DNA from: Amphiscolops sp. MND2022
Taxonomy: Eukaryota
Assembly: GCA_964187785.1 (NCBI GenBank)
Contig: OZ076409.1
Span: 71,984,001 to 72,048,000, forward strand
Length of the DNA: 64,000 nucleotides
Direction: 5' to 3'
The notes under the pieces are model-generated. The model had not been told where the DNA came from. It saw nothing but the letters and a program-made list of their open reading frames with translations, and ran no database searches. Made by a program: the position numbers and the translations under genes. This document shows positions 1 to 64,000 of this stretch, piece after piece (positions within the stretch are counted from its first letter, which is position 1; each line of letters begins with the position of its first letter).

Positions 1-177
1 GATGTCTTCTACTTTTATCATCATGCAAACGACCTTACCATGTCTCTCTTCTGTCGTCATTTGTACAACGCCACATAGCGTTCCGACGCCCACCGTCTGT
101 GGGCATGCCGAGGCATGCCCTTCGACGACGTATGCCAAATGAGCCATACCCGCACTCTGGAGTGCGGTAGCGGCTAG
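1..177 (+). repeat. Partial unit: 3' tail of an L' unit
   Basis: Matches 34124-34300 (end of the L' unit), including the cassette hairpin CCGCACTC-TG-GAGTGCGG; ends at CTAG 174-177. Confidence 0.9.
99..133 (+). promoter_or_regulatory. Invariant 35-bp junction core with 20-bp palindrome / p53-family-like response element (first of 27 copies)
   Basis: GGGCATGCCG (101-110) + AGGCATGCCC (111-120) matches RRRCWWGYYY x2 with 0 spacer and one mismatch. It is also a perfect 9-bp inverted repeat around GA. Unchanged in every copy I read. Function is inferred. Confidence 0.5.
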
Positions 178-208
178 GTGGGCGGGGGTAATTCCCCAAC
201 AAAAAAAT

Positions 209-236
209 CGGCCGGCGGGTCGGGTCCTGCCGGCCG
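209..236 (+). other. 5' subterminal hairpin, A/L form (CGGCCGGCGGG-TCGGGT-CCTGCCGGCCG)
   Basis: 11-bp stem with one G-T pair; variants present at the start of every A and L unit. Confidence 0.75.
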
Positions 237-2413
237 TCCAAAATCAAAATCCTCCTAGTAGAAAACGGCATGTCAAACGAGCTATTTTTTTATTTAACCA
301 TACGAATTTCACCATTTTTTGCATGCGGCCCTGAAATGGCCATACGAGACGAAGTTCCTGCTGACGTTTTGCGATGTAAATGTTTTATAAAAAGTTATGG
401 CCGATTTGTCACTTACCTAGAAGGGCAAAATGAGGAAAATTTTTACAAAGTCGCTGATAACTCAAAATGTGTTAATTTTTGGACTTTGACTGTGAAACAA
501 GCTTGGAACCTTCATTTCGTGGCTGGGGCATTGGACTGAACACAAAAGATGTAAAGTTTTTACGTTTTTTGAAAATTCGACATTTTTGAAATTTTTTTCA
601 CTACTATCAGTACCCCATATGTCAAAAACACCTCAGAAAAAAATTTTTATTTGCTTTAAATGGGAAACCTTGGTATCCATGGTTTCCGTCAGTACCTACT
701 CGCTGCCAAACGCTCAACAGTTTGCATCCAATGTGAAAATATAATTTTTTTCGAGGTCATAGGTGTTTCACAAGGATTTCTCAACTTAGTATCTATTTAC
801 AAATTGGTCATTTTGAACACATTATTTTCATCGAAGCGTGTCAGATACCACCCTAATGCTCACGAATGGGCCTACTGGCAACGTTGGAACCATTTTTAGT
901 AATAGAAAGTATTAAAAAAATATTTTCACCCGGTCTTCAGTCATTTTTCAGACATTCGGTACTTAACTTAGAAAAATTTCGCATCAAAAACCCATATTTG
1001 GTAGGGTCGAAATTTGAAATTCAGTTTTTTATGCAAAATTATTAACTCTGACGTAACCAGTGGAGCCCATGATACTCAAAAACACGATTGGGACTGGTAT
1101 CAGTGGCTCCAATAACATATGAGCCGCGATAAGACGTTATTCAGAGCAAACGCTCTAAATCGAAGTAAACATCTCTGAAGCCTGGGATCACAGTGAAATG
1201 TGATATCACCAAAAGTTTACTCTTTTTTGTCAATCACTATGTACACAGAGTGCGTAGGGTGAGTTTCAGGACTATAATGAGGTTTTTGAAGTAATCGCGC
1301 TGCTCAAGGGGTGGTATGAGACTATTTTTTCCCATATACTACTACATTTCCATAAATTTGCAGTCCATTGTCTTGGAAAGATAACTTCACAAAAACAATT
1401 TTTCTACTCTATTCAGTTATTAGAATAAAGTTGAACACTGTGGTTGATCAGAAATGCTCAATTCTTTTGGTTTTTTAAAAAATTCCTTCGCATTCGTTAC
1501 ATTTGTGGAAGGAAGGTTATCAGTAGCTCCAAAAAAAAACGAAATTTAGCACGAACAGACATGCAACGATGCAAAGCAAAAACGTTTTTACAACTTCCGA
1601 CGTCATTATTTTACCCAAGAAGATTGAAAATATCATTCGCAATGCTGTCATTCGCTATATATACGATCGCGGTCAATTTACAAACATTTAGATTTCATTG
1701 TTCTGCTTGAAAACCAATTTTTGTCAGGTCGAAATTTTAAATTTTGCCTGGGGAGCAATACCCTTCACGCTGAAGTAAACAGTGGGGCCCAAGTTACTCA
1801 AAAACAAGAAAGAGACTGCTACAATATGTCCTAATAACATATGGACCACGATAGTACGCTTTTCACACAAAAAACTCTCATCCGAAGTAAATATGTTGAA
1901 AGCTTTTAATCACCGTGAGAAGTGATTTCATCAAAAAATAACTCTTTTTTGTCAATCACTATTTACACAGAATTTGTAAAGTTAGTTTGAGTCATGAATT
2001 GAGGCTTTACCGTAATATGGGTTGCTCAAGGTGTTATATAAGACAAAAACTTCCTCTTTTCTACTAGCTTCTTCAAATATTTCAACCCTTTGTCACAATA
2101 AGTTAATATTCAAAATATCTTTGAAATGTATCTTTATGTTGGGGTGAAGTCTAAGAACAATAACTATGATCGAAGAATGCTAGTACTGGTGTTTGAACCA
2201 TGTCCGGATGAACAAATCACAAAATCATCAAAAAATTGTTCCCTTTTTTGGTTATTTTGGCAGTACTAAAAATGTTAGCTGATAAATAATTTTTTCGATG
2301 GCACCATTGGATTCCTCTCAAAAAGTTGGTTATATGACCTGTGTAATAACCCCGTATCTTTTCAATTTAAATATATTTAAAAAGCCAACTATTTTGACCA
2401 AAATCCTAAAAAT

Positions 2414-3675
2414 CATACCATTTCCTAAAAATTTTCAAATGCACCCCATTTGACGTATAAGATAAGCACAGAAAACTATCATTTACCGATCAACTCTACT
2501 CCCATTGTAAATTATTAGAATTTTGTTTAGAATGAATTTTGATGGATATTAAAAAAATTTTCAACCCTCCAAAAATGGGCCAAAATTACACGAAAAAATT
2601 GACCTTAAAATACCAAAATGTCAAAAAATCATCAAAACCACGGCTTCTTGGGGTTCTATCAACTCCGCGTGGTCCACAGAGTATGCTAAAACAGGTTTTA
2701 CCCGTTTTTGAGCAATATGTGAAAAAGCCGACATTTTTGGGAAAGAAAAACATACCATTTCCTAAAAAAATTCAAATGCACGTAATTTGCCGTATTAGAA
2801 TAGCACAGAAAACTATCACATACCAATCAACTCTACTTTCATTGCAGATGAACAGAATTTTGTTTAGAATAAATTTTACCGGATAATAAAAAAATTTGAA
2901 TCCTTCAAAAATGGGCCAAAATTACACGAAAAAATGAACCTTAAAAATTTAAAATGTCAAAAAATCATCAAAACAACAGCTTCTTGGGGTTCTATCAACT
3001 CCACGAGGTCCACAGAGTATGCTAAAACAGGTTTTACCCGTTTTTGAGCAATATGTGAAAAAGCCGACATTTTTGAGAAAGAAAAACATACCATTTCCTA
3101 AAAAAATTCAAATGCACGCCATTTGCCGTATGAAAATAGCACAGAAAACTATCACATACCAATCAACTCTACTTTCATTGCAGATGAACAGAATTTTGTT
3201 TAGAATAAATTTTACCGGATAATAAAAAAATTTGATTCCTTCTAAAATGGGCCAAAATTACACGAAAAAATGGACCTTAAAATTTTAAAATGTCAAAAAA
3301 TCATCAAAACCACGGCTTCTTGGGGTTCTATCAACTCCACGTGGTCCACAGAGTATGCTTAACCCGGTTTTACCCATCTTTGAGCAAAATGTGAAAATAC
3401 CGACATTTTTGGAAAAGAAAAAAAACCATTTTCTAATAAATTTCAAATGCACGCCATTTGCTGTATGAGAATAACATAGAAAGCTGTCACATACCGATCA
3501 ACTCTACTTCCATTGTAGATTATCAGAAGTTTGTTTAGAATAAATTTTGATGGATAATAAAAAAAATTGAATCCATCAAAAATGGGCCAAAATTACACGA
3601 AAAAATTGACCTTAAAATATCAAAATGTCAAAAAATCATCAAAACCACAGTTTCGTGGCGTTCTATCAACTCCAT
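2414..3675 (+). repeat. 336-bp central tandem subrepeat, ~3.8 copies (unit 1)
   Basis: ATGGGCCAAAATTACACG at 2575, 2911, 3247, 3582. Confidence 0.92.
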
Positions 3676-3963
3676 ATGATACCAAACCAGGTACTGCCAA
3701 TCGTTTGAGTTATAATAAAAAAACGTCTTTTTTGGCAAGAATTCCATACCATAAATAATAATCATGTTCCATATAAGAAGCGAATCATTTCAGATATATA
3801 CCCTGCTCATTTTTTTAATATTACCGATTATTAATTTAATAGATGTTTTGAATGTGAGCTTCCTAAAAGGTTCAGGTGTGATGATACGTAAATAGAACCT
3901 TAGTTTCATCGAAATCTCAATTGAATATGTCCAATCTTAACCATCAGATAACAAGAAACACTT

Positions 3964-4006
3964 AAGTACATTCCATCTCCCCATCGGGGGAGATGAGAAT
4001 GTACTT
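3964..4006 (+). other. L-class long hairpin (19-bp stem, one bulged A, ATCG loop)
   Basis: AAGTACATTC-CATCTCCCC-ATCG-GGGGAGATG-A-GAATGTACTT; also at 10712-10754, 33326-33368 and 48010-48052. Confidence 0.85.
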
Positions 4007-4937
4007 TCGAGAAGCCAAATACGTCCAACATTCAAACTTTTGTAACTTTGTATGTAACTCCTGAAACGAAGAAGGAATAAAATTGTTTCTGGTACATATA
4101 TGAGTCTTTACTTCAGCTTCTATTTCTGCTGAACAAAACCATTCGACTCTTTTGCCGGAGTTAAGATCGATTGTATTACCCAGTGAACAAAGGCATGACT
4201 GAAAACGTTTACTACTTTGTTCATAATTTTCCGGCCTTCCGAAATGATGAAACGTCCACATAACTAAGATAGCAAGTGAATGACTGCGAAATGCACCTTA
4301 TTAGATGAGGTAAATAACGTGTAAAACTCTCCTTTATCCTAACATGAGGTTGAGTAATGATCATTTGAGAATAGTTTGATATGTGAATACAATAGTATAA
4401 AACAAGTACATTTTATATGAATAACGCCGTGGAAAGCGTTCAGAAAGGACAGTAGGCTTGTTTGGAACATGTATGTGTGGTGTCCCTTGGTGGCGTTCGC
4501 TTAGTGTATATGTCGAGGGGTATTCGAGTTGTTATGATAGAATTTACACACAACTCTTTTGTTTTTTGTTTTTTTTAAATGTCGTTAAGTACCTGCATTC
4601 TATCCCCTTCTCAGAGATGACGTGAAGTTACGTTTGCTAAATAAATGTCATCGAAAGATCACACTCCCGACGAAATTAACTATCTTAACACGTGTTTAGA
4701 ATTTTAAATAAACAACCGTATAAGATTTTTATATTTCATTGAGTTTGATGAAGTCTTTTGTTCTTCTCACTACTATTTCAACCAATACACATATCCGTTA
4801 CCATATCACATGTCTCCATTAGTACAACGCCACATAGCGTTCCGACGCCCACAGTCTGTGGGCATGCCGAGGCATGCCCTTCGACGACGTATGGCAAATG
4901 GAGCCATGCCCGCCGTCTTTACGGCGGTAGCGGCTAG

Positions 4938-6926
4938 GTGGGCGGGGGTAATTCCCCAACAAAAATTACGGCCGGCGGGTTGGGTCCTGCCGGACGTTCA
5001 AATAGCGCGAAGCATCTAGTAGAAAACAAGGAGTCCTGAAACAGCGATTTTAAAATTGAACCGTTAGAATTTGGTTTTAGATTGCATGCGGCCCTAAAAT
5101 CCCCATACGAATGGAAGTTCCTGCTGGCGTTAAGCGATTGAAATAATATATAAAAAGTTATGGCCCATTTTTGGGTCACCGAGAAGGTCAAAATGAAGAA
5201 AATTTTAACTAAGTTGCTGATAACTCAAAATGTGTTAATTTTTGGACTTTGACTGTGAAACAAGCTTGGAACCTTCATTTCGTGTCTGTGGCATTGCACT
5301 GAACACAAAAGATGTAAAGTTTTCACATTTTTTGAAAATTCGACATTTTTGAATTTTTTTTCACTACTATCAGTACACTATATGTCAAAAACACCTCTGA
5401 AAATTTTTTTTTATTGCTTAAATTTAGCAACCTCGGTATCCATGGTTTCCGTCAGTACCTACTCGCTGCCAAACACTCAACAGTTTGCATCCAATGTGAA
5501 AATAAAATTATTTTCGAGGTCTTAGGTGTTTCACAAGGATTTCTCAACTTAGTATCAATTTACAAATTGGTCATTTTGAACACATTATTTTCATCGAAGC
5601 GTGTCATATACCGCCCTAATGCTCACGAACGGGCCTACTGGCAACGTTGGAACCATTTATAGTAATAAAAAGTTTTAAAAAAATTTTTTCACCCCGTCTT
5701 CAGTCATTTTACACACTTTCGGAACTTAACTTAGAAAAATTTCAACCAAAAACCCATTTTTTGTCAAGTCGAAAATTCAACTTCAGCTTTTTAAGCAAAA
5801 TAAATAAATCTGACATAACCAGTGGGGCCCATGAAACTCAAAACCACGATTGAGACTGGTATCAATGGCTCCAATAACATATGAGTCGCGATAAGACGCT
5901 ATTTTGAGCAAAACATCTCAATTGAGGTAAAGATCTCGCAAGCCAGCGATCACTGTGAAATGTGATTTCATCAAAAATTTACTCTTTTTTGTCAATCACT
6001 ATGTGCACAGAATGCGTAGGGTGCGTTTCAGCACTATAATGAGGTTTTTGAAGGCATCGAGTTGCTCAAGGGGTGGTATGAGACATTTTTGTCCCATATA
6101 CTACTGTAGTTTCCAAAAATTTTACCCCAATATCTGGAAATACAAACTTGACAAAATACTTTCAATTACTTTATTCAAAGGTTACAATATAGATGAACAC
6201 TGTGGTTGATAAGAAACTTTCATCTCTTTCGTTTTCGGAAATATTTCCGTTCGCATGTGTTACATTCATAGCAGAAAAAAAAATCGAAACTGAAAAATAT
6301 GCTATTTTGCTGATATAGAATCGCAATGATTGTGCCTAAAAACTCTTTAAACACTTCTAACGCAACCTTACGCACCCAAAATGATCGAAAATGCTATTCA
6401 CAATGGTGACATGTGCTCTTTCTACGATCCTGGCTGGACAAGGTTTGCATATTTTTCAAGTACCTGTCAGCTAAATCTTGTGATAGCCTTTTCAGTTGGC
6501 CTTGTGTCAACTTGGGAAGGCTATCACATCAAAAAACCATCAACAAAAATAATTTTTGTTTATTGGATCTTACAGTCGATACTTTTTTTCGTGATTCTAT
6601 ACTACCGTTAGTATATTTCATCAGGTCACCTTACGATTGCATTCAGTCTTTGATAAAAACCTATGAACTCAAAGTCACATTTATATAGTTTTTTGCCAGA
6701 AAATAACATCAAAAATATCTAAAATATATAAAATAGAGTCTTTAACATTTTTACGTTTCAAGTTTTTGCCGTTATTAGACCAATCAACGTCCTAGAGCCA
6801 CATCCTGCCACATACTGTACAACGCCACATAGTGTTGCGACGTGCACAGTCTGTGGGCATGCCGAGGCATGCCCTTCGACGACGTATGCCGAATACCGCG
6901 GGCCTACGCCCGCGCTCCCCGGCTAG
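4938..6926 (+). repeat. Unit 2, class A (1989 bp)
   Basis: Junction to junction; A interior; ends with CGCGGGC-CTAC-GCCCGCG hairpin + CTAG. Confidence 0.92.
6479..6528 (+). other. A-class long hairpin ~370 bp upstream of the core
   Basis: TGTGATAGCCTTTTCAGTTGGC-CTTGT-GTCAACTTGGGAAGGCTATCACA; ~22-bp stem with G-T pairs and one bulge; present in all A units. Confidence 0.85.
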
Positions 6927-9900
6927 GTGGGCGGGGGTAATTCCCCAACAAAAAAATCGGCCGGCGGGTCGGGTCCTGCCGGCCGTCCAAAATCAAAATC
7001 CTCCTAGTAGAAAACGGCCGGTCAAACGAGCTATTTTTTTATTTAACCGTTAGAATTTGGGTTTAGATTGCATGCGGCCATGAAATGGCCATACGAATGG
7101 AAGTTCCTGCTGACGTTTTGCGATTGAAACACTTTATAAAAAGTTATGGCCAATTTGTCATTCACCTAGAAGGGCAAAATGAGGAAAATTTTAACAAAGT
7201 CGCTGATAACTCAAAATGTAATAATTTTTGGACTTTGACAGTGAAACAAGCTTGGAACTGTCATTTCGTGGCTGTGGCATTGCACTGAACACAAAAGATG
7301 TAAAGTTTTCACATTTTTTGAAAATTCGACATTTTTGAATTTTTTTTCACTACTATCAGTACACTATATGTCAAAAACGCCTCTGAAAAAAATTTTTATT
7401 TGCTTAAAATTAGAAACCTTGGTATCCATGGTTTCCGTCAGTACCTACTCGCTGCCAAACGCTCAACAGTTTGCATCCAATGTGAAAATATAATTTTTTT
7501 CGAGGTCATAGGTGTTTCACAAGGATTTCTCAACTTAGTATCTATTTACAAATTGGTCATTTTGAACACATTATTTTCATCGAAGCGTGTCAGATACCAC
7601 CCTAATGCTCACGAATGGGCCTACTGGCAACGTTGGAACCATTTTTAGCAATAGAAAGTATTAAAAAAATATTTTCACCCGGTCTTCAGTCATTTTTCAG
7701 ACATTCGGTACTTAACTTAGAAAAATTTCGCATCAAAAACCCATATTTGGTAGGGTCGAAATTTGAAATTCAGTTTTTTATGCAAAATTATTAACTCTGA
7801 CGTAACCAGTGGAGCCCATGATACTCAAAAACACGATTGGGACTGGTATCAGTGGCTCCAATAACATATGAGCCGCGATAAGACGTTATTCAGAGCAAAC
7901 GCTCTAAATCGAAGTAAACATCTCTGAAGCCTGGGATCACAGTGAAATGTGATATCACCAAAAGTTTACTCTTTTTTGTCAATCACTATGTACACAGAGT
8001 GCGTAGGGTGAGTTTCAGGACTATAATGAGGTTTTTGAAGTAATCGCGCTGCTCAAGGTGTGGTATGAGACTATTTTTTCCCATATACTACTACATTTCC
8101 ATAAATTTGCAGTCCATTGTCTTGGAAAGATAACTTCACAAAAACAATTTTTCTACTCTATTCAGTTATTAGAATAAAGTTGAACACTGTGGTTGATCAG
8201 AAATGCTCAATTCTTTTGGTTTTTAAAAAAATTCCTTCGCATTCGTTACATTTGTGGAAGGAAGGTTATCAGTAGCTCCAAAAAAACGAAATTTAGCACG
8301 AACAGACATGCAACGATGCAAAGCAAAAACGTTTTTACAACTTCCGACGTCATTATTTTACCCAAGAAGTTCGAAAATATCATTCGCAATGCTGTCATTC
8401 GCTATATATACGATCGCGGTCAATTTACAAACATTTAGATTTCATTGTTCTGCTTGAAAACCAATTTTTGTCAGGTCGAAATTTTAAATTTTGCCTGGGG
8501 AGCAATACCCTTCACGCTGAAGTAAACAGTGGGGCCCAAGTTACTCAAAAACAAGAAAGAGACTGCTACAATATGTCCTAATAACATATGGACCACGATA
8601 TTACGTTTTTCACACAAAAAACTCTCATCCGAAGTAAATATGTTGAAAGCTTTTAATCACCGTGAGAAGTGATTTCATCAAAAAATAACTCTTTTTTGTC
8701 AATCACTGTTTACACAGAATTTGTAAAGTTAGTTTGAGTCATGAAATGAGGCTTTACCGTAATATGGGTTGCTCAAGGTGTTATATAAGACAAAAACTTC
8801 CTCTTTTCTACTAGCTTCTTCAAATATTTCAACCCTTTGTCACAATAAGTTAATATTCAAAATCTCTTTGAAATGTATCTTTATGTTGGGGTGAAGTCTA
8901 AGAACAATAACTATGATCGAAGAATGCTAGTACTGGTGTTTGAACCATGTCCGGATGAACAAATCACAAAATCATCAAAAAAATGTTCCCTTTTTTGGTT
9001 ATTTTGGCAGTACTAAAAATGTTAGCCGATAAATAATTTTTTCGATGGCACCATTGGATTCCTCTCAAAAAGTTGGTTATATGACCTGTGTAATAACCCC
9101 GTATCTTTTCAATTTAAATATATTTAAAAAGCCAACTATTTTGACCAAAATCCTAAAAATCATACCATTTCCTAAAAATTTTCAAATGCACCCCATTTGA
9201 CGTATAAGATAAGCACAGAAAACTATCATATACCGATCAACTCTACTCCTATTGTAGATTATTAGAATTTTGTTTAGAATGAATTTTGATGAATATTAAA
9301 AAAATTTTGAACCCTCCAAAAATGGGCCAAAATTACACGAAAAAATTGACCTTAAAATACCAAAATGTCAAAAAATCATCAAAACCCAGGCTTCTTGGGG
9401 TTCTATCAACTCCGCGTGGTCCACAGAGTATGCTAAAACAGGTTTTACCCGTTTTTGAGCAATATGTGAAAAAACCGACATTTTTGGGAAAGAAAAACGT
9501 ACCATTTCCTAAAAAAATTCAAATGCACGTCATTTGCCGTATTAGAATAGCACAGAAAACTATCACATACCAATCAACTCTACTTTCATTGCAGATGAAC
9601 AGAATTTTGTTTAGAATAAATTTTACCGGATAATAAAAAAATTTGAATACTTCAAAAATGGGCCAAAAATACACGAAAAAATGGACCTTAAAAATTTAAA
9701 ATGTCAAAAAATCATCAAAACAACAGCTTCTTGGGGTTCTATCAACTCCACGAGGTCCACAGAGTATGCTAAAACAGGTTTTACCCGTTTTTGAGCAATA
9801 TGTAAAAAAGCCGACATTTTTGGGAAAGAAAAACATACCATTTCCTAAAAAAATTCAAATGCACGCCATTTGCCGTATGAAAATAGCACAGAAAACTATC

Positions 9901-11686
9901 ACATACCAATCAACTCTACTTTCATTGCAGATGAACAGAATTTTGTTTAGAATAAACTTTACCGGATAATAAAAAAATTTGATTCCTTCTAAAATGGGCC
10001 AAAATTACACGAAAAAATGGACCTTAAAATTTTAAAATGTCAAAAAATCATCAAAACCACGGCTTCTTGGGGTTCTATCAACTCCACGTGGTCCACAGAG
10101 TATGCTTAACCCGGTTTTACCCATCTTTGAGCAAAATGTGAAAATACCGACATTTTTGGAAAAGAAAAACATGCCATTTTCTAATAAATTTCAAATGCAC
10201 GCCATTTGCTGTATGAGAATAACACAGAAAGCTGTCACATACCGATCAACTCTACTTCCATTGTAGATTATCAGAAGTTTGTTTAGAATAAATTTTGAAG
10301 GATAATAAAAAAATTTGAATCCATCAAAAATGGGCCAAAATTACACGAAAAAATTGACCTTAAAATATCAAAATGTCAAAAAATCATCAAAACCACAATT
10401 TCTTGGCGTTCTATCAACTCCATATGATACCAAACCAGGTACTGCCAATCGTTTGAGTTATAATAAAAAAACTTCTTTTTTGGCAAGAATTCCATACCAT
10501 AAATAATAATCATGTTCCACATAAGAAGCGAATCATTTCAGATATATACCCTGTTCATTTTTTTAATATTACCGATTATTAATTTAATAGATGTTTTGAA
10601 TGTGAGCTTCCTAAAAGGTTCAGGTGTGATGATACGTAAATAGAACCTTAGTTTCATCGAAATCTCAATTGAATATGTCCAATCTTAACCATCAGATAAC
10701 AAGAAACACTTAAGTACATTCCATCTCCCCATCGGGGGAGATGAGAATGTACTTTCGAGAAGCCAAATACGTCCAACATTCAAACTTTTGTAAGTTTGTA
10801 TGTAACTCCTGAAACGAAGAAGGAATAAAATTGTTTCTGGTACATACATGAGTCTTTACTTCAGCTTCTATTTCTGCTGAACAAAACCATTCGACTCTTT
10901 TGCCGGAGTTAAGATCGATTGTATTACCCAGTGAACAAAGGCATGACTGAAAACGTTTACTACTTTGTTCATAATTTTCCGGCCTTCCGAAATGATGAAA
11001 CGTCCACATAACTAAGATAGCAAGTGAATGACTGCGAAATGCACCTTATTAGATGAGGTAAATAACGTGTAAAACTCTCCTTTATCCTAACATGAGGTTG
11101 AGTAATGATCATTTGAGAATAGTTTGATATGTGAATACAATAGTATAAAACAAGTACATTTTATATGAATAACGCCGTGGAAAGCGTTCAGAAAGGACAG
11201 TAGGCTTGTTTGGAACATGTATGTGTGGTGTCCCTTGGTGGCGTTCGCTTAGTGTATATGTCGAGGGGTATTCGAGTTGTTATGATAGAATTTACACACA
11301 AGTCTTTTGTTTTTTGGTTTTTTTAAAATGTCGTTAAGTACCTGCATTCTATCCCCTTCTCAGAGATGACGTGAAGTTACGTTTGCTAAATAAATGTCAT
11401 CGAAAGATCACACTCCCGACGAAATTAACTATCTTAACACGTGTTTAGAATTTTAAATAAACAACCGTATAAGATTTTTTTATTTCATTGAGTTTGATGA
11501 AGTCTTTTGTTCTTCTCACTACTATTTCAACCGATACACATATCCGTTACCATATCACATGTCTCCATTAGTACAACGCCACATAGCGTTCCGACGCCCA
11601 CAGTCTGTGGGCATGCCGAGGCATGCCCTTCGACGACGTATGGCAAATGGAGCCATGCCCGCCGTCTTTACGGCGGTAGCGGCTAG
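6927..11686 (+). repeat. Unit 3, class L (4760 bp)
   Basis: Near-identical to unit 1 apart from a different 5' allele; 336-bp subrepeats at ~9161-10423. Confidence 0.92.
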
Positions 11687-13674
11687 GTGGGCGGGGGTAA
11701 TTCCCCAACAAAAATTACGGCCGGCGGGTTGGGTCCTGCCGGACGTTCAAATAGCGCGAAGCATCTAGTAGAAAACAAGGAGTCCTGAAACAGCGATTTT
11801 AAAATTGAACCGTTAGAATTTGGTTTTAGATTGCATGCGGCCCTAAAATCCCCATACGAATGGAAGTTCCTGCTGGCGTTAAGCGATTGAAATAATATAT
11901 AAAAAGTTATGGCCCATTTTTGGGTCACCGAGAAGGTCAAAATGAGGAAAATTTTAACTAAGTTGCTGATAACTCAAAATGTGTTAATTTTTGGACTTTG
12001 ACTGTGAAACAAGCTTGGAACCTTCATTTCGTGGCTGTGGCATTGCACTGAACACAAATGATGTAAAGTTTTCACATTTTTTGAAAATTCGACATTTTTG
12101 AATTTTTTTCACTACTATCAGTACACTATATGTCAAAAACACCTCTGAAAAAATTTTTTATTTGCTTAAAATTGGAAACCTTGGTATCCATGGTTTCTGT
12201 CGGAACCTACTCGCTGCCAAACACCCAACAGTTTGCATCCAATGTGAATTTAAAATTTTTTTCGAGGTCATAAGTGTTTCACAAGGTTTTCATAACTTAG
12301 TATTAAACTACAAACTGGTCATTTTCAACATAATATCTTTGTCGAGGCATGTCGGATATAGTCCTATTGCTCACGAACGGTCCTACTGGCAACGTAATAA
12401 CCATTTATAGAAATGTAAAGTTATAAAAAAAATTTTCACCCGGTCTTCAGTCATTTTTCAGTCATTCGGAACTTAACTTAGAAAAATTTCGACCAAAATA
12501 TCCATTTTTTGTCAGGTCGAAAAATCAAATTCAGATTTTTAAGCAAAATTATTAACTCTGACGTAACCCATGGGGCCCATGATACTCAAAACAACGATTG
12601 ACACTGGTATCAATGGCTCCAATAGCATATGAGTCGCGATAAGACGTTATTTTGAGCATTACGTCTCAATTGAGGTAAAGATCTCGCAAGCCAGTGATCA
12701 CTGTGAAATGTGATTTCATCAAAAATTTACTCTTTTTTGTCAATCACTATGTGCACAGAATGCGTAGGGTGCGTTTCAGCACTATAATGAGGTTTTTGAA
12801 GGCATCGAGTTGCTCAAGGGGTGGTATGAGACATTTTTGTCCCATATACTACTGTATTTTCCAAAATTTTTAGCCCAAAATCTGCAAATACAAACTTGAC
12901 AAAATACTTTCAACTACTTTATTCAAAGGTTACAATATAGATGAACACTGTGGTTGATCAGAAACTTTCATCTCTTTCGTTTTCCGAAATATTTCCCTTC
13001 GCATGTGTAACATTCGTAGCAGAAAAAAAAATCGAAACTGAAAAATACGCAATTTTGCTAGAATAGAAACGCAATGATTGTGCCTAAAAACTCTTTAAAC
13101 ACTTCTAACGCAACCTTACGCACCCAAAATGATCGAATATGCTATTCACAATGGTGACATGTGCTCTTTCTACGATCCTGGCTGGACAAGGTTTGCATAT
13201 TTTTCAAGTACCTGTCAGCTAAATCTTGTGATAGCCTTTTCAGTTGGCCTTGTGTCAACTTGGGAAGGCTATCACATCAAAAAACCATCAACAAAAATAA
13301 TTTTTGTTTATTGGATCTTACAGTCGATACTTTTTTTCGTGATTCTATACTACCATTAGTATATTTCATCAGGTCACCTTACAATTGCATTCAGTCTTTG
13401 ATAAAAACCTATGAACTCAAAGTCACATTTATATATTTTTTTGCCAGAAAATAACATCAAAAATATCTAAAATATATAAAATAGAGTCTTTAACATTTTT
13501 ACGTTTCAAGTTTTTGCCGTTATTAGGCCAATCAACGTCCTAGAGCCACATCCTGCCACATACTGTACAACGCCACATAGTGTTGCGACGTGCACAGTCT
13601 GTGGGCATGCCGAGGCATGCCCTTCGACGACGTATGCCGAATACCGCGGGCCTACGCCCGCGCTCCCCGGCTAG
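11687..13674 (+). repeat. Unit 4, class A (1988 bp)
   Basis: Junction to junction; A interior. Confidence 0.92.
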
Positions 13675-15658
13675 GTGGGCGGGGGTAATTCCCCAACAAA
13701 AATTACGGCCGGCGGGTTGGGTCCTGCCGGACGTTCAAATAGCGCGAAGCATCTAGTAGAAAACAAGGAGTCCTGAAACAGCGATTTTAAAATTGAACCG
13801 TTAGAATTTGGTTTTAGATTGCATGCGGCCCTAAAATCCCCATACGAATGGAAGTTCCTGCTGGCGTTAAGCGATTGAAATAATATATAAAAAGTTATGG
13901 CCCATTTTTGGGTCACCGAGAAGGTCAAAATGAAGAAAATTTTAACTAAGTTGCTGATAACTCAAAATGTGTTAATTTTTGGACTTTGACTGTGAAACAA
14001 GCTTGGAACCTTCATTTCGTGGCTGTGGCATTGCACTGAACACAAAAGATGTAAAGTTTTCACATTTTTTGAAAATTCGACATTTTTGAATTTTTTTTCA
14101 CTACTATCAGTACACTATATGTCAAAAACACCTCTGAAAAATTTTTTGATTTGCTTAAATTTAGAAACCTCGGTATCCATGGTTTCCGTCAGTGCCTACT
14201 CGCTGCCAAACACTCAACAGTTTGCATCCAATGTGAAAATAAAAAATTTTTCGAGGTCTTAGGTGTTTCACAAGGATTACTCAACTTAGTATCAATTTAC
14301 AAATTGGTCATTTTGAACACATTATTTTCATCGAAGCGTGTCATATACCGCCCTAATGCTCACGAACGGGCCTACTGGCAACGTTGGAACCATTTATAGT
14401 AATAAAAAGTTTTAAAAAAATTTTTTCACCCCGTCTTCAGTCATTTTACTCACTTTCGGAACTTAACTTAGAAAAATTTCACCCAAAAACCCATTTTTTG
14501 TCATGTCGAAAATTCAAATTCAGCTTTTTAAGCAAAATAAATAAATCTGACATAACCAGTGGGGCCCATGAAACTCAAAACCACGATTGAGACTGGTATC
14601 AATGGCTCCAATAACATATGAGTCGCGATAAGACGTTATTTTGAGCAAAACATCTCAATTGAGGTAAACATCTCGCAAGCCAGGGATCACTGTGAAAAGT
14701 GATTTAATCAAAATTTTACTCATTTTCGTCAATCACTATGTGCACAAAGTGCGTTGGGTGAATTCCAGCATTATAATTAGGTTTTTGAAGGCATCGGGTT
14801 GCTCAAGGGGTGGTATGAGACATTTTTTTCCGATATACTACTGTATTTTCTTAAGCTTTTAGCCCATTATCTTCAAAAACTAACTTGACAAAAAACTTTC
14901 AATTATTTTATTCAAAGGTTACAATATAGATGAACCCTGTGGTTGATCAGAAACTTTCATCTCTTTCGTTTTCCGAAATAATTTCCTTCACATGTGTTAC
15001 ATTTGTAACATAAAAAAATCCAAAACTAAAAATTACGCTATTTTGCTAATATGGAATCGCAATGATTGTGCCTAAAAACTCTTTAAATACTTCTAACACG
15101 ACCTTGCGGACACAAAATGATTGAAAATGCCATTCACAATGGTGACATGTGCTCTTTCTACGATCCTGACTGAACAAGTTTTGCATTTTGTTCATGTACC
15201 TGTCAATTGAATTTTGTGATAGCCTTTCAAGTTGGCCTTGCGTCAACTTTGGAAGGCTATCACATCAAAAAATTTTCATCAAAAATCTTTTTTGTTTATT
15301 GGATATAACAGTCGATACCTTTTTTTGGTGATTCTATACTACCGTTAGTACCTTCCATTAGGTCACCAGACGATTACATTCTGTCTTTGATAAAAATCTA
15401 TGAACTCAAAGTCATAATTATATATTTTTTGCCCAAAAAACATCAAAAAAATCAAAAATATTTAAAATAGAGTCTTTAACTTTTTTTCGTTTTAACTTTC
15501 TGCCGTTCTTAGGCCAATCAACGTCCTAGAGCCACATCCAGTCATACTGTACAACGCCACATAGTGTTGCGACGTGCACGGTCCGTGGGCATGCCGAGGC
15601 ATGCCCTTCGACGACGTATGCCGAATGCACTGCGGCGACGCCCGCAGTCCAAGGCTAG
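13675..15658 (+). repeat. Unit 5, class A (1984 bp)
   Basis: A interior; ends with ACTGCGG-CGACGC-CCGCAGT hairpin + CTAG. Confidence 0.92.
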
Positions 15659-15691
15659 GTGCGGGGGGGTAACCCCTACAAAGATATTGGA

Positions 15692-15715
15692 GGATTCGGG
15701 TAGGGTCCTGAATCC
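15692..15715 (+). other. 5' subterminal hairpin, B form (GGATTCGGG-TAGGGT-CCTGAATCC)
   Basis: 9-bp stem; loop region and offset from the junction match the A form, while the outer stem sequence differs. Confidence 0.75.
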
Positions 15716-17170
15716 GATCTTAGTACCGCCAGCTATCAGTAGAAAATTTCCCTCAAAAACCGGGATCTCGGGAACTAACCGTAGGATTTGAAAGTTGGAG
15801 CGGCCCCCACCAGATTTTCCCGAATAGATCGCCCCCCACCGGGCTCCATACCCCGGAAAATTTTTTTTTGGCCACACGGGCGACAGTTAGGGGGTCATTT
15901 TAGGGGTAAAATTCATATTGGTCCATATAACTTTTTTCCTGTTGGTTTAAAAGTTTGGGAACCCTGCTAAAGGTTTTTCGACCATGTTGCAAGGGCTCCG
16001 GAGGTGCAAACCAAATTTTTCTATCTTGAAGCTATCTCCAAGTACCCCCCCGCTCAAACCGTTATTTTTCCGGAAACGCAGGTTTTTGACCCGGAAGGAG
16101 TCGTCTGAGCGCGGGGTCGTTAGGTGATGTTTTGGGGACGGCCTTGAGACAAAGTGGGGGACAAGTAGTTTGCCAACCTCAATTCACCCCCCGGACGGGA
16201 AATGACCGTTATATGAGCGTGAAAAATGCCCCCCTCCACGTTTTACCGCTATTTCCGGTGTGAAGGTGTGGGAGTAGCGCGTCGGGTGCCATATATCAAA
16301 AGTAGGTTTAGACAAGGATCTATCAAAAACATGTGGTTTGGGACCCCCTGACCCAACCCGTTAGCGGGAAATGGGGCTTCCGCCTCCTTTTTTTTCGGTT
16401 AAAAACGGAAAATGGGCATTGAGGGGTAAATATCTCGTGAACGCGTGGAGCTACGGTGTCCGTCACTACTACAAGGTTTCATACCCATGATATGGTGCCT
16501 TCAGGGGGGCAAACAGATTACCGCTATCTATCACCGTTACGGACTTGGCCCCCCAGCCCAACCGCTATGTGACCGGAAATGTCACTTTTTGAGCCCAAAG
16601 GGTCGGTCCCAGCCAGGGAACGTTAGGTAACTTTTTGTAGTACTCATTGAGACGAGTTGGGGGACATAGTTTCAGTCACCCCCCGTTACCCCTTGTGACC
16701 GGAAATGACCGTTATGTGGGTAAAATTGGGATTTTTGTACTTTTTGAAGGGCAATTAGGTGCGGAAGGAGTGGTAATAGGTGCTTGGACACTATATGATG
16801 GAATGGAGGACGTGAGGCGAACATTCAGACATAACCGTTATGTTGACCCTAAAGTCCCCCTGGTACCGTAAACGACCGGAAATGGTCAAATTTTGTGTCT
16901 ATTGGGTACAAATGTTTGGTATTTTGTAAATAAAAGTATCTATTAGGTGTTTCGACGGTCTGCAGTAGTGAACATAGTCATGAAACCTTGTGGGGGGTAA
17001 CGGTATATAGCACCGGAAGTCCAAAACGTTAGAGACGGGATAGGTTTTTCCGTTTTAAAATGTCTTTCGGCGTACTTTTGTCAACTAATATGGAATATTT
17101 TTTAAAATTAAAGTTTTTCCATATAGTTTCAGAGACTCCCAAACCTCAAACAACATAACCGTTACCTTAT

Positions 17171-17214
17171 GATAGCCTTTCAAGTTGGCCTGGTGTCAAC
17201 TTGGAAGGGCTATC
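17171..17214 (+). other. B-class long hairpin homologous to the A-class hairpin
   Basis: GATAGCCTTTCAAGTTGGC-CTGGT-GTCAACTTGGAAGGGCTATC; present in all complete B units. Confidence 0.85.
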
Positions 17215-17634
17215 CTTCAAAAATCGTTGATCAAGTGTGTTTTTGGGTATGTTTGAATCATTTTAGAATCAATTAGAGCTTCAAGAAAAATTTGCCAACG
17301 ACAAAAACTATGTCGCGATGATTCCGTTATTAGAGTAATAGTTAACAAAATATTGATTAAGTTGATTTTGTACATTTCAAATGTGTCCTTTATGCCAGAA
17401 AACCTTTTTACCAAACAAATGGTATTGATTGGATTGTATATAACAGGTAATAAAAGTTCAAATTGATTATTACGTTTTATTATGTAAGCTGAAACGTCAT
17501 ATTATAGTTTAATTAACGTCAACGCCACATACTTTACACCAACGCCCACCGTCTGTGGGCATGCCGAGGCATGCCCTTCGACGACGTATACCAAACACCC
17601 TCCATATCTACACCCTAACCGCGGTAGCAGCTAG

Positions 17635-19612
17635 GTGGGCGGGGGTAATTCCCCTTCAAAAAATTCGGCCGGCGGGTTGGGTCCTGCCGGACGTCAAATA
17701 GCAGAAAATACCTATTAGGAAACGGCGACACAAAACGGCGATTTTTAAATCTAACCACAATTTTTTGGACTTGGAGTGCATGCGGCCCTGAAATGCCCAT
17801 ACGAATCGAAGTTCCTGCTGACGTTAAGCGATTGAAATAATATATAAAAAGTTATGGCCCATTTTTGGGTCACCGAGAAGGGCAAAATGAGGAAAATTTT
17901 TACAAAGTCGCTGATAACTCAAAATGTGTTAATTTTTGGACATTGACTGTGAAACAAGCTTGGAACCTTCATTTCGTGGCTGTGGCATTGCACTGAACAC
18001 AAAAGATGTAAAGTTTTTACATTTTTTGAAAATTCGACATTTTTGAGCATCAAACATCAGCACCCCATATGTCAAAAACGCCTCAGAAAAAAATTTTTAT
18101 TTGCTTTAAATTGGAAACCTTGGTATCCATGGTTTCTGTCGGAACCTACTCGCAGCCAAACACCCAACAGTTTGCATCCAATGTGAGAATAAAAATTTTT
18201 TCTGGGTCATAAGCGTTTCACAAGGATTTCTCAACTTAGTATTAATTTACAAAATGGTCATTTTGAACACAAAATTTTCATCGAGGCTTGTCGGCTATAG
18301 GCCTAATGTTCTAGAACGGTCCCACTGGCAACGTAGGAACCATTTATAGTAATTGAAAGTTATAAAATAATTTTTTTCACCCGTTCTTCAGTCATTTTTC
18401 AGACATTCGGAACTTATCTTAGAAAAATTTCGTCTCAAACACCCATTTTTTGACAGGTCGAAAAATCAAATTAGGCTTTTTAAGCACAATTATTAACTCT
18501 GACGTAACCCATGGGGCCCATGATACTCAAAACAACGATTGACACTGGTATCAATGGCTCCAATAACATATGAGTCGCGATAAGACGTTATTTTGAGCAA
18601 TACGTCTCAATTGAGGTAAACATCTCGCAAGCCTGGGATCACAGTGGAATGTAAATTCATCAAAAATTTACTCATTTTTGTCAATTACTATGTGCACAGA
18701 GTGCGTAGGGTGAGTTCCAGCACTATAATGAGGTTTTTGAAGGCATCGGGTTGCTCAAGGGGTGGTATGAGACATTTTTTTTCTATATACTACTGTATTT
18801 TCCAAAACGTTTAGCCCATTATCTCGAAAAACTAACTTGACAAAATACTTTCAATGATTTTATTCAAAGGCTACAATGTAGATGAACCCAGTGGTTGATC
18901 AGAAACTTTCATCTCTTTCGTTTTCCGAAATATTTCCCTTCGCATGTGTTACATTTGTAGCAGAAAAAAAATCGAAACTGAAAAATACGATATTTTGCTA
19001 ATATAGAATCGCAATGATTGTGCCTAAAAACTCTTTAAACACTTCTAACGCGACCTTACGCACCCAAAATGATCAAAAATGCTATTCACAATGGTGACAT
19101 GTGCTCTTTCAACGATCCTGACTGAACAATTTTCGCAAATTATTCAAGTACCTGTTAACTGAATCTCGTGATAGCCTTTTAAGTTGGCCTTGTGTCAACT
19201 TGGGAAGGCTATCACATCAAAAAATTTTCAACAAAAATACTTTTTGTTTATTGGAAATGACAGTCGATATATAATTTCGTGATTCTATACTACCGTTAGT
19301 ACCTTCCATTAAGTCACCTGACGATTGCTTTCAGTCTTTGATAAATACCTATGAACTCGAAGTCTTATTTATAAATTTTTTGCTAAAAATAAACATCAAA
19401 ACTATCCAAATTATTTAAAATTGAGTCTTTACCGTTTTTGTTTTTCTTTTTCTACTGTTATTAGGCTCATCAACTTCCTACAGCCACGCTCTCTGTCATA
19501 CTGTACAACGCCACATAGTGTTGCGACGTGCACGGTCTGTGGGCATGCCGAGGCATGCCCTTCGACGACGTATGCCGAATGCACTGCGGCGACGCCCGCA
19601 GTCCAAGGCTAG
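17635..19612 (+). repeat. Unit 7, class A (1978 bp)
   Basis: Junction to junction; A interior with a small replacement/deletion near 18047-18060. Confidence 0.92.
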
Positions 19613-21583
19613 GTGCGGGGGGGTAACCCCAACAAATATATTGGAGGATTCGGGTAGGGTCCTGAATCCGATTTTAACTCTAATAGCTATCGATAGGAAA
19701 TCTTGCAAAAATTTCGGGATCTCGTGATCTAACCATAGGATTTTAAAGTTGGAGCGGCCCCCACCAGATTTTCCGAAAATTAGCGCCCCCCACCGGTTTC
19801 CATACCCCGGAAAATTTTTTTCTGGCCACACGGGCGACCGTTAGGGGGTCATTTTAGGGGTAAAATTCATATTGGGCCACATAACTTTTTTTCTGTTGAT
19901 TTAAAACTTTGGAACCCTGCTAAAAGTTTCTTGACCGTGTTGCAGGGGCCCCGAAGGTCCAAACCAAATTTTTCTATCTTGAAGCTATCTCCAAGTACCC
20001 CCCCGCTCAAACCGTTATTTTTCCGGAAACGCAGGTTTTTGACCCGGAAGGAGTCGTCTGAGCGCGGGGTCGTTAGGTGATGTATTGGGGACGGCCTTGA
20101 GACGAAGTGGGGGACAAGTAGTTTGCCAACCTCAATTTACCCCCCGGACGGGAAATGACCGTTATATGAGCGTGAAAAATGCCCCCCTCCACGTTTTACC
20201 GCTATTTCCGGTGTGAAGGAGTGGGAGTAGCGCGTCGGGTGTTATATAACAAAAGTAGGTTTAGACAAGGACCTATCGGAAACATGTAGTTTGGGACCCC
20301 CTGGACCAACCCGTTAGCGGGAAATGGGGCTTCCGCCTCCTTTTTTTAGTGCTAAAACCGTAAAATGGGCATTGAGGGGTAAATATCTCGTGAACGCGTG
20401 GAGCAATCGTGTCCATCACTACTACAAGGTTTCATACCCATGATATGGTGCCTTCAGGGGGGCAAACAGATTTCCGCTATCTATCACCGTTACCGACTTG
20501 TCCCCCCAGCCTAACCGCTATGTGACCGGAAATGTCACTTTTTGAGCCCAAAGGGTCGGACCCAGCCTGGGAACGTTAGGTAACTTATTGTAGTACTCAA
20601 TGAGACGAGTTGGGGGATATAGTTTCAGTCAACCCCCGTTACCCCTTGGGACCGGAAATGACCGTTATGTGGGTAAATTTGCAATTTTTATACTTTTTCA
20701 AGTGTATTTAGGTGCGGAAGGAGTGGTAATAGGTGCTTGGACACTATATGAGGTAAGGGAGGACGTGAGGCGAGCATTCGGAAATAACCGTTATGTTGAC
20801 CCTAAAGTCCCCCTAGTACCGTAAACGACCGGAAATGGTCAAATTTTGTGTCTATTGGGTACAAATGTTTTGTATTTTGTAGATAAAAGTATCTATTAGG
20901 TGTTTCGACGGTCTACAGTAGTGAACATAGTCATGAAACCTTGTGGGGGGTAACGGTATATAGCACCGGAAGTCAAACCGTTGGAGACAGGATAGGTTTT
21001 TTGGTTTTAAAATGTCTTTCGGCGTAATTTTTTCGACTCTTGTGGACTATTTTTAAAAATTAACGTTTTTCCATATAGTTTCAGAGACTCCGAAACCTCA
21101 ACCAACATAACCGTTACCTTATGATAGCCTTTCAAGTTGGCCTGGTGTCAACTTGGAAGCGCTATCCTTCTGAAATCGTTAATCAAGAGTGTTTTTGGGT
21201 AGGTATATATTGCATTAGTACCAATTAGAGCTTCATCAACAGTGTACCAACGACAAAAACTATGCCGTCATGATTCCGTTATTAGAATCATAGTGAGCAA
21301 ATTGTTGAAAAAAATGGTTTTTTCCATACAAAATGTGTCCTAAATGCCAGGAAACCTATTTACCTAACAAATGGTATTAATTGGAATGTTTGTAACAGAT
21401 TTATAAAAGTTCAAATTGAATATTACATTTCATTTTGGAAGCTGAAACGTCATATTTTAGTTTAATTAACGTCAACGCCACACACTTTACATCAACGCAC
21501 ACCGTCTGTGGGCATGCCGAGGCATGCCCTTCGACGACGTATGACAAATCCTTATCAAACGACGCCCGTACATCCCGGGCTAG
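19613..21583 (+). repeat. Unit 8, class B (1971 bp)
   Basis: B interior; ends GCCCG-TACATCC-CGGGC-TAG. Confidence 0.92.
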
Positions 21584-23566
21584 GTGGGCGGGGGTAATTC
21601 CCCTTCAAAAAATTCGGCCGGCGGGTTGGGTCCTGCCGGACGTCAAATAGCAGAAAATACCTATTAGGAAACGGCGACACAAAACGGCGATTTTTAAATC
21701 TAACCACAATTTTTTGGACTTGGAGTGCATGCGGCCCTGAAATGCCCATACGAATCGAAGTTCCTGCTGACGTTAAGCGATTGAAATAATATATAAAAAG
21801 TTATGGCCCATTTTTGGGTCACCGAGAAGGGCAAAATGAGGAAAATTTTAACTAAGTCGCTGATAACTCAAAATGTGTTAATTTTTGGACATTGACTGTG
21901 AAACAAGCTTGGAACCTTCATTTCGTGGCTGTGGCATTGCACTGAACACAAAAGATGTAAAGTTTTTACATTTTTTGAAAATTCGACTTATTTGAAATTT
22001 TTTTCACTACTATCAGTACCCCATATGTCAAAAACGCCTCAAAAAAAAATTTTATTTGCTTTAAATTGGAAACCTTGGTATCCATGGTTTCTGTCGGAAC
22101 CTACTCGCAGCCAAACACCCAACAGTTTGCATCCAATGTGAAAATAAAAATTTTTTCGGGGTCATAAGCGTTTCACAAGGATTTCTCAACTTAGTATTAA
22201 TTTACAAAATGGTCATTTTGAACATAATATTTTCATCGAGGCTTGTCGGCTATAGCCTTAAAGTTCTAGAACGGTCCCACTGGCAACGTAGCAACCATTT
22301 ATAGTAATATAAAAGGTTAAAAATTTTTTTCACCCGGTCTTCAGTCATTTTTCAGTCATTCGGAACTTAACTTAGAAAAATTTCGACCAAAATACCCATT
22401 TTTTGTCAGGTCGAAAATTCAAATTCAGATTTTTAAACAAAATTATTAACTCTGACGTAACCCATGGGGCCTATGATTTTCAAAACAACGATTGACACTG
22501 GTATCAATGGCTCCAATAACATATGAGTCGCGATAAGACGTTTTTTTGAGCAATACGTCTCAATTGAGGTAAAGATCTCGCAAGCCAGCGATCACTGTGA
22601 AATGCGATTTCATCAAAAATTTACTCATTTTTGTCAATCACTATGTGCACAGAATGCGTAGGGTGCGTTTCAGCACTATAATGAGGTTTTTGAATGCATC
22701 GAGTTGCTCAAGGGGTGGTATGAGACATTTTTGTCCCATATACTACTGTATTTTCCAAAATTTTTAGCCCAATATCTGGAAATACAAACTTGACAAAATA
22801 CTTTCAACTACTTTATTCAAAGGTTACAATATAGATGAACACTGTGGTTGATCAGAAACTTTCATCTCTTTCGTTTTCCGAAATATTTCCCTTCGCATGT
22901 GTTATATTTGAAGCAGAAAAAAAATCGAAACTGAAAAATACGCTATTTTGCTAATATAGAATCGCAATGATTGTGCCTAAAAACTCTTTAAACACTTCTA
23001 ACGCGACCTTACGCACCCAAAACGATCGAAAATGCTATTCACAATGGTGACATGTGCTCTTTCTACGATCCTGGCTGGACAAGGTTTGCATATTTTTCAA
23101 GTACCTGTCAGCTGAATCTTGTGATAGCCTTTTAAGTTGGCCTTGTGTCAACTTGGGAAGGCTATCACATCAAACAACCATCAACAAAAATAATTTTTGT
23201 TCATTGGATATTACAGTTGATACCTTTTTTCGTGATTCTATACTACCGTTAGTATATTCCATGAGGTCACCTTACGATTGCATTCAGACTTTGATAAAAA
23301 CCTATGAACTCAAAGTCACATTTATATATTTTTTGCCCAAAAAAAATCATCAAAAACATCTAAAACATCTAAAATAGAGTCTTTAACGTTTTTACGTTTC
23401 AAGTTTTTGCCGTTATTAGGCTCATCAACTTCCTACAGCCACGCTCTCTGTCATTAGTACAACGCCACATAGTGTTGCGACGTGCACGGTCTGTGGGCAT
23501 GCCGAGGCATGCCCTTCGACGACGTATGCCGAATACCGCGGGCCTACGCCCGCGCTCCCCGGCTAG
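21584..23566 (+). repeat. Unit 9, class A (1983 bp)
   Basis: Junction to junction; A interior. Confidence 0.92.
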
Positions 23567-25559
23567 GTGGGCGGGGGTAATTCCCCAACAAAAATTACGG
23601 CCGGCGGGTTGGGTCCTGCCGGACGTTCAAATAGCGCGAAGCATCTAGTAGAAAACAAGGAGTCCTGAAACAGCGATTTTAAAATTGAACCGTTAGAATT
23701 TGGTTTTAGATTGCATGCGGCCCTAAAATCCCCATACGAATGGAAAATCCTGCTGGCGTTAAGCGATTGAAATAATATATAAAAAGTTATGGCCCATTTT
23801 TGGGTCAACGAGAAGGTCAAAATGAAGAAAATTTTAACTAAGTTGCTGATAACTCAAAATGTGTTAATTTTTGGACTTTGACTGTGATACAAGCTTGGAA
23901 CCTTCATTTCGTGGCTGTGGCATTGCACTGAACACAAAAGATGTAAAGTTTTCACATTTTTTGAAAATTCGACATTTTTGAATTTTTTTTCACTAGTATC
24001 AGTACCCCATATGTCAAAAACGCCTCAGAAAAAAATTTTTATTTGCTTTAAACTGGAAACCTTGGTATCCATGGTTTCTGTCGGAACCTACTCGCTGCCA
24101 AACACCCAACAGTTTGCATCCAATGTGAAAATAAAATTTTTTTCGGGGTCATAAGCGTTTCACAAGGATTTCACAACTTAGTATTAATTTACAAAATGGT
24201 CATTTTGAACACAATATTTTCATCGAGGCTTGTCGGCTATAGCCTTAATGTTCTAGAACGGTCCCACTGACAACGTAGGAACCATTTATAGTAATAGAAA
24301 GTTTTAAAAAAATCTTTTCACCCGGTCTTCAGTCATTTTTCAGTCATTCGGAACTTAACTTAGAAAAATTTCGACCAAAATACCCATTTTTTGTCAGGTC
24401 GAAAATTCAAATTCAACTATTGAAGTAAAATTATTTACTCTGACGTAACCAGTGGGGCCCATAATACTCAAAAACACGAGTGGGACTAGTATTAGTGGCT
24501 CTAATAACATATGAGTCGCGATAAGAAGTTATTTTGAGCAATACGTCTCAATTGAGGTAAAGATCTCGCAAGACAGCGATCACTGTGAAATGTGATTTCA
24601 TCAAAAATATACTCATTTTTGTCAATCACTATGTGCACAAAATGCGTAGGGTGCGTTTCAGCACTATAATGAGGTTTTTGAGGGCATCGAGTTGCTCAAG
24701 GGGTGGTATGAGACATTTTTGTCCCATATATTACTGTATTTTCCAAAATTTTTAGCCCAATATCTGGAAATACAAACTTGACAAATTACTTTCAAATACT
24801 TTATTCAAAGGTTACAATATAGATGAACACTGTGGTTGATCAGAAACTTTCATCTCTTTCGTTTTCCGAAAAAATTCCCTTCGAATGTGTTACATTTGTA
24901 GCAGGAAAAAAAACCGAAACTAAAAAATTCGCGTTTTTGCTGAGACAGAATCGCAATGGTTACGCCTAAAATCTTTTTAAAAACTTCTAACGCGACCTTA
25001 CGGACCCAAAAAGATTGAATATGTCATTCACAAAGCTGACATGTGCTCTTTCTACAATCCTGACTGAACAATTTTCGCAAATTATTCAAGTACCTGTTAA
25101 CTGAATCTCGTGATAGCCTTTTAAGTTGGCCTTGTGTCAACTTGGGAAGGCTATCACATCAAAAAATTTTCAACAAAAATACTTTTTGTTTATTGGATAT
25201 GACAGTCGATATATAATTTCGTGATTCTATACTACCGTTAGTACCTTCCATTAAGTCACCTGACGATTGCATTCAGTCTTTGATAAATACCTATGAACTC
25301 GAAGTCATATTTATAAATTTTGTGCTAAAAATAAACATCAAAATTATCCAAATAATTTAAAATTGAGTCTTTACCGTTTTTGTTTTTCTTTTTCTACTGT
25401 TATTAGGCCCATCAACTTCCTACAGCCACGCTCTCTGTCATTAGTACAACGCCACATAGTGTTGCGACGTCCACCGTCTGTGGGCATGCCGAGGCATGCC
25501 CTTCGACGACGTATGCCAAAAATAGCGCCCTCCGCGGTCACTACCGCGGTAGCAGCTAG
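23567..25559 (+). repeat. Unit 10, class A (1993 bp)
   Basis: A interior; ends with CCGCGGT-CACT-ACCGCGG hairpin + CTAG. Confidence 0.92.
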
Positions 25560-27547
25560 GTGGGCGGGGGTAATTCCCCAACAAAAATTACGGCCGGCGG
25601 GTTGGGTCCTGCCGGACGTTCAAATAGCGCGAAGCATCTAGTAGAAAACAAGGAGTCCTGAAACAGCGATTTTAAAATTGAACCGTTAGAATTTGGTTTT
25701 AGATTGCATGCGGCCCTAAAATCCCCATACGAATGGAAGTTCCTGCTGGCGTTAAGCGATTGAAATAATATATAAAAAGTTATGGCCCATTTTTGGGTCA
25801 CCGAGAAGGTCAAAATGAAGAAAATTTTAACTAAGTTGCTGATAACTCAAAATGTGTTAATTTTTGGACTTTGACTGTGAAACAAGCTTGGAACCTTCAT
25901 TTCGTGGCTGTGGCATTGCACTGAACACAAAAGATGTAAAGTTTTCACATTTTTTGAAAATTCGACATTTTTGAATTTTTTTTCACTACTATCAGTACAC
26001 TATATGTCAAAAACACCTCTGAAAAATTTTTTTATTTGCTTAAATTTAGAAACCTCGGTATCCATGGTTTCCGTCAGTACCTACTCGCTGCCAAACACTC
26101 AACAGTTTGCATCCAATGTGAAAATAAAATTTTTTTCGAGGTCTTAGGTGTTTCACAAGGATTTCTCAACTTAGTATCAATTTACAAATTGGTCATTTTG
26201 AACACATTATTTTCATCGAAGCGTGTCATATACCGCCCTAATGCTCACGAACGGGCCTACTGGCAACGTTGGAACCATTTATAGTAATAAAAAGTTTTAA
26301 AAAATTTTTTTTCACCCCGTCTTCAGTCATTTTACACACTTTCGGAACTTAACTTAGAAAAATATCAACCAAAAACCCATTTTTTGTCAAGTCGAAAATT
26401 GAAATTCAGCTTTTTGGGCAAAATTAATAAATCTGACATAACCAGTGGGGCCCATGAAACTCAAAACCACGATTGAGACTGGTATCAATGGCTCCAATAA
26501 CATATGAGTCGCGATAAGACGCTATTTTGAGCAAAACATCTCAATTGAGGTAAAGATCTCGCAAGCCAGCGATCACTGTGAAAAGTGATTTCATCAAAAA
26601 TTTACTCTTTTTTGTCAATCACTATGTGCACAGAATGCGTAGGGTGCGTTTCAGCACTATAATGAGGTTTTTGAAGGCATCGAGTTGCTCAAGGGGTGGT
26701 ATGAGACATTTTTGTCCCATATACTACTGTAGTTTCCAAAATTTTTACCCCAATATCTGGAAATACAAACTTGACAAAATACTTTCAACTACTTTATTCA
26801 AAGGTTACAATATAGATGAACACTGTGGTTGATAAGAAACTTTCATCTCTTTCGTTTTCGGAAATATTTCCGTTCGCATGTGTTACATTCATAGCAGAAA
26901 AAAAATCGAAACTGAAAAATACGCTATTTTGCTAATATAGAATCGCAATGATTGTGCCTAAAAACTCTTTAAACACTTCTAACGCAACCTTACGCACCCA
27001 AAATGATCGAAAATGCTATTCACAATGGTGACATGTGCTCTTTCTACGATCCTGGCTGGACAAGGTTTGCATATTTTTCAAGTACCTGTCAGCTAAATCT
27101 TGTGATAGCCTTTTCAGTTGGCCTTGTGTCAACTTGGGAAGGCTATCACATCAAAAAACCACCAACAAAAATAATTTTTGTTTATTGGATCTTACAGTCG
27201 ATACTTTTTTTCGTGATTCTATACTACCGTTAGTATATTTCATCAGGTCACCTTACGATTGCATTCAGTCTTTGATAAAAACCTATGAACTCAAAGTCAC
27301 ATTTATATATTTTTTGCCAGAAAATAACATCAAAAATATCTAAAATATATAAAATAGAGTCTTTAACATTTTTACGTTTCAAGTTTTTGCCGTTATTAGG
27401 CCAATCAACGTCCTAGAGCCACATCCTGCCACATACTGTACAACGCCACATAGTGTTGCGACGTGCACAGTCTGTGGGCATGCCGAGGCATGCCCTTCGA
27501 CGACGTATGCCGAATACCGCGGGCCTACGCCCGCGCTCCCCGGCTAG
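25560..27547 (+). repeat. Unit 11, class A (1988 bp)
   Basis: Very similar to unit 2. Confidence 0.92.
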
Positions 27548-29530
27548 GTGGGCGGGGGTAATTCCCCAACAAAAATTACGGCCGGCGGGTTGGGTCCTGC
27601 CGGACGTCAAATAGCAAAGAATATCTAGTAGGAAACGGCGACACAGAATCGCGATTTTTAAATCTAACCACAATTTTTTGGACTTGGAGTGCATGCGGCC
27701 CTGAAATGCCCATACGAATCGAAGTTCCTGCTGACGTTAAGCGATTGAAATAATATATAAAAAATTATGGCCCATTTTTCACTCACAAAGAAGGGTAAAA
27801 TGAGGAAATTTTTAACAAAGTCGCTGATAACTCAAAATGTGTTAATTTTTGGACATTGACTGTGAAACAAGCTCGAAACCTTCATTTCGTGGCTGTGGCA
27901 TTGCACTGAACACAAAAGATGTAAAGTTTTTACATTTTTTGAAAATTCGAAATTTTTGAAATTTTTTTCACTACTATCAGTACCCCATATGTCAAAAACG
28001 CCTCAGAAATTTTTTTTATTTGCTTTAAATTGGAAACCTTGGTATCCATGGTTTCTGTCGGATCCTACTCGCAGTCAAACACCCAACAGTTTGCATACAA
28101 TGTGAAAATAAAAATTTTTTCGGGGTCATAAGCGTTTCACAAGGATTTCTCAACTTAGTTTCAATTTACAAATTGGTCACATTGAACACATTATTTTCAT
28201 CGAGGCGCGTCAGATACCGCCCTAAAGCTCACGGACGGTCCTACTGGCAACGTAGCAACCATTTATAGTAATATAAAAGATTAAAAAAATTTTTTCACCC
28301 GGGCTTCAGTCATTTTTCAGTCATTCGGAACTTAACTTAGAAAAATTTCGACCAAAATACCCATTTTTTGTCAGGTCGAAAAATCAAATTCAGATTTTTA
28401 AGCAAAATTATTATTTCTGACGTAACTCATGGGGCCCATGATACTCAAAACAACGATTGACACTGGTATCAATGGCTCCAATAACATATGAGTCGCGATC
28501 GGACGTTATTTTGAGCAATACGTCTCAATTGAGGTAAAGATCTCGCAAGCCAGCGATCACTGTCAAATGTGATTTCATCAAAAATTTACTCATTTTTGTC
28601 AATCATTATGTGCACAGAATGCGTAGCATGCGTTTCAGCACTATAATGAGATTTTTCAATGCATCGAGTTGCTCAAGGGGTGGTACGAGACATTTTTGTC
28701 CCATATACTACTGTATTTTCCAAAATTTTTAGCCCAATATCTGGAAATACAAACTTGACAAAATACTTTCAACTACTTTATTCAAAGGTTACAATATAGA
28801 TGAACACTGTGGTTGATCAGAAACTTTCATCTCTTTCGTTTTCCGAAATATTTTCCTTCGCATGTGTTATATTTGTATCAGAAAAAAAATCGAAACTGAA
28901 AAATACGCTATTTTGCTAATATAGAATCGCAATGATTGTGCCTAAAAACTCTTTAAACACTTCTAACGCGACCTTACGCACCCAAAATGATCGAAAATGC
29001 TATTCACAATGGTGACATGTGCTCTTTCAACGATCCTGGCTGGACAAGGTTTGCATATTTTTCAAGTACCTGTCAGCTGAATCTTGTGATAGCCTTTTAA
29101 GTTGGCCTTGTGTCAACTTGGGAAGGCTATCACATCAAACAACCATCAACAAAAATAATTTTTGTTTATTGGATATTACAGTTGATACCTTATTTCGTGA
29201 TTCTATACTACCGTTAGTATATTCCATGAGGTCACCTTACGATTGCATTCAGACTTTGATGAAAACCTATGAACTCAAAGTCACATTTATATATTTTTTG
29301 CCCAAAAAATCATCAAAAACATCTAATATATATAAAATTGAGTCTTTAACTTTTTTACGTTTCAAGTTTCTGCCGTTATTAGGCCAATCAACTTCCTACA
29401 GCCACGCTCTCTGTCATACTGTACAACGCCACATAGTGTTGCGACGTGCACGGTCTGTGGGCATGCCGAGGCATGCCCTTCGACGACGTATGCCGAATAC
29501 CGCGGGCCTACGCCCGCGCTCCCCGGCTAG
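27548..29530 (+). repeat. Unit 12, class A (1983 bp)
   Basis: A interior; shares private variants (e.g. GCGATCGGACG) with unit 15. Confidence 0.92.
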
Positions 29531-32500
29531 GTGGGCGGGGGTAATTCCCCAGCAAAAAATACGGCCGGCGGGTTGGGTCCTGCCGGACGTCAAATAGTGT
29601 GAAACATCCAGTAGAAAACGGGGGTAATTATCAGCGATTTTAAAATTTAACCGTTAGAATTCGGACTTGGATTGCATGCGGCCCCAAAATGCCCATACGA
29701 ATCGAAGTTCCTGCTGACGTTAAGCGATAAAAACACTTTATAAAAAGTTATGGCCCATTTTACGTTCACTTAGAGAGGTAAAATGAGGAAATTTTTAACA
29801 AAGTTGCTGATAATTCAAAATACAATAATTTTTGGACTTTGACTGTGAAACAAGCTCGGAACAGTCATTTCGTGGCTGTGGCATTGCACTGAACACAAAA
29901 GATGTAAAGTTTTTACATTTTTTGAAAATTCGACATTTTTGAAATTTTTTTCACTACTAACAGTACCCGATATGTCAAAAACACCTCTGAAAAAAAATTT
30001 TATTTGCTTAAATTTAGAAACCTTGATATCCTTGGTTTCCGTCAGTACCTACTCGCTGCCAAACGCTCAACAGTTTGCATCCAATGTGAAATTTAAAAAT
30101 TTTTCGGGGTCATATGTGTTTCACAAGGATTTCTCAACTTAGTTTCAATTTACATATTGGTCATTTTGAACACATTATTTTCATCGAAGAGTGTCAGATA
30201 CCACCCTAATGCTCACGAACGGGCCTACTGGCACCGTTAGAACCGTTTATAGTAATAGAATTTTTTTAAAAAATATTTTCACCCGGTCTTCAGTCATTTT
30301 TCATATGTTCGGAACTTAACTTAGAAAATTTTCGACCAAAATACCCATTTTTTGACAGATCGAAAATTCAAATTCAACCTTTTAAGCAAAATTATTAACT
30401 CTGACGTAACCAGTGGGGCTCATGATACTCAAAAACACAATTGGGACTGGTACCAATGGCTCCAATATCATATGAGCCGCGATAAGACGTTATTTTGAGC
30501 AATACGTCTCAATTGAGGGAAACATCTCGCAAGCCTGGGATCACAGTTAAAAGTGATTTCGTCAAAAATTTACTCTTTTTCGTCAATCACTATGTACACA
30601 GAGTGCATAGGGTGAGTTTCGGCACTATAATGCGGTTTTTGAAGGAATCAGTCTGCTCAAGGGGTGGTATGAGACATTTTTTTTTGCATATAGTACTATA
30701 TTTCCTAAAACTTTTAGCCCATTATCTCGAAAAGCTCACTTCGCTAAATACTTTCAGTTACTCTATTCGAAGCTTAAAATATATATGAACACTGTGGTTG
30801 ATCAGAAACTCTTAACTATTTTGTTTTTGGAAAAAAACTGCCTTGCATGTGTTACATTAGTGGCAGGAAAAATACCAGTAGCTCCAAAAATCACAATTTA
30901 GGACGGACAGACCTGCTATGATGCAAAGCAAAAACGTTTCAACAACTTCTGACGCCATTTTTTTACCCAAGAGGTTCGAAATTACTATTAACAATGCTGA
31001 CATTCGCTATAAATAAGATCGAGGTCAATTTACTAACACTTAGGTTATACATTTATATCTGAGAAACCATTTTTTTAGGTCGCAATTTTAAATTTAGTTT
31101 GGGAAGCAATACTTTTCACTCTGAAGCAAACCGTTGGGCCCAAATTACTCAAAAACTACAAAAAGACTGTCACCATATGCCCTAATAGCATATGAGATTC
31201 GACTGTATGTTTTTAACACAAAAACTCTCATCCGAAGTAAACATGTTGAAAGCCTTGAATCACCGTGAGAAATGATTTCATCAAAAAATATTCCTTTTTC
31301 GTCAATCTTTATCTACACAGAACACGTTGTGTCATTTTCAGCCGTGAAATGAGCTTCTACCGTAATATGGGTTGCTCAAGGTGTTGTATAAGACAAAAAC
31401 TTCCTCTTTTCTACTATCTTCTTCAAATATTTCAACCCTTTGTCACAAGAAGTTAATATTCAAAATCTCTTTGAATATGTTTCTTTAGGTTGGGGTGAAG
31501 TGTTAGAACAATAACTATGATCGAAGAATGATAGTATTGGTGTTTGGACCATGTCCGGATGAACAAATTGCAAAATCATGAAAAATTTCTTACCATTTTT
31601 GGTTATTTTGACAGTACTAAAAATGTTAGCTGAAAAAGAATTTTTTCAATGGCACCATTGGATTCCTCTCAAAAAGTTAGCTATATGAACTGTGTAATAA
31701 CCCCGTATCTTTTCAATTTAAATAATTTTAAAAAGCGAACTTTTTTTACTAAAATCCTAAAAATCATACCATTTCCTAAAAAATTTCAAATGCCCCCCAT
31801 TTGACGTATAAGAATAGCACAGAAAACTATCACATACTGATCGACTCTACTTCCATTGTAGATTACCAGAATTTTGTTTAGAACAATTTTTGACGGATGC
31901 AAAAAAAATTTGAACCCTCCAAAAATGGGCCAAAATTACACGAAAAAATTGACCTTAAACTTTTAAAACCTCAAAAAATCATGAAAAACACAGCTTCTTG
32001 GGGTTCTATCAACTCCACGTGGTCCACAGAGTATGTTAAATCAAGTTTTACCCGTATTTGAGCAATATGTGAAAAAGCCGACTTTTTTGGGAATGAAAAA
32101 CATACCATTTTCTAAAAAATTTCAAATGCACCCCATTTGACGTATAAGAATAGCACAGAAAACTATCATTTACCGATAAACTCTACTCCCATTGTAGAAT
32201 ATTAGAAATTTGTTTAGAATGAGTTTTGATGGATAATAAAAAATTTTAAACCCTCCAAAAATGGGCCAAAAAAACACGAAAAAATCGACCTTAAAATTTT
32301 AAAATGTCAAAAAATCATCAAAACAACGGCTTCTTGGGGTTCTATCAACTCCACGTGGTCCACAGAGTATGCTAAAAGAGGTTTTACCTGTTTCTGAGCT
32401 ATATGTGAAAAAACCGACATTTTTGGGGAAGAAAAACATACCATTTCCTAAAAAATTTCTAATGCACGCCATGTGCCGTATGAGAATAGCACAGAAAACT

Positions 32501-34300
32501 ATCACATACCGATCAACTCTACTTCTATTGTAGATTATCAGATTTTTGTTTAAAACAAATTTTGATGGATATAAAAAATTTTTAAACCCTCCAACAATGA
32601 GCCAAATTAACACGAAAAAATGGACCTTAAAATTTTAAAATGTCTAAAAATCATCCAAACCACAGCTTCTTGGGGTTCTATCAGCTCCACGTGGTCCACA
32701 GAGTATGCTAAAACAGGTTTTGCCCGTTTTTGAGCAGTATGTGAAAAAGCCGACATTTTTGGGGAAGAAAAACATACCATTTCCTAAATAATTTCAAATG
32801 CACGCAATTTGCCGTATGAGAATAGCACAGAAAACTATCACACACCGATCAACTCTACTTCTATTGTAGATTATCAGAATTATGTTTTGAGTAAACTTTT
32901 ATGGATATGAAAAATTTTTATACCCTCCAAAATTGGGCCAAAATGACACAAAAAAATTGACCTTAAATTTTCAAAATGTCAAAAAATCATCCAACCCACA
33001 GCGTCTTGGCGTTCTATCAACTCCAAATGACCTTCAGAGTATACCAAACCAGGTATTGCCAATCTTTTGAGCAATATTTAAAAACACCGACTATTTGGCA
33101 AGAACACCATAATATGTTCCATATAAGAAGTGAATCATTCCACATATATACCCGGTCTTATATTTTTAAATTAGCGATAACATTTATACATGATGTTTTT
33201 TGAAAGTGAGCTTCATAAGAGGTTGAGATGTAATAATACGTAAATGGACCCTAAGTTTCATCGAAATCTCAATGGAATACGTCCAATCAACTTCAATCCT
33301 AACTATTATATAACAAGAAACACTTGAGTACATTCCATCTCCCCATCGGGGGAGATGAGAATGTACTTTTCAAAAGCCAAAAACTTCGAATTTTGAATAT
33401 TTTGTAACATTGTATGTAACTGTTGAAACGGCTGAACGAATAAAAAAGCTTCTAGTACCTTCATCAATTTTTGCTTCAGCTCCTATTTCTGCAGAACAAA
33501 ACCAAAAGACACACTTACCGCAGTTAAGTTCGATTGTATAACTCAGTGAACAAAGGTATGACTGAGGAAGTTCACAAATTGTTTCAAAAGTTTCCGGCCT
33601 TCCAAAATCATGAAACGTCCACACAACCAAGATAGCAAGTGAAAGAATGCTGAATGCACCTTATTAGATGAGATAAATAATGTGTGGAACTTGCCATTAT
33701 CTCAAGATGACGTTGATTTATGATCTTTTAAGGATAGTTCGATATGTGACCACAATAGTGGAAAACTTATTACTATTTGAAGAACACCGTGGAAAGCGTT
33801 CAGAAAGGACAGTATATTTGTTTCGAGCATGCATGCGTGTGTTCCGTGTGTTCCTTTGGTGACGTTAGCTTAGTGTACATGACGGAGGTATTCGAGAGAT
33901 TATGATAGAATTTACTCACAAGTTTTTTTAAATTCTCTATGCCGTTGAGTACATTCGTTAAGTACATCCATCCCCTTCTCTGGGAATGTACGTTTGCCAA
34001 ATGACTGTCATCCAAAATTCGTAATCCCGACGAGTTTAACTACATAAACATGTGATGAGCGTTTTCAATTCACAACCGATCAACATTTTTTTTCTCGAAA
34101 ATGATGATGGTTTTGATTTTGATGATGTCTTCTACTTTTATCATCATGCAAACGACCTTACCATGTCTCTCTTCTGTCGTCATTTGTACAACGCCACATA
34201 GCGTTCCGACGCCCACCGTCTGTGGGCATGCCGAGGCATGCCCTTCGACGACGTATGCCAAATGAGCCATACCCGCACTCTGGAGTGCGGTAGCGGCTAG
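29531..34300 (+). repeat. Unit 13, class L' (diverged L, 4770 bp)
   Basis: Colinear with L units but visibly diverged; 336-bp subrepeats at ~31765-33025 (register 31925, 32261, 32597, 32933). Confidence 0.9.
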
Positions 34301-36288
34301 GTGGGCGGGGGTAATTCCCCAACAAAAATTACGGCCGGCGGGTTGGGTCCTGCCGGACGTTCAAATAGCGCGAAGCATCTAGTAGAAAACAAGGAGTCCT
34401 GAAACAGCGATTTTAAAATTGAACCGTTAGAATTTGGTTTTAGATTGCATGCGGCCCTAAAACCCCCATACGAATGGAAGTTCCTGCTGGCGTTAAGCGA
34501 TTGAAATAATATATAAAAAGTTATGGCCCATTTTTGGGTCACCGAGAAGGTCAAAATGAAGAAAATTTTAACTAAGTTGCTGATAACTCAAAATGTGTTA
34601 ATTTTTGGACTTTGACTGTGAAACAAGCTTGGAACCTTCATTTCGTGGCTGTGGCATTGCACTGAACACAAAAGATGTAAAGTTTTCACATTTTTTGAAA
34701 ATTCGACATTTTTGAATTTTTTTTCACTACTATCAGTACACTATATGTCAAAAACACCTCTGAAAAATTTTTTTATTTGCTTAAATTTAGAAACCTTGGT
34801 ATCCATGGTTTCCGTCAGTACCTACTTGCTGCCAAACACTCAACAGTTTGCATCCAATGTGAAAATAAAATTTTTTTCGAGGTCTTAGGTGTTTCACAAG
34901 GATTTCTCAACTTAGTATCAATTTACAAATTGGTCATTTTGAACACATTATTTTCATCGAAGCGTGTCATATACCGCCCTAATGCTCACGAACGGGCCTA
35001 CTGGCAACGTTGGAACCTTTTATAGAAATGTAAAGTTATAAAAAAAAATTTTCACCCGGTCTTCAGTCATTTTTCAGTCATTCGGAACTTAACTTAGAAA
35101 AATTTCGACCAAAATATCCATTTTTTGTGAGGTCGAAAAATCAAATTCAGATTTTTGAGCAAAATTATTAACTCTGACGTAACCCATGGGGCCCATGATA
35201 CTCAAAACAACGATTGACACTGATATCAATGGCTCCAATAACATATGAGTCGCGATAAGACGTTATTTTGAGCATTACGTCTCAATTGAGGTAAAGATCT
35301 CGCAAGCCAGCGATCACTGTGAAATGTGATTTCATCAAAAATTTACTCTTTTTTGTCAATCACTATGTGCACAGAATGCGTAGGGTGCGTTTCAGCACTA
35401 TAATGAGGTTTTTGAAGGCATCGAGTTGCTCAAGGGGTGGTATGAGACATTTTTGTCCCATATACTACTGTATTTTCCAAAATTTTTAGCCCAATATCTG
35501 CAAATATAAACTTGACAAAATACTTTCAACTACTTTATTCAAAGGTTACAATATAGATGAACACTGTGGTTGATCAGAAACTTTCATCTCTTTCGTTTTC
35601 CGAAATATTTCCCTTCGCATGTGTAACATTCGTAGCAGAAAAAAAATCGAAACTGAAAAATACGCAATTTTGCTAATATAGAATCGCAATGATTGTGCCT
35701 AAAAACTCTTTAAACACTTCTAACGCAACCTTACGCACCCAAAATGATCGAAAATGCTATTCACAATGGTGACATGTGCTCTTTCTACGATCCTGGCTGG
35801 ACAAGGTTTGTATATTTTTCAAGTACCTGTCAGCTAAATCTTGTGATAGCCTTTTCAGTTGGCCTTGTGTCAACTTGGGAAGGCTATCACATCAAAAAAC
35901 CATCAACAAAAATAATTTTTGTTTATTAGATCTTACAGTCGATACTTTTTTCGTGATTCTATACTACCGTTAGTATATTTCATCAGGTCACCTTACGATT
36001 GCATTCAGTCTTTGATAAAAACCTATGAACTCAAAGTCACATTTATATATTTTTTTGCCAGAAAATAACATCAAAAATATCTAAAATATATAAAATAGAG
36101 TCTTTAACATTTTTACGTTTCAAGTTTTTGCCGTTATTAGGCCAATCAACGTCCTAGAGCCACATCCTGCCACATACTGTACAACGCCACATAGTGTTGC
36201 GACGTGCACAGTCTGTGGGCATGCCGAGGCATGCCCTTCGACGACGTATGCCGAATACCGCGGGCCTACGCCCGCGCTCCCCGGCTAG
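34301..36288 (+). repeat. Unit 14, class A (1988 bp)
   Basis: Nearly identical to unit 17. Confidence 0.92.
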
Positions 36289-38272
36289 GTGGGCGGGGGT
36301 AATTCCCCAACAAAAATTACGGCCGGCGGGTTGGGTCCTGCCGGACGTCAAATAGCAGAAAATACCTATTAGGAATCGGCGACACAAAATCGCTATTTTT
36401 AAATCTAACCACAATTTTTTGGACTTGGAGTGCATGCGGCCCTGAAATGCCCATACGAATCGAAGTTCCTGCTGACGTTAAGCGATTGAAATAATATATA
36501 AAAAGTTATGGCCCATTTTTCACTCACAAAGAAGGGTAAAATGAGGAAATTTTTAACAAAGTCGCTGATAACTCAAAATGTGTTAATTTTTGGACATTGA
36601 CTGTGAAACAAGCTGGGAACCTTCATTTCGTGGCTGTGGCATTGCACTGAACACAAAAGATGTAAAGTTTTTACATTTTTTGAAAATTCGAAATTTTTGA
36701 AATTTTTTTCACTACTATCAGTACCCCATATGTCAAAAACGCCTCAGAAAAAATTTTTTATTTGCTTTAAATTGGAAACCTTGGTATCCATGGTTTCTGT
36801 CGGATCCTACTCGCAGTCAAACACCCAACAGTTTGCATCCAATGTGAATTAAAAATTTTTTTCGGGGTCATAAGCGTTTCACAAGGATTTCTCAACTTAG
36901 TTTCAATTTACAAATTGGTCACATTGAACACATTATTTTCATCGAAGCGCGTCAGATACCGCCCTAAAGCTCACGAACGGTCCTACTGGCAACGTAGCAA
37001 CCATTTATAGTAATATAAAAGATTAAAAAAATTTTTTCACCCGGTCTTCAGTCATTTTTCAGTCATTCGGAACTTAACTTAGAAAAATTTCGACCAAAAT
37101 ACCCATTTTTTGTCAGTTCGAAAAATCAAATTCAGATTTTAAAGCAAAATTATTAACTCTGACGTAACTCATGGGGCCCATGATACTCAAAACAACGATT
37201 GACACTGGTATCAATGGCTCCAATAACATATGAGTCGCGATCGGACGTTATTTTGAGCAATACGTCTCAATTGAGGTAAAGATATCGCAAGCCAGCGATC
37301 ACTGTCAAATGTGATTTCATCAAAAATTTACTCATTTTTGTCAATCATTATGTGCACAGAATGCGTAGGGTGCGTTTCAGCACTATAATGAGATTTTTGA
37401 ATGCATCGAGTTGCTCAAGGGGTGGTACGAGACATTTTTGTCCCATATACTACTGTATTTTCCAAAATTTTTAGCCCAATATCTGGAAATACAAACTTGA
37501 CAAAATACTTTCAACTACTTTATTCAAAGGTTACAATATAGATGAACACTGTGGTTGATCAGAAACTTTCATCTCTTTCGTTTTCCGAAATATTTTCCTT
37601 CGCATGTGTTATATTTGTATCAGAAAAAAAATCGAAACTGAAAAATACGCTATTTTGCTAATATAGAATCGCAATGATTGTGCCTAAAAACTCTTTAAAC
37701 ACTTCTAACGCGACCTTACGCACCCAAAATGATCAAAAATGCTATTCACAATGGTGACATGTGCTCTTTCAACGATCCTGGCTGGACAAGGTTTGCATAT
37801 TTTTCAAGTACCTGTCAGCTGAATCTTGTGATAGCCTTTTAAGTTGGCCTTGTGTCAACTTGGGAAGGCTATCACATCAAACAACCATCAACAAAAATAA
37901 TTTTTGTTTATTGGATATTACAGTTGATACCTTATTTCGTGATTCTATACTACCGTTAGTATATTCCATGAGGTCACCTTACGATTGCATTCAGACTTTG
38001 ATAAAAACCAATGAACTCAAAGTCACATTTATATATTTTTTGCCCAAAAAAATCATCAAAAACATCTAAAATATATAAAATAGAGTCTTTAACTTTTTTA
38101 CGTTTCAAGTTTCTGCCGTTATTAAGCCAATCAACTTCCTACAGCCACGCTCTCTGTTATTAGTACAACGCCACATAGTGTTGCGACGTGCACGGTCTGT
38201 GGGCATGCCGAGGCATGCCCTTCGACGACGTATGCCGAATACCGCGGGCCTACGCCCGCGCTCCCCGGCTAG
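36289..38272 (+). repeat. Unit 15, class A (1984 bp)
   Basis: Close to unit 12. Confidence 0.92.
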
Positions 38273-40261
38273 GTGGGCGGGGGTAATTCCCCAACAAAAA
38301 AATCGGCCGGCGGGTCGGGTCCTGCCGGCCGTCCAAAATCAAAATCCTCCTAGTAGAAAACGGCATGTCAAACGAGCTATTTTTTTATTTAACCATTAGA
38401 ATTTCACCATTTTTTGCATGCGTCCCTGAAATGGCCATACAAGACGAAGTTCCTGCTGACGTTTTGCGATGTAAATGTTTTATAAAAAGTTATGGTCGAT
38501 TTGTCATTCACCTAGAAGGGTAAAATGAGGAAAATTTTAACAAAGTCGCTGATAACTCAAAATGTGTTAATTTTTGGACTTTGACTGTGAAACAAGCTTG
38601 GAACCTTCATTTCGTGGCTGGGGCATTGGACTGAACACAAAAGATGTAAAGTTTTTACGTTTTTTGAAAATTCGACATTTTTGAAATTTTTTTCACTACT
38701 ATCAGTACCCCATATGTCAAAAACACCTCAGAAAAAAATTTTTATTTGCTTTAAATTGGAAACCTTGGTATCCATGGTTTCTGTCGGAACCTACTCGCAG
38801 CCAAACACCCAACAGTTTGCATCCAATGTGAAAATAAAAATTTTTTCGGGGTCATAAGCGTTTCACAAGGATTTCTCAACTTAGTATTAATTTACAAAAT
38901 GGTCATTTTGAACATAATATTTTCATCGAGGCTTGCCGGCTATAGCCTTAATGTTCTAGAACGGTCCCACTGGCAACGTAGCAACCATTTATAGTAATAT
39001 AAAAGGTTAAAAAAATTTTTTCACCCGGTCTTCAGTCATTTTTCAGACATTCGGAACATAACTTAGAAAATTTTCGACCCAAATACCCATTTTTTGTCAG
39101 GTCGAAAATTAAAATTCACCTATTAAAGCAAAATTATTTACTCTGACGTAACCAGTGGGGCCCATGATACTCAAAAACACCATTGGCACTGGTACCAATG
39201 GCTCCAATAACATATGAGTCGCGATAAGACGTTATTTTGAGCAATACGTCTCAATTGAGGTAAAGATCTCGCAAGCCAGCGATCACTGTGAAATGTGATT
39301 TCATCAAAAATTTACTCATTTTTGTCAATAACTATGTGTACAGAGTGTGTAGGGTGAGTTCCAGCACTATAATGAGGTTTTTGAAGGCATCGGGTTGCTC
39401 AAGGGGTGGTATGAGACATTTTTTTCCTATATACTACTGTGTTTTCCAAAACTTTTAGCCCATTATCAGGAAAAAATAATTTGACAAAATACTTTCAACT
39501 ACTTTATTCAAAGGTTACAATAAAGATGAACACTGTGGTTGATCAGAAACTTTCATCTCTTTCGTTTTCCGAAATAATTCCCTTCGAATGTGTTACATTT
39601 GTAGCCGGAAAAAAAACCGAAACTAAAAAATACGCGATTTTGCTGAGATAGAACCGGGATAATTGTGTCTAAATACTCTTTAAATACTTCTAACGCGACC
39701 TTACGGACCCAAAAGGATTAAAAATGCCACTCACAATGCTGACATGTGCTCTTTCGACGATCCTGGCTGGACAAGTTTTGCAAATTTTTCAAGTACCTGT
39801 TAACTGAATTTTGTGATAGCCTTTTAAGTTGGCCTTGTGTCAACTTGGGAAGGCTATCACATCAAAAAACTTTCAACAAAAATACTTTTTGTTTATTGGA
39901 TATTGCTGTCGATACCTTTTTTAGTGATTCTATACTACCGTTAGTATATTCCATTAGGTCACCAGACGATTGTATTCAGTATTTGATAAAAACTTATGAA
40001 CTCGAAGTCTTTTTCATATGTTTTTTGTTCAAAAAAATTATCAAAAAAATTTATATTATAAACAATTGAGTCTTTAACTTTTTTATTTCCCAATTTTCCA
40101 GTGTTATTAGGCTCATCAACTTCCTACTGCCACATCCAGACATTAGTACAACGCCACATAGTGTTGCGACGTCCACCGTCTGTGGGCATGCCGAGGCATG
40201 CCCTTCGACGACGTATGCCAAAAATAGCGCCCTCCGCGGTCACTACCGCGGTAGCAGCTAG
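38273..40261 (+). repeat. Unit 16, class A (1989 bp)
   Basis: 5' ~480 bp closely match the start of L unit 1; the remainder is A type. Confidence 0.92.
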
Positions 40262-42250
40262 GTGGGCGGGGGTAATTCCCCAACAAAAATTACGGCCGGC
40301 GGGTCGGGTCCTGCCGGACGTTCAAATAGCGCGAAGCATCTAGTAGAAAACAAGGAGTCCTGAAACAGCGATTTTAAAATTGAACCGTTAGAATTTGGTT
40401 TTAGATTGCATGCGGCCCTAAAATCCCCATACGAATGGAAGTTCCTGCTGGCGTTAAGCGATTGAAATAATATATAAAAAGTTATGGCCCATTTTTGGGT
40501 CACCGAGAAGGTCAAAATGAAGAAAATTTTAACTAAGTTGCTGATAACTCAAAATGTGTTAATTTTTGGACTTTGACTGTGAAACAAGCTTGGAACCTTC
40601 ATTTCGTGGCTGTGGCATTGCACTGAACACAAAAGATGTAAAGTTTTCACATTTTTTGAAAATTCGACATTTTTGAATTTTTTTTCACTACTATCAGTAC
40701 ACTATATGTCAAAAACACCTCTGAAAAATTTTTTTATTTGCTTAAATTTAGAAACCTTGGTATCCATGGTTTCCGTCAGTACCTACTCGCTGCCAAACAC
40801 TCAACAGTTTGCATCCAATGTGAAAATAAAATTTTTTTCGAGGTCTTAGGTGTTTCACAAGGATTTCTCAACTTAGTATCAATTTACAAATTGGTCATTT
40901 TGAACACATTATTTTCATCGAAGCGTGTCATATACCGCCCTAATGCTCACGAACGGGCCTACTGGCAACGTTGGAACCTTTTATAGAAATGTAAAGTTAT
41001 AAAAAAAAAATTTTCACCCGGTCTTCAGTCATTTTTCAGTCATTCGGAACTTAACTTAGAAAAATTTCGACCAAAATATCCATTTTTTGTGAGGTCGAAA
41101 AATCAAATTCAGATTTTTGAGCAAAATTATTAACTCTGACGTAACCCATGGGGCCCATGATACTCAAAACAACGATTGACACTGATATCAATGGCTCCAA
41201 TAACATATGAGTCGCGATAAGACGTTATTTTGAGCATTACGTCTCAATTGAGGTAAAGATCTCGCAAGCCAGCGATCACTGTGAAATGTGATTTCATCAA
41301 AAATTTACTCTTTTTTGTCAATCACTATGTGCACAGAATGCGTAGGGTGCGTTTCAGCACTATAATGAGGTTTTTGAAGGCATCGAGTTGCTCAAGGGGT
41401 GGTATGAGACATTTTTGTCCCATATACTACTGTATTTTCCAAAATTTTTAGCCCAATATCTGCAAATATAAACTTGACAAAATACTTTCAACTACTTTAT
41501 TCAAAGGTTACAATATAGATGAACACTGTGGTTGATCAGAAACTTTCATCTCTTTCGTTTTCCGAAATATTTCCCTTCGCATGTGTAACATTCGTAGCAG
41601 AAAAAAAATCGAAACTGAAAAATACGCAATTTTGCTAATATAGAATCGCAATGATTGTGCCTAAAAACTCTTTAAACACTTCTAACGCAACCTTACGCAC
41701 CCAAAATGATCGAAAATGCTATTCACAATGGTGACATGTGCTCTTTCTACGATCCTGGCTGGACAAGGTTTGTATATTTTTCAAGTACCTGTCAGCTAAA
41801 TCTTGTGATAGCCTTTTCAGTTGGCCTTGTGTCAACTTGGGAAGGCTATCACATCAAAAAACCATCAACAAAAATAATTTTTGTTTATTAGATCTTACAG
41901 TCGATACTTTTTTCGTGATTCTATACTACCGTTAGTATATTTCATCAGGTCACCTTACGATTGCATTCAGTCTTTGATAAAAACCTATGAACTCAAAGTC
42001 ACATTTATATATTTTTTTGCCAGAAAATAACATCAAAAATATCTAAAATATATAAAATAGAGTCTTTAACATTTTTACGTTTCAAGTTTTTGCCGTTATT
42101 AGGCCAATCAACGTCCTAGAGCCACATCCTGCCACATACTGTACAACGCCACATAGTGTTGCGACGTGCACAGTCTGTGGGCATGCCGAGGCATGCCCTT
42201 CGACGACGTATGCCGAATACCGCGGGCCTACGCCCGCGCTCCCCGGCTAG
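40262..42250 (+). repeat. Unit 17, class A (1989 bp)
   Basis: Nearly identical to unit 14. Confidence 0.92.
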
Positions 42251-44223
42251 GTGCGGGGGGGTAACCCCAACAAATATATTGGAGGATTCGGGTAGGGTCC
42301 TGAATCCGATTTTAACTCTAATAGCTATCGATAGGAAATCTTGCAAAAATTTCGGGATCTCGTGATCTAACCATAGGATTTTAAAGTTGGAGCGGCCCCC
42401 ACCAGATTTTCCAAAGTTATTCGCCCCCCACCGGGGTCCAGCTTGATTGAAATATTCTGACGGGGTACACGGGCGACCGTTAGGGGTCATTTTGGGGGTA
42501 AAATTTATATAATGTCGCATAACTTTTTTCCTGTTGGTTTAAAACTTTAGGACCCTGCTAAAAGTTTCTTGACCATGTTGCAGGGGCCCCGGAGGTCCAA
42601 ACCAAATTTTTCTATCTTGAAGCTATCTCCAAGTACCCCCCCGCCCAAACCGTTATTTTTCCGGAAACGCAGGTTTTTGACCCGGAAGGAGTCGTCTGAG
42701 CGCGGGGTCGTTAGGTGATGTATTGGGGACGGCCTCGAGACGAAGCGGGGGATATATAGTTTGCCGACCCCAGTTTACCCCCCGCACGGGAAATGACCGT
42801 TATATGAGCGGGAAAAATGCCCCCCTCCACGTTTTACCGCTATTTCCGGTGTGAAGGAGTGGGAGTAGCGCGTCGGGTGTTATATAACAAAAGTAGGTTT
42901 AGACAAGGACCTATCGGAAACATGTAGTTTGGGACCCCCTGGTCCAACCCGTTAGCGAGAAATGGGGCTTCCGCCTCCTTTTTTTACTGCTAAAACCGTA
43001 AAATGGGCATTGAGGGGTAAATATCTCGTGAACGCGTGGAGCAATCGTGTCCATCACTATTACAAGGTTTCATACCCATGATATGGTGCCTTCAGGGGGG
43101 CAAACAGATTTCCGCTATCTATCACCGTTACCGACTTGGCCCCCCAGCCTAACCGCTATGTGACCGGAAATGTCACTTTTTGAGCCCAAAGGGTCGGTCC
43201 CAGCCGGGGAACGTTAGGTAACTTATTGTAGTACTCAATGAGACGAGTTGGGGGATATAGTTTCAGTCACCCCCCGTTACCCCTTGGGACCGGAAATGAC
43301 CGTTATGTGGGTAAAATTGCAATTTTTATACTTTTTCAAGTGTATTTAGGTGCGGAAGGCGTGGTAATAGGTGCTTGGACACTATATGAGGTAAGGGAGG
43401 ACGTGAGGCGAGCATTCGGAAATAACCGTTATGTTGACCCTAAAGTCCCCCTGGTACCGTAAACGACCGGAAATGGTCAAATTTTGTGTCTATTGGGTAC
43501 AAATGTTTAGTATTTTGTAGATAAAAGTATCTATTAGGTGTTTCGACGGTCTGCAATAGTGAACATAGTCATGAAACCTTGTGGGGGGTAACGGGGTATA
43601 TAGCACCGGAAGTCCAAACCGTTGGACACAGGATAGGTTTTTGGTTTGAAAATGTCTTTCGGCGTACTTTTGTCGACTATTATGGACTATTATTAAAAAT
43701 TAAAGTTTTTCCATATAGTTTCAGAGACTCCGAAACCTCAACCAACATAACCGTTACATTTTGATAGCCTTTCAAGTTGGCCTGGTGTCAACTTGGAAGC
43801 GCTATCCTTCTGAAATCGTTAATCAAGAGTGTTTTTGGGTAGGTATATATTGCATTAGTACCAATTAGAGCTTCATCAACAGTGTATCAACGACAAAAAC
43901 TATGCCGTCATGATTCCGTTATCAGAATCATAGTGAGCAAATTGTTGAAAAAAATGGTTTTTTCCATACAAAATGTGTCCTAAATGCCAGGAAACCTATT
44001 TACCTAACAAATGGTATTAATTGGAATGTATGTAACAGATTTATAAAAGTTCAAATTGAATATTACATTTCATTATGGAAGCTGAAACGTAATATTTTAG
44101 TTTAATTAACGTCAACGCCACACACTTTACATCAACGCCCACCGTCTGTGGGCATGCCGAGGCATGCCCTTCGACGACGTATGACAAATCCATATCAAAC
44201 GACGCCCGTACATTCCGGGCTAG
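42251..44223 (+). repeat. Unit 18, class B (1973 bp)
   Basis: B interior. Confidence 0.92.
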
Positions 44224-47200
44224 GTGGGCGGGGGTAATTCCCCAACAAAAAAATCGGCCGGCGGGTCGGGTCCTGCCGGCCGTCCAAAATCAAAATTATA
44301 CTAGTAGAAAACGGCCGGTCAAACGAGCTATTTTTTTATTTAACCGTTAGAATTTGGGTTTAGATTGCATGCGGCCATGAAATGGCCATACGAATCGAAG
44401 TTCCTGCTGACGTTTTGCGATTGAATCACTTTATAAAAAGTTATGGCCAATTTGTCATTCACCTAGAAGGGCAAAATGAGGAAAATTTTAACAAAGTCGC
44501 TGATAACTCAAAATGTAATAATTTTTGGACTTTGACAGTGAAACAAGCTTGGACCTGTCATTTCGTGGCTGTGGCATTGCACTGAACACAAAAGATGTAA
44601 AGTTTTCACATTTTTTGAAAATTCGACATTTTTGATTTTTTTTTCACTACTATCAGTACACTATATGTCAAAAACGCCTCTGAAAAAAATTTTTATTTGC
44701 TTAAAATTAGAAACATTGGTATCCATGGTTTCCGTCAGTACCTACTCGCTGCCAAACGCTCAACAGTTTGCATACAATGTGAAAATATAATTTTTTTCGA
44801 GGTCATAGGTGTTTCACAAGGATTTCTCAACTTAGTATCTATTTACAAATTGGTCATTTTGAACACATTATTTTCATCGAAGCGTGTCAGATACCACCCT
44901 AATGCTCACGAATGGGCCTACTGGCAACGTTGGAACCATTTTTAGTAATAGAAAGTATTAAAAAAATATTTTCACCCGGTCTTCAGTCATTTTTCAGACA
45001 TTCGGTACTTAACTTAGAAAAATTTCGCATCAAAAACCCATATTTGGTAGGGTCGAAATTTGAAATTCAGTTTTTTATGCAAAATTATTAACTCTGACGT
45101 AACCAGTGGAGCCCATGATACTCAAAAACACGATTGGGACTGGTATCAGTGGCTCCAATAACATATGAGCCGCGATAAGACGTTATTCAGAGCAAACGCT
45201 CTAAATCGAAGTAAACATCTCTGAAGCCTGGGATCACAGTGAAATGTGATATCACCAAAAGTTTACTCTTTTTTGTCAATCACTATGTACACAGAGTGCG
45301 TAGGGTGAGTTTCAGGACTATAATGAGGTTTTTGAAGTAATCGCGCTGCTCAAGGGGTGGTATGAGACTATTTTTTCCCATATACTACTACATTTCCATA
45401 AATTTGCAGTCCATTGTCTTGGAAAGATAAATTCACAAAAACAATTTTTCTACTCTATTCAGTTATTAGAATAAAGTTGATTACTGTGGTTGATCAGAAA
45501 TGCTCAATTCTTTTGGTTTTTAAAAAAATTCCTTCGCATTCGTTACATTTGTGGAAGGAAGGTTATCAGTAGCTCCAAAAAAAACGAAATTTAGCACGAA
45601 CAGACATGCAACGATGCAAAGCAAAAACGTTTTTACAACTTCCGACGTCATTATTTTACCCAAGAAGTTCGAAAATATCATTCGCAATGCTGTCATTCGC
45701 TATATATACGATCGCGGTCAATTTACAAACATTTAGATTTCATTGTTATGCTTGAAAACCAATTTTTGTCAGGTCGAAATTTTAAATTTTGCCTGGGGAG
45801 CAATACCCTTCACGCTGAAGTAAACAGTGGGGCCCAAGTTACTCAAAAACAAGAAAGAGACTGCTACAATATGTCCTAATAACATATGGACCACGATAGT
45901 ACGTTTTTCCTACAAAAAACTCTCATCCGAAGTAAATATGTTGAAAGCTTTTAATCACCGTGAGAAGTGATTTCATCAAAAAATAACTATTTTTTGTCAA
46001 TCACTATTTACACAGAATTTGTAAAGTTAGTTTGAGTCATGAAATGAGGCTTTACCGTAATATGGGTTGCTCAAGGTGTTATATAAGACAAAAACTTCCT
46101 CTTTTCTACTAGCTTCTTCAAATATTTCAACCCTTTCTCACAATAAGTTAATATTCAAAATCTCTTTGAAATGTATCTTTATGTTGGGGTGAAGTCTAAG
46201 AACAATAACTATGATCGAAGAATGCTAGTACTGGTGTTTGAACCATGTCCGGATGAACAAATCACAAAATAATCAAAAAATTGTTCCCTTTTTTGGTTAT
46301 TTTGGCAGTACTAAAAATGTTAGCTGATAAATAATTTTTTCGATGGCACCATTGGATTCCTCTCAAAAAGTTGGTTATATGACCTGTGTAATAACCCCGT
46401 ATCTTTTCAATTTGAATATATTTAAAAAGCCAACTATTTTGACCAAAATCCTAAAAATCATACCATTTCCTAAAAATTTTCAAATGCACCCCATTTGACG
46501 TATTAGATAAGCACAGAAAACTATCATATACCGATCAACTCTACTCCCATTGTAGATTATTAGAATTTTGTTTAGAATGAATTTTGATGGATATTTAAAA
46601 AATTTTGAACCCTCCAAAAATGGGCCAAAATTACACGAAAAAATTGACCTTAAAATACCAAAATGTCAAAAAATCATCAAAACCACGGCTTCTTGGGGTT
46701 CTATCAACTCCGCGTGGTCCACAGAGTATGCTAAAACAGGTTTTACCCGTTTTTGAGCAATATGTGAAAAAGCCGACATTTTTGGGAAAGAAAAACATAC
46801 CATTTCCTAAAAAAATTCAAATGCACGTCATTTGCCGTATTAGAATAGCACAGAAAACTATCACATACCAATCAACTCTACTTTCATTGCAGATGAACAG
46901 AATTTTGTTTAGAATAAATTTTACCGGATAATAAAAAATATTTGAATCCTTCAAAAATGGGCCAAAATTACACGAAAAATGGACCTTAAAAATTTAAAAT
47001 GTCAAAAAATCATCAAAACAACAGCTTCTTGGGGTTCTATCAACTCCACGAGGTCCACAGAGTATGCTAAAACAGGTTTTACCCGTTTTTGAGCAATATG
47101 TGAAAAAGCCGACATTTTTGGGAAAGAAAAACATACCATTTCCTAAAAAAATTCAAATGCACGCCATTTGCCGTATGAAAATAGCACAGAAAACTATCAC

Positions 47201-48984
47201 ATACCAATCAACTCTACTTTCATTGCAGATGAACAGAATTTTGTTTAGAATAAATTTTACCGGATAATAAAAAAAATTGATTCCTTCTAAAATGGGCCAA
47301 AATTACACGAAAAAATGGACCTTAAAATTTTAAAATGTCAAAAAATCATCAAAACCACGGCTTCTTGGGGTTCTATCAACTCCACGTGGTCCACAGAGTA
47401 TGCCTAACCCGGTTTTACCCATCTTTGAGCAAAATGTGAAAATACCGACATTTTTGGAAAAGAAAAACATGCCATTTTCTAATAAATTTCAAATGCACGC
47501 CATTTGCTGTATGAGAATAACACAGAAAGCTGTCACATACCGATCAACTCTACTTCCATTGTAGATTATCAGAAGTTTGTTTAGAATAAATTTTGATGGA
47601 TAATAAAAAAAATTGAATCCATCAAAAATGGGCCAAAATTACACGAAAAAATTGACATTAAAATATCAAAATGTCAAAAAATCATCAAAACCACAGTTTC
47701 TTGGCGTTCTATCAACTCCATATGATACCAAACCAGGTACTGCCAATCGTTTGGGTTATAATAAAAAAACGTCTTTTTTGGCAAGAATTCCATACCATAA
47801 ATAATAATCATGTTCCATATAAGAAGCGAATCATTTCAGATATATACCCTGTTCATTTTTTAAATATTACCGATTATTAATTTAATAGATGTTTTGAATG
47901 TGAGCTTCCTAAAAGGTTCAGGTGTGATGATACGTAAATAGAACCTTAGTTTCATCGAAATCTCAATTGAATATGTCCAATCTTAACCATCAGATAACAA
48001 GAAACACTTAAGTACATTCCATCTCCCCATCGGGGGAGATGAGAATGTACTTTCGAGAAGCCAAATACGTCCAACATTCAAACTTTTGTAACTTTGTATG
48101 TAACTCCTGAAACGAAGAAGGAATAAAATTGTTTCTGGTACATACATGAGTCTTTACTTCAGCTTCTATTTCTGCTGAACAAAACCATTCGACTCTTTTA
48201 CCGGAGTTAAGATCGATTGTTTTACCCAGTGAACAAAGGCATGACTGAAAACGTTTACTACTTTGTTCATAATTTTCCGGCCTTCCGAAATGATGAAACG
48301 TCCACATAACTAAGATAGCAAGTGAATGACTGCGAAATGCACCTTATTAGATGAGGTAAATAACGTGTAAAACTCTCCTTTATCCTAACATGAGGTTGAG
48401 TAATGATCATTTGAGAATAGTTTGATATGTGAATACAATAGTATAAAACAAGTACATTTTATATGAATAACGCCGTGGAAAGCGTTCAGAAAGGACAGTA
48501 GGCTTGTTTGGAACATGTATGTGTGGTGTCCCTTGGTGGCGTTCGCTTAGTGTATATGTCGAGGGGTATTCGAGTTGTTATGATAGAATTTACACACAAG
48601 TCTTTTGTTTTTTGGTTTTTTTAAAATGTCGTTAAGTACCTGCATTCTATCCCCTTCTCAGAGATGACGTGAAGTTACGTTTGCTAAATAAATGTCATCG
48701 AAAGATCACACTCCCGACGAAATTAACTATCTTAACACGTGTTTAGAATTTTAAATAAACAACCGTATAAGATTTTTATATTTCATTGAGTTTGATGAAG
48801 TCTTTTGTTCTTCTCACTACTATTTCAACCAATACACATATCCGTTACCATATCACATGTCTCCTTTAGTACAACGCCACATAGCGTTCCGACGCCCACA
48901 GTCTGTGGGCATGCCGAGGCATGCCCTTCGACGACGTATGGCAAATGGAGCCATGCCCGCCGTCTTTACGGCGGTAGCGGCTAG
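44224..48984 (+). repeat. Unit 19, class L (4761 bp)
   Basis: Near-identical to unit 3; 336-bp subrepeats at ~46459-47720. Confidence 0.92.
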
Positions 48985-50968
48985 GTGGGCGGGGGTAATT
49001 CCCCAACAAAAATTACGGCCGGCGGGTTGGGTCCTGCCGGACGTCAAATAGTGTGAAACATCCAGTAGGAAACGGCGACATAAATCAGCGATTTTAAAAT
49101 TTAACCGTTAGAATTCGGACTTGGAGTGCATGCGGCCCCAAAATGCCCATACGAATCGAAGTTCCTGCTGACGTTAAGCGATAAAAACACTTTATAAAAA
49201 GTTATGGCCCATTTTACGTTCACTTAGAGAGGTAAAATGAGGAAAATTTTAACAAAGTTGCTGATAACTCAAAATACATTAATTTTTGGACTTTGACTGT
49301 GAAACAAGCTTGGAACCTTCGTTTCGTGGCTGTGGCATTGCACTGAACACAAAAGCTGTAAAGTTTTCACATTTTTTGAAAATTCGACATTTTTGAAATT
49401 TTTTTCACTACTATCAGTACCCCATATGTCAAAAACACCTCAGAAAAAAATTTTTATTTGCTTTAAATTGGAAACCTTGGTATCCATGGTTTCTGTCGGA
49501 ACCTACTCGCAGCCAAACACCCAACAGTTTGCATCCAATGTGAAAATAAAAATTTTTTCGGGGTCATAAGCGTTTCACAAGGATTTCTCAACTTAGTATT
49601 AATTTACAAAATGGTCATTTTGAACACAATATTTTCATCGAGGCTTGTCGGCTATAGCCTTAATGTTCTAGAACGGTCCCACTAGCAACGTAGGAACCAT
49701 TTATAGTAATAGAAAGTTTTAAAAAATATTTTCACCCGGTCTTCAGTCATTTTTCAGTCATTCGGAACTTAACTTAGAAAAATTTCGACCAAAATACCCA
49801 GTTTTTGTCAGGTCGAAAACTCAAATTCAGATTTTTAGGCAAAATTATTAACTCTGACGTAACCCATGGGGCCCATGATACTCAAAACAACGATTGACAC
49901 TGGTATCAATGGCTCCAATAACATATGAGTCGCGATAAGACGTTATTTTGAGCAATACGTCTCAATTGAGGTAAAGATCTCGCAAGCCAGCGATCACAGT
50001 GAAATGTGATTTCATCAAAAATATACCCATTTTCGTCAATCATTATGTGCACAGAATGCGTAGGGTGCGTTTCAGCACTATAATGAGGTTTTTGAAGGCA
50101 TCGAGTTGCTCAAGGGGTGGTATGAGACTATTTTGTCCCATATACTACTGTATTTTCCAAAATTTTTAGCCCAATATCTGGAAATACAAACTTGACAAAA
50201 TACTTTCAACTACTTTATTCAAAGGTTACAATATAGATGAACACTGGGGTTGATCAGAAACTTTCATCTCTTTCGTTTTCCGAAATATTTCCCTTCGCAT
50301 GTGTTACATTCGTAGCAGAAAAAAAAATCGAAACTGAAAAATACGCAATTTTGCTAATATAGAATCGCAATGATTGTGCCTAAAAACTCTTTAAACACTT
50401 CTAACGCGACCTTACGCACTCAAAATGATCGAAAATGCTATTCACAATGGTGACAAGTGCTCTTTCTACGATCCTGACTGGACAAGGTTTGCATATTTTT
50501 CAAGTACCTGTCATCTAAATCTTGTGATAGCCTTTTCAGTTGGCCTTGTGTCAACTTGGGAAGGCTATCACATCAAAAAACCATCAACAAAAATAATTCT
50601 TGTTTATTTGATCTTACAGTCGATACTTTTTTTCGTGATTCTATACTACCGTTAGTATATTTCATCAGGTCACCTTACGATTGCATTCAGTCTTTGATAA
50701 AAACCTATGAACTCAAAGTCACATTTATATATTTTTTTGCCAAAAAAACAATCAAAAATATCTAAAATATATGAAATACAGTCTTTAACATTTTTACATT
50801 TCAAGTTTCTGCCGTTATTAGGCCCATCAACTTCCTACAGCCACGCTCTCTGTCATTAGTACAACGCCACATAGTGTTGCGACGTGCACGGTCTGTGGGC
50901 ATGCCGAGGCATGCCCTTCGACGACGTATGCCGAATACCGCGGGCCTACGCCCGCGCTCCCCGGCTAG
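48985..50968 (+). repeat. Unit 20, class A (1984 bp)
   Basis: 5' allele like L' unit 13; A body. Confidence 0.92.
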
Positions 50969-52962
50969 GTGCGGGGGGGAAACCCCATCCCTTATCTTGG
51001 AGGATTCGGGTAGGGTCCTGAATCCGAGTTCAGTGCCGCCAGCTCTCAGTAGAAATCTGGGCATTTTTTTGCGATCTCGTGATCTAACCATAGGATTTTA
51101 AAGTTGGAGCGGCCCCCACCAGATTTTCCAAAGTTATTCGCCCCCCACCGGGTTCCAGCGTGATTGAAATATTTTGTCGGGGTACACGGACGACCGTTAG
51201 GGGTCATTTTGGGGGTAAAATTTATAAAAGTTCGCATAACTTTTTTCCTGTTGGATTAAAACTTTAGGACCCTGCTAAAAGTTTCTTGACCATGTTGCGG
51301 GGGCTCCGGAGGTCCAAACCAAATTTTTCTATCTTGAAGCTATCTCCAAGTACCCCCCCGCCCAAACCGTTATTTTTCCGGAAACGCAGGTTTTTGACCC
51401 GGAAGGAGTCGTCTGAGCGCGGGGTCGTTAGGTGATGTATTGGGGACGGCCTTGAGACGAAGCGGGGGACATGTAATTTGCCGACCCCAGTTTACCCCCC
51501 GGACGGGAAATGACCGTTATATGAGCGGGAAAAATGCCCCCCTCCACGTTTTACCGCTATTTCCGATGGGAAGGAGTGGGAGTAGCGCGTCGGGTGTTAT
51601 ATATCAAAAGTAGGTTTAGACAAGGACCTATCGGAAACATGTAGTTTGGGACCCCCTGGTCCAACCCGTTAGCGGGAAATGGGGCTTCCGCCTCCTTTTT
51701 TTACTGCTAAAACCGTAAAATGGGCATTGAGGGGTAAATATCTCGTGAACGCGTGGAGCAATCGTGTCCATCACTACTACAAGGTTTCATACCCATGATA
51801 TGGTGCCTTCAGGGGGGCAAACAGATTTCCGCTATCTATCACCGTTACCGACTTGGCCCCCCAGCCTAACCGCTATGTGACCGGAAATGTCACTTTTTGA
51901 GCCCAAAGGGTCGGTCCCAGCCGGGGAACGTTAGGTAACTTATTGTAGTACTCAATGAGACGAGTTGGGGGATATAGTTTCAGTCAACCCCCGTTACCCC
52001 TTGGGACCGGAAATGACTGTTATGTGGGTAAATTTGCAATTTTTATACTCTTTGAAGTGTATTTAGGTGCGGAAGGAGTGGTAATAGGTGCTTGGACACT
52101 ATATGATGTAATGGAGGTCGTGAGGAGAGCATTCGGAAATAACCGTTATGTTGACCCCAAAGTCCCCCTGGTACCGTTAACGACCGGAAATGGCCAAATT
52201 TTGTGTCTATTGGGTACAAATGTTTGGTATTTTATGGATAAAAATACCTGGAAGGTGTTTTAAAGGCCTCCAGAAGTGAACATAGTCATGAAACCTTGTG
52301 GGGGGTAACGGTATATAGCACCGGAAGTCCAAACCGTTGGTCACAGAATAGGTTTTTTGGTTTCAAAATGTCTTTAGGCATAGTTTTGTGGGTTGAATCG
52401 TCATAATATCAACTAATACGGACTTTTTTCGGAAATAAAAGTTTTTCACATTAGTTTCAGGGACCTCCAATGCTTCAGTCAACATAACCGTTACATTTTG
52501 ATAGCCTTTCAAGTTGACCTGGTGTCAACTTGGAAGGGCTATCCTTCTAAAATCGTTAATCAAGAGTGTTTTTGGGTAGGTATATGTTGCATTAGTACCA
52601 ATTAGAGCTTCATAAACAGTTTGCCAACGGCAAAAACGATGTCGTGATAATTCCGTTATAAAAATATTAGTTAACAAATTGTTTTCAAAGTTGATTTTTT
52701 CCATTAAAAATGTGTCCTAATGCCACCAAATTGAATAAAATAATAAATGGTATTGACTAAAACTAAATAACAATGAAAAAGAAGATCAACATTTTTATTA
52801 GTTCTCATTATGGAAGCTGAAACCTCACGTTTTAGTTTAATTAACGTCAACGCCACATACTTTACATCAACGCCCACCGTCTGTGGGCATGCCGAGGCAT
52901 GCCCTTCGACGACGTATACCAAACACCCTCCATATCTACACCCTAACCGCGGTAGCCGCTAG
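50969..52962 (+). repeat. Unit 21, class B, long subtype (1994 bp)
   Basis: B interior with ~20-bp insertion at ~52390-52409. Confidence 0.92.
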
Positions 52963-54936
52963 GTGCGGGGGGGAAACCCCAACAAAATTTTTGGAGGATT
53001 CGGGTAGGGTCCTGAATCCGAGTTCAGTGCTGCCAGCTTTCGTTAAGAAAATTTGGATAGGATTCGGGATCTCCTGATCTAACCATAGGATTTTAAAGTT
53101 GGAGCGGCCCCCACCAGATTTTCCGAAAATTAGCGCCCCCCACCGGGTTCCATACCCCGGAAAATTTTTTTCTGGCCACACGGGCGACCGTTAGGGGGTC
53201 ATTTTAGGGGTAAAATTCATATTGGGCCACATAACTTTTTTTCTGTTGATTTAAAACTTTGGGACCCTGCTAAAAGTTTCTTGACCGTGTTGCAAGGGCT
53301 CCGGAGGTCCAAACCAAATTTTTCTAGCTTGAAGCTATCTCCAAGTACCCCCCCGCCCAAAACGTTATTTTTCCGGAAACGCAGGTTTTTGACCCGGAAG
53401 GAGTCGTCTGAGCGCGGGGTCGTTAGGTGATGTTTTGGGGACGGCCTTGAGACGAAGTGGGGGACATGTAGTTTGTCAACCTCAGTTTACCCCCCGGACA
53501 GGAAATGACCGTTATATGAGCGGGAAAATTGCCCCCCTCCACGTTTTACCGCTATTTCCGGTGTGAAGGAGTGGGAGTAGCGCGTCGGGTGCCATATATC
53601 AAAAGTAGGTTCAGACAAGGACCTATCGGAAACATGTGGTTTGGGACCCCCTGGACCAACCCGTTAGCGGGAAATGGGGCTTCCGCCTCCTTTTTTTACG
53701 GTTAAAAACGGAAAATGGGCATTGAGGGGTAAATATCTCGTGAACGCGTGGAGCTAAGGTGTCCTTCACTACTACAAGGTTTCATACCAATGATATGGTG
53801 CCTTCAGGGGGGCAAACAGATTTCCGCTATCTATCACCGTTACGGACTTGGCCCCCCAGCCTAACCGTTAAGTGACCGGAAATGTCATATTTTGAGCCCA
53901 AAGGGTCGGTCTCAGCCAGTGAACGTTAGGTAACTTATTGTAGTACTCATTGAGACGAGTTGGGGGACATAGTTTCAGTCACCCCCCGTTACCCCTTAGG
54001 ACCGGAAATGACCGTTATGTGAGTAAAATTGCCGTTTTTGTCCTATTTGAAGGGCATTTATATGCGGAAGGAGTGGTAATAGGTGCTTGGACACTATATG
54101 AGGTAAGGGAGGACGTGAGGCGAGCATTCAGACATAACCGTTATGTTGACCCCAAAGTCCCCCTGGTACCGTAAACGACCGGAAATTGTCAAATTTTGTG
54201 TCTATTGGGTACAAATGTTTGGTATTTTGTAAATAAAAGTATCTATTAGGTGTTTCGACGGTCTGCAGTAGTGAACATAGTCATGAAACCTTGTCGGGGG
54301 TAACGGTATATAGCACCGGAAGTCCAAACCGTTAGAGATGGGATAGGTTTTTTCGTTTTAAAATGTCTTTCGGCGTACTTTTGTCAACTAATATGGAATA
54401 TTTTTTAAAATTAAAGTTTTTCCATATAGTTTCAGAGACTCCCAAACCTCAACCAACATAACCGTTACCTTATGATAGCCTTTCAAGTTGGCCTGGTGTC
54501 AACTTGGAAGGGCTATCCTTCAAAAATCGTTGATCAAGTGTGTTTTTGGGTATGTTTGAATAATTTTAGAATCAATTAGAGCTTCAAGAAAAGTTTGCCA
54601 ACGACAAAAACTATGTCGTGATGATTCCGTTATTAGAGTAATAGTTAACAAAATGTTGATAAAGTTGATTTTTTACATTTCAAATGTGTCCTAAAAGCCA
54701 GAAAACCTCTTTACCAAACAAATGGTATTGATTGGATTGTATATAACAGGTAATAAAAGTTCAAATTGATTATTACGTTTTATTATGTAAGCTGAAACGT
54801 CATAATATAGTTTAATGAACGTCAACGCCACATACTTTACACCAACGCCCACCGTCTGTGGGCATGCCGAGGCATGCCCTTCGACGACGTATACCAAATA
54901 CATTTCATATCTACACCCACCCGCGGTAGCAGCTAG
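52963..54936 (+). repeat. Unit 22, class B (1974 bp)
   Basis: B interior; 3' part like unit 6. Confidence 0.92.
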
Positions 54937-56928
54937 GTGCGGGGGGGTAACCCCTACAAAGATATTGGAGGATTCGGGTAGGGTCCTGAATCCGAGTTCA
55001 GTGCTGCCAGCTATCGTTAGGGATTTGAGAAAATTTTGCCGATCTCGTGATCTAACCGTAGGATTTTAAAGTTGGAGCGGCCCCCACCAGATTTTCCAAA
55101 GTTATTCGCCCCCCACCGGGTTCCAGCGTGATTGAAATATTTTGACGGGGTACACGGGCGACCGTTAGGGGTCATTTTGGGGGTAAAATTTATATCCGGT
55201 CGCATAACTTTTTTCCTGTTGGATTAAAACTTTGGGACCCTGCTAAAAGTTTCTTGACCGTGTTGCGGGGGCTCCGGAGGTCCAAACCAAATTTTTCTAT
55301 CTTGAAGCTATCTCCAAGTACCCCCCCGCCCAAACCGTTATTTTTCCGGAAACGCAGGTTTTTGACCCGGAAGGAGTCGTCTGAGCGCGGGGTCGTTAGG
55401 TGATGTATTGGGGACGGCCTTGAGACGAAGCGGGGGATATATAGTTTGCCGACCCCAGTTTACCCCCCGGACGGGAAATGACCGTTATATGAGCGGGAAA
55501 AATGCCCCCCTCCACGTTTTACCGCTATTTCCGGTGTGAAGGAGTGGGAGTAGCGCGTCGGGTGTTATATATCAAAAGTAGGTTTAGACAAGGACCTATC
55601 AGAAACATGTGGTTTGGGACCCCCTGGACCAAGCCGTTAGCGGAAAATGGCGCTTCCGCCTCCTTTTTTTACTGCTAAAACCGTAAAATGGGCATTGAGG
55701 GGTAAATATCTCGTGAACGCGTGGAGCTACGGTGTCCATCACTACTACAAGGTTTCATACCCATGATATGGTGCCTTCAGGGGGGCAAACAGATTTCCGC
55801 TATCTATCACCGTTACCGACTTGGCCCCCCAGCCTAACCGCTATGTGACCGGAAATGTCACTTTTTGAGCCCAAAGGGTCGGTCCCACCCGGGGAACGTT
55901 AGGTACCTTATTGTAGTACTCAATGAGACGAGTTGGGGGACATAGTTTCAGTCACCCCCCGTTACCCCTTGGGACCGGAAATGACCGTTATGTGGGTAAA
56001 TTTGCAATTTTTATACTCTTTGAAGTGTATTTAGGTGCGGAAGGAGTGGTAATAGGTGCTTGGACACTATATGATGTAATGGAGGTCGTGAGGAGAGCAT
56101 TCGGAAATAACCGTTATGTTGACCCCAAAGTCCCCCTGGTACCGTTAACGACCGGAAATGGCCAAATTTTGTGTCTATTGGGTACAAATGTTTGGTATTT
56201 TATGGATAAAAGTACCTGGAAGGTGTTTTAAAGGCCTCCAGAAGTGAACATAGTCATGAAACCTTGTGGGGGGTAACGGTATATAGCACCGGAAGTCCAA
56301 ACCGTTGGTCACAGAATAGGTTTTTTGGTTTCAAAATGTCTTTAGGCATAGTTTTGTGGGTTGAATCGTCATAATATCAACTAATACGGACTTTTTTCGG
56401 AAATAAAATTTTTTCACATTAGTTTCAGGGACCTCCAATGCTTCAGTCAACATAACCGTTACATTTTGATAGCCTTTCAAGTTGACCTGGTGTCAACTTG
56501 GAAGGGCTATCCTTCTAAAATCGTTAATCAAGAGTGTTTTTGGGTAGGTATATGTTGCATTAGTACCAATTAGAGCTTCATCAACAGTTTGCCAACGGCA
56601 AAAACGATGTCGTGATAATTCCGTTATAAAATATTAGTTAACAAATTGTTTTCAAAGTTGATTTTTTCCATTAAAAATGTGTCCTAATGCCACCAAATTG
56701 AATAAAATAATAAATGGTATTGACTAAAACTAAATAACAATGAAAAAGAAGATCAACATTTTTATTAGGTCTCATTATGGAAGCTGAAACCTCACGTTTT
56801 AACTTAATTAACGTCAACGCCACATACTTTACATCAACGCCCACCGTCTGTGGGCATGCCGAGGCATGCCCTTCGACGACGTATACCAAACAACCTCCAT
56901 ATCTACACCCTTTTGCGGTAGCAGCTAG
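54937..56928 (+). repeat. Unit 23, class B, long subtype (1992 bp)
   Basis: B interior with the ~20-bp insertion. Confidence 0.92.
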
Positions 56929-58901
56929 GTGCGGGGGGGTAACCCCAACAAAAATTTTGGAGGATTCGGGTAGGGTCCTGAATCCGATTTTAACTCTAAT
57001 AGCTATCGATAGGAAATCTTGCAAAAATTTCGGGATCTCGTGATCTAACCATAGGATTTTAAAGTTGGAGCGGCCCCCACCAGATTTTCCAAAATTATTC
57101 GCCCCCCACCGGGTTCCAGCGTGATTGAAATATTTTGTCGGGGTACACGGGCGACCGTTAGGGGTCATTTTGGGGGTAAAATTTATAAAAGTTCGCATAA
57201 CTTTTTTCCTGTTGGTTTAAAACTTTAGGACCCTGCTAAAAGTTTCTTGACCATGTTGCAGGGGCCCCGGAGGTCCAAACCAAATTTTTCTATCTTGAAG
57301 CTATCTCCAAGTACCCCCCCGCCCAAACCGTTATTTTTCCGGAAACGCCGGTTTTTGACCCGGAAGGAGTCGTCTGAGCGCGGGATCGTTAGGTGATGTT
57401 TTGGGGACGGCCTCGAGACGAAGCGGGGGATATATAGTTTGCCGACCCCAGTTTACCCCCCGCACGGGAAATGACCGTTATATGAGCGGGAAAAATGCCC
57501 CCCTCCACGTTTTACCGCTATTTCCGGTGTGAAGGAGTGGGAGTAGCGCGTCGGGTGTTATATAACAAAAGTAGGTTTAGACAAGGACCTATCGGAAACA
57601 TGTAGTTTGGGACCCCCTGGTCCAACCCGTTAGCGGGAAATGGGGCTTCCGCCTCCTTTTTTTACTGCTAAAACCATAAAATGGGCATTGAGGGGTAAAT
57701 ATCTCGTGAACGCGTGGAGCAATCGTGTCCATCACTACTACAAGGTTTCATACCCATGATATGGTGCCTTCAGGGGGGCAAACAGATTTCCGTTATCTAT
57801 CACCGTTACCGACTTGGCCCCCCAGCCTAACCGCTATGTGACCGGAAATGTCACTTTTTGAGCCCAAAGGGTCGGTCCCAGCCGGGGAACGTTAGGTAAC
57901 TTATTGTAGTACTCAATGAGACGAGTTGGGGGATATAGTTTCAGTCACCCCCCGCTACCCCTTGGGACCGGAAATGACCGTTATGTGGGTAAAATTGCAA
58001 TTTTTATACTTTTTTAAGTGTATTTAGGTGCGGAAGGAGTGGTAATAGGTGCTTGGACACTATATGAGGTAAGGGAGGACGTGAGGCGAGCATTCGGAAA
58101 TAACCGTTATGTTGACCCTAAAGTCCCCCTGGTACCGTAAACGACCGGAAATGGTCAAATTTTGTGTCTATTGGGTACAAATGTTTAGTATTTTGTAGAT
58201 AAAAGTATCTATTAGGTGTTTCGACGGTCTGCAATAGTGAACATAGTCATGAAACCTTGTGGGGGGTAACGGGGTATATAGCACCGGAAGTCCAAACCGT
58301 TGGACACAGGATAGGTTTTTGGTTTGAAAAAGTCTTTCGGCGTACTTTTGTCGACTATCATGGACTATTATTAAAAATTAAAGTTTTTCCATATAGTTTC
58401 AGAGACTCCGAAACCTCAACCAACATAACCGTTACATTTTGATAGCCTTTCAAGTTGGCCTGGTGTCAACTTGGAAGCGCTATCCTTCTGAAATCGTTAA
58501 TCAAGAGTGTTTTTGGGTAGGTATATATTGCATTAGTACCAATTAGAGCATCATCAACAGTGTATCAACGACAAAAACTATGCCGTCATGATTCCGTTAT
58601 TAGAATCATAGTGAGCAAATTGTTGAAAAAAATGGTTTTTACCATAAAAAATGTGTCCTAAATGCCAGGAAACCTGTTTACCTAACAAATGGTATTAATT
58701 GGAATGTATGTAACAGATTTATAAAAGTTCAAATTGAATATTACCTTTCATTATGGAAGCTGAAACGTCATATTTTAGTTTAATTAACGTCAACGCCACA
58801 CACTTTACATCAACGCCCACCGTCTGTGGGCATGCCGAGGCATGCCCTTCGACGACGTATACCAAATACATACCTAACGACGCCCGTACATCCCGGGCTA
58901 G
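56929..58901 (+). repeat. Unit 24, class B (1973 bp)
   Basis: Close to unit 18. Confidence 0.92.
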
Positions 58902-60876
58902 GTGCGGGGGGGTAACCCCAACAAATATATTGGAGGATTCGGGTAGGGTCCTGAATCCGATTTTAACTCTAATAGCTATCGATAGGAAATCTTGCAAAAA
59001 TTTCGGGATCTCGTGATCTAACCATAGGATTTTAAAGTTGGAGCGGCCCCCACCAGATTTTCCAAAGTTATTCGCCCCCCACCGGGTTCCAGCGTGATTG
59101 AAATATTTTGACGGGGTACACGGGCGACCGTTAGGGGTCATTTTGGGGGTAAAATTTATAAAAGTTCGCATAACTTTTTTCCTGTTGGATTAAAACTTTG
59201 GGACCCTGCTAAAAGTTTCTTGACCGTGTTGCAAGGGCTCCGGAGGTGCAAACCAAATTTTTCTATCTTGAAGCTATCTCCAAGTACCCCCCCGCTCAAA
59301 CCGTTATTTTTCCGGAAACGCCGGTTTTTGACCCGGAAGGAGTCGTCTGAGCGCGGGGTCGTTAGGTGATGTATTGGGGACGGCCTTGAGACGAAGTGGG
59401 GGACAAGTAGTTTGCCAACCTCAATTTACCCCCCGGACGGGAAATGACCGTTATATGAGCGGGAAAAATGCCCCCCTCCACGTTTTACCGCTATTTCCGG
59501 TGTGAAGGAGTGGGAGTAGCGCGTCGGGTGTTATATAACAAAAGTAGGTTTAGACAAGGACCTATCGGAAACATGTAGTTTGGGACCCCCTGGTCCAACC
59601 TGTTAGCGGGAAATGGGACTTCCGCCTCCTTTTTTTACTGCTAAAACCGTAAAATGGGCATTGAGGGGTAAATATCTCGTGAACGCGTGGAGCAATCGTG
59701 TCCATCACTACTACAAGGTTTCATACCCATGATATGGTGCCTTCAGGGGGGCAAACAGATTTCCGCTATCTATCACCGTTACCGACTTGGCCCCCCAGCC
59801 TAACCGCTATGTGACCGGAAATGTCACTTTTTGAGCCCAAAGGGTCGGTCCCAGCCAGGGAACGTTAGGTAACTTATTGTAGTACTCATTGAGACGAGTT
59901 GGGGGACATAGTTTCAGTCACCCCCCGTTACCCCTTGGGACCGGAAATGACCGTTATGTGGGTAAATTTGCAATTTTTATACTTTTTGAAAAGCATTTAG
60001 GTGCGGAAGCAGTGGTAATAGGTGCTTGGACACTATATGATGATAGGGAGGACGTGAGGCGAGCATTCGAAAATAACCGTTATGTTGACTCCGAAGTCCC
60101 CCTGGTACCGGAAGTGACCCGTAATGGTCAAATTTTGTGTTTTTAGGGTACAAATGTTTGGTGTTTTATGGATAACAGTGCCTATTAGGTGTTTCGACGG
60201 CCTGCAGTCGTGAACATAGTCATGAAACCTTGTGGGGGGTAACGGGTTATAGCACCGGAAGTCCAAACCGTTGGAGACAGGATAAGTTTTTTGGTTTTAA
60301 AATGTCTTTCGGCCTACTTTTGTCGACTATTATGGACTATTTTTGGAAACTAAAGTTTTTCCATATAGTTTCAGAGACTCCGAGACCTCAACCAACATAA
60401 CCGTTACCTTATGATAGCCTTTCAAGTTGGCCTGGTGTCAACTTGGAAGGGCTATCCTTCAAAAATCATTAATCCAGTGTGTTTTTGAGTATGCTTTTTT
60501 TACTTTAGAATCAATTAGAGCTTCAAGAAAAGATTGCCAACGACAAAAACTATGTCGTGATGATTCCGTTATCAGAATAATAGTTACCAAAATGTTGATA
60601 AAGTTGATTTTTTACATTTCAAATATGTCCTAAATGCCAGAAAACCTCTTTACCAAACAAATGGTATTGATTGAATTGTATATAGCAGCTAATAAAAGAT
60701 CAAATTGAATATTACGTTTCATTATGCAAGCTGAAACGTCATATTATAGTTTCATTAACGTCAACGCCACATACTTTACATCAACGCCCACCGTCTGTGG
60801 GCATGCCGAGGCATGCCCTTCGACGACGTATACCAAATTCCTCCAACACAACACCCCCGAGCGCGTTAGCAGCTAG
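58902..60876 (+). repeat. Unit 25, class B (1975 bp)
   Basis: B interior; unique terminal cassette ACCAAATTCCTCCAACACAACACCCCCGAGCGCGTTAGCA. Confidence 0.92.
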
Positions 60877-62869
60877 GTGCGGGGGGGAAACCCCATCCCT
60901 TATCTTGGAGGATTCGGGTAGGGTCCTGAATCCGAGTTCAGTGCCGCCAGCTCTCAGTAGAAATCTGGGCATTTTTTTGCGATCTCGTGATCTAACCATA
61001 GGATTTTAAAGTTGGAGCGGCCCCCACCAGATTTTCCAAAGTTATTCGCCCCCCACCGGGTTCCAGCGTGATTGAAATATTTTGACGGGGTACACGGGCG
61101 ACCGTTAGGGGTCATTTTGGGGGTAAAATTTATATCCGGTCGCATAACTTTTTTCCTGTTGGATTAAAACTTTGGGACCCTGCTAAAAGTTTCTTGACCG
61201 TGTTGCGGGGGCTCCGGAGGTCCAAACCAAATTTTTCTATCTTGAAGCTATCTCCAAGTACCCCCCCGCCCAAACCGTTATTTTTCCGGAAACGCAGGTT
61301 TTTAACCCGGAAGGAGTCGTCTGAGCGCGGGGTCGTTAGGTGATGTATTGGCGACGGCCTTGAGACGAAGCGGGGGATATATAGTTTGCCGACCCCAGTT
61401 TACCCCCCGGACGGGAAATGACCGTTATATGAGCGGGAAAAATGCCCCCCTCCACGTTTTACCGCTATTTCCGGTGTGAAGGAGTGGGAGTAGCGCTTCG
61501 GGTGCCATATATCAAAAATAAGTTTAGACAAGGACCTATCGGAAACATGTAGTTTGGGACCCCCTGGACCAACCCGTTAGCGGGAAATGGGGCTTCCGCC
61601 TCCTTTTTTTACTGCTAAAACCGTAAAATGGGCATTGAGGGGTAAATATCTCGTGAACGCGTGGAGCAATCGTGTCCATCACTACTACAAGGTTTCATAC
61701 CCATGATATGGTGCCTTCAGGGGGGCAAACAGATTTCCGCTATCTATCACCGTTACCGACTTGGCCCCCCAGCCTAACCGCTATGTGACCGGAAATGTCA
61801 CTTTTTGAGCCCAAAGGGTCGGTCCCAGCCGGGGAACGTTAGGTAACTTATTGTAGTACTCAATGAGACGAGTTGGGGGATATAGTTTCAGTCAACCCCC
61901 GTTACCCCTTGGGACCGGAAATGACCGTTATGTGGGTAAATTTGCAATTTTTATACTCTTTGAAGTGTATTTAGGTGCGGAAGGAGTGGTAATAGGTGCT
62001 TGGACACTATATGATGTAATGGAGGTCGTGAGGAGAGCATTCGGAAATAACCGTTATGTTGACCCCAAAGTCCCCCTGGTACCGTTAACGACCGGAAATG
62101 GCCAAATTTTGTGTCTATTGGGTACAAATGTTTGGTATTTTATGGATAAAAGTACCTGGAAGGTGTTTTAAAGGCCTCCAGAAGTGAACATAGTCATGAA
62201 ACCTTGTGGGGGGTAACGGTATATAGCATCGGAAGTCCAAACCGTTGGTCACAGAATAGGTTTTTTGGTTTCAATATGTCTTTAGGCATAGTTTTGTGGG
62301 TTGAATCGTCATAATATCAACTAATACGGACTTTTTTCGGAAATAAAATTTTTTCACATTAGTTTCAGGGACCTCCAATGCTTCAGTCAAAATAACCGTT
62401 ACATTTTGATAGCCTTTCAAGTTGACCTGGTGTCAACTTGGAAGGGCTATCCTTCTAAAATCGTTAATCAACAGTGTTTTTGGGTAGGTATATGTTGCAT
62501 TAGTACCAATTAGAGCTTCATCAACAGTTTGCCAACGGCAAAAACGATGTCGTGATAATTCCGTTATAAAAATATTAGTTAACAAATTGTTTTCAAAGTT
62601 GATTTTTTCCATTAAAAATGTGTCCTAATGCCACCAAATTGAATAAAATAATAAATGGTATTGACTAAAACTAAATAACAATGAAAAAGAAGATCAACAT
62701 TTTTATTAGGTCTCATTATGGAAGCAGAAACCTCACGTTTTAACTTAATTAACGTCAACGCCACATACTTTACATCAACGCCCACCGTCTGTGGGCATGC
62801 CGAGGCATGCCCTTCGACGACGTATACCAAACAACCTCCATATCTACACCCACCCGCGGTAGCAGCTAG
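60877..62869 (+). repeat. Unit 26, class B, long subtype (1993 bp)
   Basis: B interior with the ~20-bp insertion. Confidence 0.92.
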
Positions 62870-64000
62870 GTGCGGGGGGGAAACCCCATCCCTTATCTTG
62901 GAGGATTCGGGTAGGGTCCTGAATCCGAGTTCAGTGCCGCCAGCTCTCAGTAGAAATCTGGGCATTTTTTTGCGATCTCGTGATCTAACCATAGGATTTT
63001 AAAGTTGGAGCGGCCCCCACCAGATTTTCCAAAGTTATTCGCCCCCCACCGGGTTCCAGCGTGATTGAAATATTTTGACGGGGTACACGGGCGACCGTTA
63101 GGGGTCATTTTGGGGGTAAAATTTATAAAAGTTCGCATAACTTTTTTCCTGTTGGTTTAAAACTTTAGGACCCTGCTAAAAGTTTCTTGACCATGTTGCA
63201 GGGGCCCCGGAGGTCCAAACCAAATTTTTCTATCTTGAAGCTATCTCCAAGTACCCCCCCGCCCAAACCGTTATTTTTCCGGAAACGCCGGTTTTTGACC
63301 CGGAAGGAGTTGTCTGAGCGCGGGGTCGTTAGGTGATGTTTTGGGGACGGCTTTGAGACGAAGCGGGGGATATATAGTTTGCCGACCCCAGTTCACCCCC
63401 CGCACGGGAAATGACCGTTATATGAGCGGGAAAAATGCCCCCCTCCACGTTTTACCGCTATTTCCGGTGTGAAGGAGTGGGAGTAGCGCGTCGGGTGTTA
63501 TATAACAAAAGTAGGTTTAGACAAGGACCTATCGGAAACATGTAGTTTGGGACCCCCTGGTCCAACCTGTTAGCGGGAAATGGGGCTTCCGCCTCCTTTT
63601 TTTACTGCTAAAACCGTAAAATGGGCATTGAGGGGTAAATATCTCGTGAACGCGTGGAGCAATCGTGTCCATCACTACTACAAGGTTTCATACCCATGAT
63701 ATGGTGCCTTCAGGGGGGCAAACAGATTTCCGCTATCTATCACCGTTACCGACTTGGCCCCCCAGCCTAACCGCTATGTGACCGGAAATGTCACTTTTTG
63801 AGCCCAAAGGGTCGGTCCCAGCCGGGGAACGTTAGGTAACTTATTGTAGTACTCAATGAGACGAGTTGGGGCATATAGTTTCAGTCACCCCCCGTTACCC
63901 CTTGGGACCGGAAATGACCGTTATGTGGGTAAAATTGCCATTTTTGTCCTATTTGGAGGGCATTTAGATGCGGAAGGAGTGGTAATAGGTGCTTGGACAC
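62870..64000 (+). repeat. Unit 27, class B (partial, runs off the window)
   Basis: B 5' end and interior. Confidence 0.9.

Follow-up and report, generated by a model that had tools for sequence, protein, structure and literature searches.

We consider it quite probable that the variable cassette described here is the last stretch before CTAG of Helitron-like units that stand in head-to-tail trains with elements encoding a Rep, a helicase, and a GIY-YIG domain, and that the encoded protein peels off single units and re-inserts them preferentially at an existing joint. The larger object of interest is this mixed, junction-built train.

The cassette belongs to the 3′ end of the upstream unit

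The window, i.e., the whole stretch of DNA that was analyzed, comprises 64,000 nt of the plus strand of C1 in a genome of 1.07 Gb, and all of it (1..64000, +) is part of one train in a single orientation. CGACGACGTAT occurs 27 times within the window (0.4 expected) and is followed in all 27 copies by a segment of 34 to 40 nt and then by GCTAGGTG. The segments comprise 14 distinct, alignable homologous sequences, which fall into two length groups. When the window is cut at CTAG|GTG, 27 junctions and 26 complete noncoding units result, namely, 13 A units (about 1,985 bp), 9 B units (1,971 to 1,994 bp), and 4 L units (about 4,760 bp). The segment belongs with the upstream unit, and the bases after GTG belong with the downstream unit. 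The cassette is therefore part of the end of the unit, which runs from a palindrome through a conserved block and the variable 18 to 48 nt to CTAG. The original prediction of a hypervariable 34- to 40-nt cassette between two invariant blocks holds for 27 of 27 copies with 14 sequences, but the blocks do not form one scaffold, the element boundary being inside the second block at CTAG|GTG. The cassette thus occupies the 18 to 48 nt that precede CTAG at the 3′ terminus of nonautonomous Helitron-like units, and GTG opens the following unit.

The first junction of the window, on the plus strand, illustrates this arrangement. The invariant 20-nt palindrome of the 3′ end, or core, lies at 101..120 and is a candidate terminator or Rep-binding hairpin, as suggested by its sequence, fold, and pair exchange. 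The conserved block that follows (121..133) has 27 exact copies in the window. The cassette at 134..173 is the subfamily-specific terminal segment of an L-type unit of 4.77 kb whose start lies before position 1, and it holds a 7-bp stem with a 4-nt loop (150..167) that ends 6 nt before CTAG and is found in only some A- and L-type units. CTAG (174..177) makes up the last four bases of the unit, with the join, and presumably the nick site, between 177 and 178. The 5′ end of the next unit (178..236) starts with GTG and carries a hairpin at 209-236 around a conserved G-rich motif, some 40 nt into the unit.

This next unit is a nonautonomous L unit of 4,760 bp (178..4937, +) with an internal 336-bp tandem repeat, and further L units lie at 6927-11686, 29531-34300, and 44224-48984 on the same strand. 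An A unit of about 1,985 bp is found at 4938..6926 (+; 13 complete copies in the window) and a B unit at 15659..17634 (+; 9 complete copies, 1,971 to 1,994 bp). Outside the core and a single 58-bp palindrome, the B body cannot be aligned to A. The open reading frames of the window amount to 71 stop-to-stop frames of 90 to 193 aa.

The 336-bp repeat is present in about four copies inside the L units (2409-3674, 9156-10422, 31760-33096, and 46454-47720), and B units have a 170-bp internal repeat, 503 bp apart. All 26 complete units of the window also contain one long imperfect internal palindrome about 250 to 950 nt before the end. It is of two unrelated types, M1 (∼3966-4010) in L units and M2 (∼6482-6530) in A and B units, so that these types are common to unit classes that are otherwise unalignable. 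M1 and M2 were not found in the autonomous elements tested, and no obvious long hairpins of this kind were seen near the 3′ ends of 18 autonomous elements. They are candidates for a second-strand origin or a hairpin RNA.

Trains across the genome

The core 15-mer has 4,006 copies in the genome, and in 3,854 of them CTAGGTG, the start of another unit, follows within 20 to 44 nt; 40 copies end in SCTAG plus A, C, or T. The head pattern has 4,143 matches in the genome versus 4 in the control. A recognized tail and head were present at 267 of 274 sampled junctions, and the terminal tetranucleotide was CTAG in 265 and CTGG in 9 of the 274, which fits a 3′ CTRR. The GTG start was observed at 274 of 274 junctions, which is partly by search design, and in 14 of 15 host-flanked heads.

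Units follow each other with little space between them, as 92 units tile 178,824 bp of one 180,000-bp block. The array that contains the window starts after a host CTAG near C1:70.455 Mb, and the most distal junction seen lies at 76.485 Mb; of this presumably continuous train of about 6 Mb, roughly one-tenth was sampled. Further arrays are present on C1, C2, C3, C6, C8, and C10. The trains mix nonautonomous units (1 to 4.8 kb) with 12- to 15.6-kb Rep-helicase-GIY-YIG elements of several divergent families, all in one orientation. Two-unit and short trains between host flanks also occur (L198 and L008/009), and at array edges the similarity to host DNA stops at CTAG.

Megabase-scale clusters at C2:102.0-103.9 Mb and C3:2.3-3.9 Mb each have blocks on both strands, the former being near a contig end. 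Zoning is visible in the array at C1:70.45-76.49 Mb, with one L-type cassette at 71.4-72.7 and 73.2-73.4 Mb and a family encoding a 2,376-aa protein from 73.5 Mb. The size classes of nonautonomous units are tight (about 1.07, 1.28, 1.39, 1.98, 2.18, and 4.76 kb), possibly reflecting a size constraint on circles. The 1.28-kb types have common ancestry at 65 to 85% identity, and A and B are equal in length without alignable bodies.

Autonomous elements in the same trains

A search with the Helitron Rep family revealed, close to the window, a cluster of frames of about 2,375 aa. These frames belong to autonomous elements of 12 to 15.6 kb that stand in the same trains, joined at the same CTAG|GTG; transposase frames measure 2,200 to 2,600 aa, and many of them are intact. 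The array at C1:70.45-76.49 Mb holds 35 Rep matches, 29 to 89% identical to the query and all on the plus strand. The main protein matches Rep (PF14214) and Pif1 (PF05970) above cutoff, and H-x-H and Y-x-x-[KS]-Y motifs (HUH, Y2 type) are found in 13 of 13 array proteins. The predicted protein is thus that of a Helitron-like element, an HUH Rep with a Y2-type motif fused to a Pif1 helicase. A C-terminal GIY-YIG match in Pfam scores 21.1 bits versus the curated cutoff of 22.6, and the solved relatives of this region at E < 1 are only SLX1 and UPF0213 proteins (weak, E 0.03 to 0.6). GIY-YIG was not seen in the partial open reading frame of a second family. Across the divergent families, 12 of 13 elements examined end with the core and a terminal segment of their own. 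The bodies of the A, B, and L units of the window match the tested autonomous elements only in short pieces at 67 to 72% identity, so that partnership between the two is at most tentative.

Behind one transposase (L031:4360-5028 and 2221-3390, minus strand), Atlas leads point to a GDSL/SGNH-hydrolase-like frame and an OB-fold single-strand-binder-like frame, neither of which has a Pfam match. In one family (L081/082 and L083/084), copies on several contigs have the transposase interrupted at one common position, giving frames of about 1,690 and 592 aa, possibly through programmed readthrough, a frameshift, or an intron. Five autonomous elements (L036, L035, L045, L049, and L031) contain a similar repeated insert in the opposite orientation, with CTAGGTG at one point.

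A protein search returned 58 matches, 42 of them at 23 to 39% identity and many with GIY-YIG; some database relatives have an OTU domain. A quick tree built for the Rep region from in-genome and database proteins, with no published references and with 13 close database matches left out, placed 13 array proteins and 45 database proteins on one long branch apart from nine other in-genome Helitron proteins. The array clade had an SH-aLRT of 100, and its sisters were two HLE1-like proteins of this genome (support 87), a placement that carries a long-branch warning. DUF6570, the HLE2 marker, was absent from the 2 array proteins and 7 relatives scanned, and 6 of the 7 further Helitron proteins of this genome that were scanned have it. 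Comparison of the last 40 nt with the first 20 nt for terminal inverted repeats gave a longest match of 7 nt in 59 combinations, with no excess over cross pairs.

Among 33 metagenomic loci, found by searching with an alignment of distant relatives, three show this head motif within a hairpin. In two near-identical loci the motif is upstream of the gene, and in the third it follows the second gene, 45 nt downstream of CTAG|TT, where the head of a next unit would be expected; these three loci therefore count as two independent cases. The marine metagenomic relatives with the head hairpin motif are about 26% identical, and the combination of head motif and CTAG|TT joint suggests that the habit may be clade-wide.

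The target site

Fifteen host-side heads were used to define the target, 11 of which were obtained from 33 edge loci retrieved together with 10 kb of sequence; heads that follow tails of other unit families were left out. Their left flanks are CTAG in seven cases, CTTG in five, CTCG in two, and GTCC in one, i.e., CTNG in 14 of 15. The left flank is unlike the terminal CTAG in 8 of 15, which points to insertion without target-site duplication; the seven CTAG flanks could be remnants of older ends. At the other end, the base at +2 after the terminal CTAG is T in 29 of 30 loci and in 25 of 26 after dropping four non-host edges, in a count where the search pattern did not admit G at the first position. 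No head was found within 10 kb at 21 of 33 right-edge loci, and one other locus continued as a train.

Taken together, the left flanks and the T at +2 indicate a target CTNG|NT that would be used without duplication, and this target matches the joint CTAG|GT. With a left flank ending in G in 14 of 15 cases and a right flank N-T, it is neither A|T nor T|T, where HLE1 and HLE2, respectively, are described to insert (PMC11417382). CTTG, GTTC, GTCC, and CTCG are given as targets of the IS91 family (10.1101/2025.01.24.634351). The array elements therefore appear to work like a Helitron with IS91-like target choice, their ends and target differing from those of HLE1 and their marker and target from those of HLE2.

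How trains are built

Units that are at least 99% identical have a downstream neighbor in common in 1 of 20 pairs and an upstream neighbor in 1 of 21, and such identity between direct neighbors was seen in just 2 of 205 adjacent pairs. The rarity of near-identical units that are adjacent or have the same neighbors indicates that units move singly, and on these data we reject both concatemer formation and segmental duplication as the main source of the trains. Same-type neighbors are nevertheless in excess (76 of 205 versus 48 by local shuffling), which suggests that some local duplication or family matching adds to this; the tail-to-next-head information is 1.91 versus 1.29 shuffled.

The use of the joint is near-exclusive. 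There are 1,175 internal CTNG.NT sites, on average 4.9 per unit versus one joint, and equal use of all sites would put about five in six insertions inside units. Only five extra internal heads were found in 239 units, three of which follow a tail with a variant joint, one of which resembles a deletion fusion, and one of which is a clean internal insertion. The simplest reading would be that the enzyme prefers the joint, where both hairpins flank the nick site. The precise cleavage by Helraiser of its own head-to-tail junction in vitro (PMC5876387) makes such a preference plausible, although loss of interrupted units could mimic it.

We propose that Rep would nick after CTNG in CTNG|NT, as IS91 does at its tetranucleotide, and that the helicase would displace the strand until the invariant palindrome, 35 to 60 nt before the end, pauses the enzyme and the cut is made after CTAG. 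A circle would then form and join a new CTNG|NT site; in assemblies, circle joints look identical to array joints. The joint would be a CTNG|NT site flanked by both recognized hairpins, and could for this reason outcompete bare sites and make trains grow in one orientation. Junction-targeted rolling-circle insertion would be the likely mechanism.

Trains could alternatively result from recombination between shared junction sequences, or from purging elsewhere, instead of Rep targeting. Units are indeed mosaic in blocks, one block of three units occurs in duplicate, many dispersed copies are truncated, and the excess of same-type neighbors would also fit. This origin is nevertheless improbable: the heads and tails of different families have only 7 to 8 nt in common at the joint, which is precisely where one unit type gives way to another. 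Near-identical units almost never have the same neighbors, two-unit and short trains occur between host flanks, and internal array sites are almost unused, though insertion there should cost the host little. Insertion targeted to the joint remains the reading that we follow.

Fixed structures at the ends of the units

The core palindrome region (88-133) has a fold z score of −3.25. Of 197 copies, 171 have G-C as the outer pair of the palindrome, 24 have A-T, and 2 have a mismatch; the switch from G-C to A-T may be one single event. In the conserved block, the last 4 to 5 nt vary in 28 of 197 copies. Of 13 autonomous elements examined, 12 carry the core palindrome at their 3′ end. The head hairpin (178..236 region) has a z score of −4.84, and the G-rich head motif is present in 33 of 34 head types, 35 to 58 nt from the start and mostly within the stem. 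The stems around the motif differ in sequence between types, and 11 of 33 individually beat shuffles.

The conserved structures that units share are therefore the palindrome and the 5′ hairpin, not the cassette. The invariant palindrome upstream of the cassette would be a better terminator candidate than the cassette hairpin. It is not the sole possible terminator, since the autonomous family with the 2,376-aa protein and its 1.28-kb partners have ends without it.

Hairpins and variability of the cassette

The cassette was surveyed in all fetched loci, which gave 250 copies and 123 distinct segments, where overlapping fetches may double-count a few copies. The hairpins noticed originally in the L′, L, and A types are present in the window segments, and their placement 6 to 8 nt before CTAG in A and L was confirmed, given that all stems of at least 6 bp in all fetched loci end 6 or 8 nt before CTAG. 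Perfect stems of at least 7 bp occur in 10 of the 123 distinct segments, versus a shuffled mean of 0.8 and maximum of 3, and the 7-bp perfect stems have five different sequences, all ending at these two distances. The hairpin GCCCG-TACATCC-CGGGC proposed for B, on the other hand, was no better than shuffles (61 of 200 as good). Nine window segments were folded, of which four beat shuffles (1 to 8 of 200 shuffles equally good) and a fifth, of A type, did not (25 of 200 as good). Among 105 distinct segments, 15 folded with P ≤ 0.05. As a general feature, the hairpin did not survive: it is present in 39 and absent in 211 of 250 copies, and it is missing also in near-identical young units and in host-flanked copies with precise CTAG ends.

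Covariation was scored over the 14 window types, with 46.5% of cells paired. The covariation score was matched by 22 of 500 shuffles, and slid controls were equally high; two pairs showed double changes, for which 302 of 500 shuffles were equally high. Covariation across the window segment types is marginal.

The cassette hairpin could still be a selected termination signal, at least in the A and L lineages. Five different 7-bp stems at a fixed 6 or 8 nt, in 10 of 123 segments versus 0.8 expected, speak for selection, as does the stem of the same type in one autonomous element (L087/88). In Helraiser, the palindrome of the terminator is 11 nt before the end, the same geometry as in the A and L cassettes, and a stem swap kept about 90% of activity (PMC4778049). 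This role is nonetheless rather unlikely, because the hairpin is missing in 211 of 250 copies, in most autonomous elements, and in the precisely ended host-flanked copies L116, L120, L138, and L140, and because covariation is marginal. Furthermore, template switching in rolling-circle replication can regenerate palindromes without selection, as reported for a circovirus origin (PMC2690592). The idea of a rolling-circle termination signal was right in placing the cassette at the 3′ end of a rolling-circle element, but the hairpin itself is missing from most copies.

The cassette was also expected to be far more variable than its neighbors. This is the case in class B, where its diversity is 0.37 versus a body median of 0.08 and is the top window of all. 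In class A it is partly so (0.19 versus a body median of 0.08, with one body window reaching 0.28), but it is not so in class L (0.125 versus 0.113 in the body) or in two 1.3-kb classes (0.07 versus 0.08 and 0.25 versus 0.28). Diversity in the core is 0.003 to 0.03, and the strong contrast is that between cassette and core. The cassette would mainly be a loosely constrained, subfamily-specific spacer between the palindrome and the cut, with an extra Helitron-style hairpin in some A and L lineages.

A double end was observed at L157:5347-5383 (C1:71.888 Mb), where a complete tail and the last 32 nt of another tail precede the next head, and in L043/044 the end is extended beyond CTAG. Double or extended ends are a possible route to new cassettes.

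Guide and identity-tag functions

A guide role had also been suggested, with the cassette as the variable part of an otherwise constant scaffold, taken here to be RNA. Its constant flanks, the 123 distinct segments, and the SLX1-like nuclease domain of the partner protein (E 0.03 to 0.6) would suit a guide, which we nevertheless regard as extremely improbable. The downstream "scaffold" is part of the next, arbitrary element, and the segments recur as alignable homologues inherited with the unit type. The five Rfam matches in positions 1-22,000 of the window all have E > 1 and lie below gathering scores, which is nothing above chance. The searches for targets that were proposed for this idea spoke against it, as 91 of 91 exact copies of a cassette 19-mer (139-157) in the genome are attached to the core, and three cassettes had no exact match in viral contigs. 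The core pattern likewise had no match in viral contigs.

The cassette could instead be an identity tag for the cognate Rep, through which each family mobilizes its own dependents. Autonomous families differ in the segment, related segments occur in nonautonomous units of the same head type, and the head-tail information within units is 3.03 versus 1.26 bits shuffled. Common descent, however, accounts for this linkage, and up to eight tail types occur per head type. No pairing was seen between the tail and its own first 12 to 35 nt (P of 0.06 to 0.8). With head positions 20-70 there was a weak excess (5.5 versus 5.1 nt, unadjusted P of 0.002), for pairs that are not independent and as the only positive of 22 tests. 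We thus take an identity tag to be unlikely and retain the spacer as the reading of the cassette. Pairing of the cassette with the 5′ end of its own unit, which would place the nick in a loop, was also rejected, the joining gain being worse for own pairs (22 tests).

Relation to known systems

The transposase of IS91 is not known to carry a fused helicase. As in IS91, the target is a tetranucleotide like that of terminal cleavage (CTTG, CTCG, and GTCC are also found here), subterminal palindromes are present at both ends, and there is no duplication (10.1101/2025.01.24.634351). IS91 is, however, bacterial and Rep-only, whereas the array protein is a Rep-helicase of 2,200 to 2,600 aa in a eukaryote, and head-to-tail trains are not described for IS91 in the accessible part of that source. 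Replitrons differ in that their Rep is described without the helicase (PMC10288648) that the array protein has.

The array elements resemble HLE1 Helitrons such as Helraiser in their HUH Rep and Pif1 helicase, 3′ CTAG, lack of target duplication, head-to-tail junctions, nonautonomous partners, and likely downstream OB-fold gene (PMC4778049, PMC5876387, PMC11417382). Compared with HLE1 as presented in these reports, they start with GTG and not TC, target CTNG|NT and not A|T, and have a hairpin 35 to 60 nt from the end, a 5′ hairpin, and a C-terminal GIY-YIG. Just 39 of 250 copies show the HLE1-type hairpin about 10 to 12 nt from the terminus. The array Rep also stands on a long branch apart from the in-genome HLE1-like proteins.

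Hairpins at both ends are a likeness to HLE2 (Helitron2, Helentron, and FoHeli1/2) that holds for the core-bearing array families and not for the family with the 2,376-aa protein (PMC5148889, PMC11417382). In Fusarium, FoHeli1/2 have a 3′ hairpin 38 to 51 bp from the terminus, and self-insertions are described, as occasional nested events and not trains; capture of GIY-YIG is reported for one moss HLE2 family (PMC5148889, PMC11417382). The OTU domain of some database relatives is a further likeness to HLE2. Unlike HLE2 as presented in these sources, the array elements lack DUF6570 and the apurinic endonuclease and do not target T|T. A 12- to 16-nt terminal inverted repeat was not found between their last 40 and first 20 nt.

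Tandem Helitron arrays in plants and bats and the telomere-targeted Helitrons of Paramecium are similar in forming arrays or clusters, with orientation bias and target preference (PMC5876387, PMC5148889, PMC11934779, PMC13085455). In plants, the arrays have been explained as rolling-circle concatemers of one element, whereas neighbors here are mostly different units. The Paramecium elements are described as a third clade (PMC13085455); they target telomeric repeats and not their own joints. In the full-text literature searched, neither junction-targeted mixed Helitron trains nor the array clade was described; most subscription journals, Repbase reports, and the unclassified clusters of the HELIANO supplements lay outside its scope.

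The HeT-A, TART, and TAHRE elements of Drosophila are retrotransposons added at chromosome ends. Their telomeric arrays are alike in being mixed head-to-tail trains in one orientation with several autonomous and nonautonomous families (PMC11934779), while the trains described here consist of DNA elements at interstitial sites.

The chances appear evenly balanced that the array elements form an undescribed clade apart from HLE1 and HLE2, with IS91-like tetranucleotide targeting, an SLX1-like nuclease, and their own joint as a shared docking site. Families with as little as 30% identity would then, with dozens of unit types, build a communal multi-megabase array in one orientation, as an integron-like safe harbor.

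Implications

The cassette itself is of lesser weight, as it marks the free versus the fixed parts of the end. Target choice and joining by Helitrons are poorly understood, and the literature cited here reports experiments on only one reconstructed element. One genome here offers many intact transposase frames, a sharp joint, and thousands of natural end variants, which makes target choice and termination directly testable. A sequence-directed, duplication-free eukaryotic integrase would also be of interest as a tool. If it is true that a DNA transposon docks at its own joints, this would be a new route to megabase chromosome domains and an escape from host cost.

Follow-up and report, generated by a model that had tools for sequence, protein, structure and literature searches.

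Organisation of the array

The window, by which we mean the whole stretch of 64,000 nt that was analysed, is filled by a head-to-tail array of repeated units in a single orientation. The array consists of 26 complete and two partial units and continues past both window edges. Three unit classes, named A, B and L, were distinguished, and class L ends in the same right-end module as classes A and B.

1..64000, plus strand: mixed head-to-tail array
178..4937, 6927-11686, 29531-34300 and 44224-48984, plus strand: class L units, about 4.76 kb
4938..6926, plus strand: class A unit, as an example of 13 complete copies of 1978-1993 nt (about 1.98 kb)
50969..52962, plus strand: class B unit, as an example of nine complete copies of 1971-1994 nt (about 1.98 kb)
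62870-64000, plus strand: partial class B unit at the right edge of the window
2409-3674, 9156-10422, 31760-33096 and 46454-47720: 336-bp tandem repeat (3.8-4 copies) in the class L units

The class L units are composed of a first 1.5 kb similar to class A, about 3.8-4 copies of the 336-bp repeat and a 3' part of their own. The interiors of classes A and B are not alignable. What these two classes have in common is confined to the right-end module, a hairpin of 44 nt and a weak similarity of the left end. The class A copies show a mutual identity of 84-100%, and the units inside one class are generally patchworks within this range. When the array was cut at CTAG/GTG, the start class of a unit predicted its end class in all 26 complete units.

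In none of the 26 units was the closest relative the adjacent unit. For example, units E14 and E17 are 99.8% identical and have different neighbours. Since a neighbour is never the closest relative, the units move one by one, and a concatemer copied from a single template was ruled out for the same reason. Seven consecutive class B units lie at 50969-64000, and most class B ends are devoid of a terminal hairpin. Neighbours within this run share just 86-92% identity, which rules out a simple read-through concatemer.

Classes A and B are of equal length (1971-1994 nt) with unrelated interiors, and the unit spanned by a related metagenome contig, L062, measures about 1896 nt. If unit length is constrained to roughly 2 kb, the cause might be the size of a circle, the number of nucleosomes or a helper that packages the DNA, all of which are guesses. 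The class B interior contains a 503-nt self-match, weaker than the repeats of class L, with spacings of 167-168 nt, which suggests that the interiors were assembled from old repeats of about 168 nt. Moreover, each class B unit carries 4-5 CCGGAART and 7-9 ACCGTTA motifs, which we take to be ETS-like and MYB-like, respectively; the corresponding numbers in the A and L units are 0 and 0-2. The observed/expected ratio of CpG is 1.0, i.e., there is no depletion. Undepleted CpG speaks against a vertebrate or heavily methylated repeat. The host would be a eukaryote, perhaps an invertebrate.

The window is non-coding. It contains 18 open reading frames of at least 100 aa, the longest of which does not exceed 192 aa, and none of the 92 stop-to-stop frames from four of the 26 complete units matched a Pfam family at the curated cut-off. 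No tRNA was found in the window.

The right-end module and the invariant palindrome

Every class ends in a module that contains a palindrome within an invariant block.

66..75, plus strand: upstream box CAACGCCACA
99..133, plus strand: first copy of the 35-nt invariant block, identical in 27 of 27 copies
101..120, no strand assigned: 20-nt palindrome GGGCATGCCGAGGCATGCCC with an 8-bp stem and a CGAG loop
134..177, plus strand: variable 3' segment ending in CTAG
4858, 6853, 11607, 13601, 15585, 17555, 19539, 21508, 23493, 25480, 27474, 29457 and 34222: starts of block copies 2-14
36215, 38199, 40182, 42177, 44148, 48905, 50895, 52883, 54858, 56850, 58826, 60797 and 62791: starts of block copies 15-27

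The distance from the end of the palindrome to the 3' end of the unit is 52-58 nt. GGGCATGCCGAGGCATGCCC occurs 27 times without mismatch on the plus strand of the window and was absent from all 100 dinucleotide shuffles. The first-pass annotation had described a 35-bp block unchanged in all copies, with flanks and interiors differing between classes, and both statements were confirmed. Invariance covers exactly 35 nt in 27 of 27 copies, namely all 20 palindrome positions, 2 nt upstream and 13 nt downstream; neither the loop nor the G at position 10, which deviates from the p53 consensus discussed below, nor the 13-nt tail ever varies. Both flanks remain class-linked in 27 of 27 copies. The proposed spacing of about 2 kb applies to 22 of the 26 palindrome-to-palindrome intervals (1969-1995 nt), and the other four measure 4754-4765 nt.

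At the 12-mer level, the block is the sole sequence common to all 26 complete units. The module is nearly invariant over more than 35 nt, approximately between positions -17 and +38 relative to the start of the palindrome, and folds into a 34-nt imperfect palindrome that can be parsed as 13-8-13. The box CAACGCCACA, located 35 nt (18/27) or 37 nt (9/27) before the palindrome, belongs to the same right-end module. Within class A (13 units), the block sits in the longest invariant run, of 38 columns, a length reached by 0.15% of 2000 permutations. In class B (nine units), its run of 43 columns is tied for the longest (0.35% of 2000 permutations) with a second 43-column run in the class B interior.

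Such identity could also arise in a functionless block by gene conversion between the classes, whose longest shared homology it is. The patchwork composition of the units within each class (84-100% identity), the other 43-column run inside class B and the last 20 nt of the unit ends, which are common to different classes, are consistent with this explanation. It is contradicted by the class linkage of the flanks on either side of the block, by the three unrelated 3' interiors (A, B and L) that all end in the module, and by an invariance that is improbable even within class A alone. We therefore regard conversion as a distinctly unlikely cause. As three unrelated interiors end in the module, the palindrome appears to be needed by all three classes here, and its class-linked flanks indicate that it is not the exchange point. 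Likewise, the 35-nt block was rejected as a recombination or boundary site, because the units switch inside GCTAGGTG, 67-73 nt downstream of the palindrome start.

The palindrome hairpin shows no compensatory change in any copy, in contrast to other hairpins of the same units, in which such changes are present. Since this applies to the loop as well, the palindrome is presumably read by its sequence, and the cruciform proposed in the first-pass annotation is disfavoured as its only role.

The junction at which unit classes switch

173..180, plus strand: junction GCTAGGTG (CTAG/GTG), found at every one of the 27 junctions and absent from the rest of the window

The junction follows every palindrome, and classes switch solely inside it. 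Different classes are joined at seven of the 27 junctions, four times as an A end with a B start and three times as a B end with an A start. The start that comes after one identical A end is of class A in seven cases and of class B in two. As the same end precedes either start, the exchange is confined to 8-9 nt. We infer the exact cut position within GCTAGGTG; the outside contigs L060 and L062 limit the shared part to CTAGGTG.

CTAG, which fits the CTRR 3' end of Helitron1 elements, was found at 27 of 27 junctions, and every unit starts with GTG (27/27). On the minus strand, the base pair following CTAG varies, and the sequence to the left of the junction is variable. Each unit is thus flanked by CTAG(GTG), and in a tandem array a shared repeat is indistinguishable from an element end that equals its target. 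In folds of the window and of the outside contigs L059-L062, a right-end stretch of the CCAC/CGCCC type often pairs across CTAG with the GTGG of the next unit, at a varying position.

The left end and the hairpins of the units

178..240, plus strand: unit left end, starting with GTG and containing a small G/C hairpin followed by a CGGGTNGGGTCCTG-capped stem, common to the window and L059-L062
216-229, plus strand: CGGGTNGGGTCCTG cap, exactly 38 nt past the junction in 27 of 27 cases
6482..6525, plus strand: 44-nt internal hairpin of classes A and B, present in 22 of 22 short units in six variants with G-T pairs on the plus strand
3965..4005, no strand assigned: 41-nt internal hairpin of class L, of a different sequence, present in four of four L units about 933 nt before the unit end

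The left-end stem was aligned from six window copies and the four outside loci. It covaries, as six of the 11 pairs changed on both sides, and 84.5% of the cells were paired, compared with at most 50.5% in the slid controls; part of this excess is built in, since the structure was drawn from the same sequences.

The A and L ends (18/18) carry a GC-rich hairpin of 18-20 nt with a perfect stem of 7-8 bp, which ends 10-12 nt before the CTAG end. These terminal hairpins comprise five different sequences, with shuffle p values of 0.002-0.03 each. Of the nine B ends, six are without a terminal hairpin, and the other three carry a stem of 5 bp that stops 3 nt short of the end. The 44-nt hairpin of classes A and B ends about 400-417 nt before the unit end, and the long hairpin exceeds every other interior window in stability in all 26 units. 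The G-T pairs of the hairpins fall on the plus strand.

A shared junction of four to eight bases fits tyrosine-recombinase elements as well. Under this explanation, circles would be excised and integrated by a Crypton-like recombinase, with CTAG or GCTAGGTG as a short direct repeat and the palindrome as an accessory (arm-type) site. The confinement of the crossover to 8-9 nt and the 13-8-13 parsing of the 34-nt imperfect palindrome agree with it, and Cryptons with 4-6-bp terminal direct repeats have been proposed to move as circles (PMC3212892). However, no exchange takes place at the palindrome, both flanks of which are class-linked, and the variable sequence left of the junction leaves no inverted binding arms around the crossover; a Crypton crossover with inverted arms of 11-13 bp was rejected on this basis. 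Moreover, single-strand chemistry is indicated by the strand bias of the G-T hairpins and by the terminal hairpin located 10-12 nt before CTAG, and animal Cryptons were without terminal repeats in the same paper. We consider movement by a tyrosine recombinase unlikely.

Relatives outside the window

Metagenome contigs were searched with a pattern composed of the junction and the left-end cap, which yielded four contigs (L059, L060, L061 and L062). In each of them, CTAG is followed by GTGG and the free position is occupied by A, neither of which was demanded by the search pattern. Outside the searched motif, L060 showed strong homology downstream (49.7 bits), and L059, L061 and L062 showed weak similarity of 1.0-2.3 bits (scores as high were reached by 0, 1 and 0 of 100 shuffles, respectively). 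L059 and L062 share the same left end and have different right ends upstream. L061 closes on itself as a unit of 1399 nt, which represents a circle or a collapsed tandem. In L061 and L062, a long hairpin lies 276 and 404 nt before the junction, respectively.

GCATGC is absent from the whole units in L061 and L062, where any p53 match with two half-sites has at least three mismatches, and the palindrome is also absent from the 93 nt upstream of the L060 junction. A palindrome that is needed by three classes here and is missing from two related whole units appears to be lineage-specific. The first-pass annotation had offered it as the binding site of the mobilising enzyme; as L061 and L062, with their weak homology outside the motif, are without it, it is not a family-wide enzyme site, and the proposal is retained only for a local right-end module. 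At positions 242-280, L061 has a long hairpin with CACATGTG in each arm, in which two CATG cores lie 23 nt apart and do not fit the p53 consensus.

Traces of the unit classes of the window were found in four sequencing runs, with shares of 0.06-0.14, and the contigs of these runs had depths of mostly 2-7. In a contig of run X1, a B-type end is followed by an A start, a combination in which this particular end does not occur in the window. There was no RNA run among the listed holders of the window sequence.

The exact 35-mer was not found in viral contigs, nor a 27-mer of the block in metagenome contigs. An 18-mer occurred at 58 loci in prokaryote genomes, none of which matched the window beyond 24 nt, and these were taken as chance or terminator-like hairpins. 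A relaxed palindrome gave four loci in viral contigs, all of them unrelated. The junction pattern gave none there, and a looser version gave L067, which was dismissed as chance, being coding-like DNA without the stem. A blastn search with 4 kb comprising one A and one B unit gave no match to phages or plasmids.

RNA searches

No Rfam family reached its gathering score across the 64 kb, and two weak matches in 9 kb were at the level of chance. The window contains no A-run of 12 or more. Readings of the units as spliced-leader, ribozyme, LTR/TRIM or CRESS-origin sequences were rejected, having neither Rfam support nor A tails. The hammerhead and CRESS motifs occur once and twice, respectively, in the 64 kb. 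A primer-binding-like octamer has 12 occurrences, of which the one in unit 1 lies about 0.9 kb downstream of the unit start.

Segments resembling tRNA are present in L059 (940-1460) and on the minus strand of L062; the best Rfam tRNA match, with 21.9 bits and an E value of 0.53, is below threshold, and ARAGORN reported no tRNA in these segments. Related units with such segments suggest that other lineages may carry other candidate host-factor sites as cargo.

These observations bear on the explanation that the units are transcribed and move through RNA in a retrozyme-, SINE- or TRIM-like manner, the module being the promoter of the next unit and the hairpins RNA structures. The G-U-compatible pairs on one strand, the position of the module directly upstream of the next unit's start and the sub-threshold tRNA-like segments would all suit it. 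Against this stand the lack of any Rfam family or ribozyme match and of A-runs, the absence of truncated 5' ends and a switch point of 8-9 nt in place of a long terminal repeat, and we regard movement through RNA as very improbable.

The match to the p53-family consensus

The consensus of the p53 family consists of two RRRCWWGYYY half-sites, with CATG as the strongest core and GG/CC as the strongest flanks (PMC4323202), and the two-half-site consensus is likewise given in PMC3485254. The palindrome was compared with this consensus allowing a spacer of 0-13 nt, and two half-sites were found in 27 of 27 copies. The match of 19/20 with zero spacer and two CATG cores reported in the first-pass annotation is correct, with one mismatch in the first half-site and none in the second in every copy. 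Each arm of the palindrome is itself palindromic, for which the chance is 1 in 256.

A second site of this kind was found in class L:

4454-4474, 11202-11222 and 48500-48520: second p53-like site, 19/20 with a 1-nt spacer, in three of the four L units

In the diverged L unit at 29531-34300 this site is degraded.

The first-pass annotation had allowed that the match may be coincidental. The probability is about 3e-4 per palindrome with 8-bp arms and 8e-5 with CATG cores, which makes coincidence improbable; chance helped by symmetry is still one option.

The explanation that follows from the match is that the same mobile family carries a true p53/p63 response element, acquired in the host lineage and kept by selection in three classes. 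In the germ line or upon DNA damage, for example, binding could open the left end of the following unit at a distance of 52-58 nt; alternatively, the host could use the site to silence the array. In favour of this, the site combines the 19/20 match with zero spacer, both CATG cores and GG/CC flanks, at the low chance probability given above. Self-palindromic arms are expected of a protein binding as a dimer of dimers, the lack of compensatory change means that the site is read as sequence, and its absence from two related whole units is what a host-specific addition would show. There is also a precedent in a non-autonomous DNA transposon, the zebrafish EnSpm-N6_DR, which has working p53 sites (PMC3485254).

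On the other side, the variation typical of p53 sites, with fixed cores, free degenerate positions and a constraint ending at the 20-mer, was not observed: all 12 degenerate R/Y positions are constant, position 10 always carries the non-consensus G and the invariance continues 13 nt past the site, none of which p53 would demand. The second site of the 19/20 type, found in three of the four L units, was lost in the fourth. The exact 20-mer is also present at eight of the 58 prokaryotic loci, and 22 of the 58 lie in stems longer by at least three pairs, so the sequence arises as a plain hairpin without p53 too. Finally, the worm (nematode) Cep-1 gave no activation in yeast from such GC-flanked elements (PMC4323202).

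Taken together, we hold a true response element to be possible, though less probable than not. Invariance past the needs of p53 points to an additional constraint, which would be compatible with binding, and a role as a p53-family site may possibly overlap with a module read by the mobilising machinery. In an animal host whose p53/p63 is of the ordinary kind, the palindrome would probably be bound whichever explanation holds.

Proposed mechanism

The explanation that we favour, at about even odds, is that the palindrome forms the core of a right-end module read by the mobilising machinery, and that the units are gene-less rolling-circle elements inserting behind each other's CTAG. The units would represent one unclassified family of non-autonomous elements, most likely moved by an HUH-type transposase encoded elsewhere; no transposase was found among the frames of four units that were compared with Pfam. 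The unit would run from GTG to CTAG on the plus strand. The transposase would nick at CTAG/G, the plus strand would be peeled off from the conserved left end, and strand displacement would end at the next CTAG, behind a terminator hairpin. The copy would then be inserted behind another CTAG. As every unit ends in CTAG, insertion would rebuild the target, and copies would stack head to tail. The right-end module of about 55 nt would be required in cis by all three classes in this host, and its sequence would most simply be read by the local transposase or its partner. The p53 match would then be either chance aided by symmetry or a second, overlapping use.

Several observations count for a rolling circle: the unit-wise shuffling, the hairpins biased to the plus strand, the combination of hairpin and CTAG in 18 of the 27 ends and the left end common to the outside loci. 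The six of nine B ends without a terminal hairpin, and the three in which it lies just 3 nt from the end, count against it, as do the missing 5' TC and A/T target of Helitron1 and the missing inverted repeats of the Helitron2 type. If the palindrome is a transposase site, its absence from L061 and L062 means that partner-specific right ends would be needed. The rolling-circle reading leaves unexplained the p53 fit at about 1e-4, the self-palindromic arms and the equal length of classes A and B.

A further variant joins both ideas. Here, the units would belong to an undescribed group of rolling-circle elements of eukaryotes, with a CTAG/GTG nick site, a left end capped by a hairpin and a unit length of mostly about 2 kb, which form mixed arrays by homing to such ends. 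A strong p53/p63 site would have become fixed in all classes of this host, 52-58 nt before the origin of the following unit, and p53 itself would activate mobilisation, or else be titrated by the array, in germ-line cells or upon DNA damage. We regard this variant as doubtful.

Comparison with known systems

No description of the present ends or of the exact motifs was found in the literature searched, and the family may have an entry in Repbase or Dfam.

The array resembles non-autonomous Helitron1 elements (HLE1; Helraiser/Helibat) in having no coding capacity, no terminal inverted repeats and precise head-to-tail junctions (PMC4778049, PMC5876387, PMC11417382). Further similarities are the CTAG 3' end behind a hairpin of 18-20 nt located 10-12 nt upstream (18 of 27 ends) and the internal satellite-like repeats. 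In Helraiser, a 19-bp palindrome 11 nt upstream of the CTAG end acts as a terminator, and circles with CTAG/TC junctions are formed (PMC4778049); tandem Helitron arrays are also known (PMC5876387). Unlike Helitron1, however, the units start with GTG and not with TC, so that the junction is CTAG/GTG in place of CTAG/TC. The array also differs in its conserved two-hairpin left end, the invariant palindrome module and the long internal hairpin, as well as in the nine of 27 ends without a canonical hairpin and in neighbours that are never the closest copies. Assignment to Helitron1 was rejected, as neither the 5' TC nor the A/T target described in PMC11417382 was found.

With Helitron2/Helentron elements (HINE, DINE-1, Cg_HINE), the array shares hairpins at both ends and satellite-like repeats between conserved end modules (PMC3627910, PMC7492417). 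This assignment was also rejected, since there are no terminal inverted repeats of the 8-15-nt class, no 5' T and no TT target as given in those papers, and no GTCY microsatellite was seen in the window. An 11-nt inverted repeat of the Helitron2 type with at most one mismatch, sought between the first 130 and the last 160 nt, was absent from 25 of the 26 units, and the sole match was chance-like and made up of A/T. Pairings of 6-8 nt, or containing G-T, do appear across the junction in folds.

In IS91-type elements, the element end equals a tetranucleotide target, which regenerates the target and allows head-to-tail stacking. The IS91 family follows a rolling-circle route and, like the array, has no inverted repeats or target duplication and has dissimilar origin and terminator ends (PMC5714925). 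In contrast to the array, this family is bacterial and uses another tetranucleotide; the array itself had no match in the prokaryote, phage or plasmid collections.

Replitrons, whose partner is a Rep HUH protein (GYxxK), are HUH transposons with a direct repeat of short length at their termini and a hairpin at the right end (PMC10288648), and the repeat and hairpin of the array would be compatible with these. They differ in being described from algae, non-seed plants and protists, and in having fuzzy right ends and variable target duplications in Chlamydomonas, in contrast to the exact junctions of the array.

As regards the palindrome, the zebrafish EnSpm-N6_DR is likewise a non-autonomous element with a near-consensus two-half-site p53 element in every copy (PMC3485254). 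Its sites are dispersed near genes and about 93% conserved, whereas those of the window lie in a tandem array, are 100% invariant, form part of a longer invariant module beside the element end and are known from sequence. If a p53-family protein does bind, a p53 site would have been fixed next to the origin of a transposon while CpG is undepleted in the genome, with a bearing on whether the p53 family restrains mobile elements outside vertebrates or is exploited by them. If it does not bind, the palindrome cautions that a 19/20 match to p53 can result from the symmetry of a hairpin.

The family fits none of the Helitron, Helentron, Replitron and Crypton definitions tested, and its enzyme is needed to place it relative to Replitrons and Cryptons. 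A further Helitron clade in Paramecium indicates that other end types exist (PMC13085455). The family recurs in other metagenome contigs, and CTAG/GTG together with the CGGGTNGGGTCCTG-capped stem provides precise ends that can be used for finding the missing transposase. On the present analysis, the array would work like a non-autonomous Helitron or an IS91-type element.
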